A stretch of 64,000 nucleotides of DNA from assembly GCA_012517815.1 (NCBI GenBank), contig JAAYUF010000050.1:5941-69940 (forward strand). Reading direction: 5' to 3'. Position numbers and translations under genes: made by a program. Positions 1 through 64,000 of the stretch are shown piece after piece; the stretch's first letter is position 1, and the number at the start of each line of letters is the position of its first letter. Source of the DNA: Clostridiales bacterium. Its GTDB lineage: Bacteria > Bacillota > Clostridia > Christensenellales > Aristaeellaceae. The notes under the pieces were generated by a model. That model made no database searches and was not told the DNA's origin. It saw only the letters and a program-made list of their open reading frames with translations.

Positions 1-82
1 GGTTTTCCGCGTTAAAAGCGCCAACGGCGTAATGCCCCTGCTGCGCGGCCAGCAACAACTCACGGGAAGAGACGAGTGGCAT
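1..82 (-). CDS. class II ketose-bisphosphate aldolase (fructose/tagatose-1,6-bisphosphate aldolase family), first 27 codons only; gene runs off the left edge
   Basis: My translation of the minus strand from ATG at 82..80 gives MPLVSSRELLLAAQQGHYAVGAFNAEN, the typical class II aldolase N-terminus (MPLVS...YAVG.FN). GGAG at 94..91 lies 8 nt upstream. Too short to appear in the ORF track. Confidence 0.55.
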   Translation of the reverse strand, partial: MPLVSSRELLLAAQQGHYAVGAFNAEN

Positions 83-99
83 GGGATCAGCTCCTAATA

Positions 100-110
100 C
101 GTAACGTTTC
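100..110. promoter_or_regulatory. candidate LacI-family operator half-palindrome (CGTAACGTTTC), copy 1
   Basis: The 11-mer cgtaacgtttc has a central AACGTT palindrome and sits 9 nt downstream of the -10 box of the aldolase promoter. The identical 11-mer occurs at 6406..6416 in the same position relative to the ABC-operon promoter. Confidence 0.45.
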
Positions 111-119
111 GCTTTCCAC

Positions 120-148
120 AGTATAGCGATTTCTCTATGTTCTGTCAA
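120..148 (-). promoter_or_regulatory. sigma-70/sigma-A type promoter for the aldolase gene
   Basis: Minus strand reads TTGACA (148..143), a 17-nt spacer, then TATACT (125..120). Confidence 0.6.
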
Positions 149-200
149 TATCCGCCGGCCTTTCGGCCGCAAATTTACCATAACGATTCGCAAACGCTGA

Positions 201-229
201 TTGTGTTTATTCCGCCGGTTTGATATAAT
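201..229 (+). promoter_or_regulatory. promoter of the LacI-family regulator gene
   Basis: TTGTGT (201..206), a 17-nt spacer, then an extended -10 TGATATAAT (221..229). The start codon is 39 nt downstream. Confidence 0.55.
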
Positions 230-267
230 ACAGGCGAGAATGAACCGGATTATGGGAGGGCTGCCCC

Positions 268-1287
268 ATGGCTGCCACGATGAAAGACATCGCCAGACTC
301 ACCGGCCTTGGACTGGCAACCATCTCCAAGTACATGAACGGCGGCACCGTTCGGCCGAAAAACAAAAAGCTGATTGAGGATGCCGTCAAGGAACTGCGCT
401 TCGTCCCCAACGAGTTTGCGCGCAGTCTGAAAACCAGCCTGTCCAGAACCGTCGGCGTCGTGATTCCGGAACTGGGCAACCAGTTTATCACCTCCATCAT
501 CACCACGATGGATGATATGCTCCGCAAGCACGATTACGCGGTCATCGTGTGCGATTGCCGCACCGACGCCAAACGCGAGCGCGAAGCCGTATCGTTCCTG
601 GTCCACAAACGGGTGGACGGTCTGATCAACATGTCTACCGACCAAAGCGGCGAGCACCTCAAACCCGCGCTGGAAGCCGGCATCCCCATCGTGCTGGTGG
701 ACCGCATGGTGAAACCCCTGACGGGTAAGGTCAGCGCCGTCGTCGTGGACAATGTGGACGCGGCGGAAAAGGCGACGCGCTACCTGATTGAATCCGGGCA
801 TACGGATATCGGGTTGGTGCTGGGCAACGATTGCATCTACACCACGCAGAAACGCCGGGACGGTTACCTGAACGCCTATGCGGAGTTCAGCCTGACGCCG
901 CGCGAGGAACTGATTCGTTTCAGCGATTACACCATGGAAGGCGGCTATGCCGCGATGAAGCGGCTGATCTCCCTGCCCCAGCGGCCCACCGCCGTGTTTG
1001 TCACCAATTTCGAGATGACCCTCGGCGCCATGATCGCCCTGAACGAAGCGCAGCTCCGCGTGCCGGAAAACATGTCCTTCATCGGGTTTGACAAGCTGGA
1101 TCTGTTCGGCGCGGTTTTCCCCAACCTTACGCTGGTCAAGCAGCCGCAAAACGCGATCGGCGAATGCGTCGCCAAGCAGATTCTGCGCCTGATGGCGGAC
1201 CCCCACGCCGACGCGCTGCACCAGATCATCACGCTGGCCACCTCGCTCAACGTCGGCGGCAGCACGCGCGATCTGCGAACGCCCTGA
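268..1287 (+). CDS. LacI/GalR family transcriptional regulator
   Basis: 339-aa ORF. N-terminal HTH MKDIARLTGLGLATISKYMNG, followed by a periplasmic-binding-fold sugar domain (VGVVIPELGNQF..., PTAVFVTNFEMTLGA). Confidence 0.9.
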   Translation: MAATMKDIARLTGLGLATISKYMNGGTVRPKNKKLIEDAVKELRFVPNEFARSLKTSLSRTVGVVIPELGNQFITSIITTMDDMLRKHDYAVIVCDCRTDAKREREAVSFLVHKRVDGLINMSTDQSGEHLKPALEAGIPIVLVDRMVKPLTGKVSAVVVDNVDAAEKATRYLIESGHTDIGLVLGNDCIYTTQKRRDGYLNAYAEFSLTPREELIRFSDYTMEGGYAAMKRLISLPQRPTAVFVTNFEMTLGAMIALNEAQLRVPENMSFIGFDKLDLFGAVFPNLTLVKQPQNAIGECVAKQILRLMADPHADALHQIITLATSLNVGGSTRDLRTP

Positions 1288-1566
1288 CCGCATTTTCCGC
1301 GTGCGATCCGCCTGTCTGTTGGCGCCGCGTTGTCCGGCGACGGGAGCCGGCCCGGCCGAGGCTCTCGCGCGGGTGAGTCCTCAAGCGGGGGGAACGTTTC
1401 CCCGCCATTTGTTGGGCAACCCGTCTGTGGCACTGCATCGTTTTGGTTAGCACCGCCCATTCTCCCCGCGGCGGTCGATCCCCTCGCGCCCGGCCGGAGA
1501 GGGTATACGCAAAGATCCGGCAGATGCTTCGGCATTCATGCCGAACCGTCCGATGATCCAACGGGA

Positions 1567-1596
1567 AGCGCCGCGCCTCTTTCGAGGCGCGGCGCT
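1567..1596. terminator. GC-rich hairpin between convergent genes (possible bidirectional terminator)
   Basis: Perfect 13-bp stem agcgccgcgcctc / gaggcgcggcgct with loop tttc. It lies between the LacI stop (1287) and the SBP stop (1612). No clear U-tract. Confidence 0.45.
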
Positions 1597-1611
1597 GCGC
1601 ATGGTAGGGGA

Positions 1612-2703
1612 TCAGTCGTACAGGTTGGGCGCGATTTCGTCGGAAGCGATGTTGGCGGCGGTGTAGAACGCGCAGCCGGTATCGGTGTCCTGTACGGCTT
1701 CGCCGTTAGCGACAGCCAGCAGCAGGTCGATCAGCTTCTCGCCGATGCCGACGGGGCTCTGGGTCACGGCGCCAAACATGGTGCCGGCCGTCACGGCGGC
1801 CTTGATTACGGTGCCGGAGTCAAAGCCCACGGCGATGATCTGGGTATCCTCGGAGCCGCAGACGTTGAGCGTCTCGTTGGCGGTGATAACGCCCTCGGCA
1901 GCGACCTGGTTGGAGCCGAACACGGCGATGGTGTCGGGCTGGTTGAGCACGACGCCCGCTTCGGTGGCGCACAGTTCGGTCGTGGTCTGCGCGGGCACGC
2001 GGACTTCGATGATGACGTTCGCGTCGGCCTCGGCAGCCTTTTCGCCCTTGGAATCGCCAACGTATTTATCGTTGCCGATCACGGCGACTTTGTAGCCATC
2101 GGCGGCGGCCAGCTCAATGAACTTGTCGATGAAGCCCAGGCCGCGGTTGGTGATGGACTCGGAGGTGGCGTCCTGGTTGATCTCGCCTACGCGCACGGGC
2201 GCGGTGGCGGCGGCGATGCGGGCCTTGATCTTGGCGTAGAGGTTCTCGGCGACCACGGTGCCGGCCGCGTAGTTGTCGGTGGAAGCGTTGGCCAGCACGG
2301 CGCCGGCGGGAGCGTTGGGCACGCCGGAGTCAAAGCCGATGATCGGGATGCCGGCAGCCTGCGCGGCGGCGATGTTGTCGTTGAGCGCGTTCACATCCAG
2401 CGCGGCCAGACCGATGGCATCGGGCTTGGCGTTGAGCGCGGATTCGAACATGTTCACCTGTACGGCGATGTCGCTCTCGGAGTCGGGCCCGACCATGTTG
2501 AACTTGATCTTCTCATAGCCGGCTTCGTCGTTGATCTTCTTCGTCTCGGCCTGGCAGCCCTTCAGAACAGCCTGCCAGTAGGTGGACTGGAAGCCCTTGG
2601 ATACGATCTCGAAGGAGTAGGTCTTCGCTTCGTCCGCATAAGCGAAGGAGCACAGGCCAATGACCATGGCCAGCACCAGGAACAGAGACAGCGCCTTTTT
2701 CAT
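1612..2703 (-). CDS. sugar ABC transporter substrate-binding protein (ribose/galactose-type, PBP type I)
   Basis: 363 aa. Signal peptide MKKALSLFLVLAMVIGLCSFAYA|DE. Type I sugar-binding fold. Last gene of an ATPase-permease-permease-SBP operon. Confidence 0.9.
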   Translation of the reverse strand: MKKALSLFLVLAMVIGLCSFAYADEAKTYSFEIVSKGFQSTYWQAVLKGCQAETKKINDEAGYEKIKFNMVGPDSESDIAVQVNMFESALNAKPDAIGLAALDVNALNDNIAAAQAAGIPIIGFDSGVPNAPAGAVLANASTDNYAAGTVVAENLYAKIKARIAAATAPVRVGEINQDATSESITNRGLGFIDKFIELAAADGYKVAVIGNDKYVGDSKGEKAAEADANVIIEVRVPAQTTTELCATEAGVVLNQPDTIAVFGSNQVAAEGVITANETLNVCGSEDTQIIAVGFDSGTVIKAAVTAGTMFGAVTQSPVGIGEKLIDLLLAVANGEAVQDTDTGCAFYTAANIASDEIAPNLYD

Positions 2704-2763
2704 GAGATAACCCCCTTTTTTTATTATGACGCCTTCTGGCGTGCATAACGTGTCAGCGGCGCG

Positions 2764-3741
2764 TTACTTGCGGCGGCGCGCCATGTCGATCGTCACCGCG
2801 ACGATCAGGATACCCCCGGTGATGATCTGCTGCCAGTTGGCTTGCAGGCCGATGTTGGGCAGCCCGGTCTTCAGCAGCGATATGAGGCACACGCCCAGGA
2901 ACGTGCCCACGATCGACCCGCTGCCGCCCGTCATGGCCGTGCCGCCGATGATGGCCCCGCCGATGGCGTCCAGCTCCAGCCCCGCGCCGGTGCCGGGCGT
3001 AATGCTGGTAAACGTGCAGGCGTAGGCGATGGCTGCAAGCCCGGCAAAGAAGCCCGAAATGACGTACGCCATGATGTGCCAGCGCGCCACGTTGACGCCG
3101 GAGAGCTTCAGCGCCTCCTTGTTGCTGCCGATGGCGATGATGTAGCGCCCCACGCGCGTGTGGTTGAGCACGACGGACATCACCAGCACCAGAAACAGAA
3201 TGATGACCATCCCCACCGGATAGGTCACATCCCCGATTTTATACCGGAGCAGATCGCGCACCCAGCTGCCTTCCTGCCCGGCCATGGGCCACACGCCGGT
3301 CATCCCGTTGGTCAGGATGGAACCCAGCCCGCGCACGATCATCATGGTGCACAGCGTGGTGATAAACGGCGGCAAATCGAGCTTGGCGACGATCACGCCG
3401 TTGAAGAAGCCGAACAGGATGCCCATCCCGACCGTGACCGCCATGGCTACGCCGATGGGCAGGCCCATCTGGCGCATCAGGTAGCTTCCAACAATCGAGT
3501 AGCACACCAGCCCTGTGCCGATGGACAGGTCCACGCCCCCGGTGATCAGCGGGAAAGTGACGCCGATCGCCATCAGCATGGTGTAGTACATATAGCTTGC
3601 CATGGTAATCAGCGTGGTATACTTGCGAAACGACGCGCTTACCAGGCAGAAAAACGTGAACAGGATGACTAATACGCCGATGATCACCAGGCGCTGTACC
3701 CCCACCGCCTGCAGGATCGTCTTCTTTTTGGAACCGGTCAT
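2764..3741 (-). CDS. sugar ABC transporter permease (RbsC/AraH-type)
   Basis: 325 aa, multi-TM. Motifs TGGVDLSIGTG and IGGTAMTGGSGSIVGTFLG are typical of CUT2 permeases. Confidence 0.9.
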   Translation of the reverse strand: MTGSKKKTILQAVGVQRLVIIGVLVILFTFFCLVSASFRKYTTLITMASYMYYTMLMAIGVTFPLITGGVDLSIGTGLVCYSIVGSYLMRQMGLPIGVAMAVTVGMGILFGFFNGVIVAKLDLPPFITTLCTMMIVRGLGSILTNGMTGVWPMAGQEGSWVRDLLRYKIGDVTYPVGMVIILFLVLVMSVVLNHTRVGRYIIAIGSNKEALKLSGVNVARWHIMAYVISGFFAGLAAIAYACTFTSITPGTGAGLELDAIGGAIIGGTAMTGGSGSIVGTFLGVCLISLLKTGLPNIGLQANWQQIITGGILIVAVTIDMARRRK

Positions 3742-3775
3742 ATCCGTGCCCCCTCATTCTGCTGATGTGCCGCGC

Positions 3776-4777
3776 TCAGTTCCTGCGTTTACGGCTCATG
3801 ATATCCGCCGTTACCGCACAAAGGACGATCAGGCCGGTGAGCACGTATTGGTAGGAGATGGTGAAGCCCATCGCAAGAATCCCTTCCTGCATCAGCGCTA
3901 CGATGATCGCGCCGATCACCGTGCCCAGAATCGAGGCCGAGCCGCCGGCCATGGACGTACCGCCCATAACGCAGGCCGCGATCGCCTCGTTGTTGAACGT
4001 ATCGCCCAGCCCCGGCTGCACGGTGGTATACGCGCCTACATAGAAAATGGCCGCGATGCCCGCCAGCGTTCCGCTCAGCACATAGGCCAGCATCTCCCAG
4101 CGGCGGGTGTCCACCCCGGACAGGCGTACCGCTTCGCGGTTGCTGCCGATGCACAGCATGTAGCGGCCGGCCGTCGTACGGTAGAGGATGATCGAGCACA
4201 GAATGGCGAACACGGCCAGAATTACGAAACCTACGGGGAGGTTGCTGGACTTGACCAGATCGCGGTACCAGGAGGTGGCCGGGTCGTTGGAGGGCCAGGT
4301 GACCGACTGGGTTTTGGTGAAGATGGAGCCGACCCCTTTGGCGACCTGCATCAGCGCCAGCGAGGTAATGAAGGAGGGCAGCCGCCGGAAGGCGACGAAA
4401 TAGCCGCCGATGCTGCCAAACACCGCGCCCACCCCGACGCTGATGAAGATGCACAGCCACAGCGGGAGATTGAACTTGGTCAGGCAGTAGCCGGAGATCA
4501 GCGCGGAACAGAACATCACCGGCCCGATGGAGAAATCGATGCCGCCAGTCGCGATGACAAACGTGACGCCCAGCCCCATGAAGCCGATAAAATACGCATA
4601 GTTGAGCGCGCTCATCACGCGGTTGTAATTCACAAAGGTGGATCCGTTGCGCAAAAGGGGCGTCAGCAGGGTGAACAGGCCGTACATGAGGAAGATGATC
4701 GCGATGAGAATCACGCGGTTAAACCCGATCACCCTGACGAAACGCAGGTTTTTAAACTTCCGGAGCGCTTCCTTCAC
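3776..4777 (-). CDS. sugar ABC transporter permease (second RbsC-type subunit)
   Basis: Motifs GGIDFSIGPVM and MGGTSMAGGSASILGTVIG. I place the start at GTG 4777 (VKEALRKFKN...), preceded by GAGGAGG; the longer track ORF (to 4882) would overlap the ATPase gene. Confidence 0.85.
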   Translation of the reverse strand: MKEALRKFKNLRFVRVIGFNRVILIAIIFLMYGLFTLLTPLLRNGSTFVNYNRVMSALNYAYFIGFMGLGVTFVIATGGIDFSIGPVMFCSALISGYCLTKFNLPLWLCIFISVGVGAVFGSIGGYFVAFRRLPSFITSLALMQVAKGVGSIFTKTQSVTWPSNDPATSWYRDLVKSSNLPVGFVILAVFAILCSIILYRTTAGRYMLCIGSNREAVRLSGVDTRRWEMLAYVLSGTLAGIAAIFYVGAYTTVQPGLGDTFNNEAIAACVMGGTSMAGGSASILGTVIGAIIVALMQEGILAMGFTISYQYVLTGLIVLCAVTADIMSRKRRN

Positions 4778-4791
4778 GTTGGTTATCCTCC

Positions 4792-6294
4792 TCAGACGGC
4801 GATTTCGCGGGTCGCGGCGTTCATGATCTTTTCCTGCGTCGCCGTGGACACGTCGAACTCGGCGGTTTTCTTCCCTTCGCACATGACGATGATACGGTCG
4901 CTCATGCGAAGGATTTCCGGCATTTCGGAGGAAATCATGATGATGGACTTGCCTTCCTGCACCAGACGGTTCATCAGCTCATAAATTTCCTGCTTCGCGC
5001 CCACGTCGATGCCGCGGGTCGGCTCGTCGAAGATCAGGATCTTGCTGTTGCTGATCAGCCACTTGGCAACGACGACCTTCTGCTGGTTGCCGCCGGAGAG
5101 GTTCATGACCAGCTGATCCACGCCGGGGGTCTTGGTCTTGAGCGCGTCCACCATGCGCTGGGTCACCTTGCGCTCCGCTTCGCCGTCAATCAGGCTTCCG
5201 TGCTTCACATAGTTCTGCAGGCAGGCGAGCGTGCTGTTTTCGCAGATGTTCTTTTTCAGCACGACGCCATATCGCTTGCGATCCTCGGACAGGTAGCCGA
5301 TCCCCGCGCGCACGGCGTCCTTTGGAGAGTGGATGTTGACCTTTTCCCCGTCGATGTAGATGTCGCCGCTGTCCTTGGCGTCCGCGCCGAAAAGGGCGCG
5401 CGCCGTTTCGGTGCGCCCGGCGCCCATCAGGCCGGAAAAACCCAGGATCTCGCCCTTGCGCAGCGTAAAGCTCACGTCGCGCACCATACGGCCGGCGTTG
5501 AGATGCTCCACGCGCAGCACCACGGGCGCGTCGGCGGGCACGCGGCTTTGCGTTTTGGGTTCCTCGAAGATCACGCGGCCCACCATCATGTGGATGATAT
5601 CGTCCTTGGTGCACTCGGCGGTCACCAGCGTGCCCACGGTCTGCCCGTCGCGCATGACGGTCACGCGGTCGGTGATGCGCTTAATCTCATCCATGCGGTG
5701 GGAAATGTATACGATGCCGTATTGGCGGTCTCTCAAATCCCGGATGATGCGGAACAGCTGGTCGATCTCCGTATCGGTCAGGGCCGCGCTCGGCTCGTCA
5801 AAAACGATCACCTTCGCCTCGTGGGAGATGGCTTTGGCGATTTCGCACATCTGCTGTTTGCCTACGGTCAGCTGGCTCATGGTCTCGCGCGGATCGATCT
5901 CGATGCCCAGCTGCGCGAAAAGTTTGGCGGCCTCCTCATTCATGCTGGCGTCGTCAATCAGCAGGCCGTGCCTCGGTTCCCGCCCGATGAAGATGTTTTG
6001 CGCCACCGTCAGGTGGCCCATCATGTTCAGTTCCTGATGCACGATCACGATACCGGCCGATTGCGCTTCGCGGGGGCTGGCGAAACGAACCTCGCGCCCC
6101 TCAAACACGATTGTGCCCGCATCCTTCTGATAAATTCCCGTGAGCACCTTCATCAGGGTGGATTTACCCGCGCCGTTTTCACCCATCAGCGCGTGTACTT
6201 CTCCCCTTCTCACGTCCATGCTCACCTTGTCCAGCGCGTGAACTCCCGGGAAGGTTTTATCGATCCCCTCCATGGTCAGAATGATCTCGCCCAA
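4792..6294 (-). CDS. sugar ABC transporter ATP-binding protein (duplicated NBD, RbsA/MglA-type)
   Basis: Walker A GENGAGKSTLMK, second-domain signature LSGGNQQKVVVAKW, about 500 aa. Start placed at TTG 6294 behind GGAAGGAAGGA (LGEIILTMEGIDKTFPGVHALD); the track ORF extends to 6393. Confidence 0.85.
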   Translation of the reverse strand: MGEIILTMEGIDKTFPGVHALDKVSMDVRRGEVHALMGENGAGKSTLMKVLTGIYQKDAGTIVFEGREVRFASPREAQSAGIVIVHQELNMMGHLTVAQNIFIGREPRHGLLIDDASMNEEAAKLFAQLGIEIDPRETMSQLTVGKQQMCEIAKAISHEAKVIVFDEPSAALTDTEIDQLFRIIRDLRDRQYGIVYISHRMDEIKRITDRVTVMRDGQTVGTLVTAECTKDDIIHMMVGRVIFEEPKTQSRVPADAPVVLRVEHLNAGRMVRDVSFTLRKGEILGFSGLMGAGRTETARALFGADAKDSGDIYIDGEKVNIHSPKDAVRAGIGYLSEDRKRYGVVLKKNICENSTLACLQNYVKHGSLIDGEAERKVTQRMVDALKTKTPGVDQLVMNLSGGNQQKVVVAKWLISNSKILIFDEPTRGIDVGAKQEIYELMNRLVQEGKSIIMISSEMPEILRMSDRIIVMCEGKKTAEFDVSTATQEKIMNAATREIAV

Positions 6295-6405
6295 TTCCGA
6301 TCCTTCCTTCCCGCCGGTTTCAGCAGTGAGTCTCGATACGGTTACGCTTTCCCTGAATATATCACGTTTCGGCGAAGCATTGCCTGACTGCAAGGCTTAA
6401 TAAAG

Positions 6406-6416
6406 CGTAACGTTTC
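6406..6416. promoter_or_regulatory. candidate LacI-family operator (CGTAACGTTTC), copy 2
   Basis: Identical 11-mer to 100..110, located 11 nt downstream of the -10 box of the ABC-operon promoter. Confidence 0.45.
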
Positions 6417-6427
6417 CATTTGCGAAC

Positions 6428-6456
6428 ACTATACAATATTGTGAATGGCTTGTCAA
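6428..6456 (-). promoter_or_regulatory. promoter of the ABC transporter operon 6294->1612
   Basis: Minus strand reads TTGACA (6456..6451), a 17-nt spacer, then TATAGT (6433..6428). Confidence 0.65.
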
Positions 6457-6776
6457 GTATTTCATTTGTCTCATCCTAAATGTACAAATTGACGGTCTGT
6501 AACAGGGTTGCGGCGCCGTTGCGGGTTATCCTTGAAATGTATACGTTTCGCTTTTGTGATAGACAGCGGAATAGATCCCGTCCCGGACCCGTGCCGCTTA
6601 TCCGGTTTCAGTACAGGAAAGCGTCCAGGCTCGCGAGCGATTTTCCGCTTTGACGAGGGGCGGAAGCGGAGGCGCAGCGGGGTTGCGCCGTGCTTTGCGA
6701 CAAAGCCGGAGGAGAAATGCGCCGCGGAATGGAGGCGTTGATGACTGCAAACCGCATCAGGCGCCGGATGATCGAC

Positions 6777-6814
6777 AAAAAAGGACGCCCGCGCCTTCAG
6801 GAGCGCGGGCGTCC
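6777..6814 (-). terminator. rho-independent terminator of the large secreted-protein gene
   Basis: 12-bp stem ggacgcccgcgc / gcgcgggcgtcc with an 8-nt loop. On the minus strand it is followed by TTTTTT (6782..6777). It lies 60 nt past the stop at 6875. Confidence 0.8.
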
Positions 6815-6874
6815 CCATGGTATGGTCAGAATCGCCTGTTGCTATGTCCCGTTCCCGCCGGTCGACCTCGCGGT

Positions 6875-9800
6875 TTACTCGCCGGCTGCGCCAAGCGAAA
6901 CGGAAGCGGACGCCGTATCGCTGCTGGCGAAAGTGACCTCGGCGCGCAGGGTGCTGTTGGCCGCCACATCGTCCGCGGTGACCGTGTAATCAAACTGATC
7001 GGTCGGCAGCGACAGCGCCACGCCGTCCAGGTACCACACGATGCCCGTTGCGCTGTCCGACGGACTGGGTACGGCGGTGATCACCGTACCCTCCGCGATG
7101 GTGGAGGGGCTGTAGCTGAACGTCACGCTGTAGGTGACCTCCGGCGTGGTCGTGACTTCCGTAGTGGTCGTAACCTCCGGGGACTCGGACACCGTTACCT
7201 CCGGCGTCGTGGATTCCGTCACCTCAGGGCTGGCGGAATCCGTCGCCGTCTCCGTCGGGGTATCGGTCACCGTGTCGGTCGCCGTTTCCGTCGGGGTATC
7301 GGTCACCGTGTCGGTCGCCGTTTCCGTCGGGGTATCGGTCGCGGTGTCGGTCGCCGTTTCCGTGGCCGTTTCCGTCGGGGTGGCACTGTCGGTAACGGTC
7401 GGCTCTTCGGTTTCGGGCTCCTCGGATTCAAATATGAACGAGAGCGTGGTGGCCGTGCTCACATCGGTGGCGATGGCCTGCGCGGGGATGTCGTAGGTGC
7501 TGCCGGCGTAGTTGCCCTTGCCGTACACGGTGGCCGTAAGGTCCTTGCCGGCGCTGTCCGCGGGCAGCAGCAGCGATTTTTCCGTGCCCACATGGTACAC
7601 GGAGCCGTCCAGCGACCAGGAGATACGGTCCAGGCTCGCGGTAGGCAGGTCGGTGCTCACCTGAATGGTTTCGCCGGGGGCGAAGGTTCCAAAGAACACG
7701 GCGGTGAAGGTTTTGGCAATCACCGTGCCGGTGGTCTGCACCAGCACGCTGGCCTCGCCCGTATAGCCGGCGCCGGGCGTTACCGTAAGGGTGATGGTGT
7801 GCCCGATATCCGCCGCGTTTACGGTGATGGACGAGCCCGAATAGGACGTGCCGTTGCCCAGCCACGTATAGGTTGCCGAGGCGGTCGAAGGCACGATGGA
7901 GGCGGTGAGCGTATCCCCGGCGACGGGCGAGGCGCTGGAGAAGGTGACTGCGGTAATCTCGCGCGCGTCCACCGTAGCGGTGTCCGTCAGCGCGGCGTCG
8001 GTGTAGTAGTCGCCTTTCCCCACCACGGACAGGGTCAGCGTATCGCCGGCCACATCCCCCGCGGGCACGGCGTAGGACAGGGTGGAGGAGCTCGCGCCGT
8101 TAAGCGTCCATGTATAGGTGGCGATCACGGTGTTGGCCGTGGTCGTGCCGCCGTCCAGCGACGGGGTAAGCGTATCCCCCACCACCACATGCCCCGCGGT
8201 GGAACTACTGCTGCCGCTGATTTCCACCCCGGTCAGCTTTTGCTTGACGGTGGAGGTGGTCGTGCGCGACAGGGTGCCGGAATAGCTGCTGGCGCTGCTG
8301 GCGGTCGCCGTGACGGTCAGCAGGGAGCCGCGGTCGGCGTCCGTGAGGGTATAGTTCGCGGTCGTGGCGGTCGCGACCAGCGTCGCGCCGCGGTACCAGC
8401 TGAAGGTGCAGGATGCGGAAACATCCGTCGAGCCGGCCAGCACGGTGGCCGTCAGGAGGTTGCTGGACGCGTCGGGATCATACTTGGGCGTGCTGGTGCT
8501 CAGCGTCAGGCCCGTGATGTTGGTCTTGGACACCACCGTGCCGGTGGTATCGGTGGCGGTGCCGGAGTAGTTGCCGCTGCCGGTGATGGTGATCATCAGC
8601 GTCCGGCCGACCATGCCGGAGGTTACCACCATCTGGCTGGCGGTGCTCAGCACCGTGGTGGTATCGTCGGAGTACGTCCAGCGGTAGGTCGCCGTCGCCG
8701 TGGCGGGCGTGGGCGTCGCAACCAGCGTATCGCCCACGTTGGGGTAATCGACCCCGGTGGTGGAAGCATTGGTGCTGTTGGTAATTTCAACGCCGGACAC
8801 GGTTCCGGTCGCCTGTACCAGGTTGGCGGCCGTCACCTCGGCGGAGCCGGTATACAGGCCCGCGCCGGTCACCTTGAGGCGGACGGTCTGGTACAGGTCC
8901 GCGCTGGCAACCGTATACGTGGAGCCGGTGCCCACCAGCACGCCGCCCACATACCATTCGTAGGAGACCGTCGCGCCGGTCGGCGTAAGGGTCGCGGCGC
9001 GCAGCACATCGCCCACGACGGGCGCGTCGTTGTTGAGCGTTACGCCTGTGACCGCCGTGCCCGCGACCACGGGGCTGGTCAGCGCGCTGGTCGCGGAGCC
9101 GGTATAGGAGCCGTTGCCCGTGACGGTCAGCTTGATCTGCTGCCCCACATCGCCGCTGGTAACCGTATAGGTCGCGGTGGTCGCCGCAAGCGACGTGCCC
9201 GCGTACCAGGCATAGTCCACCGTCGCCCCGCTGGGCGTGATGGAGCTGGCGCTCAGCACGCTGCCCACCACCGGCGTGGTGTTGTTCAGCGTTACGGCCG
9301 TTACCACGGTGGAACTGGAGTAGTGCAGGAACTCGTTCATCATGTAGCCGGTACGGCTGCCCACGGAGATATAGTCCCATGTGCTGCCGTGCGTAATCAC
9401 CGTGACCAGCGTACCCACGCTGTAGACGCCGATCACGGCATAGCCCGTGCCGGGGCCGGTGCGCAGGCGCACACCGTAGCCGTTGGCGCTCCAGATGGTC
9501 GCGGTATCGCCGGAGGTTCCGCCTCCGCCGCTGCTGGTGGTCAGGAATTTGTTCATCATATAGCCGACGCGGCTGCCAATCTGAATTTTGCTCCAGTAGG
9601 TGCCCGTCTGCAGCACGGTAACCGCCGTGCCGACGCTGTACACCCCCAGGATGCTGTAGCCCGTGCCTGGGCCGGAGCGCAGGCGAACGCCGTACCCGTT
9701 GGCGCTGGTTACGTACGCGGTGCCTGTGCCGCCGCCGGAAAACGTGATGTAGGAGGCGTACATGTAGCCGGTATTCCCGTCGGGCGCCTCGACGTGATAC

Positions 9801-10000
9801 CAGTTGCCGGTGGTGCCCAGAATGAGCACCGCCGTACCCGTATAGTAGGAACTCACGGTGCTGTAATCAAAGGAAGGGCCGGAACGCAGACGAAGCCAGC
9901 CGCCCGTAACATACCCATACTGCGAAAGCGCGGTCGACGTGGCAGGTACGGCCGCCAGCAGCAGCGCGATGACCAGCGCCAAAGATACTATCCGTTTCAT
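6875..10000 (-). CDS. secreted multidomain protein: signal peptide, 3 SH3b-like domains, about 7 Ig-like repeats, Thr/Glu/Pro-rich linker, terminal Ig-like repeat
   Basis: 1041 aa. Signal peptide MKRIVSLALVIALLLAAVPATSTALS. Three SH3b-like modules (G.LRLRSGPG..Y.V.G.Y..GT.V.V......W.KI..G...GYM). Repeated modules of about 85 aa (VT.V.L.....VG..L.A...P..ATV.Y.WY.......TYTVT..D.G..I.L.VTG.G.YTGS). No LPXTG, SLH or C-terminal TM segment seen. Confidence 0.85.
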   Translation of the reverse strand: MKRIVSLALVIALLLAAVPATSTALSQYGYVTGGWLRLRSGPSFDYSTVSSYYTGTAVLILGTTGNWYHVEAPDGNTGYMYASYITFSGGGTGTAYVTSANGYGVRLRSGPGTGYSILGVYSVGTAVTVLQTGTYWSKIQIGSRVGYMMNKFLTTSSGGGGTSGDTATIWSANGYGVRLRTGPGTGYAVIGVYSVGTLVTVITHGSTWDYISVGSRTGYMMNEFLHYSSSTVVTAVTLNNTTPVVGSVLSASSITPSGATVDYAWYAGTSLAATTATYTVTSGDVGQQIKLTVTGNGSYTGSATSALTSPVVAGTAVTGVTLNNDAPVVGDVLRAATLTPTGATVSYEWYVGGVLVGTGSTYTVASADLYQTVRLKVTGAGLYTGSAEVTAANLVQATGTVSGVEITNSTNASTTGVDYPNVGDTLVATPTPATATATYRWTYSDDTTTVLSTASQMVVTSGMVGRTLMITITGSGNYSGTATDTTGTVVSKTNITGLTLSTSTPKYDPDASSNLLTATVLAGSTDVSASCTFSWYRGATLVATATTANYTLTDADRGSLLTVTATASSASSYSGTLSRTTTSTVKQKLTGVEISGSSSSTAGHVVVGDTLTPSLDGGTTTANTVIATYTWTLNGASSSTLSYAVPAGDVAGDTLTLSVVGKGDYYTDAALTDTATVDAREITAVTFSSASPVAGDTLTASIVPSTASATYTWLGNGTSYSGSSITVNAADIGHTITLTVTPGAGYTGEASVLVQTTGTVIAKTFTAVFFGTFAPGETIQVSTDLPTASLDRISWSLDGSVYHVGTEKSLLLPADSAGKDLTATVYGKGNYAGSTYDIPAQAIATDVSTATTLSFIFESEEPETEEPTVTDSATPTETATETATDTATDTPTETATDTVTDTPTETATDTVTDTPTETATDSASPEVTESTTPEVTVSESPEVTTTTEVTTTPEVTYSVTFSYSPSTIAEGTVITAVPSPSDSATGIVWYLDGVALSLPTDQFDYTVTADDVAANSTLRAEVTFASSDTASASVSLGAAGE
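7251..7358. repeat. 36-bp in-frame tandem repeat (3 copies plus degenerate flanks about 7233..7385) inside the secreted-protein gene
   Basis: Unit tccgtcggggtatcggtcaccgtgtcggtcgccgtt starts at 7251, 7287 and 7323. It encodes the TETATDTVTDTP linker repeats. Confidence 0.9.
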
Positions 10001-10078
10001 TGCGGATCCCCCCGTTTGATATTGGAGATTTCATTGGATAGGACGAATGCAAATCGTCAAATCATCCCGATCAAAGGA

Positions 10079-10107
10079 ATTGTACAACATTTTCAAGGGC
10101 TTGGCAA
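10079..10107 (-). promoter_or_regulatory. candidate promoter of the secreted-protein gene
   Basis: Minus strand reads TTGCCA (10107..10102), a 17-nt spacer, then TACAAT (10084..10079), about 80 nt upstream of ATG 10000. Confidence 0.5.
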
Positions 10108-10281
10108 TGACCGCAGGCCCGCGACCGTGTGATGGTTGCGTGAAATTTCAAGGTTTCGGGCGTCCCGCAGGCGTCGCCGTAGCAACGCAAGGGCCAGACC
10201 GAGGGGCGCCCGTCAACCCGGCGGGGCGTTCGGCGCTCCGTTTGCGCCCGGGCCCACGGTACGCGGCCCACCCGGACAGCG

Positions 10282-10306
10282 AAAAACCGGCGCCCCGCGG
10301 CGCCGG
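10282..10306 (-). terminator. candidate rho-independent terminator downstream of the SIS-ROK-PfkB operon
   Basis: 8-bp stem ccggcgcc / ggcgccgg with loop ccgc. On the minus strand it is followed by TTTTT (10286..10282). It lies about 245 nt after the stop at 10552. Confidence 0.55.
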
Positions 10307-10551
10307 TCCGGACCGTTGGCAAACCCATGCGGGCGACTCACGCCGCTCGCCTCAAAGCCCTTCGGGCTGTTTGCTTACTTGAGCAAAGTGCTTCGGCATA
10401 AGGCTTTGGAGTTCCGCGTCAAACCCCGCAAGGGTTGTCTCCGGTTCGCTTTCAGATCGCTGATGCGGCCACAGGCCGCGCGCTTCCCTCCGCCGTCCCT
10501 GACCCCCCTTGCGCTGCGCCGGGGGGTTTTCGGCACTCCGGCCCGGTTGCC

Positions 10552-11127
10552 TTATCCCAGCAGTTCCTGATGGTCCTTCAGGTAGCAGACGATCATGTGC
10601 AGGATGATCAGGTGCACGTCCTCCACCCGCTCGTAGCTTTCCATGCGCGCCACCAGCGAAGCGTCCGCCATCGACGCGATTTGCCCGCCCGAGAAGCCGG
10701 ACAGGGCGATCAGCCTGCAGCCCAGCTCCCGCGCGTATTCGCAGGCGCGCACCACGTTTGGCGAGTTGCCGCTGGCGCTTACGGCGATGGCGACGTCGCC
10801 CGTCCGCATCAGGTTGATCAGCTGCTGGCGGAACACTTCCTCATAGGCGATGTCGTTGCCCAGAGCCGTGATTTTTTCCACATTGTCGCTCAGCGACAGC
10901 ACGCGGAAACGTCGCTTGTCGCCCTTCACGGCGTTTTTGCCGAAATCGCACACGAAGTGGTTGGCGGTACCGGCGCTGCCGCCGTTGCCGAAGATGAAAA
11001 CCTGATGATCCCCCCTGTAGGCCTCGATCAGCATGCCGATCGCGCGCTCCAGCGCGTCCCCGTCGATCGCCTGAATCGCCTGTTGCAACTCCGCCTGATA
11101 CGCGGTCATCATTTCCCGTACATCCAT
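10552..11127 (-). CDS. SIS-domain sugar-phosphate isomerase, GmhA (sedoheptulose-7-phosphate isomerase)-like
   Basis: 191 aa. Collinear with GmhA: FIFGNGGSAGTANHF, ALGNDIAYEEVF, GDVAIAVSASGNSPNV, LSGFSGG, ERVEDVHLIILH. Confidence 0.75.
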   Translation of the reverse strand: MDVREMMTAYQAELQQAIQAIDGDALERAIGMLIEAYRGDHQVFIFGNGGSAGTANHFVCDFGKNAVKGDKRRFRVLSLSDNVEKITALGNDIAYEEVFRQQLINLMRTGDVAIAVSASGNSPNVVRACEYARELGCRLIALSGFSGGQIASMADASLVARMESYERVEDVHLIILHMIVCYLKDHQELLG

Positions 11128-11130
11128 GGT

Positions 11131-12060
11131 TTATACCGCCTTTCCGTGATAGCCGTATCGCCCTTCCGGGCCGCAGATCGCCAGCGCGGCCGCGCCCAGC
11201 AGCCCGCCGTAATATCCCAGCGGCGTGGGCCCCAGCCTGAGCCGCGGGTTGGCCGCCTGATACACATGGGCGGTCACGGTTTCCTCCAGCGAGGCCTGAT
11301 AGAGATCGTAGGCCAGCGAAAGTCCGCCGCCGATGATCACGCGCTCGGGGCTGAGAATGTTGACCGCCGCGCCGATAACCCGGCCCAGGTATTCGCCTTC
11401 CCGGCGGAAGACTTCCCGCGCGGCCGCTTCGCCCTCCCGCGCGCGCCGGGCGATTTCAACGCCCTCCAGGGGAGCGCCCGTCAGCTCCGCGTACGTCCGG
11501 GACATACCCGGCCCCGCGGCGTAGGCTTCCAGGCAACCCTGCCTGCCGCATTTGCAGGCGCGCCCGCCTTCCACTACGGTCACATGCCCAAACTCGCCCG
11601 CCGCGCCGGAGCCGTACAGCAGGCGGCCGTCCGAAACCATCGCGCCGCCTACGCCGTTGGAGACCGTCAGGTAGAGAAAGTGATCGGTATCCTTCGCCAT
11701 GCCGAAGAGTTTTTCCGCCAGCGCGCAGGCTTTGGCGTCGTTTTCGCCATACGCCGGAAGGCCGAACGCCTCCCGCAGCAGGCGGGTAATCGGCAGGTTG
11801 CGGATGCCCGAAAAGCTGGCCTCCACCCACAACCCTTCCTCCGCCCGCGCCAGCCCCGGGATGGTCACGCCGATCACATCCGGGATGAACTGGGGATACG
11901 CCGCCGTGAGCGCGCGCCCGGCTTGCGTGAGCGACCGCACCACGCCTTCCGGCGAGAGCGCCCTCCACACATCGCGCCGGGAGCACAGAACGTCGCCGCG
12001 CCCGTCGACCATGCCTACCACATACTTGGAACCGCCGATATCAAAGCACAGCGCGATCAT
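11131..12060 (-). CDS. ROK family sugar kinase
   Basis: 309 aa. N-terminal FDIGGSK phosphate loop and the ROK zinc motif CKCGRQGCLEAY. No HTH domain. Confidence 0.85.
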   Translation of the reverse strand: MIALCFDIGGSKYVVGMVDGRGDVLCSRRDVWRALSPEGVVRSLTQAGRALTAAYPQFIPDVIGVTIPGLARAEEGLWVEASFSGIRNLPITRLLREAFGLPAYGENDAKACALAEKLFGMAKDTDHFLYLTVSNGVGGAMVSDGRLLYGSGAAGEFGHVTVVEGGRACKCGRQGCLEAYAAGPGMSRTYAELTGAPLEGVEIARRAREGEAAAREVFRREGEYLGRVIGAAVNILSPERVIIGGGLSLAYDLYQASLEETVTAHVYQAANPRLRLGPTPLGYYGGLLGAAALAICGPEGRYGYHGKAV

Positions 12061-13061
12061 GCGTCGGCCTCAAACTGCTCGTGGTACAGCGCGAGCATTT
12101 CTTCCCGGGTCGCGGTGCCGGTGGTGCCCAGCTTGCGCACCGTGACGCCGCCCGCCAGATTGCCCACGAACGCGGCTTCCTCCAGCGTCGCGCCCGCGCA
12201 CAGGGCGCTGACCAGCGCGGCCGTGGTTCCGTCGCCCGCGCCGCACACGTCGATAGGCCCGGTTTGCCTGGCGGCCGGCATCACCGTACCGTCCCCCGCG
12301 GCGATGCCATCCTTGCCCAGGGTGATGAACACGGGGCGGCCGGTGCGGCCGCGCAGTTTCGCCATGGCGTCCGAAAGCGGCAGTTCTTCGCCCAGGGCCT
12401 TCATCGCCTCACCATGGTTACACTTGATCATCACCCGGCGAAACGCCGCGATGCGTTCCCGCGAATCCGCGTAGAGCTTCAGCGCCGGAAACCGATCGCC
12501 CAGTTCCGCCAGCTTGTCGCGGATGCGCGTAGTAACCACGCCGGTATCGGTTTCCGTCAGTTGGTCCAGCACGATCATCGCGTCCGTTTCCGGGGCCAGC
12601 GCTTCCAGCGAGCGGATCCAGCGGTCCTCCACCCAGCGGGGCATGTGCAGCCGGTTTTTCACATCCAGCCGGTTGCCCTCCTCCAAATGGTCGCCGCGGT
12701 CAAACATCGGCTTCATGTAGCAGGGGGTCATCCGTTCGGGCACGATCTGCATGTGCGTGATGTCCACGCCCTGCTGCTCCAGCTGGCGGCGCAGGGTCCA
12801 GCCGCTGCCGTCCTCGCCGGTAAAGCCGACCGCGATGCGGCGCCCGACCCCCATGGTATACAGGTTGTTAAGCACCGTGCCGGCAGCGCCGGGGCTGCTG
12901 TGGATGCGGGTCACCTGCCACGCCGTGCGTCCCGTTTCCACGGAAGGTTCATCCAGCGCGGGATCGATGTGGTACCACTGATCCAGAAACAGATCCCCCA
13001 CCACCGCGACGCGCAGCTCATCAAAACGGGAAAACAGCTCTTCCAGCCGTTGCAGCTTCAC
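12057..13061 (-). CDS. PfkB-family carbohydrate kinase resembling the HldE/RfaE kinase domain (heptose-7-phosphate kinase-like)
   Basis: Start placed at GTG 13061, overlapping the upstream stop (GTGA). Motifs VAVVGDLFLDQWYHIDP...SPGAAGTVLNNL and C-terminal DVCGAGDGTTAALVSAL...AAFVGNLAGGVTVRKLGTTG match RfaE domain I. The track ORF is 84 codons longer upstream. Confidence 0.75.
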   Translation of the reverse strand: MKLQRLEELFSRFDELRVAVVGDLFLDQWYHIDPALDEPSVETGRTAWQVTRIHSSPGAAGTVLNNLYTMGVGRRIAVGFTGEDGSGWTLRRQLEQQGVDITHMQIVPERMTPCYMKPMFDRGDHLEEGNRLDVKNRLHMPRWVEDRWIRSLEALAPETDAMIVLDQLTETDTGVVTTRIRDKLAELGDRFPALKLYADSRERIAAFRRVMIKCNHGEAMKALGEELPLSDAMAKLRGRTGRPVFITLGKDGIAAGDGTVMPAARQTGPIDVCGAGDGTTAALVSALCAGATLEEAAFVGNLAGGVTVRKLGTTGTATREEMLALYHEQFEADA

Positions 13062-14026
13062 GCCTGTTCCCCCCTGAGCAGCAGTTTTGCCAGATACCCG
13101 ACGGTATCCCGGTGCCGGCCTTCCACGTAGAAGCTCTCGCCGCCGTCGGCCACCGTGCGCGCCATGATGGTTTTCCACGGCCGGAAATAGTAGCGGGGGT
13201 CGGATTTGGCCGGTTCCTCGTGTACGTCCTTGCCTTCCAGCGGCAGCAGGTCCAACACCGCGGTGGTGAAATGCCGGATGGCGCGCCCTTCCTGCTTGGC
13301 CGCGTTGCGGCACATGGAAAGCGCCTTCAAGTACACTTCCGGGCCGATCACCGCGGAGCCGAAGTTGAGGAAAACCCCGCCTTCCAGATGGTCCACGGTG
13401 TTGCAGTAGATCAGGAAATCCTGATAGGTTGCCTTGCCGATGGCCGCGCCGTCGGCGTTGGGCTGCTCGTGGACGATATCGCAGCCAATGCCCACATGGA
13501 TGGTCACGGGAATTTGCAGGCGGTAGCCCGCCGCCAACAGGCTGATGTCCCTGTGAGGGAAGTTGTTCTCCCAGATGTACTTACCCAGCGATTCTCCAAA
13601 GCCCAGCCCTTCCTGTGCGCCGCGGTTCACGGCCTCGTTGTACAGGCCGTCCTCCTGCCACAGGCCGAACTGCCCCTCGCGGATGTAGCGCGCCACGCTC
13701 TCGGTGGTGGCGCCGATCAGCGCCAGCTCAAAATCGTGAATGCCGCCGGCCCCGTTCATGGCAAAGTGCGTGATCCACCCTTCCTCCATCAGGCGGATGA
13801 GCAGGGGCGCGGCGCCCGCGCGGATCACGTGCGCGCCCATCATCATCAGCACGGCCGCGCCCTTGCTGCGCGCTTCGCGGATGCGTTGCGCCAGAATGGC
13901 GAGGGTCGGGTGGCTGTAGTCCGAGGCGTCCTCCAGGCTCATCATATCGCTCAGATCCAGGTCGTGCACCCGCTGGGCAATGGGCAGCAGGCGCAGCCGC
14001 GACCGGTCAAACTGTGGAAAAGGCAT
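13058..14026 (-). CDS. deoxyhypusine-synthase-like fold protein, function unknown
   Basis: 322 aa. FAMNGAGGIHDFELAL, LLAAGYRLQIPVTIHVGIGCDI and LNFGSAVIGPEVYLKAL parallel the DHS TTAGGVEEDL / IPVF.PALTDG / GGGV.KHH blocks. The coding call is secure. The family assignment rests on my own by-eye motif comparison only. Confidence 0.45.
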   Translation of the reverse strand: MPFPQFDRSRLRLLPIAQRVHDLDLSDMMSLEDASDYSHPTLAILAQRIREARSKGAAVLMMMGAHVIRAGAAPLLIRLMEEGWITHFAMNGAGGIHDFELALIGATTESVARYIREGQFGLWQEDGLYNEAVNRGAQEGLGFGESLGKYIWENNFPHRDISLLAAGYRLQIPVTIHVGIGCDIVHEQPNADGAAIGKATYQDFLIYCNTVDHLEGGVFLNFGSAVIGPEVYLKALSMCRNAAKQEGRAIRHFTTAVLDLLPLEGKDVHEEPAKSDPRYYFRPWKTIMARTVADGGESFYVEGRHRDTVGYLAKLLLRGEQA

Positions 14027-14046
14027 AAGGGCATCTCCCTTCCGTT

Positions 14047-14862
14047 TTATTTACCGAACAGGCGGCGCTCCAGCTCGCCAATCTGGCCGTAGTCCGGGAT
14101 GATGGCGTCCGCGCCGGCGCGGATCAGGCGTTCCCGCTTCCAAGCGTCGATGCCCTTGCGCTCCGCCTCGTTGGAGGCGACGCCCACGGCATATCCGCCC
14201 ACTTCCCGCACGTTTTCGATCTCCACATACCCGTCGCCAAACCCCAGCAGTTCCTCGCCGGACAGGCCGTTCATGCGGATCATCCGCTCGATGACCATCT
14301 TCTTGGAAAAGGTTCTGTAATCGGTTTGCGCGCCGTAGATATGGACGCCGAAGTATTTTGTGAGCCCCAGCAGCGACGCTTCCCGCAGCACGTCCTCCTC
14401 GTCGGTGCCGCTGGCCAGAAAGGGGGTGACTCCCTCGCGGACCAGCATGTCCAGCAGGTCGTACGTGCCGGGCACCGTCAGCGTCGCCGGATCGATCGTC
14501 CCCTTGCGAAGGCCCTTCAGGCGGTTCTCAATCCTCTGAAGCAGACGGCGCAGGTATTCGTCCTTATACGCCTGCGGGGATTGAGGTTCGCCGCCCATGC
14601 GGGTGATTTCCTCCCCCAGTGCGATGCACTGGTAGATGGTCTGCTTGCCGGTGTGAAGGAAAACCATCTCCCGTGCCTGCCGCTCCAGCGCTTCCTGCGG
14701 CAGACGCCTGCCTTCCGGGGTGGCCGCCAGTTCCTCGGTAAAGTAGGGCACCATGATCTGCTGCCATCCCTCGCGGATCAGGCTGACGGTGCCGTCAAAG
14801 TCCAGCACCGCGTAGCGGAAAGGCAGGTTCCCCCGTCTTTCCCGTATCGATTCCCAGTACAC
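14047..14862 (-). CDS. HAD-superfamily phosphatase (subfamily IA-like, with cap domain)
   Basis: 271 aa. Motif I VLDFDGTVS, motif II ASGT, motifs III/IV K...GFGDGYVE. GTG start behind GGAGGAAAC. Confidence 0.85.
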   Translation of the reverse strand: MYWESIRERRGNLPFRYAVLDFDGTVSLIREGWQQIMVPYFTEELAATPEGRRLPQEALERQAREMVFLHTGKQTIYQCIALGEEITRMGGEPQSPQAYKDEYLRRLLQRIENRLKGLRKGTIDPATLTVPGTYDLLDMLVREGVTPFLASGTDEEDVLREASLLGLTKYFGVHIYGAQTDYRTFSKKMVIERMIRMNGLSGEELLGFGDGYVEIENVREVGGYAVGVASNEAERKGIDAWKRERLIRAGADAIIPDYGQIGELERRLFGK

Positions 14863-14879
14863 GTTTCCTCCGTTCCGCC

Positions 14880-14908
14880 TTGACAGGCAATCCGATGCTT
14901 GTTACAAT
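14880..14908 (+). promoter_or_regulatory. promoter of the ROK-family regulator gene (divergent from the HAD operon)
   Basis: TTGACA (14880..14885), a 17-nt spacer, then TACAAT (14903..14908). Confidence 0.6.
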
Positions 14909-14949
14909 AGGAACACTTCATTCATCCACGGAAATAAGTTTGATGAAAG

Positions 14950-16146
14950 TTGCGGATAAAAATGGGCGTCCAAAATGAAACGCAAACCTTTGTGAAAACG
15001 GCGCATCTGGTAACCATCCTGCAGCTGATCCACCGCCAGCCCGGTATCTCGCGGCCGGAGCTGTGCAAGCGGACCGGTCTGATGCCCTCCACCATGCACG
15101 TCGCCATCGTCAAGCTCATGGCGGACGGGCTGATCGTAACCCAGGGCATGGCGGCCTCCAACGGCGGCCGCCGCGCCAACCAGTATCGCCTCGCGCCCGG
15201 CATCGGCTGTGTCGGCAGCATCAGCATCCGCCTCAACCGCATGGAGGCCGGGGTGTTCGACCTTTCGCTGCAGATGCTGGCCAGGGAGGAGATCGAGCTT
15301 TCCCTGGCCACGCTCGGGCCCGAAACCTACACCGGTCAGGCGGTGCAGCTGCTGGAGCGCTGCATGGCCCAGATCCGCCTGCCGCGGGAAAAGCTGCTGG
15401 GCGTCGGCGTTACCCTGCCCGGCCCTGTGGATACGCGCACCGGCGTGATCCAGCAGATCAGCGGCGCGCCCAAGTGGCGGCAGTTCCCCATGGGAGAACG
15501 CCTGCGTCAGGCGCTTAACTGCCCTATCGTCACGGACAAGGATGTGTACGCCGCGCTCGTGCTGCTGACACAGACGGGCCAGATACAGTACCCCGGCTCC
15601 TGCGCCTACCTGTCCATCTGCGAGGGCATCGGCTCGGCGCTGATGGTCAACGGGCAGGTCTACCGCGGCAGCAACAGCCTGGCCGGCGAAATCGGGCATC
15701 TGCCCGTCCGCAAGGACGGCATCCCCTGCGCCTGCGGCAACACCGGCTGTCTGGAGCTGTACTGTTCCGATATCGGCATCGTGCAGCAATACAACGCGCA
15801 ATCCAGCTCCAAGCAAACCACGGTGGCGCAGGTGCTCGCCCTCGCGCAGGGCGGGGATGTGACCGCCTCGCGCGTGATTTCGCAGGCCATCAGCTATCTG
15901 GTGGATACCACCGCCACGATCATCATGACCTACGATCCACAGGAACTGGTCATCTTCTGCACCTGGCTGCAAAACCAGCGCGGCCTGTATTTCTGGATGC
16001 TGGACACGCTGTACGCGAAGTCCATTTTCACCCAGCAGCGCGCCGCGCGCATTCGCCTGCTGGCGGAAGACCCCCTGAACCTGAGCGCCGCCGCGGCCCT
16101 GGCGGTACAGCAGGCGCTGGAAGCGGCCGTCGTCAATCCATCTTAA
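14950..16146 (+). CDS. ROK family transcriptional regulator (NagC/XylR-like)
   Basis: 398 aa. N-terminal winged helix ILQLIHRQPGISRPELCKRTGLMPSTMHVAIVKLMADGLI plus a ROK domain with CACGNTGCLELY. The start is uncertain (TTG 14950 or ATG 14962). The 3' end overlaps the convergent gene by 14 nt. Confidence 0.85.
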   Translation: MRIKMGVQNETQTFVKTAHLVTILQLIHRQPGISRPELCKRTGLMPSTMHVAIVKLMADGLIVTQGMAASNGGRRANQYRLAPGIGCVGSISIRLNRMEAGVFDLSLQMLAREEIELSLATLGPETYTGQAVQLLERCMAQIRLPREKLLGVGVTLPGPVDTRTGVIQQISGAPKWRQFPMGERLRQALNCPIVTDKDVYAALVLLTQTGQIQYPGSCAYLSICEGIGSALMVNGQVYRGSNSLAGEIGHLPVRKDGIPCACGNTGCLELYCSDIGIVQQYNAQSSSKQTTVAQVLALAQGGDVTASRVISQAISYLVDTTATIIMTYDPQELVIFCTWLQNQRGLYFWMLDTLYAKSIFTQQRAARIRLLAEDPLNLSAAAALAVQQALEAAVVNPS

Positions 16147-17122
16147 GCGCGGCGTCAAACCCCACGGCCGACGGGCTGAAGTTGAGGCGGCGCGCGTACG
16201 CCAGCGCCTCGGTCGCGCCGTGGATGCGCTCCATGCCGCTGTCCTCCCACTCCACGCACAGCGGGCCGGCATAGCCCATCTGGTTCAGCTCGCGGATGAT
16301 GCCTTCAAAGTCGACGTCGCCGTGCCCGAGGGATACGAAGTTCCAGCCCCGGCGGGTGTCGCCGAACTCGATGTGCGAGCCCAGCACCCCGGAGCGACCG
16401 TCCCGGTTCAGGCGCACGTCCTTCAAGTGCACGTGATACACCTGCCCGGCAAAGTCGCGCAGAAAAACCGTCGGGTCGACGCCCTGCCACAGCAGGTGGC
16501 TGGGATCGAAGTTGAGGCCGAGCGTGGGCCGGTATTCCAGCGTTTCCAGCAGGCGCCTGGTGGAGTAGTAGTCAAACGCGATTTCCGTCGGGTGCACTTC
16601 CAGCGCCAGCTTCACACCGCAGCGGTCATACTCGTCAAAGATCGGCGACCACAGTTCCCGGATGCGCTGAAAGCCCGCCTCCACCATTTCCGGCGTGGTT
16701 TGCGGGAAAGAGTACCAGAAGGCCCAGATCGGGCTGCCCAAAAAGCAGGTGACCACCTTCACGTCCAGCAGTCGGGCGGCTTGGGCGATGGTTTTCATCC
16801 TTGCGGTCGCCCACTGGCGAATCGCCTCCGGGTTGCCCTTCACCTTCGCCGGCACAAAGTGATCCAGGCGCTCGTCGTAACGGTCGCCGACGCACTGCCC
16901 CGCCAGATGGCCGGACAGCGCGCCGATGCGCAGATCGTATTTTTGGAGCAGCGCCTGATACTGCCGGCGGTATTCCGGCTCCCCTGCGATCCGCTCCACG
17001 TCGACGTGCGCCTGCGTCGCGATTTCCAGTCCGTCGTAGCCGATGTCCCGCATGGTGCGGAACAGTTCCTCCGTCGGGAGGTCGCCAAATTGCCCGCTGC
17101 AAATGGTTACGGGTCGCTTCAT
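16133..17122 (-). CDS. sugar phosphate isomerase/epimerase (xylose-isomerase-like TIM barrel)
   Basis: Start at ATG 17122 (MKRPVTICSGQFGD...) behind AAGGGGG. Motifs GYDGLEI, ALEVHP, HVHLKD and WED are characteristic of the AP-endonuclease-2/xylose-isomerase-like TIM family. Confidence 0.85.
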   Translation of the reverse strand: MKRPVTICSGQFGDLPTEELFRTMRDIGYDGLEIATQAHVDVERIAGEPEYRRQYQALLQKYDLRIGALSGHLAGQCVGDRYDERLDHFVPAKVKGNPEAIRQWATARMKTIAQAARLLDVKVVTCFLGSPIWAFWYSFPQTTPEMVEAGFQRIRELWSPIFDEYDRCGVKLALEVHPTEIAFDYYSTRRLLETLEYRPTLGLNFDPSHLLWQGVDPTVFLRDFAGQVYHVHLKDVRLNRDGRSGVLGSHIEFGDTRRGWNFVSLGHGDVDFEGIIRELNQMGYAGPLCVEWEDSGMERIHGATEALAYARRLNFSPSAVGFDAALKMD

Positions 17123-17135
17123 CACCGCCGCCCCC

Positions 17136-18179
17136 TTACTGTTCGATCTGGATATCCCGGTTTTCCAGCGCCGAGCGCTCCGCCGCAAAGATCACGCGCA
17201 TCGCCTTGAGCGCCTCGCGCGCGTCGCAGAGGGACGGTTCCCCGGTGCGTACGCTATGGACGAACGAATCGATCACGCCGGTGCTCACGCGCCCGCCGGT
17301 CGTCTGTTTCTTGTTGGAGGTCATCTCGTCCAGCGCGATTCTTTCGGTTTCACCATTGAAGTGCTCGATGATCAGCGAATACGTCGGGTCGGCGTAGCAG
17401 TGGAGGATTCCCTTGGTGCCGTAGAGCACGGTGGAGTTGTCCTCCTCGCCGTAGAACGTCCAGCTTACGTGCATCTGCCCGGTCGCGCCGCTTTGGGTGC
17501 GGTAGATGCAAAAAGCGTTGTCGTCCACGCCGATGGGCGAGCCGTCCGGGTATTTTTTATCCAGCGTGCGGAAATCGGCCTTCACGGCGACAATCGGCTC
17601 GCCCAGCAGGTAATGCAGCAGGTCGGTCTTGTGGATGCCCAGATCGGCCAGCGCGCCGAAAGCGGCGCGGCTCTTGTCGAAAAACCAGGAGTTCTTCTGC
17701 CCCGTCCAGCCTTCCGGGCCGGAATGCCCAAATGTGGTCCGGAAGCTGATTACCCGCCCGATCTCCCCCGCGGCGACGCGCCTGCGCGCCTCCACGTGGG
17801 CTTTGGCCAGCCGCTGGTTGTGGCCCAGCATCAGCGTGCGGTTCGCGTCCTCGGCTGCCCGGGCCATCGCTTTGCAATCCGCCAGCGTGGTCGCCATCGG
17901 CTTTTCGCACAGCACGTGCATGCCCTTTTGCAGCGCCTTGATGCTCACGGCCGCGTGATCCGCGTTGGCCACGCACACGCTCACCGCGTCCACGCCGCTG
18001 TTCAGCAGCGCATCCACGCTGTCGTACGCCTGTCCGCCGTACAGCTTCACCATATCCTGCGCGCGTTCCGGGAGAAAATCATAAAAAGCGGTCAGGCGGC
18101 ATTCGGGATTTTCCGCATATTCCGGCGCGTGCCGTACCTGCGTAATTTTCCCGCAGCCAATGATACCGATGCGCAGCAT
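17136..18179 (-). CDS. Gfo/Idh/MocA family oxidoreductase
   Basis: 347 aa. Rossmann motif MLRIGIIGCGKITQVRHAPEY and the EKP motif VLCEKPMATT. Confidence 0.9.
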   Translation of the reverse strand: MLRIGIIGCGKITQVRHAPEYAENPECRLTAFYDFLPERAQDMVKLYGGQAYDSVDALLNSGVDAVSVCVANADHAAVSIKALQKGMHVLCEKPMATTLADCKAMARAAEDANRTLMLGHNQRLAKAHVEARRRVAAGEIGRVISFRTTFGHSGPEGWTGQKNSWFFDKSRAAFGALADLGIHKTDLLHYLLGEPIVAVKADFRTLDKKYPDGSPIGVDDNAFCIYRTQSGATGQMHVSWTFYGEEDNSTVLYGTKGILHCYADPTYSLIIEHFNGETERIALDEMTSNKKQTTGGRVSTGVIDSFVHSVRTGEPSLCDAREALKAMRVIFAAERSALENRDIQIEQ

Positions 18180-18191
18180 GTCTCCCCCTCC

Positions 18192-19211
18192 TTATTTCTT
18201 ATCGCCCCGCACGTTTTGCAGGAGCACCGCCAGGATGATGATCGCGCCGCTGATGGCGCCGTTGAGGAAGGTCGGCACCTGAGCGGCCACCAGGATGTTG
18301 TTGATGATCTTGAACATGATCACGCCCAGGAACGTGCCGATGATCTTGCCGCGGCCGCCGCTCATCGCGGTGCCGCCGATCGCGACGGCGGCGATGGCGT
18401 CCATCTCAAACAGGTTGCCGGCGCTGGCCGCTGCCACGGCCATCAGGCGCGAGGCGTAGATCCAGCTGGCGAAGCCGCACATCAGGCCCGTGATGCTGAA
18501 CACGGCAATCTTCGTGCGCACCACGTTCACGCCGGACAGGCGCGCCGATACCTCGTTGCTGCCCAGGGCATAGATGTGCTTGCCCAGGCGCGTGCGCTGC
18601 ATGATCAGCCCAAAGAGCAGCGCCACCACGATGAACATGAGCATCGGGTAGGGAAACTTGAGCCCGAACACGTCGACCGAACCGCCGGCCACCAGCCGGT
18701 ACGCCTCGTAGTAGGGCTCGGTGGAGATGCCGTTGGCGACCGTGAAGGGGCCGCCCTGCCCGAAATGGTTGACAATCGCGCGGCAGGAGGTTTGCACCGC
18801 CAGCGTGGCGATCATGGCGGGCATCCGGCCCTTGGCGATCAGCAGCCCGTTGAAGGTGCCGATGAACGCGCCGAACGCCAGGCAGAACAGCAGCATCAGC
18901 CAGATGTTGTGCGTATAGTTGAGCAAATCGATGCCGAAGCCCGAGATAATGGCGACCTGCGCGCCCACGGAGATGTCGATGAGCCCCGCGCAGATGACCA
19001 TCGTCATGCCCATGGCGATCACGCCGATCGGCGCGGACTGCACAAAGATGTTGGTCACGTTGCGCCATTTGAAGAAGTTGGGGTTGACCGATACCGCAAT
19101 GGCCAGGATCAGGATAAAGGAGACCATGTAGCTGTAATCGGAAAACAGCTTCTTCCCGACGGAGCCGATGGAAAGGCGGCCGCGATCATTTTTCAAGGCT
19201 GATTTGTTCAT
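18192..19211 (-). CDS. sugar ABC transporter permease (RbsC-type)
   Basis: Multi-TM; motifs AGLIDISVGAQ and IGGTAMSGGRGKIIGTFLG. Start placed at ATG 19211 (MNKSALKN...) 8 nt after GGAGGG. It overlaps the ATPase 3' end by 26 nt. Confidence 0.85.
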   Translation of the reverse strand: MNKSALKNDRGRLSIGSVGKKLFSDYSYMVSFILILAIAVSVNPNFFKWRNVTNIFVQSAPIGVIAMGMTMVICAGLIDISVGAQVAIISGFGIDLLNYTHNIWLMLLFCLAFGAFIGTFNGLLIAKGRMPAMIATLAVQTSCRAIVNHFGQGGPFTVANGISTEPYYEAYRLVAGGSVDVFGLKFPYPMLMFIVVALLFGLIMQRTRLGKHIYALGSNEVSARLSGVNVVRTKIAVFSITGLMCGFASWIYASRLMAVAAASAGNLFEMDAIAAVAIGGTAMSGGRGKIIGTFLGVIMFKIINNILVAAQVPTFLNGAISGAIIILAVLLQNVRGDKK

Positions 19212-20706
19212 GCTTTGCACCCTCCAGATTTGATCCTGTGGAATAGTACATGATGTTCTTTTCGGTCAGCTGCCTGCGGGGCAGCACCGCGTTGATCCGG
19301 CCCTTGTACATGACCACGCACTCGTCCGCCACCTTGTAGATTTCCGGAAATTCGGCGGAGAACACGAGGATGGCCTTGCCTTCCATAGCCAGCCGCAGGA
19401 TCAGGTGATAGATTTCAAATTTCGTACCCACGTCGATGCCCTGGGTCGGGTTGTCGAAAATCAGCACATCCGCGTTGGTTTCCAGCCAGCGGCCGAGAAT
19501 CACCTTCTGCTGGTTACCGCCGGACAGCGACGTGATCGGGTTTTTCGGATTGTCGGCCTTGAGGGACAGCGCGTCCTTCACGCGCTGGTAACGCGACCTT
19601 TCCAGCCTGGGGTTGATCAGCAGCGTTTTCAGGTGCGTGTTGATAAAGCCCATGGAGACGTTATCGGTGATGGACAGATGGTTGTGGATGCCGCGCTCCT
19701 TGCGGGAACGGGGCACCATGGCGACGCCCCTGTGCATGTAGCCCCGTATATTCGCGCGGTCGACCTGCCGGCCTTTGATCACCAAACGGCCCTTGTGCGG
19801 GATCACGCCAAACAGCGCGTCGGCCAGCATGTCGCGGCCGGAGCTTTGAAGCCCCGTAAAAGCGAGGATCTCGCCCTTATGCAGCCGAAAGCTCACGTCC
19901 TCAAAGCTGTCGCCGCTGAGATGGTCGGCTTCCAGCGCGATCTCATCGGTGCCGTAGTACTCTTTATGGGTAAAGTCGTCCTCCGCCAGCGCGCGCCCAA
20001 TCATCATTTCCGTAATCTCGCCCTCGTTGGTATCGGCGATGCGGCCGTTGCCGATCAGGCGGCCGTCCCGCAGGACGTAATACGTTTCGCAGATTTGAAA
20101 TATCTCCGGCATTTTGTGCGAAATATAGATGAAGGACACGCCTTCCGACTTGAGCTGGCGCATGATGACGAACAGATTGTCGATTTCCCGGTTGGACAGG
20201 GCCGAGGTCGGCTCGTCCATGATAATCAGGTCGCACTTGAATAAAAGCGACCTGGCGATTTCCACCAGCTGCTTTTCCGCGGGCTGCAAGGTCTTCACCG
20301 TCGTCCACGGATCGATGTTGACATGCATGCGGTCAAACACTTCGCGGGTGCGCTGGGCCATTTCCTTTTTATTCAGCAAACCGCCTCTGCCCAGCGTTTC
20401 CTGCGCGAGGAAGAGGTTTTCAAATACGTTTAAATCATTGCAAAGGTTCAGTTCCTGGTGGATAAAGCGGATGCCCAGCTTCATGGCCTGCAGCGCGCTG
20501 GTCATGCGCACCTTTTGCCCGTCCAGCAGAATTTCGCCTTCCGTGGGGGGAAACGTACCGGCCAGCACGTTCATCAGGGTGGACTTGCCGGCGCCGTTTT
20601 CACCCAGCAGGCCGACGATCTCGCCCGGCTGCACCGTGAAATGCACATGATCCACAGCGCGGACAGGCCCGAAGTCCATCACGATTCCCTTCATCTGTGT
20701 GAGCAA
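19186..20706 (-). CDS. sugar ABC transporter ATP-binding protein (duplicated NBD)
   Basis: 506 aa. Walker A GENGAGKSTLMN and second signature LSGGNQQKVILGRW. TTG start 9 nt after AAGGAGG. Confidence 0.88.
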   Translation of the reverse strand: MLTQMKGIVMDFGPVRAVDHVHFTVQPGEIVGLLGENGAGKSTLMNVLAGTFPPTEGEILLDGQKVRMTSALQAMKLGIRFIHQELNLCNDLNVFENLFLAQETLGRGGLLNKKEMAQRTREVFDRMHVNIDPWTTVKTLQPAEKQLVEIARSLLFKCDLIIMDEPTSALSNREIDNLFVIMRQLKSEGVSFIYISHKMPEIFQICETYYVLRDGRLIGNGRIADTNEGEITEMMIGRALAEDDFTHKEYYGTDEIALEADHLSGDSFEDVSFRLHKGEILAFTGLQSSGRDMLADALFGVIPHKGRLVIKGRQVDRANIRGYMHRGVAMVPRSRKERGIHNHLSITDNVSMGFINTHLKTLLINPRLERSRYQRVKDALSLKADNPKNPITSLSGGNQQKVILGRWLETNADVLIFDNPTQGIDVGTKFEIYHLILRLAMEGKAILVFSAEFPEIYKVADECVVMYKGRINAVLPRRQLTEKNIMYYSTGSNLEGAKHEQISLEK

Positions 20707-20795
20707 ATGCCATTGCCTCCTTCTTGTGGAAAGGAGCCGGTCGGCATGGTACCGGCCGGCTCCTTCGAATAGGTCTGGTTTTGGGGTTGGAGCCG

Positions 20796-21821
20796 TTAGT
20801 TCAGGCTGTAGCGGTCCGTGTACTCCTGGCTGGCTTCGTAAGCCGCGACGCTGTCCTTGTCGATCTCGATGGTCGGGATCAGGAACAGCTGGCCTTCGAT
20901 CTTCTGGCCCTGGTACTCTTCGCCCTTGGCGGCGGCCACGGCCAGGCGGATCGCCTCACGGATGTAGGAGGGGCTGACGTAGTAGGTCAGCAGTTCGGGC
21001 TTGGTGATGCTCTTGAAGGTGGACAGGGTCTCGCGGCGGCCGCCGACGGAGGTGATCATATTGAGGTTGGTCAGCGCGGTGTTGTCGGCGATGACCGTCA
21101 TGATGCCGTCCACGATCTCGTCGTCATGCGTGCAGATGAAGTCCAGGTCCGCGATGGTCGCGGCATCCGCGGTGCTCAGCCAGTTCTCCATGAATTCCTG
21201 CGCCTTGGCGTTGGACCAGTCGGTCTGGAAGCCGTCGGTCAGGAGTTTGAACTGATCCTTGTACTCGGAAGCGTTGAGCACGTCGACCATGCCGCCGGTG
21301 CGCTGCTTGGAAACGGTGGAGCTATCGCCGATGAACAGCAGGTAGGTCAGGGTTTCGCCGGCCTTGAGCTGATCGGCGAAGTAGTTGAGCAGGTATTCGC
21401 CCATCATGTTGCCGATCTTTTCGTTGTCGCCCATGATTTCGGTGGCCATGCCGGTGAAGTTCTCGATGAGGCGGTCATAGATGATCAGCGGAACGCCTTC
21501 ATCCACGACGGTCTGCGCGGCGTTGCGGAGCTGGTCGCCTTCCAGCGGCCACAGCATGATCGCGTCCGGGCCCCAGGCCAGGATGTCGTCGATCGCCTGA
21601 ATCTGCTTGGAAGCCTCGCCGCCAACGCCCATCATGTAATCTTCGATGACGCCGGCAGCCTTGAGGGCCTCAGCCTCGGCACGGGCATGAGCGACGCTCT
21701 CGCCGGTGAAGCCGTGGTCCGCGTCCGGGGTGACAATGCCCAGCTTGACGCCTTCCGCCAGAGCGGCGGTGGACGCAAGCACCAGGGCGAGGGAAAGTAC
21801 CAGCGCGAGAAGTTTCTTCAT
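20796..21821 (-). CDS. sugar ABC transporter substrate-binding protein
   Basis: Start at ATG 21821 (MKKLLALVLSLALVLASTAALA|EG) behind GGGGAGG. PBP type I fold. Confidence 0.88.
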   Translation of the reverse strand: MKKLLALVLSLALVLASTAALAEGVKLGIVTPDADHGFTGESVAHARAEAEALKAAGVIEDYMMGVGGEASKQIQAIDDILAWGPDAIMLWPLEGDQLRNAAQTVVDEGVPLIIYDRLIENFTGMATEIMGDNEKIGNMMGEYLLNYFADQLKAGETLTYLLFIGDSSTVSKQRTGGMVDVLNASEYKDQFKLLTDGFQTDWSNAKAQEFMENWLSTADAATIADLDFICTHDDEIVDGIMTVIADNTALTNLNMITSVGGRRETLSTFKSITKPELLTYYVSPSYIREAIRLAVAAAKGEEYQGQKIEGQLFLIPTIEIDKDSVAAYEASQEYTDRYSLN

Positions 21822-21845
21822 AAAACAATTCCTCCCCATTATTTT

Positions 21846-22886
21846 TCAACATCCCGTTACCCGGGATGCGAAATTCACCAGTAAGCCGTCATACGGCGCA
21901 GAGGATTCCCGAACCATCAGCCGGTGCGGCAGGATCACTTCCTGGGGCACCTGCTGGCGCTGGACCAGGCCGCGCATCAGTTCCACGGCCGTGTGCCCGA
22001 TCTGGTAGCAGGGCTGCACCACGGTGGTCACATACGGGTGGAACATGGTGGTGTACTCCACGTCGTCAAAACCGACGACGGTCACATCCTCCGGTACGCG
22101 GAAACCCATTTCCTTCGCGCCGGCGATGGCGCCCAGCGCGAGCATGTCCGAGATGCAAAACAGCGCCGTGGGTCGTTTTTCCTGCGCCAGCAGGGAGCGG
22201 GCCAGCTTGAAGCCCATTTTGAAGGTATAGCCCTGCGTCGCGTAGCGGATGTAATCTTCCTCCGCCGGGAGGTTGGCCGCCGCCAGCGCGTCCCGGTAGC
22301 CGCGCAGGCGGGTCGCCGTGGAATAGAAGCGGTTTTCGATGCTGATGGTGCCGATGCGCGTATGCCCCAGCGAGATCAGGTATTCCATCACGTCCTGCGT
22401 GGCCTTGTAATTATCCACACAGACCCGGGGAATGGGAAAGCGGGGGTCAAATTCAGAGCACTGCACCACGGGGTATTCCCTGGCGTAGTCATAAATCCAG
22501 TCGGAGCCCAGTTCCGCCGCCAGCAGAATGGCGCCGTCCGCCTGATGCTTGGTCAGGCGCTCCAGGATCTGTTCTTCCAGCTCGCGCTTGCCTTCGGTGT
22601 TGAACAGAAACGAGGAATAGCCGTTTTCCTGCGCCGCCTGGGCGATCCCCGCGATGATGTTGGCGTAGTAGGGGTTGGTGATGTTCGGGGTCAGGATGGC
22701 CAGCGTACCGCTCACATTGCGCCGGAGGTTCTGCGCCGTGAAGTTGGGCTCGTAGCGCAGGTCCCGAACCGCCTCCATCACGCGGGCCGCCAGTTCGGGC
22801 TTGACGCGCGATTGTCCGTTGAGCACGCGGGATACCGTGGCGATCGAAACGTTGGCGCGTTTCGCCACATCCACCATCGTCGACAA
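21846..22886 (-). CDS. LacI/GalR family transcriptional regulator
   Basis: 346 aa. HTH MSTMVDVAKRANVSIATVSRVLNG. First gene of the operon 22886->16133. Confidence 0.9.
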   Translation of the reverse strand: MSTMVDVAKRANVSIATVSRVLNGQSRVKPELAARVMEAVRDLRYEPNFTAQNLRRNVSGTLAILTPNITNPYYANIIAGIAQAAQENGYSSFLFNTEGKRELEEQILERLTKHQADGAILLAAELGSDWIYDYAREYPVVQCSEFDPRFPIPRVCVDNYKATQDVMEYLISLGHTRIGTISIENRFYSTATRLRGYRDALAAANLPAEEDYIRYATQGYTFKMGFKLARSLLAQEKRPTALFCISDMLALGAIAGAKEMGFRVPEDVTVVGFDDVEYTTMFHPYVTTVVQPCYQIGHTAVELMRGLVQRQQVPQEVILPHRLMVRESSAPYDGLLVNFASRVTGC

Positions 22887-23034
22887 GCGCTTTCTCCCTC
22901 TCTGCGCGCTCCCTTCCCAGGTTGCGCCGGGAAATCGGTTGCGAGGTCTGTACCCGGCCTAAACCGTGCCGAAACAGACGCTTTGGGTACACAAAAACCC
23001 AAGCGATTCGGCCTTTGCGGGCGCTTCTTGTTTC

Positions 23035-23048
23035 GGTAATCGTTTACT
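23035..23048. promoter_or_regulatory. candidate LacI/cre-like operator GGTAATCGTTTACT
   Basis: Near-palindrome GTAA(T/A)CG(T/A)TTAC immediately downstream of the -10 box of the promoter at 23051..23079. Confidence 0.45.
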
Positions 23049-23050
23049 CC

Positions 23051-23079
23051 ACTATAGCATTGACCCTTCTCCGTGTCAA
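23051..23079 (-). promoter_or_regulatory. promoter of the LacI-SBP-ATPase-permease-oxidoreductase-isomerase operon
   Basis: Minus strand reads TTGACA (23079..23074), a 17-nt spacer, then TATAGT (23056..23051). Confidence 0.65.
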
Positions 23080-23596
23080 TAGGTTTTCCGCGGTTTATTC
23101 AAAAAGCTGCAAAATATTCGCCGGATTCTGTCCAAATAACCGGCCTGCCCTGATATTCGCCATTCTTTATTCTTTTATTAAATTATGTTTTGAATTTTGA
23201 ATCACACGTTTCCAACCGTGCTTCCGCGCCCGCCGTACCGCTGGAAAAACGCCGCGCGTCGGGCGACGCGCCCTGTTGGCCCCCTGTTGGCGCGGGCGGA
23301 GAACAAGCCGGGCGCGTGTATGCCGGACGAGCGATCCGGAACCTGTTTTCCGCTCCGTTACATCGGGTTGCATCCGGCCCGTGTCGTTCGCCTGGTAAGG
23401 TTACCGCGATCCCATGCGTATTGGTGATTGCTTTTCTGCCGCGTCGGGTCCGCCCGGCGCAATGCCGCCGCGCTGCCAACGCAAGCACGGCCCGCACATG
23501 CCTCAGGGCGGCCCCGGCGCCCTTCCCCCACGCCCGAGGCGATCGGGCGGCGGTACATCCGCAGTGCCGGCGGGGAAGGTTTTCGGCACGCGAAGC

Positions 23597-23625
23597 TTGG
23601 AACCGTCGCGGCCGCGTGGTATAAT
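23597..23625 (+). promoter_or_regulatory. promoter in front of the decayed oxidoreductase gene
   Basis: TTGGAA (23597..23602), a 17-nt spacer, then TATAAT (23620..23625), followed by AAAGGGGGGAG and ATG 23644. Confidence 0.5.
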
Positions 23626-23643
23626 GCCAAAGGGGGGAGCGGC

Positions 23644-24543
23644 ATGCCCGGGGATGCGCTGTACATGTTTGCGGAACCCGGCTACGGCAACGCCAGCCCG
23701 TTTACCAAGAGTTCGGCCGGTTTGCTGGCAACGGCGGCGCGCGGGGTCAAACCGGCGCTGGTGCGTTGCTCCCCGCATGATTTAAGCGCGGATGTGAGCG
23801 GCCCGACTTTTGACCGCCGCGCGCTGGTCATGCGCATGGCGTCCTGCTTCCGCCATACGGGCCGCAGGCGGCTGGCCTGCGTGGGCAGCATGCTGGAGAA
23901 CGCCAACGACGAACTGCGCAAACCGGCTTTCCTTGACGGCGCCCGCAAGTTTGGGCTCAGGGTGTCCAAAAAGGATGTGTTCGAGGGGACCGGCGTTCTG
24001 GCCCCCATTGCGGAGGTATTTCTCGGCCGGCTGGCGGGGCGCCTGGGCTATGGGCGGCGGCGCGCTGATGAACCAGGGCGTCCACGGGTTCGACGTGTTC
24101 CGTTCCCGGATGGGGCCGGTTCGCAGGCTGGCGGGCTGTGCGCGTGCGCTCCCCCGGCCCATCGAGGCGGAGGATTCGGCCTTGGCCGTCCTCGAATGCC
24201 AAAACGGCGCGGTGGACACGCTGGAAGGTTCCGCCTCCTGCTACCCCGGCTATCCGCGCCGGATCGAAATCTGCGTTGACAAGGGCTCGGTCGTGCTGGA
24301 GGAGGACGCCATCCTCCGCTGGAACTGCAATTCAAAAAGCGGCCTTCCCGTGGGCAAGGCCGCCCAAAGTGTCGCCAGCGCCGCTCCCAGGGCGATCAAC
24401 GCCGACGGGCACATCCGCCGGATGCGTCGCTTTGTGGGAGCGATATTGGACGGCGATCCCTGATTGCGGACGCCGCCACGGGTCGCTCGCCGCCGGGGAT
24501 CATTCTGGCGCTCTGCCAAGCGTCACAAACCGGCAAAATATAG
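23644..24543 (+). pseudogene. Gfo/Idh/MocA oxidoreductase remnant (N-terminally truncated, at least 2 frameshifts)
   Basis: Homology is split over three frames. Frame A runs 23644..about 24050. Frame B carries GGGALMNQGVHGFDVF...GHIRRMRRFVGAILDGDP and stops at 24463. Frame C from 24460 reads LIADAATGRSPPGIILALCQASQTGKI, the usual family C-terminus. The Rossmann GxGxxG segment is absent. Confidence 0.6.
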
Positions 24544-24561
24544 AGTTTGAGGATTGAAAAG

Positions 24562-25305
24562 ATGAAAGAATTCAGGGTGGATCAACTGCTGGTGCGGCAA
24601 TACGGCACGCGTCGGGAAATGGGCGCGCAGGCAGCGCGGGACGCGGCGGAAACGCTGCGCGCGCTGCTGGCGCGCAAGGAAGAAATCAACGTCATGTTCG
24701 CCGCCGCCTATTCCCAGAGCGAGCTCCTGAGCGGCCTCGTCGCCTCCGACGTGGACTGGTCGCGCGTCAACGCCTTTCACATGGATAATTACATCGACCT
24801 CCCGGCGGACGCGCCTCAGCAGTTTTCCAACTTCTTAACCCGGTATCTGTTCGGGCTGGTCCCTTTCAGGCAGGTGTTCCTGATGGGCGATACGGAGGCC
24901 GACGCCCCGCGTTACGCCGCGCTGCTCCGGTCGCACCCGCTGGACGTGTGCTTCATGGGCGTCGGCGAAAACGGGCACATCGCCTTTAACGACCCCGACA
25001 TGGCGGATTTTCACGACCCGCTGCTGGTCAAAAGGGTGGAACTGGACCTGATGTGCCGCAACCAGCAGGTACACGACAAATGCTTTGAGACGCTGGAGCA
25101 GGTGCCGCGCTATGCGCTGACCGCCACCGTGCCCGCGCTGACCTCCGCCGACGCGGTGTTTTGCGTGGTGCCGGCGCTTTCCAAGGCGGATGCGGTTCGC
25201 GCCATGCTGACGGAGCCCGTCCGCGAAGCCTGCCCGGCCTCCATCCTTCGCCGGCACCCCAACGCGCGGCTGTACCTGGACGCGGACGCCGCCTCCCGGT
25301 TATGA
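24562..25305 (+). CDS. nagB: glucosamine-6-phosphate deaminase / 6-phosphogluconolactonase family protein (NagB-like)
   Basis: Start at ATG 24562 (MKEFRVDQLLV...) behind TGAGGA. Motifs MGVGENGHIAFNDP and TATVPAL. The symbol is tentative, since this family also includes lactonases. Confidence 0.75.
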   Translation: MKEFRVDQLLVRQYGTRREMGAQAARDAAETLRALLARKEEINVMFAAAYSQSELLSGLVASDVDWSRVNAFHMDNYIDLPADAPQQFSNFLTRYLFGLVPFRQVFLMGDTEADAPRYAALLRSHPLDVCFMGVGENGHIAFNDPDMADFHDPLLVKRVELDLMCRNQQVHDKCFETLEQVPRYALTATVPALTSADAVFCVVPALSKADAVRAMLTEPVREACPASILRRHPNARLYLDADAASRL

Positions 25306-26530
25306 AAACCGCGATCACGGGCTGCCGGTAGGCGCTGCCGTCGGGGATCGCCCAGAGCCGCGGCGCTGCTGCTGGACGGCGGTCCAATCACGGGGTTCGC
25401 TTCGACGCCCCCGCGGACGCCCCCGTGCTGGACGCGCGTTGTCCGTTGGTGAGCCCCGGCTTTAGGGACTTGCCTGTCCGCGATGGCCCCGGCGCGGATT
25501 TCATGGACGCAACCCCGGAGGCGTTCCGCGTGGCGGCGCGGCGCTCGCTGCGCGGCGGCGCCACCGCCGTGTAACCGGCCACGATGTGCGCGCTGGACGA
25601 CGCGCTTGCCACGCGCCGGACGCCTTTGAAACCGTGCGCGTCGGACCCGGCCTGCCGCGCATGCCCGGGACGCACCCGGAAGGGCCGTGCCTTTCGGACG
25701 CGTAAGCCGGCACGCAGGACGCGCGCGTTGCGCAACCCCACTCCCGCCCACTGCGGGGCCCTGCCGGAGAGGCAGGCGCTGATCGCGCGCGTAACGACCG
25801 CCTGCGAACCGCAAGGCGCGTTGGCGTTGGGCGGCCGCCTGCGAACCGCAAGGCGCGTTGGCGTTGGGCGGCCGCCTGCGAACCGCAAGGCGCGTTGGCG
25901 TTGGGCGACCGCCTGCGGGCACTGGGCCTCGTCGCCTCCGTGGGTCGTTCGGACGCGGACTATCCCGAGGCGCTGGCCGCGGTTGCGCACGGCCACACGC
26001 CCGTGACCCACCCGTACGGCGGGATGTCCATGGTACGGCGCAAGCCGCCTGCCGTGTGCTGGGGCTTTTGAAAGCGCGTTCCTGCCGGACGGTCTCAGCG
26101 TGGAGATCATCGCCGACAGCAGGCGTCTTCCGCCGGAACTGCTCGGGCTCATCTGCCGCTGCAGGCCGCACGGCGCCATCTCGCCGGTAACGGATACGCT
26201 GCTCGGCGCCGGACTGCCGGAAGGCTGCCGCATCGGCCTCTCTGGGGGTCGCTGGGCGGTGCTTGACAACGGCGTCGCCATGATGTCGGATCGCACCGGT
26301 TTTGCGGGAAGCGTGGTCACGCCGGAGCGGTGCTTGCGCGCCCTGTGGAAGGAAGCCGATCTGCCGTTGGGGACGGCGGTAGCCATGATGACCGTGGACC
26401 CCTGCCGCGTGATGGGTTTGGAGCGCCGCGCGGAATGCTTGCCGCGGGCATGGATGCCGATCTGATGTTTTCGACGACGAGGTTTGGGTGCGCCGCGTGA
26501 GCATCGGCGGCGAAACGCGCTACGCGGTGG
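25302..26530 (+). pseudogene. nagA: N-acetylglucosamine-6-phosphate deacetylase (NagA) pseudogene
   Basis: The ATG overlaps the nagB stop (ATGA at 25302..25305). A stop occurs after 9 codons (MKTAITGCR*). NagA-like blocks are scattered over all three frames: VSPGFRDLPVRDGPGADFMDATPEAFRVAA, GLVASVGRSDADYPEALAAVAHGHTPVTHPYGGMS, EIIADSRRLPPELL...TDTLLGAGLPEG...GSVVT, DADL..FDDEVWVRRVSIGGE. The metal-binding HxH is degraded to PVRD. Confidence 0.75.
25796..25918. repeat. 37-bp tandem repeat, 3 full copies plus a partial one, inside the nagA pseudogene
   Basis: Unit cctgcgaaccgcaaggcgcgttggcgttgggcggccg starts at 25801, 25838 and 25875, with a partial copy at 25912. The period is not a multiple of 3, so each extra copy shifts the frame. 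Confidence 0.9.
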
Positions 26531-26964
26531 AGCCGAATCCGTCCTTGGGCGGCTGGCGGTCGCCCGTAGCAGGGCCGCGCCGTTTTCGCCCCTGCATACC
26601 CCATTGCCATTTTGCACCCAATCGGTTATCCTTGGGGCGTACCCGTTTGGGAATGTCCCATTTTGCTTTGCCGTCGCCTGCCGCGTCGAACCGGGCCCTG
26701 GGGATGCCCGTCTGCGAGGAACGCCGGCCCGTTCCCAACGGCAACCAAGGGCGAAAGCGAGAAGCCGCGCCGTTACGGATTTCGGAGGCGCACATCCTCT
26801 CTGAAAGGGGCGTCGCCTGTACCGGCCGAGTAGGCCGCTCCCTACGCTGCGTCGTGTGCGAACCGGCTCGGCGAACCCCGCGCGCGCCCGGCGGCCCGTC
26901 GCTCCGGCAAGCCGTAACGCAAGAAAACCGTTGATCCCCTGTGTCCGGTTGGAGGTGAACAGCG

Positions 26965-27891
26965 ATGACGCCCGTGGACAAGCCCGAATATCAGGCATAC
27001 CGGGAAGCCCTCAGCGGCGATTACTCGGTGCGGCACAAATGCACGCACACCAGCGAAAAATCGCGCTTCCATATCCATAACGAGTTTGAGCTGCTGCTCT
27101 GCCTGAGCCCGGATATCCGGCTGGACACGGGCGACCAGTCCGTTCTCCTGCCGCGCTACTCGCTTTTGCTGTTCAACAACATGGATTTGCACCTGATCAG
27201 CCTGACCAAACCGGGCGCGGAAAGCGACCGGTATGTGGTATACTTCAAACCCGAGTATATCAGCGCGCTTTCCACCGACCGAACGGATCTGCTGGAGTGC
27301 TTCCTGCTGCGCCCCTTCCCGGACGCCAACATCCTCCCGCTCACGCCTGAAACGGCCCATGAGCTGGCGGGGATGCTGGACCGGATCATCGCGCTGGATC
27401 AGCAGCCCGAGGAGGCGGCTTTCGGCAACGATTTGCAGGTGAAAATGATGCTGGCGGAATACCTGCTGCGCGTCAACCGCCTGTACCGCGCGCACCACCG
27501 CATCGACGGCTCGGGCACGCAAAGCGGTTACCGCACGGTATATGCGATGCTCAACCACCTGCACCGCAACTTTGCCGACGAGATCAGCCTGGACCAGCTC
27601 GCCCATCAGTTTTTCATCAACAAGTTCTATCTGTGCACGCTGTTTCGGGAGATCACCGGCATGACCCCCCGGCAGTACCTGATCTCCTGCCGTCTGCTGA
27701 AAGCGCGGGAGCTGCTGCTCAACGGCATGCCCGTGGAAGAAGTCTGCGGCCGGGTGGGGTACAACAACCTCTCGCATTTCAGCCGCGCCTTCAAGGAAAA
27801 AGTGGGCGTCAGTCCCAAGAAGTACCAGCTCCGGATGCAGGATGCCCAGCCCGCGGCTCATCCCGACGTGACTGGCCCGAGCACCCCTTAG
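26965..27891 (+). CDS. AraC family transcriptional regulator (N-terminal cupin-like sensor plus C-terminal dual HTH)
   Basis: 308 aa. C-terminal LDQLAHQFFINKFYLCTLFREITGMTPRQYL...VGYNNLSHFSRAFKEKVGVSPKKY. GGAGGTG RBS. Confidence 0.9.
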   Translation: MTPVDKPEYQAYREALSGDYSVRHKCTHTSEKSRFHIHNEFELLLCLSPDIRLDTGDQSVLLPRYSLLLFNNMDLHLISLTKPGAESDRYVVYFKPEYISALSTDRTDLLECFLLRPFPDANILPLTPETAHELAGMLDRIIALDQQPEEAAFGNDLQVKMMLAEYLLRVNRLYRAHHRIDGSGTQSGYRTVYAMLNHLHRNFADEISLDQLAHQFFINKFYLCTLFREITGMTPRQYLISCRLLKARELLLNGMPVEEVCGRVGYNNLSHFSRAFKEKVGVSPKKYQLRMQDAQPAAHPDVTGPSTP

Positions 27892-27979
27892 CAAGGGCCG
27901 GATCGGTCGGCGGGGAGGTTGCCTCAGGCCGCACGCCTAACCAAGGCAGGCAAGGCTGACAATATAACCTTTGAACAGG

Positions 27980-28012
27980 AAAACCGGACGCGGGGCATTG
28001 CCCCGCGTCCGG
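27980..28012 (-). terminator. rho-independent terminator after the GRE operon (may also stop the convergent araC-type gene)
   Basis: 12-bp stem ccggacgcgggg / ccccgcgtccgg with loop cattg. On the minus strand it is followed by TTTTCCTGTTC. Confidence 0.7.
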
Positions 28013-28199
28013 TTCGGTGGTCGCAAACTGTGCCTGCGGTTGTCGCCACCCGCCGCATCGCCCTTCAGGCTGTGCGCCGGCTGTCCTGATCCTTCTTCGG
28101 ATAAGCGGTGGTGCTCCGCAGCAAACCCCGCAAGGGTTCCACCTTTGACCCGGTTCCGCCGTGGCGCAGGAAGACCGGCCGGCAACCCTGCGGCTGCGC

Positions 28200-29294
28200 C
28201 TACGCCTTCGCCTCGGGGCCGAAGCATTGCAGCAAGTGCAGCGGTTTTCCGGGTGCGGCCGTCAGGCGCAGGTTTTTCACCCCGGCTGGAATCCAGTACT
28301 GCTCCGCCTGCCGGATGGGCTGCGAGTCCCCTTCGCACGTCATCGCGCCTTCCCCCATCAGGATGTACAGCCCACAGAAAACGCCGGGGCAGCGCAGGTC
28401 AAACCGCGTTTGCACATCCAGCCTGGATAACTGGAACATCGGCGTGTCGCCGTAGGTCACCAGCGCCGTGAGGGTGCCGCCCGGCTGCGTTTCCAGCGTG
28501 CGGCTGGGCAGGAACCACCGCTTGCGCACGGCCTCGCGGGTCATCGAGTCGTAATGGAAGCAATCGAACATCCGCTCGAAGCCCAGTCCCTGATGGCACA
28601 TGGCATCCGCCACCGCGAAACCCGACGGGGTCGTGCGCTCCACCCGGATGGTGTAATCGGTGGGCTCCTGAATCTCCGCCAGAAAGCACCCCGCGCCGAT
28701 GGCGTGCGGAATGCCGCCCTCTATCAGCAGGGTGTCGCCGGGCTCCACGTCAAACCGGTAGAGGCAGGAAAGCATCCCCGGGATATCCTGACGGTCAAAC
28801 AGCGCCTTCCACCCCTCGCGGGTTGTGCCCTGCCGAAAGCCGAGATAAACGCAGGGCTTCTCCCCGCCGACTTCCCGCCCGCCCAGAATGTGCCAGCACT
28901 CGGTTTTCCCGTACGCGCTTTGAAACAGCTCCATCGCCTTTTGCCGGTCGGGGTGCACCTGCACGGTCAGCCGCTCGGCGGAGTCGATCAGCTTGAGCAG
29001 CACCCCCGGCTGCGGGCCGTTCGCGGCAACATGCCTCGCGCCCAGCGCGGCTTCGGGGTTTTGCTCCATCCAGCTTTTCAGGGTGATCCCCGTGCCGTAC
29101 AGGTGGCTTAAGCCTTCTTCGGGAAAGGCTTCCCAGCCGGCGTTGCGCGCGCTGACCACCGAAAGGATCCATTCCTCGGGGAAATGCCCGTCCTCCCCCG
29201 TTTCGCCATGCAGGGCGCTGAGCATGCTCCCGCCCAGATAGGTGCGCCAGGCGCGGGGGTTGTCCAGCCGCGCCGGCCGATCATATTCTGCCAT
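28200..29294 (-). CDS. type I phosphomannose-isomerase-like cupin (PMI paralog 1)
   Basis: Start at ATG 29294 (MAEYDRP...) after GAGG. Motifs EEWILSVV, LTVQVHPD, YGKTECWHIL, GIPHAIGAGCFLAEIQEPTDYT correspond to the class I PMI zinc site and fold. Confidence 0.8.
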   Translation of the reverse strand: MAEYDRPARLDNPRAWRTYLGGSMLSALHGETGEDGHFPEEWILSVVSARNAGWEAFPEEGLSHLYGTGITLKSWMEQNPEAALGARHVAANGPQPGVLLKLIDSAERLTVQVHPDRQKAMELFQSAYGKTECWHILGGREVGGEKPCVYLGFRQGTTREGWKALFDRQDIPGMLSCLYRFDVEPGDTLLIEGGIPHAIGAGCFLAEIQEPTDYTIRVERTTPSGFAVADAMCHQGLGFERMFDCFHYDSMTREAVRKRWFLPSRTLETQPGGTLTALVTYGDTPMFQLSRLDVQTRFDLRCPGVFCGLYILMGEGAMTCEGDSQPIRQAEQYWIPAGVKNLRLTAAPGKPLHLLQCFGPEAKA

Positions 29295-29302
29295 CGCGCG
29301 CC

Positions 29303-30067
29303 TCAAAAGCTGCGCGTGGTGCCGGTGGGCTTATGCACCTCGTCCAGGTAGGCGTTGCCTCGCTCGGGATCGGGGATGAAATCGATCCAGATATAATGGG
29401 AAACCTCGTCCCCGGTAACGCTCACGCCGTGGTTGGAGCCCAGCGGGATATGCAAAAGCGTATCCGGCCCCATGGGGTAGCGCAGATCGTCGATCAGCAG
29501 CGTCATGTGGTTCTCCGGGAAGGAGAAGAAGAACTGATCCAGCAGGGGATGCTCGTGCTGGCCGATCAGATCGTCGGCGTAGGTTTCCACGCTGCCCATA
29601 GCGAAGCGGGGCAGGGTGCGGTGTGGCAGAATCGCGCGGCTGATGGTCTTTTCGCTCTTGAACGGATCGCGGTACTGCATCGCGTCCAGATAGCGCTGCG
29701 TGTAGGGGAAATCGGCGGTTTTGGCAGCCAGCTCGGCGCGGTCGGCATCGATCAGTTCCCAGCGAATCTCCAGCACGTGTGCGGCGCGGGTGGCTTTCAC
29801 CCCGGTGTTCTGCTCCGGCAGCGGCACGAAAACCGCCTTCTCGGCGTAGGCCCATTCCCGCCCGGCCGCGGCGAACACCGCCTCGCCCGCGCAGAGGAAC
29901 AGGATGCGGATAAACCGCGAATCGGCCGGCAGCGAGAGCGTGCCGCCCTCCGGGATCACGTGAAGGAATACCGTGGCCCCGGGGATCGCCCCGGGCAGCA
30001 GCGCTTCGCCGGAGCGGGACGCGCCTTTCAGGTCCAGTTTCACTTCCTGAATATCCTGTGCTTTCAT
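29303..30067 (-). CDS. bicupin protein of unknown function
   Basis: 254 aa. The C-terminal cupin has metal-type motifs GQHEHPLLDQFFF and HIPLGSNHGV. The N-terminal half is a degenerate cupin. No closer family recognised. Confidence 0.6.
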   Translation of the reverse strand: MKAQDIQEVKLDLKGASRSGEALLPGAIPGATVFLHVIPEGGTLSLPADSRFIRILFLCAGEAVFAAAGREWAYAEKAVFVPLPEQNTGVKATRAAHVLEIRWELIDADRAELAAKTADFPYTQRYLDAMQYRDPFKSEKTISRAILPHRTLPRFAMGSVETYADDLIGQHEHPLLDQFFFSFPENHMTLLIDDLRYPMGPDTLLHIPLGSNHGVSVTGDEVSHYIWIDFIPDPERGNAYLDEVHKPTGTTRSF

Positions 30068-30121
30068 GTATCCGTCATCCTTTCCGGCGGCGCCTGACCG
30101 GCCCCGCTGGTTTTCTTCCTG

Positions 30122-32329
30122 TTACGCGACGTCGTCGCCGTTGACGGCCAGCACCCGATCCACCACCAGCTGGCGGAACTCGGGGCTCAGCATGGCGAAA
30201 TAGGCCGTAAAGCCGGTCACGCGCACCACCAGATCGGGGTACTTGCTGGGATCTTTGTGCGCTTGCAGAATCTTGTGCTTGTCGATGATGTTGATGTTGA
30301 GCAGCGTGTTGCCGGTCTCCAGAATCGTGCGGATCATGCTGACCATCTTCTCCACGCCTTCCTCGTTGCCGGCGATGCCCGGGTCGAGTTCCAGCTGCAC
30401 CGGGGCGCAGTTGCCGTAGAAGGGCTGCACGCTCGCGATGGAATTGCACATGGCGGTCACCGCGCCATCCTTGCGGAAGCCGGAGGTCGGGTTTGCGCCA
30501 TGGTTGATGGCTTCGCCGTTGCGTCGGCCGTTGGGCGTGGCGCGCACGCGGCTGCCGAACTCCAGCGTGTTGGCCCAGCTGAACCAGCCGGGGATAAAGT
30601 TGAGACCGGGGTAGCGGAGGCACTCCTCCCGCACGAGGTTGGTAAACAGGTTGTTGACCCGCACGGCCCACCGGTCGCCCAGCGAGTCGCCGCCGCCGAA
30701 CCGCTCGCTGTGCAGCATCATCTGGCGCAGGTACTCGCCGTCTATGTCGTTCCAGTTCAGTTCCAACTGCCGCGTGAGCGCCTTCCAGGTCAGCTTGTGC
30801 TCCTTTTCAATGCGCTGCTCGCAGGCGGCGAAGCTGTCCGCCACGGTGGCGATGCCCGCGCCGTCCATGCACATGTTAAAGTAGCGCGCGCTCTTGGTCA
30901 CGTCCAGCCCGGTTTCCACCGGCCCCTGGCTCAGGAGGTTGCAGATGAGCTCCGGCTCATTCTGGTCCTGCCAGTCCAGGTGAAAGCGGATACCCGCGGC
31001 CGTGGTGTGCACCGCGCGCGTCAGGTGTTTTTCAAAGCGTTGCCACAGCTTGTCGGTGGAAGGCTCCTCCTCCTGTTCCGTCATCTCGCGGAAGGCGACC
31101 TCAAACACCTTGGCGGTGTTGATTTTCACCAGATCGTTCAGGGTATACTCCATGCCGGGGATGCTCATCCAGCTGCAACCGGCCGCCAGCCGCTTGCGCG
31201 CGAGGGTCTGATCGTACCCGCAGCGCATGAAGCCGTTGACCAGGCTGTTGTCGCCAGAAAAGCGCGGCCAGCCGTTCTTGTTTGTAAACAGGAAGCGCAC
31301 CGCCGTGCGGAAGAAATCCTCGTTCATGTTGTCGTGCACGCGCACGGTCAGGTTGCAGGCAATGTTGATCCAGTCCGCCGCTTCCAGGATCAGGTAGCTG
31401 ATGGGGCTGGCCATATCGCGGCCGTCTTCGTCGGGGCCGGCCAGCTGGTAATAGCGCGTGTCGTTTAGGAACAGGCAGGCGATATAGAACTTGGCGGTTT
31501 CGTCGTCGATCAGCCCGGCCGCGATATCCCGCTCGTAGAACGGGCGCAGCAGCTCGTCCAGCTGCCCGCCGGACGGGCCGCGGTTATACAGGCGGCTGAA
31601 AAAACTGAACCAGCACATCCACTGGATGCATTCCCGGAGCGTCCCCGGCCGCTCGGTGGCGATTTTCAGGTTGACGCGGGACATCTCCTTGAGATTCTCC
31701 CGCAGGCAGGGATTGCGTTCCCGCTCCGCATACCCGGCGATTTCTTCGCTCACGCGCTTGAGGAAGGCGATGATCGCCTCCACCACCTGAATTTCGCTGC
31801 GGTAAAACAGCCGGTTTTCGGGCGTGGTATTCACCTGCTGAAACTTGCGCAGCTTTTCCAGAATACCGCCCCAGCCCATGTCAAAGCCCATGCGCAGGTC
31901 GGGGGTGAAGTGGCCGTCGCTGCCGATGCCGCAGATGATGTTGTACTCGTCAAACGCCGCCTTGAGCTCCGTATAGGGATGGTCGGGGTTCCAAAGGCTG
32001 CTCTTGCGGCGGGTCATGAAGAAGAACCCGCGCCCTACAAAGGCGTCCAGCGGATCGCAGTACAGCGGATGCTCCCCAAGAAGCTTGGCGTAATTGTGCG
32101 CCCAGCCTTCATAGCCGTAGTAGCTGCCGTCCGCATGGTTGGGGTCGGGCTCAAACACAAAGGCGTCCGGCGCGACCACGCGGCCGTAATCGTCCTCGTC
32201 CAGCCCGCCCTCGCGCTCGATCTTCTCCTTGGTTTGAGCCAGCTTGCGCTGTTTCAGGAGGCGAATGCGTTTATCGTACGTAAATTCCTCTTCCGCGGGA
32301 AACTCGTTGATCATGACGATGTGATCCAT
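30122..32329 (-). CDS. glycyl radical enzyme, atypical short form (735 aa), substrate unknown
   Basis: Glycyl loop DLVVRVTGFTAYF (Gly706). Finger RATPNGRRNGEAINHGANP. Cys loop LAAGCSWMSIPG (Cys385). Upstream helix block TLRECIQWMCWF. AGGAGG RBS. Confidence 0.85.
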   Translation of the reverse strand: MDHIVMINEFPAEEEFTYDKRIRLLKQRKLAQTKEKIEREGGLDEDDYGRVVAPDAFVFEPDPNHADGSYYGYEGWAHNYAKLLGEHPLYCDPLDAFVGRGFFFMTRRKSSLWNPDHPYTELKAAFDEYNIICGIGSDGHFTPDLRMGFDMGWGGILEKLRKFQQVNTTPENRLFYRSEIQVVEAIIAFLKRVSEEIAGYAERERNPCLRENLKEMSRVNLKIATERPGTLRECIQWMCWFSFFSRLYNRGPSGGQLDELLRPFYERDIAAGLIDDETAKFYIACLFLNDTRYYQLAGPDEDGRDMASPISYLILEAADWINIACNLTVRVHDNMNEDFFRTAVRFLFTNKNGWPRFSGDNSLVNGFMRCGYDQTLARKRLAAGCSWMSIPGMEYTLNDLVKINTAKVFEVAFREMTEQEEEPSTDKLWQRFEKHLTRAVHTTAAGIRFHLDWQDQNEPELICNLLSQGPVETGLDVTKSARYFNMCMDGAGIATVADSFAACEQRIEKEHKLTWKALTRQLELNWNDIDGEYLRQMMLHSERFGGGDSLGDRWAVRVNNLFTNLVREECLRYPGLNFIPGWFSWANTLEFGSRVRATPNGRRNGEAINHGANPTSGFRKDGAVTAMCNSIASVQPFYGNCAPVQLELDPGIAGNEEGVEKMVSMIRTILETGNTLLNINIIDKHKILQAHKDPSKYPDLVVRVTGFTAYFAMLSPEFRQLVVDRVLAVNGDDVA

Positions 32330-32433
32330 GGCGTTACCTCCTGTCGATCTGTGCCGGATTGTCCGCCGGGCCGACGCACCCGTCGCCGCGCGCCGGCAAG
32401 CGTCTGTCCCGCCGGTACGGGCCGTTTTTCGCG

Positions 32434-33336
32434 TCAGGCGTCCGCGCGCGCCTGGATGCCGGCTTCCCTCGCCAGCGCCAGCAGTTCCTGCATGCGGGCT
32501 TTGGGCAGCGGCTTAACGCCCGCAAAGGCGTTGGGCAGGGAAAGGCTTTCGTATTTAGGCTGCCCCAGCGGGTTAAAATTGAGCAGTTCATAGTACGTCA
32601 GGTTGCGGCAGGGTTTCAGGAAAGCCGCGATGGCCGCGATGTTCTCGTCGCTGTCCGTCGCGCCGGGCACCACCGGCGTGCGCACGATGTAGGGCACGTT
32701 CAGGCTGTCCAACCGGCGCAGGTTGTCCAGCACGGTTTCGTTGCCCGTGCCCGTCCATTTCCGGTGCGCCTCGCTGTCCATGAGCTTCAGGTCGCACATG
32801 ATCAGATCTGCCTTGGAAAGCAGCGGGGCGATGTCGTCAAAGGGTTTGTTCAGGTTGGTTTCCAGCCCGACGCGGATGCCCTGCGCGTGGCACGCGTCCG
32901 TGATCGCCATGGCAAACGCCTGCTGGCAAAGCACCTCGCCGCCCGACAGGGTCACGCCGCCCCGGCTGTCGTCATAGTAGGGCTTGTCCTGCACAACTTG
33001 CGCCATCACGCTTTCGACGGTCATCCGTTCGCCGGACATCACCATCGCGCCCGCGTAGCACACCTGCGCGCACTTGCCGCACTTGATGCACAGGTTGGGG
33101 AAGAACCGGTGCTCGCCGTCGATCCGCTTGTGCGCCTTGGAAGGGCAGGCGTACACGCACTTGTAGCACCGGATGCAGTTGCGCGCGTAATCATGCAGGT
33201 CGCGCCCGCCGTGGATCGTCTCCGGGTTATGGCACCATGCGCAGCGCATGTCGCATCCCTTGAAAAAGATGGTCGTACGGATGCCCGGGCCGTCGTTGAG
33301 GGCAAAGCGTTCAATTTCCGTGATCATGCCGTCCAT
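32434..33336 (-). CDS. glycyl-radical enzyme activating enzyme (radical SAM)
   Basis: Start placed at ATG 33336 (MDGMITEIERFALNDGPGIRT...). Radical SAM motif GCDMRCAWCHNPE, plus two ferredoxin-type motifs CIRCYKCVYACP and CIKCGKCAQVC. Confidence 0.88.
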   Translation of the reverse strand: MDGMITEIERFALNDGPGIRTTIFFKGCDMRCAWCHNPETIHGGRDLHDYARNCIRCYKCVYACPSKAHKRIDGEHRFFPNLCIKCGKCAQVCYAGAMVMSGERMTVESVMAQVVQDKPYYDDSRGGVTLSGGEVLCQQAFAMAITDACHAQGIRVGLETNLNKPFDDIAPLLSKADLIMCDLKLMDSEAHRKWTGTGNETVLDNLRRLDSLNVPYIVRTPVVPGATDSDENIAAIAAFLKPCRNLTYYELLNFNPLGQPKYESLSLPNAFAGVKPLPKARMQELLALAREAGIQARADA

Positions 33337-33453
33337 CGGTGGGGAACACTCCTTTAAGGCCGTTGCGGCGGGTGATGGGGGGGGGTTATCGTCTCTGTGT
33401 GGCAACAGTATACCGCGGCGGGGCGTTCGTTTTTGTGCTTTTCATCGCCGTTT

Positions 33454-33480
33454 TTTTGCGAAAATTGAGATTTCGGAAAA
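33454..33480. promoter_or_regulatory. pair of AT-rich near-palindromic boxes upstream of the GRE operon (possible AraC-type activator site)
   Basis: TTTTGCGAAAA (33454..33464) and ATTTCGGAAAA (33470..33480), 16 bp centre to centre. They lie 42 to 68 nt upstream of a lone TATACT -10 element (33412..33407, minus strand) that lacks a good -35. Confidence 0.25.
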
Positions 33481-33842
33481 CGACGCCGCCTTTTCCAGAG
33501 CAGCCGCGGCTGTACCCCCGGTACGGCGCGCGCCTGCGGTTCGCCCCGGAAAACCCGCGACGGCGCGCAAGCGTCGGCAGAACCGCGGCACGGTGCAAAG
33601 AGTCAAGCCCTCGCGGCGCACGGCGGCACGCGCAAAACCGAGCGTCGCCGTTGCCCCGCGGCAGATGCCCCTGCGCGCGGTACGGCCCGTGAAAAAACCG
33701 GCCCTCACGGGCTGCGCGCGGCATCGCTTGGCTGCAATGCGCGCCGCAGCCGCGGAGCCGGTTGCATGTCTCTGGGCTTCCCGTGGTTCGATTTGCCGCT
33801 TCGGCCGGTATGTCTCCTCCGGCCCGGGCCCGCCGGAAGGGC

Positions 33843-34733
33843 TCACTCAACCGCGACCCCTTCGGCCCCGACGACGGACTCCGGCCCGCACTGCCGGGCA
33901 TAGATGTACACGCTGGCGATGATGATCGCACTGCCGAGGATTACCTGCCACGCCGGCACCTCGCCAAACAGCAGCCAGCCCAGCACCGCGGCAAACACCG
34001 GCGCCAGCAGTTTCACCGAGGAAACGTAGGACGCTTTTTCAAACTTGAGGCTGTAGGAGATCATGCTGTGCCCAAGCATGGTGCACACCACGGCCAGCCA
34101 GAGGGCGCTGAGCCAGTTTATCGGCGCATGGCCGCCCGGCGGCACGCCCATGATCAGGCACGCGGCCAGCAGCGTGATCGCCGCGAAGGTATACGCCACA
34201 AAGGTGTACGCGGTGGTGGACGCGTCCTTGCGGCTGCGCTTGCCGATCAGGGTATTGGCGGCGATCAGCACCGCCGCCAGCAGCCCCAGGAGGTTCCCCT
34301 TGAGCGCGTCGGGCGAGCCCGTATCCCTGGCGGTGGTCACCAGCAGGCAGCCCACGAAAGCCGCCACGATCGCCAGCCAGCCCTTGAGCGTAACGCGCTC
34401 CCGAAACAGCACGCGCGCGCCGATGGCGACAAAAAACACTTCGCTGCATGCCAGCACCACCGCCGCCGCGATGGAGGTATGCTGCACGCTTTCAAAATAG
34501 CACAGGAAATGCAAACCCAGCACCACGCCGCTGGCCGCGAAGCTCAGAAAGCGGACGGGCGAAAGCCCGAGCAGCTCCTTACGGTGTCGGATGAACACCG
34601 GCAGCAGAAGGAAGCCCGCGGAGAGCAGCAGCCGCGCGAACGCGAGCCACACCGCGGGCGCCGTGGCGAAGCGCACCGCCAGCGACGAGGTAGACAGGCA
34701 CGCGACCGCGAAAACAACCAGCAGCTTCATCAT
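33843..34733 (-). CDS. EamA/DMT-family transporter
   Basis: 296 aa, about 10 TM segments, duplicated EamA-type halves. Confidence 0.8.
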   Translation of the reverse strand: MMKLLVVFAVACLSTSSLAVRFATAPAVWLAFARLLLSAGFLLLPVFIRHRKELLGLSPVRFLSFAASGVVLGLHFLCYFESVQHTSIAAAVVLACSEVFFVAIGARVLFRERVTLKGWLAIVAAFVGCLLVTTARDTGSPDALKGNLLGLLAAVLIAANTLIGKRSRKDASTTAYTFVAYTFAAITLLAACLIMGVPPGGHAPINWLSALWLAVVCTMLGHSMISYSLKFEKASYVSSVKLLAPVFAAVLGWLLFGEVPAWQVILGSAIIIASVYIYARQCGPESVVGAEGVAVE

Positions 34734-34814
34734 GCCACACCTTTCTTGCTCATGAACGCGCAGGCATGATGCCGGCCGCCGTTCGTGCCGGGCGGCCCGG
34801 CTCGCCCACAGCGC

Positions 34815-36209
34815 CTAGCGCTCGAACAGGCGCTCGATATTGCGGTAGCAGATGTCCTGCACCAGTTGCCCCATGCGGGGCATGTCGGGCGCGATTTCGC
34901 CTTCCTCCATCCAGGTGCCGATGATGTCGCACAGAATGCGCCGGAAGTACTCAAACCGCGGGTAAGAGGTGAAGGAACGGCTGTCGGTCAGCATCCCCAC
35001 AAACTGGGAAAGCATCCCCAGGTTCGCCAGCGTGGTCATCTGCTCCGCCATGCCGTCGCGGTGATCGTTGAACCACCAGGCGGAGCCGAACTGCATCTTG
35101 CCGGCCAGCCCGCCCTCGGCAAAGTTGCCGATCATCGTGCCCAGCACGTAGTTATCCTTGGGGTTCAGGCAATAGAGCACGGTCTTGGGCATGCCCTGAT
35201 CGTTGATGCCGTTGAGCAGGCGCCCCAGCGGCTCTGCGATGCTCAGGTCGTTGACGGAATCAAAGCCGGTATCCGGGCCCAGGCTCCGGGTCATCGCGCC
35301 GTTGACGCGGCGCATGGCCCCCAGGTGCAGTTGCATGATCATGCCCTTTTCCAGATAGCGCCCGGCCAGCCACGTGAGCAGGTACGTCTTGTACGCTTCC
35401 TCCTGTCTCCGGTCGAGGGTTTCGCCGCTCAGGGCCGCGCGAAGAATCGCGTCCGCCTCGGCCTCGCCGCACTGCGCGTACGGCACGGCGCTCAGCGCGT
35501 GGTCGGACACGCGGCAGCCCAGCGCATCGAAAACATCCAGCCGGCTCGCAAGCGCCTCGCGGAGGGTATCCAGCCCCGTAACCCGCACCGACGCCGCCTC
35601 GCCCAGCCTGCGCAGGTAGTCGGTAAAACCCGGACTGCGCACTTCCAGCGCCTGATCCGGGCGGAAGGAGGGCAACACGCGCACGGGAAAATCCCCCGCT
35701 TCGCGCAGCTTGCGGTGGTAGCGGAGGTCGTCGGCGGGGTCGTCGGTGGAGCAGATGGTTTTCACATTGGCGTTGAGGATCATCCGGCGCGTGGTCAGCC
35801 CGTCCCCAAGCACGCGGTTCGCCTGCTCCCACACGGCGGGCGCCGTATCCTCGTTGAGGGGTTCGCTGACGCCGAAATACCGCTGCAATTCCAGGTGCGT
35901 CCAGTGGTACAGCGGGTTGCCGATCGCGCGGGAAACGGTCTTTGCGTACGCCAGAAACTTATCGTACGCGGGCGCGTCGCCGGTAATCAACCGCTCCGGC
36001 ACGCCGTTTAAACGCATGGCGCGCCATTTGTAGTGGTCGCCCGAAAGCCATACCTGCGAGAGGTTATCGTAACGCCGGTCCTCGTCGATTTCGCGCACCA
36101 CCACATGGCAGTGGAAATCGTTGATCGGCATCGCGGCGGCATAGTCGTGGTACAGGGTCCTGGCCGCGTCGCTGCGCAGCAAAAAGTTCTGATCCATAAA
36201 CGGTTTCAT
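34815..36209 (-). CDS. uxaC: glucuronate isomerase
   Basis: Start at ATG 36209 behind AAAGGAG. MKPFMDQNFLLRSDAARTLYHDYAAAMPINDFHCHV is collinear with the E. coli UxaC N-terminus. 464 aa. Confidence 0.9.
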   Translation of the reverse strand: MKPFMDQNFLLRSDAARTLYHDYAAAMPINDFHCHVVVREIDEDRRYDNLSQVWLSGDHYKWRAMRLNGVPERLITGDAPAYDKFLAYAKTVSRAIGNPLYHWTHLELQRYFGVSEPLNEDTAPAVWEQANRVLGDGLTTRRMILNANVKTICSTDDPADDLRYHRKLREAGDFPVRVLPSFRPDQALEVRSPGFTDYLRRLGEAASVRVTGLDTLREALASRLDVFDALGCRVSDHALSAVPYAQCGEAEADAILRAALSGETLDRRQEEAYKTYLLTWLAGRYLEKGMIMQLHLGAMRRVNGAMTRSLGPDTGFDSVNDLSIAEPLGRLLNGINDQGMPKTVLYCLNPKDNYVLGTMIGNFAEGGLAGKMQFGSAWWFNDHRDGMAEQMTTLANLGMLSQFVGMLTDSRSFTSYPRFEYFRRILCDIIGTWMEEGEIAPDMPRMGQLVQDICYRNIERLFER

Positions 36210-36570
36210 CACGTTTTCTCCTTTGCCTGTTGCGGTCCGGAAACCACGATGGACTCCCGACCGGCGGCGCGGCATTGGCACGCCGCCGGTGAGATGTGGC
36301 GATACGCGGAGCGTGACTTGCTCCTGCGGTTGAAACCTTCTTGACAGGTACCCTTGATCGTCCTGCCTGATCGCCGGCTGAATCGGTGGACTTCATCAGC
36401 GGACTTAATCGACGCGCCTGATGGGCGGGCTTCATCCGCGGATACCGTCTGCCCGACCGGCCGGGTTATGAACGTCAGTGCCCGCCGGTGGCCCGGCCGT
36501 CGCGGTTCGCGTATCGGTTCGGCGCGCCGGTCCGGATGAAACCGGCAAGCAGTCGGGAACTGCCGCCCGC

Positions 36571-38172
36571 TTACCGTACGGCGGCGAGATACCGGTCGAT
36601 GGTCGCGCGGATCGCGCCTTTCCCGGCCCTCATCTCGAGAAACATGCCTTCCACCTTTTGACCAAGGCCATGCTTGTACAGATCCACGCCGAAGATTTCC
36701 GCGTTGGACCACAGGGCGGTCAGTCCGGCGGGCACCGTTGCGTTCCCCAGGCGGAAGCCTTCCGTCAGGGGGACCAGCGACGTCAGGTTGGGGTCCGGCG
36801 AACGCTCAAACGCCTCGCCCGCGTCGTCGATCCCGGTCAGGTAGCGGGCATACCCCGCGAAAACCAGCGGGATGAACGTCAGGAAGGAAAGATCCTCCCG
36901 CCCCTTCGCCAGATAGGCCTTGAGCGTTTCCCCGAAGCGAACGGGGATTTTCTTGGAGGTATCGCAGGCGATGCGCTGGGGCGTGTCCGGCACAAACGGG
37001 TTGGGGAGGCGTTTGTCCACCACCTCGTCGATAAACCCTTTCGCGCTCATGATGCCGGGGTCTACCACCACGGGCATCCCCTCCACATAGCCGATTTGGC
37101 GAATCAGCCCGGTGAGGGTGGCATCCTTCATTTCCTCGGAAATTTTGGTGTGCCCAAGCATGCACCCAAACAGGGCCAGCGCGGTGTGCAGGGGGTTGAG
37201 GCACGTGCACACCTTCATTTTCTCGATTTTATCCACGGTTTCGCGGTCGCCGAAGATCACGCCGACCTTTTCCAGCGGCGGCCGCCCGTTGGGGAACCAA
37301 TCCTCGATGGCCAGATATTCGCATTCCTCGGCGTTGACCATGCCGGAAACGTAGGTGTTTTTCGCGGTAACCACCACCTGCGCGCCTTCGAAGCCGTCCT
37401 TTTCCAGCATGGCGATCACCTCCTGGGAGGGCCTCGGGGTGATCTTGTCGATCATCGACCACGGGAAGGACACGAGCGCGCGGTCGGTCAGGTAGGTGAG
37501 GAAACCGGCGTCGGCCAGCCCTCTTTCCACCCAGGCGGACGCAATCGCCCGCACGCTGTGAAACAGAATCGTTCCGTTGTGGGAGCAGTTGTCCAGCGAC
37601 ACCATCGCCACCGGCTTTCGGCCGCTTTGGTAGCGCAGGTACAAAAGCCGCGTCAGGATGCCCATGATGGAAGCGGGCGCGTCCATGGACGTGAAATCCC
37701 CGGCGTACCGTTCCAGCGGGCAGCCCTGGCCGTCCAGCACCGCGTAGCCCTTCTCGGTGATGGTCATGCTGACCATCTGCAGGCTGTCCGAGGTGAAAAT
37801 CTCCTCTACGCGGGCGCGGCTTGCATGGTAGCCCAGCGCCTCGGCCACGGAGGCGACCACGCGCTTGTCCACCGTGCCGTCGGCTTTCAGCGACACCGCC
37901 AGGCACAGGTTGTCAAACGGCGCAAACGCCTTGTCGATGATCTCCTCGTCGTAGCTTTCCGCCACGATCACGCCCGTGTCCAGCGCGCCCGTGTCCAGCA
38001 GGCGCTGCGCCAGCACGCAGGGAAACGCGCGCAGGATGTTGCCCGCGCCAAAGTGCAGCCACGCGGGCGACTGCGCGGTGCGCGCGCGCATGGCAGGCAC
38101 GTCAAACCGCGGCATAAGGTATCCCTTTTCCGTGTAAGCGGGATCGCGGAGCCCTTCCAGATTCAGTTTCAT
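36571..38172 (-). CDS. uxuB: mannitol-dehydrogenase-family fructuronate/tagaturonate reductase
   Basis: Start at ATG 38172 behind GGAGGG. Motif WLHFGAGNILRAF, about 533 aa long-chain mannitol dehydrogenase family. Context is between uxaC and uxuA. The symbol is tentative (could be uxaB-type). Confidence 0.75.
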   Translation of the reverse strand: MKLNLEGLRDPAYTEKGYLMPRFDVPAMRARTAQSPAWLHFGAGNILRAFPCVLAQRLLDTGALDTGVIVAESYDEEIIDKAFAPFDNLCLAVSLKADGTVDKRVVASVAEALGYHASRARVEEIFTSDSLQMVSMTITEKGYAVLDGQGCPLERYAGDFTSMDAPASIMGILTRLLYLRYQSGRKPVAMVSLDNCSHNGTILFHSVRAIASAWVERGLADAGFLTYLTDRALVSFPWSMIDKITPRPSQEVIAMLEKDGFEGAQVVVTAKNTYVSGMVNAEECEYLAIEDWFPNGRPPLEKVGVIFGDRETVDKIEKMKVCTCLNPLHTALALFGCMLGHTKISEEMKDATLTGLIRQIGYVEGMPVVVDPGIMSAKGFIDEVVDKRLPNPFVPDTPQRIACDTSKKIPVRFGETLKAYLAKGREDLSFLTFIPLVFAGYARYLTGIDDAGEAFERSPDPNLTSLVPLTEGFRLGNATVPAGLTALWSNAEIFGVDLYKHGLGQKVEGMFLEMRAGKGAIRATIDRYLAAVR

Positions 38173-38330
38173 CTTCCATACCCTCCGTTTTGCCCTGCGG
38201 CGCATTCGCGCCGTTTGAAGAACACGCGTCGGCGGTTGCGTCCGCAGGCGCGCGCGGTACCCCGGGTGTTTCGGTTTGGCTGCGTCCGCGGCGTGCCGCG
38301 GACGGGAACCAACCCAAACCCGGCCGCTGC

Positions 38331-39479
38331 TTAAAACTTGTTTTTAAAGCTGGTGATGGTGGTGTCGCTGAAGGCCGCCACATCCTTGGATTTTTCAAAG
38401 AAATGCGGCGCTTTGGCGCGCCACGCACCGGTGTAGTACTCGCTGTCCTTCCCGATGGGAAAGACAACTTCCTGCCCGGTGATGGAGGAGGCGTAAACCC
38501 CGGTGATCAGCTCAATGCAGTTGCGACCGTCCTGCGCGGTTGCCAGCAACGCCTCTTTGCCCTGTACCGCCCGCAGGAAGTTTTGCACCTGACCGTCGTG
38601 GTTTTCCAGCGCCAGCTTGGGCCGACTCTCAAAATCCGCCGTCGCTTCGGCAACCGTCGCTTCGTCCGGCTCGGGGAAGCCGTTGTCGCGCGGCTTGGAG
38701 GCAAACGCCTGAAACGGGATGCGCAGCCCCGCGCGTTCCATCTGGAAGATCAGCGTCTGCGCTTCGCCGTGGGAGATCAGGCTGCTGGTCAGTTCCGCCA
38801 CGCTGCCGTCCGGGTAACGCAGCACGGAAGAAGAAAAGTCCTCCTCCTCCGAATTGTGGTGGTTCAGGTTGGTCATCATGGCGCGGATGGAGGCGGGCAT
38901 GCCTTTGGCCCACAGTAGAAGATCGATGTGATGGATGGAGTGGTTTTGCGTGCAGCCGCCGCCCTCGACCTCCCAGCGGCCGCGCCAGCCCAGGTCGTAA
39001 TAGCTTTCGCCGCGGTACCACACGGAGTGCACGCGCGCGTAGAGGTTCTTGCCGTACGCGCCGCCGCGCACCATATCCAGCACATTGCGAATGCCTGTGA
39101 TAAAGCGGGACTGCACCACCACGGAAAGGAGCTTGCCATGCCTTTCCGCCGCGGCGATGATCTCGTCGCACTCCGCCAGCGAAGGCGCCATCGGCTTTTC
39201 CAGCAGTACGTGGCAGCCGTGTTCCAGCGCGGCGACGGCCGCGTCCCGGTGCAGGCCCGGCGGGGTGCAAACGCTCACCACGTCCGCATCGGCTAGCCCG
39301 TCGTGATAATCCTCGATCGCCCTGGCTTCGGTCAGCCCGTAGCGCTCCATCAGATCCTTCGCGCGTTGGAGGTTCTGATCCGCAAGGCATACGATGGTCG
39401 CGTCTTCGCCGGCGTGCAGGTATCCTTCGATGTGCGCCGGCGCGATGCCGCCGCAGCCGATGATCATGACTTTCAACAA
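38331..39479 (-). CDS. Gfo/Idh/MocA family oxidoreductase
   Basis: KVMIIGCGGIAPAHIEGY Rossmann motif, VLLEKPMAPS. Start placed at TTG 39479, 7 nt after GGGAGGG (the track ORF begins 7 codons earlier). Confidence 0.85.
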   Translation of the reverse strand: MLKVMIIGCGGIAPAHIEGYLHAGEDATIVCLADQNLQRAKDLMERYGLTEARAIEDYHDGLADADVVSVCTPPGLHRDAAVAALEHGCHVLLEKPMAPSLAECDEIIAAAERHGKLLSVVVQSRFITGIRNVLDMVRGGAYGKNLYARVHSVWYRGESYYDLGWRGRWEVEGGGCTQNHSIHHIDLLLWAKGMPASIRAMMTNLNHHNSEEEDFSSSVLRYPDGSVAELTSSLISHGEAQTLIFQMERAGLRIPFQAFASKPRDNGFPEPDEATVAEATADFESRPKLALENHDGQVQNFLRAVQGKEALLATAQDGRNCIELITGVYASSITGQEVVFPIGKDSEYYTGAWRAKAPHFFEKSKDVAAFSDTTITSFKNKF

Positions 39480-39775
39480 GACGAATCCCTCCCGGTACAA
39501 GGTTCATCATGGGTTGGCAGCGCGCCGCCCGCCCCGGCACGGCGATGGATTAAAGCCTGTGGGCGCGGGAAACGGCGTGTTGGAATAATGCAATTCCGCC
39601 GCGCCTCCGGCAGGCGGGGAAAACGGCGCGCCTGAACCAGGCGCCCCGCCGCTCCTCCGCCGGCCGCGCGCGGGAAACCCGCCGGCCTCGGCGGGTTCGC
39701 CCGCAGGGTAACCTGTGCGCGCGGCCGTTTGGCGCCGGGCGAACGCGCGGGCGGCCGATAGCCGCCCGCGCGATG

Positions 39776-40837
39776 TTATTGCCGCTTGATCGCGTCGTAC
39801 AGGCCGAGGATGTACTGGCTGCCCAGCGCCCGGTCGTACAGGCCGTAACCGGGCATGGACACCTCGCCCCAGATGGCCCGGCCGTGGTCGGGCCGCACCG
39901 GCCCTTCAAAGCCGATATCCACCAGCGCTTTGACGATGGCGTACATATCCAGCGAGCCGTCCGCGGCGTAATGGGCGGATTCCTCAAACACGCCGGGCGC
40001 GGTGTGCTTGGTGTTGCGCACGTGGGCGAAATGGATGCGGCCCTTCAGGCTGCGGATGATGGCTGGGATGTCGTTTTGGGGGTTGGAGCTCAACGAGCCC
40101 GTGCACAGCGTAACGCCGTTATGCGGGTTGGGCACCGCGTCCATCAGCCTGAGCAACTGCTCCCGGCAGGTAATCACGCGCGGCAGGCCGAACACCGACC
40201 AGCAGGGATCGTCGATATGGATGGCCATGTTCACGTCATACTCGTCGCAAACCGGCATCAGCGCGTTGAGGAAATACACCAGGTTGTCAAACAGCTGCTG
40301 CTCGCTCACATGGCGGTAGAGCTCAAACAGCTCCTTCACCCGCGCCATGCGTTCCGGCTCCCAGCCGGGCAGGACGAAGCCGTTGCTGTCCGAATCCACC
40401 TGCCGGAACATCTCCGCCGGATCGATCCCGTCGATCTTGCGCTGGTCGTAGGCCATGGTGGTGGACCCGTCCGGACGCACCTTGGCCAGCTCCGTGCGCG
40501 TCCAGTCGAACACGGGCATGAAGTTGTAGCATACCAGCCTGATGCCTTCGCTGCCCAGCTTGCGGATCGTCTGCACATAGTTTTGGATGTAGCGATCCCG
40601 ATCGGGCGTCCCAGCCTTGATGGCGTCGTGAACGTTTACGCTCTCGATACCCAGCAGGTCCAGCCCGGCGTCGTTGACCTGCTTTTTCATGGCGCGGATC
40701 GCATCCAGATCCCATTCGTCGCCCGGGGCCGTGTCATACAGCGTGGTGATGATCCCTACCATGCCGGGGATTTGCCGTATCTGCCAGAGCTTGACCGAAT
40801 CATGGGTTTCGCCGAACCAGCGAAAGCTCATTTTCAT
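39776..40837 (-). CDS. uxuA: mannonate dehydratase
   Basis: MKMSFRWFGETHD..., VCYNFMPVFDWTRTEL, MAIHIDDP, RPDHG match UxuA throughout. Start at ATG 40837. Confidence 0.9.
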   Translation of the reverse strand: MKMSFRWFGETHDSVKLWQIRQIPGMVGIITTLYDTAPGDEWDLDAIRAMKKQVNDAGLDLLGIESVNVHDAIKAGTPDRDRYIQNYVQTIRKLGSEGIRLVCYNFMPVFDWTRTELAKVRPDGSTTMAYDQRKIDGIDPAEMFRQVDSDSNGFVLPGWEPERMARVKELFELYRHVSEQQLFDNLVYFLNALMPVCDEYDVNMAIHIDDPCWSVFGLPRVITCREQLLRLMDAVPNPHNGVTLCTGSLSSNPQNDIPAIIRSLKGRIHFAHVRNTKHTAPGVFEESAHYAADGSLDMYAIVKALVDIGFEGPVRPDHGRAIWGEVSMPGYGLYDRALGSQYILGLYDAIKRQ

Positions 40838-40868
40838 ATTGAACACGTCCTTATCGAATTCCTGCCTC

Positions 40869-42152
40869 TCAGGCGTAAAGCAGGTTGGGGAGCCACATCA
40901 CCAGATGGGGCAGGAACACCAGCGCGAGCACCAGCAGGATGACCGCCGCGTAGAAGGGCATGGTTTCCTTGAAATACACTTCCACGGGGCAATCCAGGAT
41001 ATCGCACACGGTGTAAAGCGCGGTGCCCACCGGCGGGGTCATGCAGCCCATGGTGACGATGGTCATCATGCAGATGCCGAAATGCACCGGATCCACGCCC
41101 ATCTTCTGCAGCACCGGCAGGAACAGCGGGGTCAGCAGCATGATGTTGACGTTGCTGTCGATAAACATGCCCAGCACAACCAGCAGGAGGATGATCAGCA
41201 CCATCAGGATGGAGGGGTTGCTGGTGAGCCCGAACAGGAAGCCGGTGAGCATGCCCGGCGCGTCCACAATGGTGAGCGCCTTGCCAAAAATGCCCGACAT
41301 CGCGATGATGAGGATGATGCCGCCGTTATCAATGAACGAATCCTTGAGCGCGGCGAAGAACCCTTTCCAGGTGAGCTCCTTGTAAACAAACACACCGATC
41401 ACGATGGCGTACACCACCGCAAACGCGCCCGCCTCGGTAGGGGTAAACAGGCCAAAGCGGATGCCGATGATCAGGATCAGCGGGAAGATCAGCGCCCAGA
41501 TCGACTTTTTCAGTTCAGTCCAGATTTCCTTCCACGTGGGGCGCTTGGCGTCGGGTTTGGGCAGGTCGAACCCGCGGCGCTTGGAGGTGATGTGCACCGT
41601 AGTCATCAGCACGGCCATCATCATCAGGCCGGGCACGATGCCCGCCACAAACAGCTTGCCGATAGATACGCCGCCGATGAACCCGTAGAGGATCAGGCCC
41701 AGCGAGGGCGGAATGGTGGCGGTGATCAGCGACGTCAGGCAGATCACGCCGCCCGCGTAGCCGCGGGTGTAGCCGCGCTTGATCATCTCAGGCCCCAGAA
41801 TGCGCGCTTCCATGGAGGCATCGGCCACGGCCGAGCCGGATACGCCGCCCATCAGCGTGGACAGCAGCACCGACACCTGCGCGATGCCGCCCACCATGCG
41901 GCGGGTCAGCAGGCGGGAGAAGTTGATCAGGTTTTTCGTGATGCCGGTGCGGTTCATCAGGTTACCGGCAAAAATGAAGAACGGCACCGCCAGAAAGGCG
42001 ATGGACTGCGTCTGGGTGATCACGTACTGCGCCAACACGTCCAGACTGCGACCCGAGGATATGAACCAGGCCAGGCCCGCGCCGCCGATGACAAACGCGA
42101 TGGGCATGTTCGCCAGCAGCAGTACCACAAATACGATAGCCAGTGCGATCAT
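40869..42152 (-). CDS. TRAP transporter large permease (DctM family)
   Basis: 427 aa, about 12 TM. 4-nt overlap with the preceding small permease gene. Confidence 0.88.
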   Translation of the reverse strand: MIALAIVFVVLLLANMPIAFVIGGAGLAWFISSGRSLDVLAQYVITQTQSIAFLAVPFFIFAGNLMNRTGITKNLINFSRLLTRRMVGGIAQVSVLLSTLMGGVSGSAVADASMEARILGPEMIKRGYTRGYAGGVICLTSLITATIPPSLGLILYGFIGGVSIGKLFVAGIVPGLMMMAVLMTTVHITSKRRGFDLPKPDAKRPTWKEIWTELKKSIWALIFPLILIIGIRFGLFTPTEAGAFAVVYAIVIGVFVYKELTWKGFFAALKDSFIDNGGIILIIAMSGIFGKALTIVDAPGMLTGFLFGLTSNPSILMVLIILLLVVLGMFIDSNVNIMLLTPLFLPVLQKMGVDPVHFGICMMTIVTMGCMTPPVGTALYTVCDILDCPVEVYFKETMPFYAAVILLVLALVFLPHLVMWLPNLLYA

Positions 42153-42736
42153 TGCTTTTGAACCTCCTCAGCATCGCTCAGATCCACGGGGGTCTGGTCC
42201 ATGCCCGCGTTCTCCTCGCCCAGGTCGGTGTCGGCGAATTCCTTTTTCAGGGTGAACTCGTTCTCTTTGAAATGCAGGATCAGCTTGCCGATTTTGATCA
42301 GGCTGGTGATGATCATCATCACGCCGCAAACCGGCAGGGCGGCCGTAACGGCGCCGTAGTTGATCCCGAAATAAGCCAACGTGTTAAACGGACGGTTTCC
42401 GTTTATATTCATGATCTTGAGGCCGCCGCGGATGAGGATCACCAGAATCACGATGATGGCGACATACACGCCCATCGCGATCAGCTTGCGCGTCCGCGGG
42501 GGGAACTTTTTGGTCACCATATCCATGCCGACAAGGCGGATATGGCGCATGGCGACGTCCGCGCCCAGGAAGGCGGTCCAGCTGAACAGCAGCATCGAAA
42601 GATCGTCTGCGTAGATGATGGGCATATCGAACAGCCGCAAAACCGCGTTGAGAAACGTCAGGAGCACAATCACAACGAAGCCCGCGCCCACAAGAATCTC
42701 TTCGGCTCTGCAATAGTATTGGTAGGCTTTATTCAT
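42149..42736 (-). CDS. TRAP transporter small permease (DctQ family)
   Basis: Start at ATG 42736 (MNKAYQYYCRAEEILVGAG...) behind CAGGAGGAAA. 195 aa, 4 TM. The track ORF has a spurious 81-codon extension. Confidence 0.8.
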   Translation of the reverse strand: MNKAYQYYCRAEEILVGAGFVVIVLLTFLNAVLRLFDMPIIYADDLSMLLFSWTAFLGADVAMRHIRLVGMDMVTKKFPPRTRKLIAMGVYVAIIVILVILIRGGLKIMNINGNRPFNTLAYFGINYGAVTAALPVCGVMMIITSLIKIGKLILHFKENEFTLKKEFADTDLGEENAGMDQTPVDLSDAEEVQKQ

Positions 42737-42866
42737 ACCGTTTCCTCCTGAAAGGGCGCAAATTGTTCCCATGCATGGTTTGCGCTTGGCTAAAAAGAAG
42801 CGGTGGCACCGCAGCGATGCCACCGCAGTCTCATCCACAGTGCTGCGATGAGGTTTGGGAGGGCTG

Positions 42867-43850
42867 TTACTTGATGCCCAGCTGCGCGTACAGCTCGGTG
42901 CGCAGGGCTTCGAAATCCGCGCCGCCGGTGGTGGCGGGATCGGCGTACAGGCTCGCGGTCGCGGCGCGGAACGCGTCACGGTCGGGCTCGGTCACGGTCA
43001 CGCCCATGGTCTTCATCTCGTCCAGGTACTTCACTTCGTACTCAAGCACGAGCGCCTGGTTGTCCTTGTAGTTCTGCACGCAGCTGGTGCTCAGCTGTTC
43101 CTGCTGCTCGGCGGAGAGGGTGTCAAACCACGCGACGCCGCAGACCATGTCGCAGGTCAGCAGGAAGTGGTGGCTCAGCGAGATGTCCTTGCAGACTTCA
43201 TAGAACTTGGCGGAGTAGATCGTGGGGATCTGCCACTCGCCGCCGTCGATGACCTTGGTCTGGATGCCGTTGTAGGCTTCCGACTGAGCCATCGGGGTCG
43301 CGATCGCGCCCATGGCGTTGACGGAGTTGATGGCGATGGGGTTGCCCATGGTGCGGATCTTGAGGCCCGCGAGGTCCTCAGGCTTGGTGATGGGCTTGTT
43401 GGTCACCCAGTTGCGCCAGCCGGTGAGGCCGTTGGCGGTCAGCAGCACGATGCCCTTGCCGCGGAGTTCTTCGACCCAGCTCTTGTACAGGTCGGTCTCC
43501 ATCAGGCCGCTGAGCTGATCGTAGCTGTCCAGCAGGTAAGGCATCATCAGGATGCCGATGCCGGGGCAGTAGGCGGCCAGGCGGGAAGGATCGCTGGAGG
43601 CGATCACGGGCTCGCCCATCATGCCGGCTTCCGTCACGTCGTCGGTGTTGCCCATTTCGGAAGAGACAAGCGCCTTGGCGTTCCAGCCGCCCATTTCGTT
43701 GAGGCGGCGCGCCCACTCCTCGTGACCCATGGACTGGGTGTCTCCGGGGCCGTTGGTGCCGGTGATGATGACTTCGGTGTCGGCCAGCGCGGAAACGAAC
43801 GTCAGGCACAGCGCCAGCGCCAGTACGAGGGACAGGATCTTCTTGGACAT
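42867..43850 (-). CDS. TRAP transporter substrate-binding protein (DctP family)
   Basis: Start at ATG 43850 (MSKKILSLVLALALCLTFVSALA|DT) behind AAAGGAGGAAAAA. DctP-type fold. Confidence 0.85.
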   Translation of the reverse strand: MSKKILSLVLALALCLTFVSALADTEVIITGTNGPGDTQSMGHEEWARRLNEMGGWNAKALVSSEMGNTDDVTEAGMMGEPVIASSDPSRLAAYCPGIGILMMPYLLDSYDQLSGLMETDLYKSWVEELRGKGIVLLTANGLTGWRNWVTNKPITKPEDLAGLKIRTMGNPIAINSVNAMGAIATPMAQSEAYNGIQTKVIDGGEWQIPTIYSAKFYEVCKDISLSHHFLLTCDMVCGVAWFDTLSAEQQEQLSTSCVQNYKDNQALVLEYEVKYLDEMKTMGVTVTEPDRDAFRAATASLYADPATTGGADFEALRTELYAQLGIK

Positions 43851-43975
43851 GGTTTTTCCTCCTTTTTGGTGAGTACATATGATCGCACACAGCGCGATAC
43901 ATCGTAGTTGGGCGGGCACGCCGGCAGTTTGCGCGCCCTTGGGATGGCTATTCACAGATCGTTCACATCAATCGC

Positions 43976-44004
43976 ATGCTACCATACCAGATTGAATAAG
44001 TCAA
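43976..44004 (-). promoter_or_regulatory. promoter of the TRAP/hexuronate operon
   Basis: Minus strand reads TTGACT (44004..43999), a 17-nt spacer, then TAGCAT (43981..43976) preceded by TGG. Located between the GntR stop and the DctP start. Confidence 0.55.
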
Positions 44005-44039
44005 CAGCCTTTTTGAATTTTCTGGGTGTTTTTTTGCCG

Positions 44040-44783
44040 TCACTGGATGAACTGGGGGTAGCGCTCCTTAAGAACCTTGATTTCATCGAAGATTCGCCGC
44101 ACATGCCGGCGAAGGAGCGCCTGCACGTCGGCCAGGTTCCGCTCCTTGATCAGGCGAACCATCTGCTCGTGCTGTTCCAGATTCATGCGCTGGATCGCTT
44201 CGTCGCTGCAGGAGGAAAGGTACCGCAAACGCTGGTAGTCAAAGCAGTTGCGCCGGAGCACCTGATAGCACAGGTATTTGTCGGTTTCCACGTAGAACGT
44301 CCTGTGGAACTCGTCGTCAAACGTCAGGAAGGCGGCAAAATCCTTGCTCAGCAGCGCCTGTTTTTGCAGCTCAATCACCTGCTCCAGCACGTCGATCGCG
44401 CCTGGGCGGAGGTTGAGCACAAATTGTTCCAGCACGGCCTGTTCCAGCGATTCGCGCAAAAAATGCTCCTGCTGCGCGCGCTCGGTGCTGATTTTGGCCA
44501 CGGCGGTGCGCCGCTGCGGGGAGATGATGACCATCTTCTCGCGGGAAAGCCGGATGAACGCCTCGCGCACCGGGGTACGGCTTACGCCAAGGGCGTTGGC
44601 CGTTTCCTGCTCGCTCATGGTCACCCCCGGGGTCAGCTGCATCGTGATGATGCGCTCCCGGAGGGTCTTGTAGATTTGGCTGGCCACCGTCTGGCTGTCC
44701 TTGAGCTGGAAATCGCTCATCTGGAGCGGATCGAACCGTTCGCACTCCTGATAGGGGCGGCTTTCCTTGATGAATGTCGACAT
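44040..44783 (-). CDS. GntR family transcriptional regulator (FadR/FCD subfamily)
   Basis: 247 aa. wHTH IYKTLRERIITMQLTPGVTMSEQETANALGVSRTPVREAFIRL plus an all-helical C-terminal domain. Confidence 0.88.
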   Translation of the reverse strand: MSTFIKESRPYQECERFDPLQMSDFQLKDSQTVASQIYKTLRERIITMQLTPGVTMSEQETANALGVSRTPVREAFIRLSREKMVIISPQRRTAVAKISTERAQQEHFLRESLEQAVLEQFVLNLRPGAIDVLEQVIELQKQALLSKDFAAFLTFDDEFHRTFYVETDKYLCYQVLRRNCFDYQRLRYLSSCSDEAIQRMNLEQHEQMVRLIKERNLADVQALLRRHVRRIFDEIKVLKERYPQFIQ

Positions 44784-44787
44784 GCGC

Positions 44788-46131
44788 TTATTCCTTTTTC
44801 TCCAAATCGTTCAGGACGTCAAACTGGGTTTGCAGGGAGGAAAGGGCCTGAGCATCCGTCACGAAGGCCGCTTCGCCGTTGATCGAAACGGCGTAAAGCT
44901 CCTGCCCCAGGGGCAGCAGAGCCACCGTTTCGACGGCGCCGGTGCGCAGCGTGGCCGTCCATTGAAACACGGGCGTTCCCGTCGCGGAAGCGCTGAGCTC
45001 ACCCGTGGGGGTCAGCCCGTTGAGCGCCTGGAGCAGCGCCGTGCGCTCCGCCCGATCCAGCTCCGCGGCGCCCACGCGCACGGAAAGGCTGTCGCCGCTT
45101 CCGCTGAACGTCAGGAACAGGCTCGCGCCGTCCCGGGTCAGGGTTACATCCTGCAAATCGCCCGCCGCGTAGGTGACGATGCTGCCGCCCACCAGCGTGG
45201 TATAGTCCTGCAGGAGGGATAAAAGCGGCGCGTCATCCAACTGGTATACCGTATGGCCGTCCGGGTCCGCCATCAGGCACCGGTTGCCGTCCGTCCGGCG
45301 GAGCACCGCGCGGCGGGTTTCCCCCGCGATCGTAAGGGTCAGCGTCAGCTCCGGCTGATCCAGCCCGTACGCGGCCGGGTCGGCATCGGTAGCCAGGATC
45401 GTATCGGCGTACAGCTGCAACACCGGGTCAAGCAGGTTGGCGTACACGCGATCCTGCGACAGGCGCAGGCGCACCGGCGCGGTCAGGGAATAGCCCTGGT
45501 CGGTCTGCTCCACCGTATAATCCCGTCCGGTCCCACCGTATTGTAACACAATCCGCTCAATTTGTGCATAATCCTCCCGCGTGCTCAGCGGGAACAGCGT
45601 ATGGGCGATAAAATCCTGTTCGGTGCGCAGGAACAGCGCCGCCACCTCGCGCGCGACCAGATAGATCGAATTGCCTTCCTTGTCGTACAGGTAGGTGCCC
45701 TCGCCCAGCGGGTGATCCGCCAGCACTTCCAGCACGCGCTGGGCGTTGTCCGCCAGGTAGAGCGTTACGGTGGCGCGGGGCGCGTCGGCGCCGTAGTTGG
45801 CAAAGGCGGAGGCGTCCGTTACCCGGCGGCTCCCGGTGATGTGCGCGGCCGCGTAAAGGAACGCGCGCATCTGGGTCGCGTCGTAGGCGTTGGCGGAGCG
45901 GCTGACCATCTCCACACCGTCCGGGCCCTGCAGAACGGCAAAAGACGCGCTGCCGTTTTCCACCTTGACCGCGGCGATGTCCGCCACGGACAGATCAACG
46001 ATCGGGTACACGGTCGTTTCGGCGGTGACCGCGGCCTTCGTGTCGGGTTCGCGCGCCAGCAGGAACAGGAGGCCGGATAGCGCCGCGGCGCAAACCGTCA
46101 GCCAGAGGGCGGCCCGTTTTTTCGCTTTCAC
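44788..46131 (-). CDS. DUF4340-like membrane-anchored protein
   Basis: 447 aa with a single N-terminal TM (AALWLTVCAAALSGLLFLLA). Positioned after a GldG-like gene, as is typical for DUF4340. The family call rests on architecture and context only. Confidence 0.5.
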   Translation of the reverse strand: MKAKKRAALWLTVCAAALSGLLFLLAREPDTKAAVTAETTVYPIVDLSVADIAAVKVENGSASFAVLQGPDGVEMVSRSANAYDATQMRAFLYAAAHITGSRRVTDASAFANYGADAPRATVTLYLADNAQRVLEVLADHPLGEGTYLYDKEGNSIYLVAREVAALFLRTEQDFIAHTLFPLSTREDYAQIERIVLQYGGTGRDYTVEQTDQGYSLTAPVRLRLSQDRVYANLLDPVLQLYADTILATDADPAAYGLDQPELTLTLTIAGETRRAVLRRTDGNRCLMADPDGHTVYQLDDAPLLSLLQDYTTLVGGSIVTYAAGDLQDVTLTRDGASLFLTFSGSGDSLSVRVGAAELDRAERTALLQALNGLTPTGELSASATGTPVFQWTATLRTGAVETVALLPLGQELYAVSINGEAAFVTDAQALSSLQTQFDVLNDLEKKE

Positions 46132-47474
46132 AGGCGCCGCCTCCTCAGTTTTACAAATACGCCCGCCGCCAGCGTCAGCAGCGGCAGCACGCCGGCCAGC
46201 AGAATGCCCAGCGTTCGCGCCTGCGCCCCGTTAATGGGCAGCGGGTCGCTTTGCAGCCCCTTGGGCGGGATGCTGACGCTCGCGGTCTCGCTCCAGAGCG
46301 CGGTGAGCACCTGCGCCAGAAACGCCCGGTTCGCGTAGGTGGACATCCCCATCAGATCGTCGGCGTAGATCATGCGCGAAGCCGCCAGAAACACGCTGCT
46401 GTCCGCGATGGCGGCCACGACGTATTGCCCCGTCGCGTCCCCGGCTTCCTTCTGGGAGGAGGTGTAGCGCAGGTTGGTTTTCGCGTAGGCGTCCGGGGTG
46501 GTCATAAGGAGCGCCTCCGCCCTGCCCGCGGCGGCCAGCGCGATGCTCCCGGACGAGGGCAGGACCACGTAAATGGGATGATCCGCGAAGTACGCGGTGA
46601 TCGCGTGCGTGGCGTACATGGGAATGATGTTGTGAGGCGAACCGGCCGCAAAGGCCTTGGGCTCAAAGAGCACCTGATCCTGCACGGTCATGCCCAGTTC
46701 CGCCAGATAGCCTCGCAGCACGGGCATCGCCTCGTCGGTCGGTTCCAGAAAGACCATCAGTTTTCCGCCGCCATCCACATAGGTCCGGAGGATGTCGATT
46801 TCCGCCTGCGTCCAGTCATAGGCGGGAGCCGCCAGCACCATCACCTCGGGCTGCCCGAGCTCCTGCACGCCGACGGCGGAGGTTTCCACCGTGAAGTTGT
46901 TGTCGGTAAACAGTTTTTCAAGCGCGGTGGTGGAGCGCTCCCCATGGCCGCTGGTAAATACCGCGCGCGGCGTGTACGCGCTGTTGACGTAGAGCAGCGC
47001 GGCCGTGAGCTGCTGTTCCAGATCGATGCCCGAAGGCTCGTCCCCGTCGTACAGGATCAGGTCCGCGTACGCGATCGCTTTGATGCGCTTGGCGCCTTCC
47101 ACCAGCAGATCGCCGGCCTCAAGGGTCGCGCCCATCTGCTGGTAATGGGTCATCAGCACGGGGTTTTCCGTGGGGTCGGCATAGCGCACCGTAAGCCTGG
47201 CGGACAGGAGCGCATAGCGGCGCAGCATTTCCCGCAGCATCGCGGGATAATCCGCCTCGGCGCTGAACACGTACACCGCCGTATCCTCCGGGAGGGCTTC
47301 CACCGCGGCGACGGTGTCCGCGGAGAGCACGTAGAGCTGTTCCTCCGTAAGGTCCAGGGACGTCTGAAAGCGCCGCGCCGCCAGTTGCGCGCAGGCGTTG
47401 ACCAGCACGAAAACGACGAGCGCCAGCAGAACGATCAGGGTCAGCCAGCTTTTTTGCGACCATTTCTTTCTCAT
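46128..47474 (-). CDS. GldG-like ABC-transporter auxiliary component (ABC_transp_aux family)
   Basis: 448 aa with N- and C-terminal TM anchors. DLTEEQLYVLSADT...VYVFSAE...VRYADP pattern. Follows the ABC-2 permease and ATPase. Confidence 0.6.
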   Translation of the reverse strand: MRKKWSQKSWLTLIVLLALVVFVLVNACAQLAARRFQTSLDLTEEQLYVLSADTVAAVEALPEDTAVYVFSAEADYPAMLREMLRRYALLSARLTVRYADPTENPVLMTHYQQMGATLEAGDLLVEGAKRIKAIAYADLILYDGDEPSGIDLEQQLTAALLYVNSAYTPRAVFTSGHGERSTTALEKLFTDNNFTVETSAVGVQELGQPEVMVLAAPAYDWTQAEIDILRTYVDGGGKLMVFLEPTDEAMPVLRGYLAELGMTVQDQVLFEPKAFAAGSPHNIIPMYATHAITAYFADHPIYVVLPSSGSIALAAAGRAEALLMTTPDAYAKTNLRYTSSQKEAGDATGQYVVAAIADSSVFLAASRMIYADDLMGMSTYANRAFLAQVLTALWSETASVSIPPKGLQSDPLPINGAQARTLGILLAGVLPLLTLAAGVFVKLRRRRL

Positions 47475-47485
47475 GCCGCCACCCC

Positions 47486-48190
47486 CTACGCAAGCCTGCG
47501 GCGTTCCAGCACGGTTACGCCCAGGAAGAGGAACAGCGCGGTCACGCTGATGAAATAAACGGCCTGCGTCCAGTCAAAAACGCCGTAGGAAAAGCCCTCG
47601 CAGTGCGTCGCGATCGCCAGGAAGCTCAGCGCCTTCTGCGCCGCGGGCTCACTTAGCATCGTCGCGCCCGCGCCGGCCAGAAGCAGCAGCGCAAAAACGG
47701 AATAGGTCATCATGGCGGCGACGAACTGGCTGTCCGTTAGCATGGAGAGGAACTGCCCGATGGCGATGCAGGCGGCCGCAAGCAGCGTAAGGCCCAAATA
47801 GTTGCCAAGCGTCGCCATCGGCGCGCTCGCGCCGTAGGCCGCCAACAGCGCCGGATAGGCCAGCGTGACCAGCATCGGCAGCAGAAACACGCTCAGCGTG
47901 GCCAGAAATTTGCTGATCACAACGGAGGTCAGCGATACCGGCGCGGTCAGCAGCAGCTCATCCGTTTTCTGCTTGCGCTCCTCGGAAAAGCTGCCCATGG
48001 TCAGGATGGGGCAGATCAGCACCGACACCGTGGTGAAAACCGAAAAATAGCTCTTGATGTCGCCGCTTTGGGACAGGAGGTTGCTCAGCGTGAACACCGC
48101 GCCGGAAAGGGCCAGGTACATCGCGGCGAACACGTAGCCCGTCATGGTCCGGAACAGATGGGTCCATTCCTTGCGAAACAATCCCTTCAT
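47486..48190 (-). CDS. ABC-2 type transporter permease (GldF-like)
   Basis: Start at ATG 48190 (MKGLFRKEWTHLFRTMTGYVF...), an ATGA overlap with the ATPase stop. 234 aa, 6 TM. The 567-aa track ORF is an artefactual extension through the ATPase gene. Confidence 0.8.
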   Translation of the reverse strand: MKGLFRKEWTHLFRTMTGYVFAAMYLALSGAVFTLSNLLSQSGDIKSYFSVFTTVSVLICPILTMGSFSEERKQKTDELLLTAPVSLTSVVISKFLATLSVFLLPMLVTLAYPALLAAYGASAPMATLGNYLGLTLLAAACIAIGQFLSMLTDSQFVAAMMTYSVFALLLLAGAGATMLSEPAAQKALSFLAIATHCEGFSYGVFDWTQAVYFISVTALFLFLGVTVLERRRLA

Positions 48191-49176
48191 GCCTCCGCGC
48201 CCTCCCTTTGCAACCCTTCGGGCGTAAGCACCGGCCGGCCCCGGGTGATATCGATGAACACATCCTCCAGCGTCGGCGCCTGATCCTGAAGCGAGGTCAG
48301 GGTGAGCGCGTCGCTGTGGCGCGCCAGCGCCTGGAACACGGCTTCCGCCATCTCCGTGCCTTTGGGTGTGCACAGGGTGTAAACGGTCCGGTCCACCGCC
48401 GGCTGTTCCTCCATGCGCAGGGTCCCTTTGCCTTGGATACAGGCGCTCAGCACAGCCGTGGCCAGCGCGCGGTCGCCCCGCACGGCGACCGTAAGGATCG
48501 CCTGATCGCGGTACCGGTCGGTAATCTCCCGCGCGCTGCCGTCCGCCAGCAGTTCGCCGCGGTTCATGATCAGCAGATGGGTGCACACGCTGGCGATTTC
48601 GCTGAGCATGTGGGAGGAGATGAGCACCGTCATCCGCGTCGCCAAATCGCGGATCAGGCGGCGAATCTCGATCACCTGCCGGGGGTCCAGGCCGACGGTC
48701 GGCTCGTCCAGGATCAGCAGTTTCGGCTCCCCCACCAGCGCCGCCGCAAACCCGACGCGCTGCCGGTAGCCCTTGGACAGGTGGCCGATCACCCGGCCCG
48801 CGACGTCCGAAATCTGCAATAGCTCGCAAACGCGCTCGCGTTCGCACCGAATCCGTTTCGCCGGGATGTTGCGCAGCTCGCACACAAAACGGAGTTGCTC
48901 CGTCACGGTCAGTTCGGGATACAGGGGCGGGATCTCCGGCAGGTAGCCGATTTGCCGTTTGACCTCGCGCGGACGATCCTCCATGCAAAGGCCGTTCAGT
49001 TCGATGCGGCCCGCGCTGGGGGCCAGGTATCCGGCCAGCATGCGCATGGTGGTGGATTTGCCCGCCCCGTTGGGGCCCAGCAAACCCACCGCCTCGCAGC
49101 CTTCGGCGCGAAAGCTCAGTTCGCGCACGGAGCGCAGTGTTCCGTATGTTTTGGACAGACCCGTCACTTCCAGCAT
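48187..49176 (-). CDS. ABC transporter ATP-binding protein (ABC-2 exporter type, GldA-like)
   Basis: 329 aa. Walker A GPNGAGKSTTMR, signature LSKGYRQRVGFA, Walker B LLILDEP. Confidence 0.88.
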   Translation of the reverse strand: MLEVTGLSKTYGTLRSVRELSFRAEGCEAVGLLGPNGAGKSTTMRMLAGYLAPSAGRIELNGLCMEDRPREVKRQIGYLPEIPPLYPELTVTEQLRFVCELRNIPAKRIRCERERVCELLQISDVAGRVIGHLSKGYRQRVGFAAALVGEPKLLILDEPTVGLDPRQVIEIRRLIRDLATRMTVLISSHMLSEIASVCTHLLIMNRGELLADGSAREITDRYRDQAILTVAVRGDRALATAVLSACIQGKGTLRMEEQPAVDRTVYTLCTPKGTEMAEAVFQALARHSDALTLTSLQDQAPTLEDVFIDITRGRPVLTPEGLQREGAEA

Positions 49177-49225
49177 CGCGCGCGTCCACTCCCCGGGATG
49201 ATATTGCTCATGACTCTGCTATACT

Positions 49226-49254
49226 GGTATACCACATCTTTGGCTTCAGCGCAA
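49226..49254 (-). promoter_or_regulatory. candidate promoter of the ABC-2 operon
   Basis: Minus strand reads TTGCGC (49254..49249), a 17-nt spacer, then TATACC (49231..49226) preceded by TGG. Confidence 0.4.
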
Positions 49255-49440
49255 CCCAATTTTGCGGTTCACGGAACCTTCCCGTTCAGGGCGGTTATAC
49301 GCGCCGTTTCCCCCTCCGTTTGCGAAGAGCGGGAGCGGGCCGGGTGTGACATTGGCGCAATGCCCGTTTGGGCGGGCGCGCAAGACGCGAATTCGTTACG
49401 GGTACGCCGGACGGCGCACGGTCGGCTGATCGGCTGTCCC

Positions 49441-49468
49441 AAAAGAAAAAGCGGGTTTGTTTCCCGCT
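49441..49468 (-). terminator. rho-independent terminator about 345 nt downstream of the GGDEF gene
   Basis: Minus strand reads AGCGGG-AAACAAA-CCCGCT followed by TTTTTCTTTT. Confidence 0.6.
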
Positions 49469-49813
49469 CTAGCAGCGCCGCGCCCGTTTTCGACGGGTTA
49501 CCGACGGTTGTCAAGAGGGGGATTCCGCCGCTTTGTCGGCCCATGCCAACCTGAAATGCGAACTCGTTTCGCGCACCGGCAACAGTTCGCCCGGTTTCAA
49601 AGGGTCACCGCCAATCGGCAAGAAAGCCCTTCCTGAATGCGAAAGGCACAGTCATCGGCAGTGCCGAAGGCGTGCCGTTGACCCCGCCGCGCCCTGGCGG
49701 TCCCCAGGCAGTCGGCCCCCGTCCGCGGAGTATCCCCTCGGCTGATCCGCGGCGGATCCTTCAGCCGTGATCAGGCTGCCGGATCGTCGCTTCGCCGGTT
49801 ACGGTGCGCCCCG

Positions 49814-51025
49814 TCAATCCTCCTGTTCGGGCTCGCCTGTCCGGCCGTGCGCCGAAAGGGATATCCCCGCCGTTACCGTCGCGCGTACCAGCTTGCCCGT
49901 TTTCACGCGGTACATGTCCTGATCCGCGGCGATGAGCAGCGCGTCGGCGTGGTTCATCCGCGCGGGGTCAAACCTCGCCCACCCGATGCTCAGCGACAGC
50001 CGGAACGGTTCCGTCGTATGCGCGTTGAACGCCGCCACCGCGCCGTCCAGCCGGTTGATCATCTGATCCGGCGAAAAATCCTCGCGGTCCATCCCCAGAA
50101 TGACAAACTCATCCCCGCCCAGCCGCGCCAGAAAACAGTTCTGATCCGCACACAGGTCCTTGAGGATGTCCGCGATCACTACCAACGCGCGGTCGCCCGC
50201 GGCATGGCCGTACGTATCGTTGATGGTCTTGAATCCGTCCGCGTCCAGCACCATCAGAAACATGGTTTCATCGGCCTCGGCGGACCTGATTTTCGTATCC
50301 AGAAAACGGTTCAGCTTGCGGCGGTTGTTCAGCCCCGTCAGGGGATCGGTGGAAATCTGGCGGCTGAGGACATTCACATAGACCATGATGATCGACAGCA
50401 CCACGCTGGTCCAGATCACCGACAGGCCGTAATACATCCATTGCAGAAGGCCCGCCAACAGCGGCGGGATGATGAACAGCGCCATATAGCGGTACTCCGT
50501 CCGTTCCGGCGAGGAATCGCGCTGCATCGCCCTGCGGATGACCATCAGCAACGAAACCAGCGCGTACAGGTACATGCACAGCGAATAGACAAAAAAGTAC
50601 CGGTCGCGGTGATACACGTGCGCCTCGTCGATGTGGAACACCAGCGGCGTAAACAGGTTGACCACCAAAAGCAGGGTGTTGAGCGCGATGGGCACGATGT
50701 ACAGGGGCACGCGCCGCGCAAGCCCCCGCTCATCCATATGGGTTCTCACATCGCAGTACATGGCCCACAGGCATGTGATCGCAGGGGCGATCGCATGCCC
50801 CAACGAATAGCACAGCACCTGCAACAGATACGATCCTGGGAACTGCGCGCGTTCCAGCAGCCACTGGCCGCCGTCCATCACTTCCTCCACGATCACGGCG
50901 ATCAGGATCCCGTTGAACAGCTTATCGTCCAGCGAGGTTACCCCCGCCTGGCGCTGATTGCGCCAAAAGAAATACAGGATGATTATCCCGAAGATATTCA
51001 TCTGGACGTATGCTATCACACACAT
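49814..51025 (-). CDS. membrane-bound diguanylate cyclase (GGDEF domain)
   Basis: Start placed at ATG 51025 behind AGAGG. About 6 N-terminal TM segments, then DPLTGLNNRR and the active site RLGGDEFVIL. Confidence 0.85.
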   Translation of the reverse strand: MCVIAYVQMNIFGIIILYFFWRNQRQAGVTSLDDKLFNGILIAVIVEEVMDGGQWLLERAQFPGSYLLQVLCYSLGHAIAPAITCLWAMYCDVRTHMDERGLARRVPLYIVPIALNTLLLVVNLFTPLVFHIDEAHVYHRDRYFFVYSLCMYLYALVSLLMVIRRAMQRDSSPERTEYRYMALFIIPPLLAGLLQWMYYGLSVIWTSVVLSIIMVYVNVLSRQISTDPLTGLNNRRKLNRFLDTKIRSAEADETMFLMVLDADGFKTINDTYGHAAGDRALVVIADILKDLCADQNCFLARLGGDEFVILGMDREDFSPDQMINRLDGAVAAFNAHTTEPFRLSLSIGWARFDPARMNHADALLIAADQDMYRVKTGKLVRATVTAGISLSAHGRTGEPEQED

Positions 51026-51601
51026 GGGGCATACCTCTGTTCCGTCGGTCCTGACAAACGCGCTGGGACCCTGAGAACTGCCGCGGGGTTTCACAAGCTG
51101 CCGCAACAGGCGCTTTCCGCAACACCGGTTTCCTGAAAGACGTTGCGAGCAAGGGACGATCCATCCTGCTTGTCCTATCATAACAGATATCTTGGCCGGT
51201 TACAAGAGTCCGCTCCGCGGAGGACGCGCGTGCATCCGTTGGGCAGGCGGCCCGTGCTCAACCGGTTCCCAGCGGCGCTTCGCGCGACGGCCTCCCCCCA
51301 TGTGGCGCGAGGTGAAAGCGAACAGCCTCGCCGCTGCCCGGGAGGTAACCGCCCCCGTTTCCACGCGCGTCCTGCTCCTGCATCGGCTCATGAACGCATC
51401 AGAGCCCACGCGCGGTTTTCTTCTGCGGCGGGGAGCGGAAACGCAGGCCTAACGGGGCTGCGTCGGGCTTTCGCGGCAAAGTCACGGGAGTAAAACGCCG
51501 TGAGCGGGAGGCGTTCATGATTGGTAAAACAGGATTACGTCTGGTTTCGGCCGAAGCCTCCCCTGCGCGGGCGTTTCATCCGTTCCGGTTCGCATGCAAT
51601 A

Positions 51602-51630
51602 ACGGCCGGCCCTCTCGCAAGGCCGGCCGT
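51602..51630. terminator. GC-rich hairpin downstream of the cysteine desulfurase gene
   Basis: 10-bp stem acggccggcc / ggccggccgt with a 9-nt loop. Weak T-rich tails on both strands. Confidence 0.4.
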
Positions 51631-51885
51631 TTCTCCTGCGTATTTTTGTGGATTTCGGCGGTTCCCCCGCGGGCGCATCTGGCGCGCTCCCGCCTTCCCG
51701 CGGGCGGCCGTCGGTCCGCGAGGGCCGCCCGCCCCGGTTCAAGCGCCTTGCGAGGGTGGGGATGCTCCCCCTGCGGCATCCGGTCACGGCAAGAGCGTAC
51801 GGCCATGTGACACCGTTGTTTTTCGCTGCTTAGCCGGCAATCTGCGTCTCGCCGTAACCCGCCGCCCCGTAGCCGGTCGTATGCC

Positions 51886-53022
51886 TTAACCCGCCAGTTC
51901 CCGCACGGCCTCGACCGCGGCATCGATCTCCCGCAGGGTATTCCGCCAGGAAAAGCTGAACCGCACCGCGCCCTGCCCAACGGTTTGCAAAACCTCGTGC
52001 ATGCGCGGCGCACAGTGGGCGCCGGGCCGCGTGGCGATTCCGTAGCTCTCGCTGAGCATATCCGAAACGGCGGCCGAGTCCTCATTCCTGATGTTGATCG
52101 CGACAATCGGCGCGCGGGGTTGACGCGAAAAGTCACCATAAGCGCGCACCCCGCCGATCCCGGCGACCCCCTCCTGAAAACGTCGCGTCAGCGCGGACTC
52201 TGCTTCCATGATGGCGGGCAGGCCGACCTCCGCGATGAGGTCCAGCGCCGCCGAGAGGCCGGCGATGCCGTGCACGTTGAGCGTGCCGGCTTCCAGCCGG
52301 GCAGGGTACTGGGTCGGATGCGCGCGGTCGTAAGAGTGGATGCCTGAACCGCCCACCTTCCAGGGCAGAACCTCCACGCCTTCCCGCACGCAGAGACCCC
52401 CGGTGCCCTGCGGGCCAAGCAGCCCCTTGTGCCCGGTAAAGCACAGAATCCCGATATTCATCGCCGCCATGTCGATGGGCAGCGCGCCCGCCGTCTGCGA
52501 AGCGTCCACAATCAACAGCAGGCGTCGATCGCTCGCAAGCCGGCCGACCGCCGCGATGTCGATCAGGTTGCCCGTCAGGTTGGAGGCGTGCGTGCAGACG
52601 ATCGCCTTCGTGTCCGGCCGGATCAGCCGCTCAAAATCCGTGACCGACACGTTGCCCAGCCTGTCGGCGGCAACGAAATCCACTTTCGTGCGGCCTTCCG
52701 CCTCCAGCCGGTACAACGGCCGCAGCACGGAGTTATGCTCCAGATCGGTCGAAATCACGCGGCCGCCGGCCGGGATCGCCCCTTGGATGGCGATGTTCAG
52801 GGCCTCGGTCGCGTTGGTCGTAAACACCACGCGTTCCGCGCCGCTTGCGTGAAACAGCCCGGCCAGCTTCACGCGGGTATCGTATACCACGCGCGCGGCC
52901 TGCATGGCGCTGCTGTGCGCGCCGCGCGACGCGTTGCCCAGGCTCGCCATCGCTTCCGCGACCGCGGCGATCACCTGAGGCGGCTTGGGCATGGTCGTAG
53001 CGGCCTGATCCAGATAGATCAT
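51886..53022 (-). CDS. class V aminotransferase-fold cysteine desulfurase / selenocysteine lyase family protein
   Basis: Start at ATG 53022 (MIYLDQAATTMPKP...). PLP region CFTGHKGLLGPQGTGGL. Last gene of the selD cluster. Confidence 0.8.
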   Translation of the reverse strand: MIYLDQAATTMPKPPQVIAAVAEAMASLGNASRGAHSSAMQAARVVYDTRVKLAGLFHASGAERVVFTTNATEALNIAIQGAIPAGGRVISTDLEHNSVLRPLYRLEAEGRTKVDFVAADRLGNVSVTDFERLIRPDTKAIVCTHASNLTGNLIDIAAVGRLASDRRLLLIVDASQTAGALPIDMAAMNIGILCFTGHKGLLGPQGTGGLCVREGVEVLPWKVGGSGIHSYDRAHPTQYPARLEAGTLNVHGIAGLSAALDLIAEVGLPAIMEAESALTRRFQEGVAGIGGVRAYGDFSRQPRAPIVAINIRNEDSAAVSDMLSESYGIATRPGAHCAPRMHEVLQTVGQGAVRFSFSWRNTLREIDAAVEAVRELAG

Positions 53023-53217
53023 CGGTATCTTCTCTCCTGTCAAGTCGGCTCGGCGGGGCGGGGGTGCCGCAGAAAAGCGGCGCTTCGCGGGCTTTCGGCA
53101 AGGCGGCGCAAACGGCCCAGGCGGTTTGCCGCGCAGCCAGGCTGCCCGGCGATCCGTAACGACCCGCGCCGGCTCCGTGCGCCGGGAGCCGCCCGCGCCG
53201 TCATGACAGGGCGCCCG

Positions 53218-53454
53218 CTAGCAGCAGAGGATCACTGCTTCCTGCCAGCGCAGCCCGCCGGCTTCCCAGGCCAGGAGCAGGCGTTCCTTCTCCTCGGGCG
53301 GAGCTTTCCACGCAAGGCCGCAGCCTGCCGTGATCTCCCGCGGGACCGGGATCAGCCGCCCCGGCAGCCCCTGCGCCAGGCTGAACCGTTCCGCGGCCAT
53401 CGCGGCGGTGGTGGTGGCGAAGGTGATCACCAGCGCAGGCCGTTTTTCACGCAT
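53218..53454 (-). CDS. DUF3343-like small protein (putative Se/S carrier)
   Basis: 78 aa: MREKRPALVITFATTTAAMAAERFSLAQGLPGRLIPVPREITAGCGLAWK.... Only the last third of the 232-aa track ORF is used; the remainder overlaps yedF out of frame. Confidence 0.6.
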   Translation of the reverse strand: MREKRPALVITFATTTAAMAAERFSLAQGLPGRLIPVPREITAGCGLAWKAPPEEKERLLLAWEAGGLRWQEAVILCC

Positions 53455-53468
53455 CGCGCGTCCCACCC

Positions 53469-54083
53469 TTACGGTTTGATGATCTGATCGGCCTGCGACA
53501 GTTTCTCCACAATCGTGTACATGTTGCTCACGTCGCCGATCCTGAGCCGATCCGTGAGGCCGTAGAAGTTCAGGCACGTGCCGCAGGTAAGGATCTCCAC
53601 GCCCTGTGCCTCCATCGATTTCAGATCCTCCAGCGACGCGGAGCCTTCGCAGGTCAGCGGCGCTCCGCCGTTGTAGAAAAGGATCGTGGCGGGCAGCGGT
53701 TCCGTCTGGCTCAGGGCGTAGAGAAAGCCTTTCATCAGGGCCTTGCCCAGTTCGGCGTCTCCCGTGCCCATCGTGCCGGAGGCAACCGCCACCACCGTCC
53801 GTTTCCCCTGGGCCGGTGCCGGGGCGCAGCATTCGGGCTCCTCGGGAGCCGGCGCCTGTGCGCCTTCCCCAACGGTGAGGGTTACCGCAAACCGTTGGGG
53901 AGCCAGCTTTTCCCAACGCACGCCGTACCCTTTCTGGTTGGCCATCTTAGTCAGGTTCTGCACCGCGATTTCATTGTCCACCGTCGTTTGCACCACGCCC
54001 GCGCCCCGCAACTCACGGATCGCGTTTTTGGTTTTCACCACGGGAATCGGGCACGCGTCGCCGACCGCGTTTACCTGTATCAT
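53469..54083 (-). CDS. yedF: YedF-type selenium metabolism protein (TusA-like N-domain plus DsrE-like C-domain)
   Basis: 204 aa. N-terminal GDACPIPVVKTK (CPxP TusA/SirA motif). C-terminal DsrE-like LFYNGGAPLTCEGS...ILTCGTCLNFYG. Confidence 0.8.
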   Translation of the reverse strand: MIQVNAVGDACPIPVVKTKNAIRELRGAGVVQTTVDNEIAVQNLTKMANQKGYGVRWEKLAPQRFAVTLTVGEGAQAPAPEEPECCAPAPAQGKRTVVAVASGTMGTGDAELGKALMKGFLYALSQTEPLPATILFYNGGAPLTCEGSASLEDLKSMEAQGVEILTCGTCLNFYGLTDRLRIGDVSNMYTIVEKLSQADQIIKP

Positions 54084-54097
54084 CGTTCACACCCCCA

Positions 54098-55135
54098 TCA
54101 TTCCTGGCCTTGGGTCACGGTGATTTCCGTCTCGCCGGGCTGTGTGATTTCCCCTACGATCGCCGCCGGCAGCCCGATGTCCCGGAGCGCCGCGAGCAGC
54201 CGGGGCGCTTCCGCTTCGGGCACGGCCGCGAGCAGCCCGCCGGAGGTCTGCGGGTCAAAAAGCACTTCCTGCATGGCGAAGGACACGCCCTCAAACCGGA
54301 CAAACGGACCCGCGTGGTTGCGGTTGCGCTGCCCGGCCGCCGTCAGCAGAAACTCGTCCGCATACGCCAACGCTTCGGGGAACACCGGCACGCGGTTCGC
54401 GTCGACGCGGCAGGAGAGGCGGCCGTCCATCATCTCGTGCAGATGCCCCAGAAAACCGAAGCCCGTCACATCGGTGCAGGCATGGATCGGAAAGCTTCGG
54501 AAGCATTCCGCGGCGTAGCGGTTGAGCAGCGTCATCGAAGCGGTCGCGTCCCGCATGGCGCTTGGGGAAGCCTCCTGTACGCGGTTGGCCGTGCAGATAA
54601 TCCCCACGCCCAGCCGCTTGGTCAGCACCAGCCGGTCTCCCGGCCGGCCTCCGTTGTTTTGATAAATTTTACCGGGGTGCACCAGCCCGGTCACCGACAG
54701 CCCATATTTCACGTCGGCGTCCGCGATCGAGTGGCCGCCCGCCAGCTGCCCGCCCGCTTCCAGCACCTTCTCCGCCCCTCCGCGCAGGATCTCCCCCAGC
54801 ACGTTCAGATCCATCGTTTCCGGAAAACAGACGATGTTGAGCGCGGTTTTCACGACCCCGCCCATGGCGTAGACATCGCTCAAGGCATTGGCTGCGGCGA
54901 TCTGTCCGAACAGGTAGGGGTCTTCTACCATCGGCGGGAAAAAATCCAGCGTCTGCACCATCGCCAGTTCGTCGGACACACGGTACACGGCGGCGTCGTC
55001 CCGGCTGTCGAACCCCACCAGCAGGTTTGGGTCCGCGGGGCCCTTGGGCAGCCTGTCCAGGATATGGTTGAGCACGCCCGCGCCCAGCTTGGCGGTGCAG
55101 CCGCCGCCCTTGCAGAAGATAATCGGTTCCGGCAC
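54098..55135 (-). CDS. selD: selenide, water dikinase (selenophosphate synthetase), Cys-type
   Basis: 345 aa. N-terminal glycine-rich loop [10 protein letters not shown] (Cys, not a UGA codon). AIR-synthase-like fold DAAVY...DFF, GGHSI. GTG start behind AGGAGG. Confidence 0.9.
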
Positions 55136-55342
55136 GGCAGGGTTCCTCCTGACAAATCATTGCTCGCGGATATTCTTCGATGAGGATCACGCTGTTTTCC
55201 TGCCTGCGCGGCAATTTTCCGGCCGCCGTCCTGGCGTTGTTACGGGTTGCGCCCACGCGCAAGCCCCCGGGCCATCAAGCGGTGCGCGTGGCCGGCGCGC
55301 CGTCAGGCGGCGTGTGCTACCGGCGCGTCCGCGGGCGCGAAA

Positions 55343-55370
55343 GCGGGGAAGCCGTTTTCGGCTTCCCCGC
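55343..55370 (-). terminator. terminator after the third ABC transporter operon
   Basis: 11-bp stem gcggggaagcc / ggcttccccgc with loop gttttc. On the minus strand it is followed by TTTCG. About 60 nt past the stop at 55428. Confidence 0.6.
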
Positions 55371-55427
55371 GTGGCCAGCGGCGCGGCAAACCCGCGCAGC
55401 CAGCCCGGTCTGGATGTTGGAACGCGA

Positions 55428-56345
55428 TTACTGCACGTTGGTGGCGTCGATCACCTGCACGCCGGTGTCCACGTTCTGCTCGGCCAGGGTCTCGCCCGCC
55501 AGCGCCTTCGCGGCGGACTTCATGCCTTCGTAGCCCATCTTGTAGGGATCCTGCGCCATGGTGCACAGGAGGCTGCCGTCCTTGATCAGGCCCAGGATGG
55601 CGTCGCTCTTGTCAAAGCCGACGCCAACGACGGTGCCGCCGGCTTCCTTGATCGCGTTGCCCACGCCCACGGTGCCGCCTTCGTTGGTGCCGAAGATGCC
55701 CACGCAGCCGTCGGTGATGTAGTTGGCGGCGATCTCCTGAGACTTGGTGGCGTTGCCTTCGCCGTACTGTGTTTCGAGGATTTCGAACTTGGTGCCTTCG
55801 AAAGCCTTGCGGAAGCCGGCTTCGCGCTGCACGGTGGAGGTGGTGGCCGCGTTGACGTTCACGATGCCGATTTTGCCTTCGGTCACGCCGTTGGCGGTCA
55901 GTTTGGCCAGCAACTGCTCACCGGCGGTCTGGCCGGCGTTGGTGTTGTTGGTGGCGAGGGTCTGCAGCGCGGGATAGTTGGCGGCGGAGTCCACGTAGAT
56001 GAACTTCACGCCGTCCTTGGTGAGCTGGTCGATGGTGGCAACCTGGGTATCCGGGCCGTTGGAGGCCAGGAGGATCAGGTCGGCGTTGTTGGCGTAGGCG
56101 TTGTTGATGCACTCGATCTGCGCGGCGTCATCCTTGCCGCTGGTGGGCGCGTCCAACTTGTACTCGATGTCGATGCCCTGCGTTTTGAGTTCGGCAACGG
56201 CATCCTGGCAGCCCTTGTCCACGTTGACCCAATGCTGATCCATCAGGTCCATGGTGATCAGGGTGACCTTCGACGCGGCCAAGGCCATCGACGAGGCAGA
56301 GAGCACGAGCATGAGGCACAGAACCATCGCGAGAACCTTCTTCAT
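55428..56345 (-). CDS. sugar ABC transporter substrate-binding protein
   Basis: Start at ATG 56345 (MKKVLAMVLCLMLVLSASSMALA|AS). PBP type I fold. The track ORF has a 77-codon Arg-rich spurious extension. Confidence 0.88.
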   Translation of the reverse strand: MKKVLAMVLCLMLVLSASSMALAASKVTLITMDLMDQHWVNVDKGCQDAVAELKTQGIDIEYKLDAPTSGKDDAAQIECINNAYANNADLILLASNGPDTQVATIDQLTKDGVKFIYVDSAANYPALQTLATNNTNAGQTAGEQLLAKLTANGVTEGKIGIVNVNAATTSTVQREAGFRKAFEGTKFEILETQYGEGNATKSQEIAANYITDGCVGIFGTNEGGTVGVGNAIKEAGGTVVGVGFDKSDAILGLIKDGSLLCTMAQDPYKMGYEGMKSAAKALAGETLAEQNVDTGVQVIDATNVQ

Positions 56346-56401
56346 GAGTGAGTCCCTCCATTCGTTTATTCTTAAAACGTCCGTTCTATGACGTTTTAAT
56401 G

Positions 56402-57436
56402 CTACTGTTTGGCCGCGACGGCTTCGGCGACCGCGTCGCGGATCCTGCGGGGCCGCTTGCCGCTGCGCACGATCACGTCCGCCAGCACGGAAATGACCAC
56501 GATCACGCCGATGATGATGTTGCGCAGGGCGACCGGGGCGCCTGCCAGCGAAAGGCCGTTCTGCATCACGCCCCATACGCTCGCGCCCACGATGGTGCCC
56601 AGCAGGATGCCCTGCCCGCCCAGCGTGCTCACGCCGCCGATGACGCTGGCGGCCACGGCGTAGAGCTCGTAGCTCAGGCCCGCGTCCATGGTGCCAAGGC
56701 CGCCCGTGGCGCAGGTAATCAACCCCGCGACCCCGGAGCAGAAGGCGCTGACCATGTACGCCTTGATGACCACCTTGGAGATGTTCACGCCGGAAAGCTT
56801 GGCGGCTTCCAGATTGCTGCCCACCGCGTAGATATGGCTTCCCGTGCGGGTTTTGCTTAAGATGAAGTTAAAAACGAGCCACAGCACAATGGCGATGTAC
56901 ACCGTGGAGTAGATGCCCAGGAACTTGCCGTAGTAGAAGAAGTCCCGGAAAGCCATCGCGCCGTCGCCGATGGCGTCGGTGTTCATGTTGTTGTTCACGA
57001 TCTGCGCGATGCCGCGGGCGATGGTCATGGTGCCCAGCGTCGCGATAAAGGGCGGCAGCTTGCAGTTAATCACCAGCACGCCGTTTAGGATGCCTACCGC
57101 CAGGCAGCTGATCAGGGTGATCGCGCTGGCCAGCCAGGGGTCCATGCCCCGGGTCATCAGGGTGGCGGAAATCATGCAGCTCATGCCCAGCACCGAACCG
57201 ATGGAAAGGTCGATGTTGCCGGTGATGAGCACGTAGCTTTGCGCGATGCCGACAATGAGGAACGGTGCGATCTGCCGCATGAGGTTATTCAGGTTGCGCT
57301 GGGAGGTGAAGTTGGGGTTGAGCAGGGCGAACACCGCGCACAGCACAATCAGGCCGATGGTTACCGTGATTACCTGTCCGGCTCCGCGAACGGTCAGTAT
57401 CCGCTTGAGGGGGTTACGTTTCTGGCTGCTTTGCAT
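56402..57436 (-). CDS. sugar ABC transporter permease (RbsC-type)
   Basis: 344 aa. Motifs TGNIDLSIGS and IGGVSTLGGQGILLGTIVG. Confidence 0.9.
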   Translation of the reverse strand: MQSSQKRNPLKRILTVRGAGQVITVTIGLIVLCAVFALLNPNFTSQRNLNNLMRQIAPFLIVGIAQSYVLITGNIDLSIGSVLGMSCMISATLMTRGMDPWLASAITLISCLAVGILNGVLVINCKLPPFIATLGTMTIARGIAQIVNNNMNTDAIGDGAMAFRDFFYYGKFLGIYSTVYIAIVLWLVFNFILSKTRTGSHIYAVGSNLEAAKLSGVNISKVVIKAYMVSAFCSGVAGLITCATGGLGTMDAGLSYELYAVAASVIGGVSTLGGQGILLGTIVGASVWGVMQNGLSLAGAPVALRNIIIGVIVVISVLADVIVRSGKRPRRIRDAVAEAVAAKQ

Positions 57437-57455
57437 GGCTGTTCTCTCCTGTCGT

Positions 57456-58970
57456 TCAAGCTGTCGCGTGGTTGATTTTGGATTCGAAGCGCGTCGCCAG
57501 ATCCATGATCTTTTCCTGGGTCGCCTCGCCGATGGGCAGTTCCCCCGTGATGCGGCCGTCGCACATCACCACGATGCGGTCGCTGATGCCCAAAATCTCA
57601 GGCATTTCGGACGACACGAACAGCACGCCGATGCCCTGGCGCTTCAGCTCGTTCATCAGGTTGTATATTTCCACCTTGGCAGCCACGTCAATGCCGCGCG
57701 TGGGTTCGTCAAACAGCACCATTTTCGAGTGCCGCGCCAGCCATTTCCCCACGACCACCTTTTGCTGGTTGCCGCCCGAAAGGCTCGCCGCGTCCACGTC
57801 CGCGTTGGGCAGCTTGATGCGCAGGTCATGCACGGTCTGGTCCGTCATCGTGCCCTTCTTGCGGCGGTTGACCACCGTAAGCCGGTTGCAGAGTATGTCC
57901 AGATTGGGCAGGGCGATGTTATCCTTAATGCTCAGTTTCACGCACAGACCGTCCCGCTTGCGGTCCTCCGGCACCAGCACGATGCCCGCGCGGATGGAAT
58001 CCTCCGGCCGCCGGATGTTGACATGCTGGCCGCGCAGCCAGATTTCTCCCGACACCTTGGGATCCACCCCAAAGATAGCGCGGGTGGTTTCGGTGCGTCC
58101 GGCGCCCATCAGCCCCGCAATGCCCACGATTTCCCCCTGCCGCACGGAGAGGTTGATATCCCGCACCAGACGTCCGGCGTTCAGGTTTTTCACCTCAAAA
58201 ATGACGTCCCCGGGCTCGCAGTCCACGCGCGGGAACTTTTCCTTGATCTCCCGGCCGACCATGTAGCTGATGATCTCGCGCAGCGACGTGTCCCGGTAGT
58301 TCATGGTGGTGATGTACTGCCCGTCGCGCAGGATGGTCACGCGGTCGGCGATGTACTGCAGCTCCTCCAGCCGGTGGGAGATGTAGATGATGCCGTGCCC
58401 TTCCGCGCGCAGCTTGCGGATGATGGTGAACAGATCGTTGATTTCCTTGGCGGTCAGGGCGCTGGTGGGCTCGTCCATGATCAGCACCTTGGCGTTGGTG
58501 GACAGCGCCTTGGCGATTTCCACCATCTGCTGCTTGGAAAGCTGCAGATCGCCCACGATGGTTTCCGGATCGATATCGATGTTCAGGTGCCTGAGCACCT
58601 CGCCGGCGGCCGCGTTCATCTCGCGGCGGGCCAGACGACCGCCGCGCACGATCTCGCGGCCAAGGAAGATGTTCTCCGCGACGGTAAGGTGCTGGCACAT
58701 GTTCAGTTCCTGATGGATAATGGCGATACCCAGCTCCCGCGCCTTCTGGGGCGTCATGTTTTCCACGGCGTTGCCGTACACCCTGGTGACGCCTTCATCC
58801 TTGGGATAGATGCCGCTGAGGATTTTCATCAGCGTGGATTTGCCCGCGCCGTTTTCGCCAAGCAGGGCCAGCACTTCGCCCGCCTGAAGGTTGAGCTGTA
58901 CGTGATCCAGCGCCTGCACGCCCGGAAAACTCTTACTGACTCCCTGCAGTTCCACCAGATACTCCTGCAT
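57456..58970 (-). CDS. sugar ABC transporter ATP-binding protein (duplicated NBD)
   Basis: 504 aa. Walker A GENGAGKSTLMK and second signature LSGGNQQKVVVGKW. Confidence 0.9.
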   Translation of the reverse strand: MQEYLVELQGVSKSFPGVQALDHVQLNLQAGEVLALLGENGAGKSTLMKILSGIYPKDEGVTRVYGNAVENMTPQKARELGIAIIHQELNMCQHLTVAENIFLGREIVRGGRLARREMNAAAGEVLRHLNIDIDPETIVGDLQLSKQQMVEIAKALSTNAKVLIMDEPTSALTAKEINDLFTIIRKLRAEGHGIIYISHRLEELQYIADRVTILRDGQYITTMNYRDTSLREIISYMVGREIKEKFPRVDCEPGDVIFEVKNLNAGRLVRDINLSVRQGEIVGIAGLMGAGRTETTRAIFGVDPKVSGEIWLRGQHVNIRRPEDSIRAGIVLVPEDRKRDGLCVKLSIKDNIALPNLDILCNRLTVVNRRKKGTMTDQTVHDLRIKLPNADVDAASLSGGNQQKVVVGKWLARHSKMVLFDEPTRGIDVAAKVEIYNLMNELKRQGIGVLFVSSEMPEILGISDRIVVMCDGRITGELPIGEATQEKIMDLATRFESKINHATA

Positions 58971-59040
58971 GCCGTCATCACTCCTGAAGTCTTTCGTCGG
59001 TTGCTATTTCGTTTTTCTAATTTGTCAAACATTTTAACAT

Positions 59041-59069
59041 ATTATAACGAATCGCCTGACACTTGTCAA
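59041..59069 (-). promoter_or_regulatory. consensus promoter of the third ABC transporter operon
   Basis: Minus strand reads TTGACA (59069..59064), a 17-nt spacer, then TATAAT (59046..59041). Confidence 0.7.
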
Positions 59070-59084
59070 GATCGTCCGGTGAAA

Positions 59085-59099
59085 TGCAATCGTTTCCAT
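59085..59099. promoter_or_regulatory. cre-like (CcpA/LacI-type) operator
   Basis: Minus strand ATGGAAACGATTGCA fits the catabolite-responsive element consensus WTGNAANCGNWNNCW at all defined positions. It lies about 16 nt upstream of the -35 box. Confidence 0.4.
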
Positions 59100-59586
59100 T
59101 TTTTGCGGAAGCCTTTTACGTTTCGAAGTCCGGTACGCCCTCCCCCGCGTTGATCCGGCGCGACGAAAGCTTTCCGCTTCGCTCCTCTCCGAGGTTGCGC
59201 GTGTAGGATTGCTTGCCGGACGGATGCCGGCAACGGTCGGCCGCCTGAAGCGTCGCGCTTCGTTCCGCACCCTTCCGGGGCGGGGTAAGCATCCGACGGG
59301 TATCTTGCCTGCGGCCGAGAACCCCTCGCGCAGCAACGGCGGCCGTGTGAAGCACGTTTGCGCGGCCCTTGCGCGCGCCGTTGCGATCCATATGCCGATG
59401 GTGCGACCTCCCTGCCGGATAGCCCGCATTCCCCGGTTTTTACGGCGGTTGGTTCCCTCGCGCCCTTCTGAACCCATCCTACCACAAACCGTCCGGGCCG
59501 GAAACCCCCTGCGCGCCGCTCCGATCCATCCGCGCAACGGAGGGCGGCAGGCGCTGGCCGTTCAGGTTCGGGAAAACCCATCCCTT

Positions 59587-59751
59587 TCGCCCGTCGGCGG
59601 CTTCCTCCGAGGGCGGCTCTCGCCTGTTGGCGGCTTCCTCCGAGGACGGTTCTCGCCCGTTGCCGGCTTCCTCCGAGGACGGTTCTCGCCCGTCGGTAGT
59701 TTCATCCGAGGACGGTTCTCGCCCGTCGGCGGCTTGATACGTTGGCGGCTT
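59587..59751. repeat. 33-bp tandem repeat (4 good copies plus 1 divergent copy; degenerate copies continue to about 59880)
   Basis: Units start at 59587, 59620, 59653, 59686 and 59719, e.g. tcgcccgttgccggcttcctccgaggacggttc. Unit junctions form GACGG-N7-CCGTC inverted repeats. The array is intergenic, immediately 3' of the gene ending at 59884. Confidence 0.85.
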
Positions 59752-59883
59752 CGTTCGCCGGCGGTTGTCGCCCTTCGGCGATCTCATTCATCGGCCGTTA
59801 TCATCCATCGGCGGTTTCAACCCTCGCCGGTTTCATTCGCCGGCGGCTCTCCCCCGTCGGCGGCTTCCCTTCGTCGGCGTCCG

Positions 59884-60957
59884 TCACGACCCGGCGTGCG
59901 TCGGCGGCAGACAGCAGACAGCCTGCAAATGGCCGTCCGATGCCAGCGTCGCCTTGCCCAGCAGGCTGTAGGGAAGGAAGAAGTACGCCCCGCGGCGAAC
60001 CGCCCTCGTCTCGCCCGCCCAACTCAGGATGCCTTCGCCTTCGGTGACGATGTACAGCGCCGGGGCGCGGTCCAGCGTCAGGCAGCCTTGGCCCAGCGTG
60101 TACCGCCAGACGGAGAAGCACGGCGTATCCCGCTCGTCCATCAGGCTTTCCGCCTTGCAGCCGTCCTCCTCCCACAGCGCGCGGGGCGCCCTGCGGGCCA
60201 TGCGGACGGCCTCCGGGCCGGCCAGGGAAAAATCGAAGCAATCCAGCGCCGTATCGGCGTCCAGCCCGACGTACATTTCGGCGTCGGTCAGGTGATAATC
60301 GGCGCACCAGTGCTCCGGCTGGATGGTGAAATCGGTCGGCTCCTGCACCTCCAGCATCAGGCAGCCCGCGCCGATGGCATGCACGCAGCGCGCGGGAATC
60401 AGGTACACTTCACCGGGTTTCACAGGCATGCGGTTGACCAGCGGCACCAGCGCGTCCCGGTCCGTTTCGCTTTGCGCTACCGCTTCGGCAAAGGCTTCCT
60501 TAGTCAACCGCTCGCGGAAACCGAAGTAGATGCAGGCATCCGGTCGGGTTTGCAGCACCAGCCACATTTCCGTTTTCCCAAAGGGGCTGTGGAAATGCCG
60601 GCGGGAGAATTCCGGATCCGGGTGCGCCTGCACAGGCAGGCGAATCGCGCTGTCCAGCGCCTTGACCAACAGCTCAAACCCTTCGCGGGGGCCGAGCAGC
60701 CGGTCGTGTTCCTTCCGTAAAAGCTCCAGAAAGGGGATGTCCGTCCCTTCCACAATGCTGAGCCCTTCGTTGGGGTCGGCGCTGTTTAGGTTCAGCGCGC
60801 GCACCGTAGAGGCGATCCATTCTTCCGGCAGCAGATTGTCCACCGGCTCATCCCCAAAGAAATCGGCAAACAGCTTTCCCCCCGTATAGACGCGCGCCAC
60901 GCGGTTGCGTTTGAAAAAGACAGGCCGGTTTGCCAAAGCTACCCAATCCGTCGGCAT
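59884..60957 (-). CDS. type I phosphomannose-isomerase-like cupin (PMI paralog 2)
   Basis: 357 aa. Motifs EEWIASTV, LPVQAHPD, FGKTEMWLVL, ARCVHAIGAGCLMLEVQEPTDFT. Confidence 0.8.
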   Translation of the reverse strand: MPTDWVALANRPVFFKRNRVARVYTGGKLFADFFGDEPVDNLLPEEWIASTVRALNLNSADPNEGLSIVEGTDIPFLELLRKEHDRLLGPREGFELLVKALDSAIRLPVQAHPDPEFSRRHFHSPFGKTEMWLVLQTRPDACIYFGFRERLTKEAFAEAVAQSETDRDALVPLVNRMPVKPGEVYLIPARCVHAIGAGCLMLEVQEPTDFTIQPEHWCADYHLTDAEMYVGLDADTALDCFDFSLAGPEAVRMARRAPRALWEEDGCKAESLMDERDTPCFSVWRYTLGQGCLTLDRAPALYIVTEGEGILSWAGETRAVRRGAYFFLPYSLLGKATLASDGHLQAVCCLPPTHAGS

Positions 60958-60967
60958 ACAACAATCC

Positions 60968-62338
60968 TTACCCTTCCGCGTTTTGATACGGGATCAGCGC
61001 CTGCGCGTCCTGCGGGGCCGCGTACAGGCCCAGCGTATGCAGCGAGAGCAGCGCCACGCCGTAGGCTGCTTCCTCCTCGTAGAGGGGCACCTGCATGGGC
61101 ATCCCGAAAGCCTCGCTGACGATGCGCCTCAGCAGCAGGTTTTTCCGCAGGCCGTTGCCGGAGCCTACCAGCCTGCGGGCTTCCGCGTGGGCGGGCATGG
61201 CCCGCCAGTAGCCGAGCAGCTCGTCGCAGATGCCGCACAGCACCCCCAGCGTCAGGTGTTCCGGGGTGAACGTATCCAGACCAAGCCCCTGCACGCTCGC
61301 CCGAAGGCTTGCGTCCGCCCGCGTCCCGCACAGGCGGGTATCCACGCGCAGGCCGTTCAGGCGCCCCGGCGCATCGTACAGCGCCTCGGCCGCGGCGTTC
61401 ATCGCCGCGTACAGCGGTCCCGGTTTCACGTTCATCAGGTCGGCCGCGCGCTGGAAAAACCGTTTCAGCGCGGCGTACGCTTCGCCGCCGCACAGGCTGC
61501 AGCCCACGGCCAGCATCCGCCCGCCCAGGTAGGGCCTCGCATCGATGTCCGGGCCGGTTTCGGCGGTGTCGGCGAGCATGGACACCTGCCCGCTTGTGCC
61601 GATGTTGACCAGCACCGCGCCTTCTCCGCTGCCCGAGCCAAAAAACCCGGCCTGATTGTCCCCGATGGCGACCGTGACCGTCTGCCCCAGCGGCGTTTTA
61701 CCCGCGCACACGGGCGCGGTTTCCACAGCGGGCAGCCAGCTTTCGGCAATCCCGGCGGCTTTGAGCATCGGCCGGTCAAACCCGCCGGTCCGCAGGTCGT
61801 AAAGCCCGAAGCCCGCGGCGTTGGTGGCGTGCATGCGGGGCGCGGTTTCCCCCGTCAGGCGCAGGGCGATATAATCGCCGATGGTGCAAAGCTTTGCCGC
61901 GCCGGCCGGTACCGTCCCGTTTTGGAGGTGATGCCAGTGCGTGCAAAACCCGTAGCCCGTCGCCATCGGGTATCCGGTGAGCGCGGAAAGGCGCGCCGCA
62001 TAGCTGACGCCCGTTTCCAGCGGCCGGTTGCCGCGCTCGTCCTGCCAGGTGGCCAGCGGGCTTACGGCCTCGCCGTGCGCGTCCAAGTACAGCATCCCGT
62101 GCATCTGGTTGGAAATCCCGATGCCGGCAACGTCCGGGTACTCGTCTGCCCAGGCGTCCACCAGCGAACGGCAGAGCGTTTCCAGCCTCGCCGGGCTTTG
62201 CAGCCGCTCCCAGGGTTGCGATCCGGGCAGCGCCGCGTCGTTTGGCAGCGTGCGCGATGCGAGCATCCGCCCCGTTTCCGCGTCGACCAGCACACCGCAG
62301 ACGGTGGTGGTGCCGATGTCCAAGCCGATGGTTTTCAT
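60968..62338 (-). CDS. FGGY-family carbohydrate kinase
   Basis: 456 aa. MKTIGLDIGTTTVCGVLVD phosphate-1 loop, GISNQMHGMLYLD, C-terminal GSGNGLRKN. Confidence 0.85.
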   Translation of the reverse strand: MKTIGLDIGTTTVCGVLVDAETGRMLASRTLPNDAALPGSQPWERLQSPARLETLCRSLVDAWADEYPDVAGIGISNQMHGMLYLDAHGEAVSPLATWQDERGNRPLETGVSYAARLSALTGYPMATGYGFCTHWHHLQNGTVPAGAAKLCTIGDYIALRLTGETAPRMHATNAAGFGLYDLRTGGFDRPMLKAAGIAESWLPAVETAPVCAGKTPLGQTVTVAIGDNQAGFFGSGSGEGAVLVNIGTSGQVSMLADTAETGPDIDARPYLGGRMLAVGCSLCGGEAYAALKRFFQRAADLMNVKPGPLYAAMNAAAEALYDAPGRLNGLRVDTRLCGTRADASLRASVQGLGLDTFTPEHLTLGVLCGICDELLGYWRAMPAHAEARRLVGSGNGLRKNLLLRRIVSEAFGMPMQVPLYEEEAAYGVALLSLHTLGLYAAPQDAQALIPYQNAEG

Positions 62339-62351
62339 GCCCGGCCTCCCG

Positions 62352-64000
62352 TCAGCAGGTAGTGGAGCGCAGGTCCAGCCGGGTGATGATATCCTGCTGA
62401 ATCTCCGGGGAGAGGTCCAGAAAGTTGACGAACGTGCCGTGAATGCGCATGATGTACACCCCGTTGGGCGCGTATTTCTTAGGATTGTTCAACACCTTGC
62501 GCAGCATCTCCGGCGTGGTGATGTTCAGGTACAGGTAGAACGGCCCCACGGCTTCCCCGCCGCTAAAGAACAGCGGTTCCATAATCTTGTGCCGGAATTC
62601 CAGCCCCTTCTGGCCGTGCGTGACGCCTCGGAAGTACGCGGGGTCCAGCCCGAAATGGGAGGCGTAGCCGCCGCCGAACTTCTCGTAAGGCAGCCCAAGC
62701 GCGGAAAGCACCCGCAGGCCCAGTCCGTTTTGCGCCTCACCGTACAGGGGATCCACGCCGTAGCCCAGCATGTCGCGCGCCAGCCTGCCGTCGGGCGTCG
62801 CCCCGACCCAATAGCCGTACAGCAGGTGCGTGGACGGGGTGGACCAGTCCGCGCGGAAGGGGTTGCCCAGATAGTTGCGCTGCGCCGTCACAATGTCGGA
62901 GACCCGCGCCGCGACTTCCGCGGCCTCGCGATCCGCCGTAGGGATGTGGTTGCCGAATTTCGGCGCGCGGGACAGGAAATCGCGCAACGCTTCCTGCCCG
63001 GCGAAATTGTCGCGCAGGGCGTCCAGCAGGCGCTGCGCGTCCGCCGGGCGCTCCGCCAGCAAGCTGTCCACGGCGATCAGGCTGTCCGCCACCACGGAAA
63101 GCCCGTGGATCAGGCATCCGCTGCCGTTGTACCGCGTGCCCTGCCGCTTGGGGTCGCGCAGATCGATGCCCGTTTCCTGCCCGCCCATGAAGGCCGACAG
63201 CAAAGGCACCGGCAGGTTGCTCAGCGCCACGGAGGCGCCGTTGGCGGCCTCCGCCATGCGCGCGGCGTAGCGCTCGGCGTTGCGGTAAAACAAATCCCGC
63301 AGGTTGCGCAGCCGTTGGGTCGCGGGCATCCCAGGCGCGATATCTTCGCCCAGGGTTTCCCCGGTGATGAGCGAACGGCCGCCCGTGAGCGTCAGTTCCA
63401 GAATCTTGCCGAGGTTAAGCCAGCTGTTGGTCGTGTTGCCGTTATCCCGCCCCATGATGAGCGGTTCCTGACAGCCGGCCACGGCGTAGTCGGGCAGATC
63501 CTCCGCGCGCACGCCGTGCGCGGCCAGCACCGGGAACAGCGCGTCGTCGTTGAACAGCGAAGGCGTCAGCACGCCCGGGGAGAAGAAGAAGCGGCCCATC
63601 TCCTCGTAGAGCGCGTCCGGCGTATGCGCGTGCAGCTTGACCGACAGGATCGGCTGGGGCATGTTCATGGCGAAATACGCGTCCAGCAGCGCATAGGTGG
63701 TGGGGTTGGTCAGGTCGTTGCCCGCGCCGTCCCGACCGCTGATCAGGATGTTTTGCGAGATGGCCCAGCTGCGGTCCCCCACGTTGAAGAACACCAGAAA
63801 GTGAGCAAGCAGCGCGGCCGTTTCCTCCCGGGAGAGGTTCTCCAGGGCGCGGTAGGGTTCAAAGATGCGGTCCGCGTTGCCCACGGAGAACGCGAAGGGG
63901 TTGGGCGCCTGCTCCAGGCACATCGCCTGCCACAGCAGAAGATAGAGCTGAACGGCGTCCCGAAGGTTCTTGGCGCCGTGACGGGGCGCGGATTCAAGGC
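62352..64000 (-). CDS. glycyl radical enzyme, 5'-truncated by the window edge (C-terminal about 549 codons visible)
   Basis: Glycyl loop YIMRIHGTFVNF (Gly codon 62436..62438). Cys loop AVAGCQEP (Cys codon 63471..63473). Finger GATPDGRLARD. The frame stays open upstream of the track Met to position 64000 (...NLRDAVQLYLLLWQAMCLEQ...). Confidence 0.85.
   Translation of the reverse strand, partial: LESAPRHGAKNLRDAVQLYLLLWQAMCLEQAPNPFAFSVGNADRIFEPYRALENLSREETAALLAHFLVFFNVGDRSWAISQNILISGRDGAGNDLTNPTTYALLDAYFAMNMPQPILSVKLHAHTPDALYEEMGRFFFSPGVLTPSLFNDDALFPVLAAHGVRAEDLPDYAVAGCQEPLIMGRDNGNTTNSWLNLGKILELTLTGGRSLITGETLGEDIAPGMPATQRLRNLRDLFYRNAERYAARMAEAANGASVALSNLPVPLLSAFMGGQETGIDLRDPKRQGTRYNGSGCLIHGLSVVADSLIAVDSLLAERPADAQRLLDALRDNFAGQEALRDFLSRAPKFGNHIPTADREAAEVAARVSDIVTAQRNYLGNPFRADWSTPSTHLLYGYWVGATPDGRLARDMLGYGVDPLYGEAQNGLGLRVLSALGLPYEKFGGGYASHFGLDPAYFRGVTHGQKGLEFRHKIMEPLFFSGGEAVGPFYLYLNITTPEMLRKVLNNPKKYAPNGVYIMRIHGTFVNFLDLSPEIQQDIITRLDLRSTTC

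Follow-up and report, generated by a model that had tools for sequence, protein, structure and literature searches.

In a window of 64,000 nucleotides of contig JAAYUF010000050.1, from a Clostridiales bacterium, we found a four-gene operon on the minus strand (33336→28200) that encodes an oxygen-sensitive glycyl radical enzyme (GRE), preceded by its activase and followed by a bicupin and by a cupin resembling type I phosphomannose isomerases (PMI) (Table 1). Every open reading frame described in the original prediction, which had proposed such an operon, was recovered in our ORF check, and the AraC-family gene said to converge on the operon is present (HTH_18, HTH_AraC, and AraC_binding). The intergenic region preceding the activase is presumably the operon's own promoter; it contains an AT-rich stretch and a TATACT-like element, and its ribosome-binding site reads AAAGGAG. 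This region has no consensus sigma-70 match and matches no Rfam family.

Table 1. Positions, within the window, of the operon and the genes around it.
Feature	Position	Strand	Size or evidence
AraC-family regulator, convergent with operon	26965..27891	+	HTH_18, HTH_AraC, AraC_binding
Type I phosphomannose-isomerase-like cupin	28200..29294	-	364 aa from ATG; 1qwr match
Bicupin	29303..30067	-	254 aa; AF2 model and Foldseek
C-x-W glycyl radical enzyme	30122..32329	-	735 aa; Pfam PFL-like and Gly_radical
GRE-activating radical SAM enzyme	32434..33336	-	~300 aa from ATG at 33336
Intergenic region upstream of activase	33337..33842	-	~500 bp; sequence reading
EamA-family transporter	33843..34733	-	EamA Pfam match, 1.9e-36
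Glucuronate isomerase UxaC	34815..36281	-	PF02614 at 4e-194; NF002794, 574 bits (cutoff 387)
Mannitol-dehydrogenase-family polyol/uronate reductase, divergent	36571..38205	-	544 aa; Mannitol_dh, Mannitol_dh_C
Gfo/Idh/MocA oxidoreductase, sugar 3-dehydrogenase-like	38331..39500	-	Pfam and PDB matches
Mannonate dehydratase UxuA	39776..40846	-	PF03786 at 4.9e-143
TRAP transporter, whole	40869..43955	-	Pfam DctM, DctQ, DctP
TRAP DctM	40869..42152	-	Pfam
TRAP DctQ	42149..about 42772	-	Pfam
TRAP DctP	42867..43955	-	Pfam
GntR/FCD regulator heading the TRAP and uronate gene string	44040..44783	-	GntR, FCD Pfam

Activase and cupin partners

The activase matches the Pfam families Radical_SAM and Fer4 and scores 302 bits with TIGR02494 (PFLE_PFLC; cutoff 174). 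Its translation includes CDMRCAWC, CIRCYKCVYACP, and CIKCGKCAQVC, and it carries a CX3CX2C motif and two auxiliary CX2CX2CX3C motifs of the ferredoxin, [4Fe-4S] type, consistent with the prediction of a dedicated activase with two auxiliary clusters. In related loci with a flank reaching that far, the activase gene lies directly upstream of the GRE gene.

The 254-aa protein has no match in Pfam and no sequence match in the PDB. Its AF2 model (pLDDT 94) is a clear bicupin with two tandem cupin barrels, and its Foldseek matches (TM 0.6-0.73, probability 1.0) include YxaG, ureidoglycine aminohydrolase, BacB, and the IolB-like 2qjv. According to the family alignment, a conserved metal-type motif (H171, H173, Q178, and H213) is found in the C-terminal cupin only. 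The bicupin was rejected as a uronate isomerase of the KduI/IolB type; PF04962 is not matched, and the likeness to 2qjv, on which the model superposes, is at the level of the fold (15% identity). The PMI-like protein is a distant match to the type I PMI of B. subtilis (YvyI, 1qwr; 4e-11), with which it has Gln-His-Glu-His metal ligands in common (Q116, H118, E136, and H201, at least 97% conserved among 121 aligned sequences). The two partners were thus correctly described as a metal-site bicupin and a type I PMI-like cupin. Public records label the latter as "mannose-6-phosphate isomerase." A true manA, specific for mannose-6-phosphate, was rejected by its TIGR00218 score (48.9 bits versus a cutoff of 116.2) and the absence of any Pfam match at the default threshold. 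Because the database copy has 364 aa, its start is more likely the ATG at 29294 than the TTG at 29306 of the 368-aa reading. Type I PMI and the KduI/IolB families both isomerize sugars or uronates next to a carbonyl; unlike the cupins of this operon, neither is tied to a radical enzyme. Both the PMI-like and the bicupin families also have members without a GRE, and one such bicupin homolog sits in a locus with a fucose isomerase and a kinase.

Cys loop of the GRE and its place in the superfamily

The 735-aa protein is a member of the GRE superfamily. It matches PFL-like (PF02901, 3.9e-85) and Gly_radical (PF01228, 3.2e-15), its glycyl loop RVTGF fits the superfamily pattern RVxG[FYW], and it has a PFL-like barrel, a C-terminal glycine radical domain, an aligned Cys, and a radical SAM activase encoded nearby. 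All three GRE motifs, namely, DLVVRVTGFTAYF, RATPNGRRNGEAINHGANP, and LAAGCSWMSIPG, were found in the protein. Gly706 (codon 30212..30214), Cys385 (31175..31177), and the finger loop are where they had been placed, with the codon arithmetic correct for both residues; the codon of Trp387 is 31169..31171.

The C-x-E motif is kept in all eliminases and isomerases (June 2026 GRE review). In this protein the loop reads G-C-S-W. Alignment to solved GREs places Cys385 on the Cys of G-C-V-E, and Trp387 on the Glu at Cys+2, in both 2f3o and CutC. By this alignment, the Cys+2 Glu, which is the base for the substrate hydroxyl in every characterized eliminase or isomerase, is replaced here by an invariant Trp, and the prediction of Ser-Trp at positions +1 and +2 was borne out. 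Among 23 family members (62-100% identity), C385, W387, and G706 are invariant; since position +1 varies (S, H, or N), the motif should be written C-x-W, not G-C-S-W. Cys385 caps the Cys loop, where GREs have their thiyl radical residue. The alternative, that Cys385 is not the thiyl cysteine and a C-x-E lies elsewhere, failed, as Cys385 is aligned and the position holds no C-x-E. Compared with characterized GREs of 765-850 aa, the protein is shorter by about 30-110 aa, not by the 70-110 residues first proposed; the loss was correctly placed on the N-terminal side of the Cys (residue 385 here, 431-489 in those GREs). H140 aligns with His164 of glycerol dehydratase and is kept, and D399 stands at the offset of Asp447, a residue with a presumed role in that enzyme. 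Both are compatible with a hydroxylated substrate.

No characterized GRE clade clusters tightly with this protein, as had been anticipated. The AF2 model (pLDDT 80, falling below 50 in Cys loop residues 386-389 and the finger loop) gave Foldseek TM scores of 0.69-0.77 against all solved GREs, about equal and with no class standing out, at 16-21% identity in the structural alignments. NCBIfam equivalog GRE models scored 61-193 bits versus cutoffs of 994-1150, and the equivalog or subfamily models for CutC, HypD, HpsG/HpfG, and PFL2-3 scored 159-227 bits versus 678-1100. The best sequence match in the PDB (E=4e-44) is PFL2 of Archaeoglobus fulgidus (2f3o), itself an orphan GRE, which differs in being archaeal, in having 776 aa and a G-C-V-E loop, and in sharing about 21% identity by structural alignment.

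Several classes were considered and rejected. For the eliminases and isomerases, Cys+2 is Trp387 instead of Glu, a replacement that holds without exception in the family and across the C-x-W clade as a whole. For the formate lyases (PFL/TdcE), the loop has no Cys-Cys pair, and TIGR01255 gave 61 bits versus a cutoff of 994. The GRE decarboxylases (HPAD, IAD, PAD, and AAD) were set aside on scores of 111 versus 1100 bits for IAD and 96 versus 1150 bits for HPAD; among the window ORFs and related loci, no gene for a decarboxylase small subunit interrupts or adjoins the core genes. The X-succinate synthases BSS and MASS match only at E=1e-16 to 3e-17, and no ORFs for their accessory beta or gamma subunits were found in the window or in related loci.

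C-x-W clade and its gene neighborhoods

In a tree of 24 C-x-W sequences (23 library representatives and the query) and 58 other sequences, all 24 form one clade that includes none of the other 58 and no C-x-E member. Signature residues of the clade are W387, E394, Y395, D399, and R246, with H140 retained, and the library representatives have 677-1052 aa. Sister C-x-W GREs (36-54% identity) occur without the two cupins and adjoin sugar ABC transporters and Gfo genes; the cupins are confined to the subfamily of GREs with identities from roughly 58% upward. Judging from these sequences, C-x-W marks a monophyletic clade much wider than the cupin-linked family. The C-x-W GREs are a large unstudied branch of the superfamily; no C-x-W or cupin-linked GRE is among the enzymes covered by the 2026 GRE review, and none was found among the 40 top-ranked of 198 papers of 2025-26 that mention glycyl radical enzymes. 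Hosts of the clade include human-gut Enterocloster, other Lachnospiraceae, Oscillospiraceae, rumen and goat MAGs, and termite-gut spirochaetes.

The gene order activase-GRE-bicupin-PMI recurs in more than 25 loci of several bacterial lineages, and where related loci extend far enough downstream, the bicupin gene nearly always comes next after the GRE gene, so the cupin partnership suggested earlier is conserved. An AraC homolog is found within 10 kb of the GRE gene in at least 11 related loci. The EamA gene was correctly located upstream, but it is a lineage-specific neighbor rather than a conserved partner, given the gap of ~500 bp to the activase and homologs only in L002 and L020. The conserved transporter partner is TRAP. 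At least 12 loci have DctPQM genes adjacent or close to the operon, and the window's DctP is 61-71% identical to the GRE-associated DctPs of six related loci (L003, L007, L009, L010, L012, and L021), which marks it as an ortholog of the binding proteins that accompany the operon elsewhere. Among solved TRAP binding proteins, the closest are 4o8m, 4ovt, and 4p1e. Some loci have ABC or SSF sugar transporters in place of TRAP.

Other neighbors are less constant. The window's reductase falls under the cutoffs for both fructuronate and tagaturonate reductase. Its Gfo/Idh/MocA protein has its best PDB matches in 3q2i/3q2k, 8tdi ("P2B11 glucuronide-3-dehydrogenase," 2e-24), and DgpA, and is only 27-33% identical to the copies in L003 and L019; these neighbors are not one orthologous group. 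Pairs or fusions of AP_endonuc_2 and Gfo genes adjoin the GRE gene in eight loci (L011, L016, L019, L022, L031-L033, and L117). The P2B11 oxidative glucuronide-cleaving cluster, from a Gram-positive gut bacterium, acts on uronic-acid substrates and has two Gfo/Idh/MocA proteins and two TIM-barrel "isomerases," comparable to the Gfo and AP_endonuc_2 pairs found on the flanks of many GRE operons of this kind. This cluster differs in having neither a GRE nor cupins, and the similarity of the window's Gfo protein to 8tdi is moderate. The minimal locus of E. citroniae consists of TRAP, AraC, and the four core genes only, so the uronate genes may be neighbors by chance of lineage.

Putative function and alternatives

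We consider it fairly probable that the locus encodes a functional GRE system outside every characterized class that acts on an acidic sugar, with substrate and reaction read from context. On the same basis, the most likely role of the GRE is to cleave a C-O bond of an acidic sugar, or to rearrange the sugar, by radical chemistry. A sugar-derived substrate, as proposed originally, is supported but not proven by the TRAP transporters of the sugar-acid type, UxaC/UxuA, Gfo/Idh/MocA, AP_endonuc_2, and sugar ABC systems. In the proposed route, the conserved TRAP system would import an acidic sugar or sugar-acid derivative, and the radical SAM activase would place the radical on Gly706. The GRE would then abstract a hydrogen atom, leading to C-O cleavage, dehydration, or a ring-opening rearrangement beyond the reach of polar enzymes; E394 and D399, acidic residues specific to the clade, may stand in for the Glu that is lacking, with Trp387 perhaps stacking against the sugar. 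Both metal-dependent cupins could perform aldose-ketose or keto-enol isomerization on the substrate or on a carbonyl product, which may feed the adjacent hexuronate/KDG route (UxaC, the reductase, and UxuA). The AraC-family regulator is expected to control the operon. Ordinary dehydratases already process most sugar acids, which counts against the need for radical chemistry.

Among known systems, the best functional analogy may be the C-O cleavage by the YbiW/PflD isomerases (ring opening of 1,5-anhydrohexitol-6-phosphate; 8id7, 8id0, and 8yjo), which gives a keto sugar for downstream enzymes. These enzymes also act on carbohydrates, are of similar size (PflD, 765 aa), and match the query at E=4e-40 to 2e-36. 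They differ in having neither cupins nor TRAP as neighbors and in keeping C-x-E, whose Glu forms a hydrogen bond with the C2-OH (2026 GRE review). The B12-independent glycerol/1,2-propanediol dehydratases (1r8w, 5i2g, and 9rco) share the 10-stranded barrel, are the top Foldseek matches (TM 0.75-0.77), and resemble the query in the positions of the Gly and Cys loops, the His164 equivalent, the Asp447 offset, and a dedicated activase with ferredoxin-like inserts. The query lacks ~50-110 of their residues on the N-terminal side of the Cys, has 17-20% identity to them by structural alignment, has the invariant Trp where glycerol dehydratase has its general base Glu435, and is accompanied by two cupins instead of microcompartment genes.

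It is unlikely that the substrate is instead a neutral keto- or anhydro-sugar made by the neighboring Gfo/Idh/MocA and TIM-barrel enzymes, such as a 3-keto-glycoside intermediate or a cyclitol, with the TRAP and uronate genes only loosely linked. The AP_endonuc_2 and Gfo/Idh/MocA genes immediately adjoining the GRE gene in the eight loci named above would fit such a substrate, as would the likeness of the window's Gfo protein to DgpA and glucuronide 3-dehydrogenase, the cleavage of glycosides via 3-keto intermediates by Gfo and TIM-barrel pairs, and the ABC sugar transporters of the sister clades. However, E. citroniae and several Lachnospiraceae loci have TRAP but no Gfo or AP_endonuc_2 gene within 10 kb, and orthologous TRAP binding proteins travel with the operon across families.

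We regard as quite improbable a radical decarboxylation of a sugar acid, uronic or other (for instance, a hexuronate giving a pentose and CO2), in which the cupins would interconvert the aldose and ketose forms of the neutral sugars produced. Among GRE classes, it is in the characterized decarboxylases that Cys+2 can differ from Glu, the position being presumably held by Gln484 in PAD. This residue is essential (2026 GRE review). A carboxylate substrate is also implied by TRAP, aldoses are the classical substrates of PMI-type cupins, and the bicupin homolog in the fucose-isomerase/kinase locus and the AraC type of the regulator point the same way. Yet the decarboxylase equivalog models score the lowest of the eliminase-like matches (96-111 bits versus cutoffs of 1100-1150), a pentose kinase or epimerase is not consistently nearby in related loci, and sister C-x-W clades are accompanied by neutral-sugar ABC transporters. 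A thiyl radical, moreover, would not favorably oxidize an aliphatic carboxylate by one electron unless an aromatic or PCET partner took part.

That the GRE is a divergent glycerol/propanediol dehydratase, PflD/YbiW anhydro-sugar isomerase, or PFL performing a known reaction is very improbable, since the database labels ("pyruvate formate lyase family" or "formate acetyltransferase"), the top Foldseek match to 1r8w, the retained H140, and D399 at the Asp447 offset are outweighed by an invariant Trp in place of any C-x-E or C-C motif, equivalog scores far under all cutoffs, 16-21% identity to solved GREs, and a separate monophyletic clade.

Returning to radical cleavage or rearrangement of an acidic sugar, the Glu-to-Trp replacement together with two sugar-isomerase-like partners probably indicates a new anaerobic step of sugar-acid breakdown in gut bacteria. 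Because the mechanism-defining residue is missing, the chemistry of the C-x-W clade cannot be copied from known eliminases or isomerases. The labels "formate acetyltransferase" for the GRE and "mannose-6-phosphate isomerase" for the cupin are probably wrong. More tentatively, the C-x-W GREs could form a new carbohydrate-acting functional class that lacks the Glu base, in which the cupin-linked subfamily would perform a new radical step on a TRAP-imported acidic sugar and its two dedicated cupins, as isomerases, would round off a new anaerobic route of sugar-acid catabolism. Candidate reactions are ether or C-O cleavage, ring opening, and decarboxylation, and such a route would be widespread in gut, rumen, and termite-gut bacteria.

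To our knowledge, every GRE newly assigned so far has brought new anaerobic chemistry. This chemistry is often relevant to the host, involving TMA, p-cresol, skatole, H2S, hydroxyproline, and anhydro-sugars. Experimentally, the substrate can be approached directly through the conserved TRAP binding proteins. Cultured hosts of the clade include Enterocloster citroniae, Chakrabartyella piscis, and Clostridium sp. MSTE9.

An operon for a glycyl radical enzyme

The operon comprises genes for an activase, a glycyl radical enzyme (GRE), a bicupin, and a second cupin similar to phosphomannose isomerases (PMI-like), with spacings of 104, 54, and about 8 nt between the four ORFs. The original prediction was real and correctly read: the ORFs of the minus-strand operon lie as described, the quoted GRE motifs are found in the translation, the codon coordinates of Gly706 and Cys385 are arithmetically correct, and Pfam confirmed both the EamA gene upstream and the AraC gene converging on the operon. 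The activase scored 302 bits against the GRE-activase model TIGR02494 (cutoff 174), and its translation contains a CX3CX2C motif and two CX2CX2CX3C motifs. EamA and the activase are ~500 bp apart, and this gap has both an AT-rich stretch and a good ribosome-binding site. The four core genes are therefore probably a transcription unit separate from EamA. No Rfam match was found in this 500-bp leader or in the 1.66-kb gap beyond araC, and a riboswitch or RNA element in either was dropped from consideration.

Features of the window
Feature	Position	Strand	Remark
GRE activase	32434..33336	minus	from ATG
GRE, 735 aa	30122..32329	minus	
Bicupin, 254 aa	29303..30067	minus	
PMI-like protein, 364-368 aa	28200..29294 or 29306	minus	
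EamA transporter	33843..34733	minus	Pfam
AraC regulator	26965..27891		Pfam; convergent with operon
GntR/FCD regulator; DctP, DctQ, DctM; UxuA; Gfo/Idh/MocA; mannitol-dehydrogenase-family reductase; UxaC; EamA		minus	upstream of operon
ABC-2-type genes, then GntR/FCD, DctP	44788-49176		syntenic with L029
GC-rich stretch	25306-26964		NagB-like gene to araC
Tandem repeat	25795-25917		within GC-rich stretch
NagB-like gene	24547-25305		
Gfo/Idh/MocA C-terminal ORF	23810-24463	plus	just upstream of NagB-like gene
Sugar-utilisation module	17136-22886		separate

The GRE has PFL-like (3.9e-85) and Gly_radical (3.2e-15) Pfam domains. In HMMER alignments to PDB chains, its segment 'aaGCSWmsipG' lies opposite 'tdGCVEiapfG' (2f3o) and 'lmGCVEpqksG' (CutC). 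The reading of Cys385 as a thiyl cysteine that lacks the canonical Glu therefore held, since it pairs with the cysteines of both proteins and W387 is invariant in 23 family members (62-100% identity). C385 and G706 are also invariant in these members, and the Cys+1 position is S, H, or N. The GRE-activase pair is complete, with intact radical-relay residues.

A monophyletic clade with Trp in the Cys loop

Among characterised GREs, C-x-E is kept in all six C-O eliminases, CutC, the C-S lyases, and the three isomerases, and C-C is found in PFL and TdcE only (June 2026 superfamily review, PMC13450708). The query GRE was predicted to fall outside the characterised clades, and several lines of evidence agree. 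It scored 61-193 bits against the NCBIfam equivalogs for CutC, HypD, HpsG/HpfG, IAD, HPAD, PFL, and E. coli formate C-acetyltransferase (cutoffs 994-1150), and 227 bits against the PFL2-3 subfamily model (cutoff 678). Among solved structures, its best match is A. fulgidus PFL2, an orphan GRE (4e-44). The AF2 model (pLDDT 80, pTM 0.84; low confidence in the Cys loop) fits solved GREs about equally (TM 0.69-0.77, identity 16-21%) when superposed on glycerol and propanediol dehydratases, CutC, PflD/YbiW, HypD, IslA/IseG, HpsG, HplG, HPAD, BSS, and MASS.

A HMMER scan against 1.84 billion cluster representatives found 23 full-length relatives (26-55% identity) that carry C-[NHFQPG]-W, mostly of 677-775 aa with one of 1052 aa; typical C-x-E GREs appeared only at <=31% identity to the query. 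A neighbour-joining tree of 82 sequences placed all 24 C-x-W sequences in a single clade that includes no others. These GREs are a new, large monophyletic clade, and membership of a known GRE family was rejected on three grounds: NCBIfam cutoffs, the tree, and the Cys-loop motif. The query represents a new type inside the established GRE superfamily, and the sources searched contain no characterised example of it. Literature on cupins, on PMI, on sugar acids and on inositol yielded no C-x-W or cupin-linked GRE, and neither did the 40 best-ranked of 198 papers from 2025-26 that mention GREs. The 1052-aa protein (cluster representative P0250) has an N-terminal extension of ~300 residues, and its match to the query begins at residue 310.

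W387, E394, Y395, D399, and R246 set the clade apart from C-x-E GREs. By alignment offset, the conserved H140 matches His164 of glycerol dehydratase and D399 matches its Asp447. This pattern suggests that hydroxyl-binding residues were retained and the base was lost. Several aromatic residues (W153, W237, W387, F583, and W585) are invariant as well, and the combination fits a putative carbohydrate-type pocket.

Conserved cupin partners

The activase-GRE-bicupin-PMI-like order recurs in Candidatus Limiplasma, Chakrabartyella piscis, Enterocloster citroniae, Clostridium sp. MSTE9, MAGs of Lachnospiraceae and Oscillospiraceae, termite-gut Spirochaetales, and loci with Lentisphaerae- or Planctomycetes-like neighbour genes, with GRE identity down to 58%. 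The expected conservation of the GRE-cupin partnership was thus borne out across several lineages, and the two metal-type cupins are conserved partners specific to this subfamily. In a sister set of 80 metagenomic C-x-W loci (L036-L115; GREs 36-54% identical), the bicupin was found in none and a PMI-like protein as one weak match only, so the link fails across the wider clade. An activase is close by in about half of these loci, and recurrent neighbours are (paired) Gfo/Idh/MocA genes and sugar ABC permeases and binding proteins. A 364-aa protein without an assigned family also recurs there, and the habitats are sediment, freshwater, and hot-spring metagenomes.

The 254-aa protein has no match in Pfam or among PDB sequences. 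Its AF2 model (pLDDT 94) shows a bicupin fold similar to those of YxaG, ureidoglycine aminohydrolase, BacB, the IolB-like 2qjv, and oxalate decarboxylase, and the motif H171-x-H173...Q178...H213 is invariant in the C-terminal barrel only. The 368-aa protein aligns with the B. subtilis PMI-like 1qwr (4e-11), and its Gln-His-Glu-His ligand set is kept in an alignment of 121 sequences. It scores well under the manA equivalog cutoff, so its source label of 'mannose-6-phosphate isomerase' is not established.

Both cupins have GRE-less homologues. A bicupin (47% identical) lies within a fucose-isomerase, kinase, and LacI locus, and a PMI-like cupin (56% identical) is directly downstream of a GntR/FCD regulator in Lachnoclostridium phytofermentans ISDg (L034 9151-11095). 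Because the latter genome has a copy without any GRE, the PMI-like subfamily has a function independent of the GRE, possibly involving organic-acid sugars; published expression data of C. phytofermentans were set aside as evidence on the GRE operon for the same reason. In one Lachnospiraceae locus (L032 8913-10004), a GDSL/GxDLY esterase gene sits between activase and GRE, and genes for a GH78 rhamnosidase, a GH94 enzyme, and a second esterase lie upstream; this may indicate that the precursor is esterified or glycosylated.

Carbohydrate or uronate context and proposed role

The operon neighbourhood is of carbohydrate or uronate type. TRAP genes are a conserved partner, lying next to or near the operon in at least 12 related loci. 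The window DctP (42867..43955) is 61-71% identical to GRE-associated DctPs of L003, L007, L009, L010, L012, and L021, and L005, L017, and L025 (E. citroniae, DctP at 15317..16327) have a second orthologous group. Among solved binding proteins, 4o8m, 4ovt, 4p1e, and 2hpg come closest, with sialic-acid binders next; the ligands of 4o8m and 4ovt are presumably sugar acids (L-galactonate, L-fuconate). Synteny reaches well past the four core genes, as the order ABC_tran, ABC2 membrane protein, ABC_transp_aux/DUF7088, DUF4340, GntR/FCD, and DctP is shared with the ABC-2-type cluster (L029 15756-20107) that adjoins the C. piscis operon. In many loci, pairs or fusions of AP_endonuc_2 and Gfo lie beside the genes for activase and GRE; none occurs at the E. 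citroniae locus. The Gfo proteins are not mutually orthologous, and a single orthologous Gfo/Idh/MocA partner was rejected.

We propose an acidic sugar derivative as the substrate, on which the GRE would carry out a rearrangement or a radical C-O cleavage, with the cupins isomerising the substrate or a carbonyl product. The product may then feed the hexuronate/KDG route. Specific substrates can only be guessed at; they might include 4-O-methyl-glucuronate, other uronates and aldonates of the ether-linked or deoxy kind, and 3-keto-uronate intermediates. The window Gfo protein resembles WlbA-type dehydrogenases, DgpA, and the glucuronide-3-dehydrogenase of the P2B11 system, which cleaves glucuronides through a 3-keto intermediate. 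A rival reading is that the substrate is a neutral 3-keto or anhydro-sugar; others are that the GRE is a decarboxylase or that it performs an already known reaction. A link to sulfoquinovose or sulfonates was rejected, as no sulfite-handling genes lie near the Clostridium sp. MSTE9 cluster and no paper linking such a cluster to this chemistry came up in the literature searched.

Elsewhere in the window, the very GC-rich stretch beyond araC has no Pfam-supported ORF, and a NagA pseudogene there was dropped. It contains a tandem repeat with a 37-nt unit (three overlapping 49-nt copies, 96-100% identity). The nearby Gfo/Idh/MocA ORF has the C-terminal domains only, with the Rossmann-fold part out of frame, and may reflect a frameshift, pseudogenisation, or misassembly. 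The separate sugar-utilisation module encodes a Gfo/Idh/MocA oxidoreductase, an ABC permease, an ABC ATPase, a periplasmic sugar-binding protein, and a LacI regulator.

What the first reader, a model, noticed from the sequence alone, without database searches (positions are those of the whole stretch)
59884..64000. Second, divergent GRE locus: GRE (GCxE type), FGGY kinase and a second PMI-like cupin, with no activase in view
A second GRE (62352..64000, 5' end outside the window) has a canonical AVAGCQEP Cys loop. Its glycyl loop is unusual (MRIHGTFVNF, where most GREs have RV.G[FY]). Its C-terminal region is very different from GRE1, so the two are not recent duplicates. It is followed by an FGGY sugar kinase and a PMI-like cupin that is a clear paralog of the one in the GRE1 operon. 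Shared blocks are EEWI.S.V, VQ.HPD, GKTE.W, HAIGAGC and E.QEPTD.T. Recurrence of the GRE plus PMI-like pairing twice within 64 kb argues the pairing is functional. The isomerase, FGGY kinase and C-x-E dehydratase-type GRE combination resembles the logic of deoxyhexose fermentation (isomerase, kinase, aldolase, then a GRE acting on the C3 diol). However, the isomerase type here is different and no aldolase is adjacent. No activase lies downstream, so it is either upstream beyond 64000 or shared with the activase at 32434..33336.
Basis: partly seen in the sequence, partly recalled or inferred. Interest (0 to 1): 0.68.

Follow-up and report, generated by a model that had tools for sequence, protein, structure and literature searches.

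The report
Uncharacterized sugar-linked glycyl radical enzyme module
The locus is a real operon (activating enzyme, glycyl radical enzyme, sugar kinase, sugar isomerase) found in hundreds of gut and rumen anaerobe species and matching no characterized enzyme, so it probably encodes an undescribed oxygen-free radical route for breaking down a small sugar or sugar alcohol.

Summary
On the minus strand, a 3'-partial GRE (62352..64000) is followed by an FGGY kinase (60968..62338) and a PMI-type cupin (59884..60957).

The "missing" activase lies just past the window end. The source contig shows a divergent ROK regulator, then activase, a 789-aa GRE, FGGY and PMI.

A 19-bp palindrome overlaps the operon's -35 box. 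A related site follows the -10 box of the adjacent ribose-type ABC importer, and both recur in the 81% relative. The two units therefore look like one ROK regulon.

GRE2 falls far below every NCBIfam cutoff for known GRE functions. It is 22-27% identical to solved GREs. At least 532 species genomes encode a relative.

Across 80 loci, the activase is adjacent in 74/75, FGGY in 64/72 and PMI in 36/68. No aldolase, microcompartment or aldehyde dehydrogenase recurs.

GRE2 and its sister clades share GCQEP, VTGH and an R[VI]HG glycyl loop. Sister GREs sit beside canonical xylulokinases. The second GRE in the window also keeps its PMI paralog (14/14 loci).

Best reading: a kinase-coupled, C-O-cleaving radical enzyme acting on a pentose- or pentulose-sized sugar or polyol. 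The substrate is unknown.

The parts
62352..64000 (-). GRE2, the C-terminal 548 of 789 residues. Cys loop AGCQEP (C417/E419 in full-length numbering) and glycyl loop YIMRIHGTFVNF (G762). The N-terminal 241 residues, the activase and the ROK regulator lie beyond the window end (window-equivalent positions about 64001-66916).
   Evidence: Full length from L001:7618-9987. Family alignment A1 shows C417, E419, H163 and G762 invariant. AF2 model has pTM 0.86 and TM about 0.8 to solved GREs.
60968..62338 (-). FGGY-family carbohydrate kinase, 456 aa. A divergent xylulokinase-like protein, 13 nt downstream of GRE2.
   Evidence: Pfam FGGY_N and FGGY_C. TIGR01312 XylB at 130 bits, cutoff 380. Best PDB hit is xylulokinase 5vm1, 7.7e-15. 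Immediately downstream of the GRE in 64/72 loci.
59884..60957 (-). PMI2, a type-I phosphomannose-isomerase-like Zn cupin, 357 aa. Paralog of PMI1 at 28200..29306.
   Evidence: The QxHPD / GKTE / VHA blocks align with B. subtilis PMI 1qwr. Follows FGGY in 36/68 loci.
58971..59883 (.). 913-nt intergenic region separating the GRE2 operon from the ABC operon. No called gene and no Rfam family. Contains tandem repeats.
59587..59735 (.). Tandem repeat, 33-nt unit x 4.5 copies, 87% matches. Function unknown.
59041..59069 (-). Sigma-70-type promoter of the ABC importer operon: TTGACA-17-TATAAT, 12/12 consensus matches.
   Evidence: 1 found; 0.3 expected from shuffles. Sequence.
59022..59040 (-). Operator-like half-palindrome ATGTTAAAATGTTTGACAA, continuing as ATTAG, directly after the -10 box. 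It is related to the perfect palindrome TTGTCAAATCGATTGACAA(ATTAG) that overlaps the -35 box of the activase/GRE2 promoter outside the window.
   Evidence: It is the only match in the 64-kb window (0.07 expected). L001 has only these two sites (0.02 expected). Equivalent pairs of sites occur in L003. GTCAA-N5-TTGAC lies upstream of the activase in L004, L007, L009, L041 and L050.
57456..58970 (-). ABC transporter ATPase, CUT2 monosaccharide type, two ABC_tran domains.
   Evidence: Xylose, ribose and arabinose ATPase models score 560-591 bits, below their equivalog cutoffs.
56402..57436 (-). ABC transporter permease (BPD_transp_2, ribose/allose type).
55428..56345 (-). Periplasmic-type sugar-binding protein (Peripla_BP_4). 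Weakly allose/ribose-binder-like.
   Evidence: 94% identical copy at the same place in L003.

Best explanation
GRE2 is the catalytic subunit of a widespread, uncharacterized family of glycyl radical enzymes. It works as a compact catabolic module with its own radical-SAM activase and an obligate xylulokinase-derived FGGY kinase. In about half of the genomes a PMI-type metal-dependent aldose-ketose isomerase is also part of the module.

Proposed sequence in this genome:
1. A ROK repressor, encoded divergently just beyond the window, binds a GTCAA-N5-TTGAC operator. One operator sits at the GRE2 operon promoter and one at the promoter of the neighbouring ribose-type ABC importer. The repressor releases both when the sugar is present.
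2. The importer takes up a monosaccharide-sized sugar or polyol.
3. The cupin interconverts its aldose and ketose forms.
4. The FGGY kinase phosphorylates a terminal primary hydroxyl, as XylB does.
5. The GRE abstracts a hydrogen from a carbinol carbon using Gly762 radical to Cys417 thiyl. It expels the neighbouring C-O group, either a hydroxyl or a ring or ester oxygen. Glu419 acts as base and His163 as acid.
6. The product is a deoxy-keto sugar phosphate. An aldolase encoded elsewhere can split it.

This is the same logic as the YbiW/PflD 'anhydroglycolysis' pathway.

Shown here: gene content, conservation of the module, catalytic motifs, promoter and operator sites, and non-membership in known clades.

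Inferred: the reaction type, the order of kinase and GRE, ROK as the operator-binding protein, and the class of substrate (pentose/pentulose-sized, mannose/lyxose-configured aldose or related polyol or anhydro-sugar). The substrate itself is not identified.
For: GRE identity:
- PFL-like domain.
- The full-length model has the GRE fold, TM about 0.8 to GD, PD, PflD and CutC.
- C417, E419, H163 and G762 are invariant in 20 diverse relatives.
- By alignment, H163 matches GD His164 and C417/E419 match GD Cys433/Glu435. The 2026 review assigns those residues the acid, thiyl and base roles.
- The dedicated activase passes TIGR02494 (187 bits, cutoff 174) and is adjacent in 74/75 loci.

Kinase as obligate partner:
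- FGGY is adjacent in 64/72 loci across genomes of 34-65% GC.
- Sister-clade GREs (32-36% identical, same GCQEP/VTGH/R[VI]HG signature) sit beside canonical XylB kinases, 541 bits against a 380 cutoff.

Isomerase partner:
- PMI2 is present in 36/68 loci.
- A PMI1-type gene lies near GRE2 in L017, L021 and L041.
- PMI1 is fixed in the unrelated GRE1 module, 14/14 loci.
- The QxHPD / GKTE / VHA blocks align with B. subtilis PMI 1qwr.

Sugar regulon:
- Shared operators lie at both promoters and are conserved in L003.
- The operator motif recurs upstream of the activase in other loci that carry ROK.
- The transporter is CUT2 type.
- In other loci an EamA/DMT transporter sits next to the module.

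Precedent: GREs that process sugar phosphates exist, namely YbiW and PflD.
Against: - No substrate is identified, and no aldolase or other downstream enzyme is conserved next to the module. The pathway end is conjecture.
- PMI is absent from about half of the loci, so it may be accessory.
- The kinase could act on the GRE product rather than supply its substrate. The only hint for an anionic substrate is a clade-conserved Arg/Lys623 near the strand that carries the sulfonate-binding Arg of the C-S lyases. That alignment is ambiguous.
- The glycyl loop (RIHGTF) departs from the usual RVxG[YFW], and Pfam Gly_radical does not match. Radical formation has not been demonstrated.
- The ABC importer is adjacent in only 2 of 80 loci. 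Assigning the operator to the ROK protein rests on position alone.
- In many genomes the flanks are housekeeping genes. That would also fit a salvage or repair role rather than catabolism.
Confidence: 0.6

Rival explanations
1. First reader's model. The locus is a variant deoxyhexose (fucose/rhamnose) pathway: isomerase, kinase, an aldolase elsewhere, and the GRE acting as a propanediol-type dehydratase on the C3 diol product.
For: GRE2 has C-x-E and the His of diol dehydratases. Isomerase plus FGGY kinase is the classic first half of the fucose and rhamnose pathways. An alpha-L-fucosidase lies about 4 kb downstream in one species (L085).
Against: The kinase scores 35 bits on FucK and 19-24 bits on RhaB, against 130 on XylB. 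XylB-type kinases phosphorylate a terminal primary hydroxyl that 6-deoxy sugars lack (established knowledge of the family). GRE2 is 20-22% identical to PD structures, no closer than to any other GRE. No aldolase, FucO, aldehyde dehydrogenase or microcompartment shell gene occurs in 80 loci.
Confidence: 0.05
2. A Firmicutes version of anhydroglycolysis. 1,5-anhydroglucitol or 1,5-anhydromannitol (or a pentitol analogue) is imported by ABC or DMT transporters, phosphorylated by the FGGY kinase instead of a PTS, and ring-opened by GRE2 to a 1-deoxy-ketose phosphate.
For: YbiW and PflD show that C-x-E GREs can ring-open anhydro-alditol phosphates. The pyranose-binding ribose/allose-type binding protein would suit a 1,5-anhydro-alditol. 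XylB-type kinases are known to accept 1-deoxy-xylulose (own knowledge). The module is compact, as in E. coli.
Against: GRE2 is only 26-27% identical to PflD and YbiW. It scores 134 bits on the PflD-type equivalog, cutoff 1109. No FSA-type aldolase is adjacent, unlike fsaA next to ybiW. A PMI-type enediol isomerase has no obvious substrate in that pathway.
Confidence: 0.12
3. A polyol or glycerol-type dehydratase. GRE2 dehydrates glycerol, glycerol phosphate or a C4-C5 polyol (or its phosphate) to a deoxy-aldehyde, for example ribitol-5-P to 2-deoxyribose-5-P. The kinase is a polyol kinase.
For: Best sequence and structure match is B12-independent glycerol dehydratase. FGGY kinases include glycerol and erythritol kinases (own knowledge). 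A GDPD phosphodiesterase is divergent from the module in 5 related loci, and a GlpA-like dehydrogenase trio lies downstream in L085-L087.
Against: By alignment, GD positions 281/282 (His-Ser) correspond to Phe276/Ala277 and GD Asp447 to Thr431 in GRE2. That these positions bind glycerol in GD is from my own knowledge of the structure. TIGR01774 scores 210 bits, cutoff 678. GlpK models score 52 bits, cutoff 590. No 1,3-propanediol dehydrogenase is nearby. The GDPD and Glp neighbours are lineage-restricted. A PMI-type isomerase cannot act on 2-deoxy aldehydes.
Confidence: 0.12
4. A sulfosugar C-S lyase module. The cupin isomerizes sulfoquinovose, the kinase phosphorylates sulfofructose, and GRE2 eliminates sulfite.
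For: A conserved Arg/Lys623 lies near the strand that carries the sulfonate-binding Arg of HpsG, IslA and IseG. Sulfonate mimics the phosphate of PMI substrates.
Against: No sulfoquinovosidase, sulfite exporter or sulfite reductase occurs in 80 loci. Known Firmicutes SQ isomerase (SqvD) and kinase (SqiK) are described as separate, named enzyme families. The Arg alignment is offset and ambiguous. HpsG/HpfG equivalog models score 133 bits, cutoff 1000.
Confidence: 0.04
5. GRE2 is not a functioning radical enzyme. The altered glycyl loop marks a decayed or repurposed protein.
For: RIHGTF deviates from RVxG[YFW] and Pfam Gly_radical does not match. One distant relative (P0290) has lost the catalytic Cys.
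Against: Gly762, Cys417 and Glu419 are invariant, with 74% mean column identity across families. A dedicated activase is adjacent in 74/75 loci. At least 532 species genomes encode a relative of about 60% identity or more in the 80 kept, which indicates strong purifying selection.
Confidence: 0.03

Closest known systems
YbiW / PflD (1,5-anhydroglucitol-6-P and 1,5-anhydromannitol-6-P C-O lyases, 'anhydroglycolysis')
   Same: PFL2-type GRE with a C-x-E Cys loop and the conserved His. A compact sugar-linked operon with its own activase. The substrate is a phosphorylated carbohydrate derivative and the product is a deoxy-ketose phosphate.
   Different: Only 26-27% identical. Phosphorylation would be by an FGGY kinase, not a PTS. 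A PMI-type isomerase is present. No adjacent FSA aldolase. The glycyl loop is RIHGTF rather than RVAGYS.
B12-independent glycerol dehydratase (C. butyricum, PDB 1r8w) and GRE propanediol dehydratases (5i2a, 9rco)
   Same: Best sequence and fold matches: E 1e-50, TM 0.81. Cys, Glu and His catalytic triad positions are conserved.
   Different: 22-27% identity. GD positions His281/Ser282/Asp447 correspond to Phe276/Ala277/Thr431. Below the TIGR01774 subfamily cutoff. No 1,3-PDO dehydrogenase, aldehyde dehydrogenase or microcompartment genes.
Classical isomerase-kinase sugar operons (xylAB; D-lyxose isomerase plus xylulokinase)
   Same: An aldose-ketose isomerase plus XylB-like FGGY kinase under a ROK (XylR-like) repressor, with a CUT2 ABC importer.
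   Different: The isomerase is a PMI-type cupin. The kinase is far below the XylB cutoff (130 bits against 380). The third enzyme is a glycyl radical enzyme rather than an epimerase, aldolase or entry into the pentose phosphate pathway.
GRE1 module in the same window (30122..32329 and neighbours)
   Same: Activase, GRE and PMI-type cupin in one operon, conserved elsewhere.
   Different: GRE1 is 23% identical and its Cys loop is GCSWM, with no Glu. There is no kinase. It has an extra cupin-like 254-aa protein, an AraC regulator and an EamA transporter.

Membership tests
Glycyl radical enzyme superfamily (PFL-like) | PFL-like ten-stranded barrel fold | tested here: met
   PF02901 at E 9e-76. AF2 model has pTM 0.86, TM 0.76-0.82 to solved GREs.
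Glycyl radical enzyme superfamily (PFL-like) | Catalytic Cys on the Cys loop | tested here: met
   AGCQEP. C417 is invariant in A1 and aligns with GD Cys433.
Glycyl radical enzyme superfamily (PFL-like) | C-terminal radical-bearing Gly in an RVxG[YFW] loop | tested here: inconclusive
   Gly762 aligns with the radical Gly of GD, PflD and YbiW. However, the loop is RIHGTF and Pfam PF01228 does not match. The radical itself is not testable here.
Glycyl radical enzyme superfamily (PFL-like) | Cognate radical-SAM activase | tested here: met
   L001:6688-7593 carries CNLRCPWC and scores 187 bits on TIGR02494, cutoff 174. Adjacent in 74/75 loci.
GRE 1,2-eliminases / isomerases (C-x-E class) | Glu two residues after the catalytic Cys, plus the conserved His on the N-terminal loop | tested here: met
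   C417-Q-E419, and H163 aligned to GD His164. Roles are as described.
GRE 1,2-eliminases / isomerases (C-x-E class) | Catalysis of C-O, C-N or C-S cleavage next to a carbinol radical | not testable with these tools
   Needs an anaerobic enzyme assay.
B12-independent glycerol dehydratase / PFL2-3 subfamily | Score above the TIGR01774 cutoff, and GD substrate-binding residues | tested here: not met
   210 bits against 678 on the 548-aa partial, which covers model positions 333-783. GD His281/Ser282/Asp447 positions are replaced.
PflD / YbiW anhydro-alditol-6-P lyases | Equivalog-level similarity, with adjacent PTS and FSA aldolase | tested here: not met
   NF007437 at 134 bits against 1109. 26-27% identity. 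No PTS or FSA in 80 loci.
HypD, CutC, HpsG/HpfG, IAD, HPAD, PFL | NCBIfam equivalog cutoff | tested here: not met
   All score 29-133 bits against cutoffs of 994-1150.
Xylulokinase XylB (FGGY) | FGGY N and C domains, and TIGR01312 equivalog cutoff | tested here: not met
   The domains are present but XylB scores 130 bits against 380. It is an FGGY member, not a XylB equivalog. Kinases next to sister GREs do pass, at 541 and 567 bits.
Class I mannose-6-phosphate isomerase (ManA/Pmi) | TIGR00218 cutoff, and conserved metal-ligand blocks | tested here: inconclusive
   48.5 bits against 116, so the cutoff is not met. QxHPD, GKTE and VHA blocks are conserved relative to PMI 1qwr. Activity on Man6P is untested.

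The most novel reading that the evidence does not exclude
The kinase-GRE pair carries out a previously unseen radical step in central-type sugar metabolism. One version is ATP-primed radical elimination, with phosphate or hydroxyl leaving from a pentulose or hexulose phosphate. That would be a radical alternative to aldolase or phosphoketolase cleavage, used by hundreds of gut and rumen Clostridia, including genome-reduced ones. It would define a new functional class of GRE, marked by the GCQEP Cys loop and the R[VI]HG glycyl loop.
Probability: 0.15. Interest if true: 0.85.

Novelty: new variant of a known kind. Interest (0 to 1): 0.62.

Why it matters
Glycyl radical enzymes underlie several host-relevant gut microbial activities, including trimethylamine, H2S, p-cresol, hydroxyproline and anhydroglucitol metabolism.

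- This family occurs in at least 532 species-level genomes of gut, rumen and digester Clostridia. These include the cultured human-gut organism Ca. Borkfalkia ceftriaxoniphila.
- The family is highly conserved, yet has no assigned substrate in the 2026 GRE review or in the searchable literature.
- Its fixed partnership with a xylulokinase-derived kinase extends to sister clades with canonical XylB. This points to an unrecognized anaerobic carbohydrate route.
- The locus offers direct experimental handles for finding the substrate: a ROK repressor with a defined operator, a binding protein, a kinase and an isomerase.
- The clade-specific His-Gly-Thr glycyl loop is also of mechanistic interest for activase recognition.

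Tried and rejected
- Literature. Searches linking GREs with FGGY, PMI, xylulokinase, pentitols or deoxyribose found nothing relevant. The 2026 GRE review lists no such enzyme. The primary YbiW/PflD paper is not in the library, so the phosphate-binding residues could not be compared.
- Sulfoquinovose. The review shows the Firmicutes isomerase is SqvD, a separately named enzyme, and no sulfo-pathway markers are near the module. The idea was down-weighted.
- Greedy ORF calling failed on high-GC loci because of antisense ORFs. I switched to tblastn with window proteins and to official gene calls.
- Neighbour census. Clustering and a Pfam census of 99 operon-adjacent proteins found no further conserved partner. 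GDPD (5), EamA (4), ABC (5) and GH32 (2) are all lineage-restricted.
- 913-nt gap. The Rfam scan found nothing and no intrinsic terminator was detected.
- Fold search. It gave no discrimination among GRE classes; all have TM about 0.8.
- UNK1 of the GRE1 operon has no PDB or confident Pfam match.
- Papers on Ca. Borkfalkia in the library gave no physiology.

Full report

Yes. On the minus strand an ORF with its stop codon at 62352 runs off the window at 64000. The 548 residues in view hit Pfam PFL-like at E 9e-76. They contain AVAGCQEP and, near the C-terminus, YIMRIHGTFVNFLDLSPEIQQDIITR.

Thirteen nucleotides downstream starts a 456-aa FGGY kinase (60968..62338). Ten nucleotides after that starts a 357-aa PMI-like cupin (59884..60957).

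PMI2 and PMI1 (28200..29306) are 32% identical end to end, E 2e-51. GRE2 and GRE1 are 23% identical.

**2. What lies beyond the window?**

The exact FGGY protein is encoded on a 140.7-kb ENA contig, and also on an independent Logan assembly of the same run (L001, L002). Window position equals 72339 minus L001 position.

Upstream of GRE2 lie a 301-aa radical-SAM activase and a divergently transcribed ROK-family regulator carrying an HTH. The activase has CNLRCPWC and scores 187 bits on TIGR02494, above the 174 cutoff. GRE2 is 789 aa in full. The activase is therefore dedicated, not shared with the one at 32434..33405.

**3. Regulation**

A promoter-like TTGACA-17-TATACT overlaps the called activase start, so Met13 is the likelier start. 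A perfect 19-bp palindrome, TTGTCAAATCGATTGACAA, overlaps its -35 box.

After PMI2 comes a 913-nt gene-free gap with a 33-nt x 4.5 tandem repeat. It has no Rfam match and no detected terminator.

Next is a perfect TTGACA-17-TATAAT promoter at 59069..59041. It is followed at once by ATGTTAAAATGTTTGACAAATTAG, a relative of the palindrome that shares the TTGACAAATTAG tail. This promoter drives a CUT2-type ABC importer: ATPase 57456..58970, permease 56402..57436, binding protein 55428..56345.

At two mismatches or fewer, these are the only two sites in L001 (0.02 expected) and the only one in the window (0.07 expected). The 81%-identical relative L003 has a site at each equivalent position.

GTCAA-N5-TTGAC also sits upstream of the activase in L004, L007, L009, L041 and L050, all of which carry the ROK gene.

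I infer a single ROK-controlled regulon of importer plus GRE operon. Binding itself is untested.

**4. Is GRE2 in a known clade?**

No.
- Every NCBIfam equivalog for a known GRE function scores 29-134 bits against cutoffs of 994-1150. These are HypD, HpsG, HpfG, CutC, PflD-type, PFL, IAD and HPAD.
- Even the PFL2-3 subfamily model reaches only 210 bits against 678.
- The best solved relatives are glycerol dehydratase (E 1e-50), a propanediol dehydratase (9rco) and A. fulgidus PFL2.
- PflD and YbiW are 26-27% identical.
- An AlphaFold model (pLDDT 79.8, pTM 0.86) superposes on all GRE classes at TM about 0.8 with 18-23% identity. It shows no preference among them.
- The June 2026 review of the superfamily lists no enzyme with this context. 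Full-text searches found no paper linking a GRE to FGGY or PMI genes.

**5. The family**

More than 3,400 proteins match at E<=1e-20. The top 120 are all about 790 aa and 62-82% identical. They carry only PF02901 and are named 'hypothetical' or 'PFL family'.

Twenty diverse members share 74% mean column identity. Invariant elements are:
- EQVTGH(163)
- PNPxAFSVGNADR
- AGC(417)QE(419)PL
- DNxNTTNSW
- PSTHL
- YIxRIHG(762)TFVNFLDLSP

At least 532 species-representative genomes encode a relative. They are mostly Oscillospiraceae, Acutalibacteraceae and other Clostridia from gut, rumen and digesters. Carriers include Ca. Borkfalkia ceftriaxoniphila and isolate PP1C4.

An exhaustive search of 50%-identity representatives shows a tight clade (58-59%). 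A graded series of sisters follows at 45, 39, 36, 35 and 32-33%, before the general GRE background at 30% or less.

GRE2 and these sisters share GCQEP, VTGH, PNP[YF]AFS, F[RK]xxxSTPSTH and a His before the radical Gly (R[VI]HG). That glycyl-loop variant is seen only in these 9 of about 93 full-length representatives.

**6. Conserved partners**

In 80 species loci:

| Partner | Position | Loci |
|---|---|---|
| Activase | immediately upstream | 74/75 |
| FGGY kinase | immediately downstream | 64/72 |
| PMI2-type cupin | after the kinase | 36/68 |
| ROK gene | divergent upstream | 14/71 |
| Related ABC importer | adjacent | 2/80 |

A PMI1-type cupin lies beside the module in three further loci.

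Flanks are otherwise unrelated housekeeping genes such as carB, pyrC, dnaN and folC. A Pfam census of 99 operon-adjacent proteins found no further recurring partner. GDPD occurs in 5, EamA in 4 and GH32 in 2. No aldolase, aldehyde dehydrogenase or microcompartment shell gene appears.

Sister-clade GREs are also followed by an activase and an FGGY kinase. There the kinase is a canonical xylulokinase, 541 bits against a 380 cutoff. One sister locus has ROK plus a GFO/IDH/MocA oxidoreductase. Another has a RihC-like nucleoside hydrolase.

A third GRE type in L063 is likewise preceded by a canonical XylB at 567 bits.

The GRE1 module of this window is activase, GRE1, a 254-aa weakly cupin-like protein, then PMI1. 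It keeps that order in 14/14 evaluable metagenome loci. The GRE/PMI and GRE/FGGY pairings are therefore selected, not accidental.

**7. Mechanism**

By alignment, Cys417, Glu419 and His163 occupy the positions of GD Cys433, Glu435 and His164. The review assigns these the thiyl, base and acid roles in C-O cleavage.

The GD positions His281/Ser282/Asp447 correspond to Phe/Ala/Thr in GRE2. From my own knowledge of the GD structure these line the glycerol site, so I expect a different substrate.

The kinase is closest to XylB (130 bits). It is far from FucK, RhaB and GlpK. XylB-type enzymes phosphorylate the terminal primary hydroxyl of a pentulose (established knowledge).

PMI2 keeps the QxHPD, GKTE and VHA blocks of B. 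subtilis PMI. PMI stereochemistry corresponds to mannose/lyxose-configured aldoses.

I therefore favour this sequence: import, aldose-ketose isomerization, terminal phosphorylation, then radical C-O cleavage to a deoxy-keto sugar phosphate. An aldolase encoded elsewhere would cleave that product. This is analogous to YbiW/PflD anhydroglycolysis.

The order of kinase and GRE, and the substrate itself, are inferences. A clade-conserved Arg/Lys623 lies near the sulfonate-binding strand of C-S lyases. This is only a weak hint of an anionic substrate.

**8. Rivals**

- Deoxyhexose/propanediol logic is contradicted by the kinase type, the absence of aldolase, FucO, PduP or shell genes, and the lack of special similarity to PD.
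- An anhydro-alditol pathway, a polyol or glycerol-phosphate dehydratase, and a sulfosugar lyase remain possible at low probability.
- A dead enzyme is very unlikely, given invariant catalytic residues and a fixed activase.

**9. Verdict**

This is a divergent GRE with functionally linked kinase and cupin isomerase. The activase question is resolved and the specific pathway guess is not supported.

It is a new functional variant within a known superfamily. It is widespread, uncharacterized and experimentally tractable.

Noticed in passing
window 59587..59735 (and shorter 16-17-nt repeats up to 59879): A 33-nt tandem repeat, 4.5 copies at 87% matches, lies in the 913-nt gene-free gap between PMI2 and the ABC operon. 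It has no Rfam match and no gene call. Its purpose is unknown.
   Followed up: partly
window 28200..34733 (GRE1 module); loci L088-L104: Activase, GRE1, a 254-aa protein (weak Cupin_2, E 0.003) and PMI1 form a conserved module in 14/14 evaluable metagenome loci. An AraC regulator, an EamA transporter or a GFO/IDH/MocA oxidoreductase is often nearby. The GRE1 Cys loop is GCSWM with no Glu, so it is not an eliminase-type GRE. No function is known.
   Followed up: partly
window 34815..39500: Hexuronate-type genes lie directly upstream of the GRE1 module on the same strand: UxaC glucuronate isomerase, a mannitol-dehydrogenase-family oxidoreductase and a GFO/IDH/MocA oxidoreductase. The same trio lies upstream of GRE1 in L089.
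   Followed up: partly
window 51886..55135: A selenium/sulfur-handling cluster lies right after the ABC operon: SelD (AIRS domains), a TusA/DsrE-like protein, a Se_S_carrier (PF11823) protein and an Aminotran_5 cysteine-desulfurase-like protein.
   Followed up: no
L001 6656..6724 (window-equivalent about 65615..65683, outside the window): The called start of the GRE2 activase overlaps its own promoter (-10 box TATACT). The likely true start is Met13, ATG at L001 6724. A perfect 19-bp palindrome overlaps the -35 box.
   Followed up: yes
L063 16735..20853: The same contig as a GRE2 module carries a third GRE type: 754 aa, Cys loop GCGEY, glycyl loop RVGGF. It is preceded by a canonical xylulokinase (567 bits on TIGR01312). 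This is another uncharacterized GRE-kinase pair.
   Followed up: partly
L107/L108 8001..12822; L109/L110 8001..11995: Sister-clade GREs (GCQEP, RVHG) are arranged as GRE, activase, canonical XylB. In another lineage the order is GRE, AraC regulator, RihC-like nucleoside hydrolase.
   Followed up: partly
protein P0290 (representative library): A 39%-identical relative has Asp in place of the catalytic Cys (VVGDELP) and RVPGA in the glycyl loop. It may be a degenerate pseudo-GRE.
   Followed up: no
L045, L047, L064, L066, L074 (upstream of activase); L085-L087 12641..15711: Glycerol-phosphate-related neighbours occur in some lineages. A GDPD/DUF4996 phosphodiesterase is divergent from the module in 5 related loci. 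A GlpA-like FAD dehydrogenase, Pyr_redox_2 and DUF1667 trio lies downstream in another species. A conserved 224-aa protein without domains follows PMI in 20 loci.
   Followed up: partly
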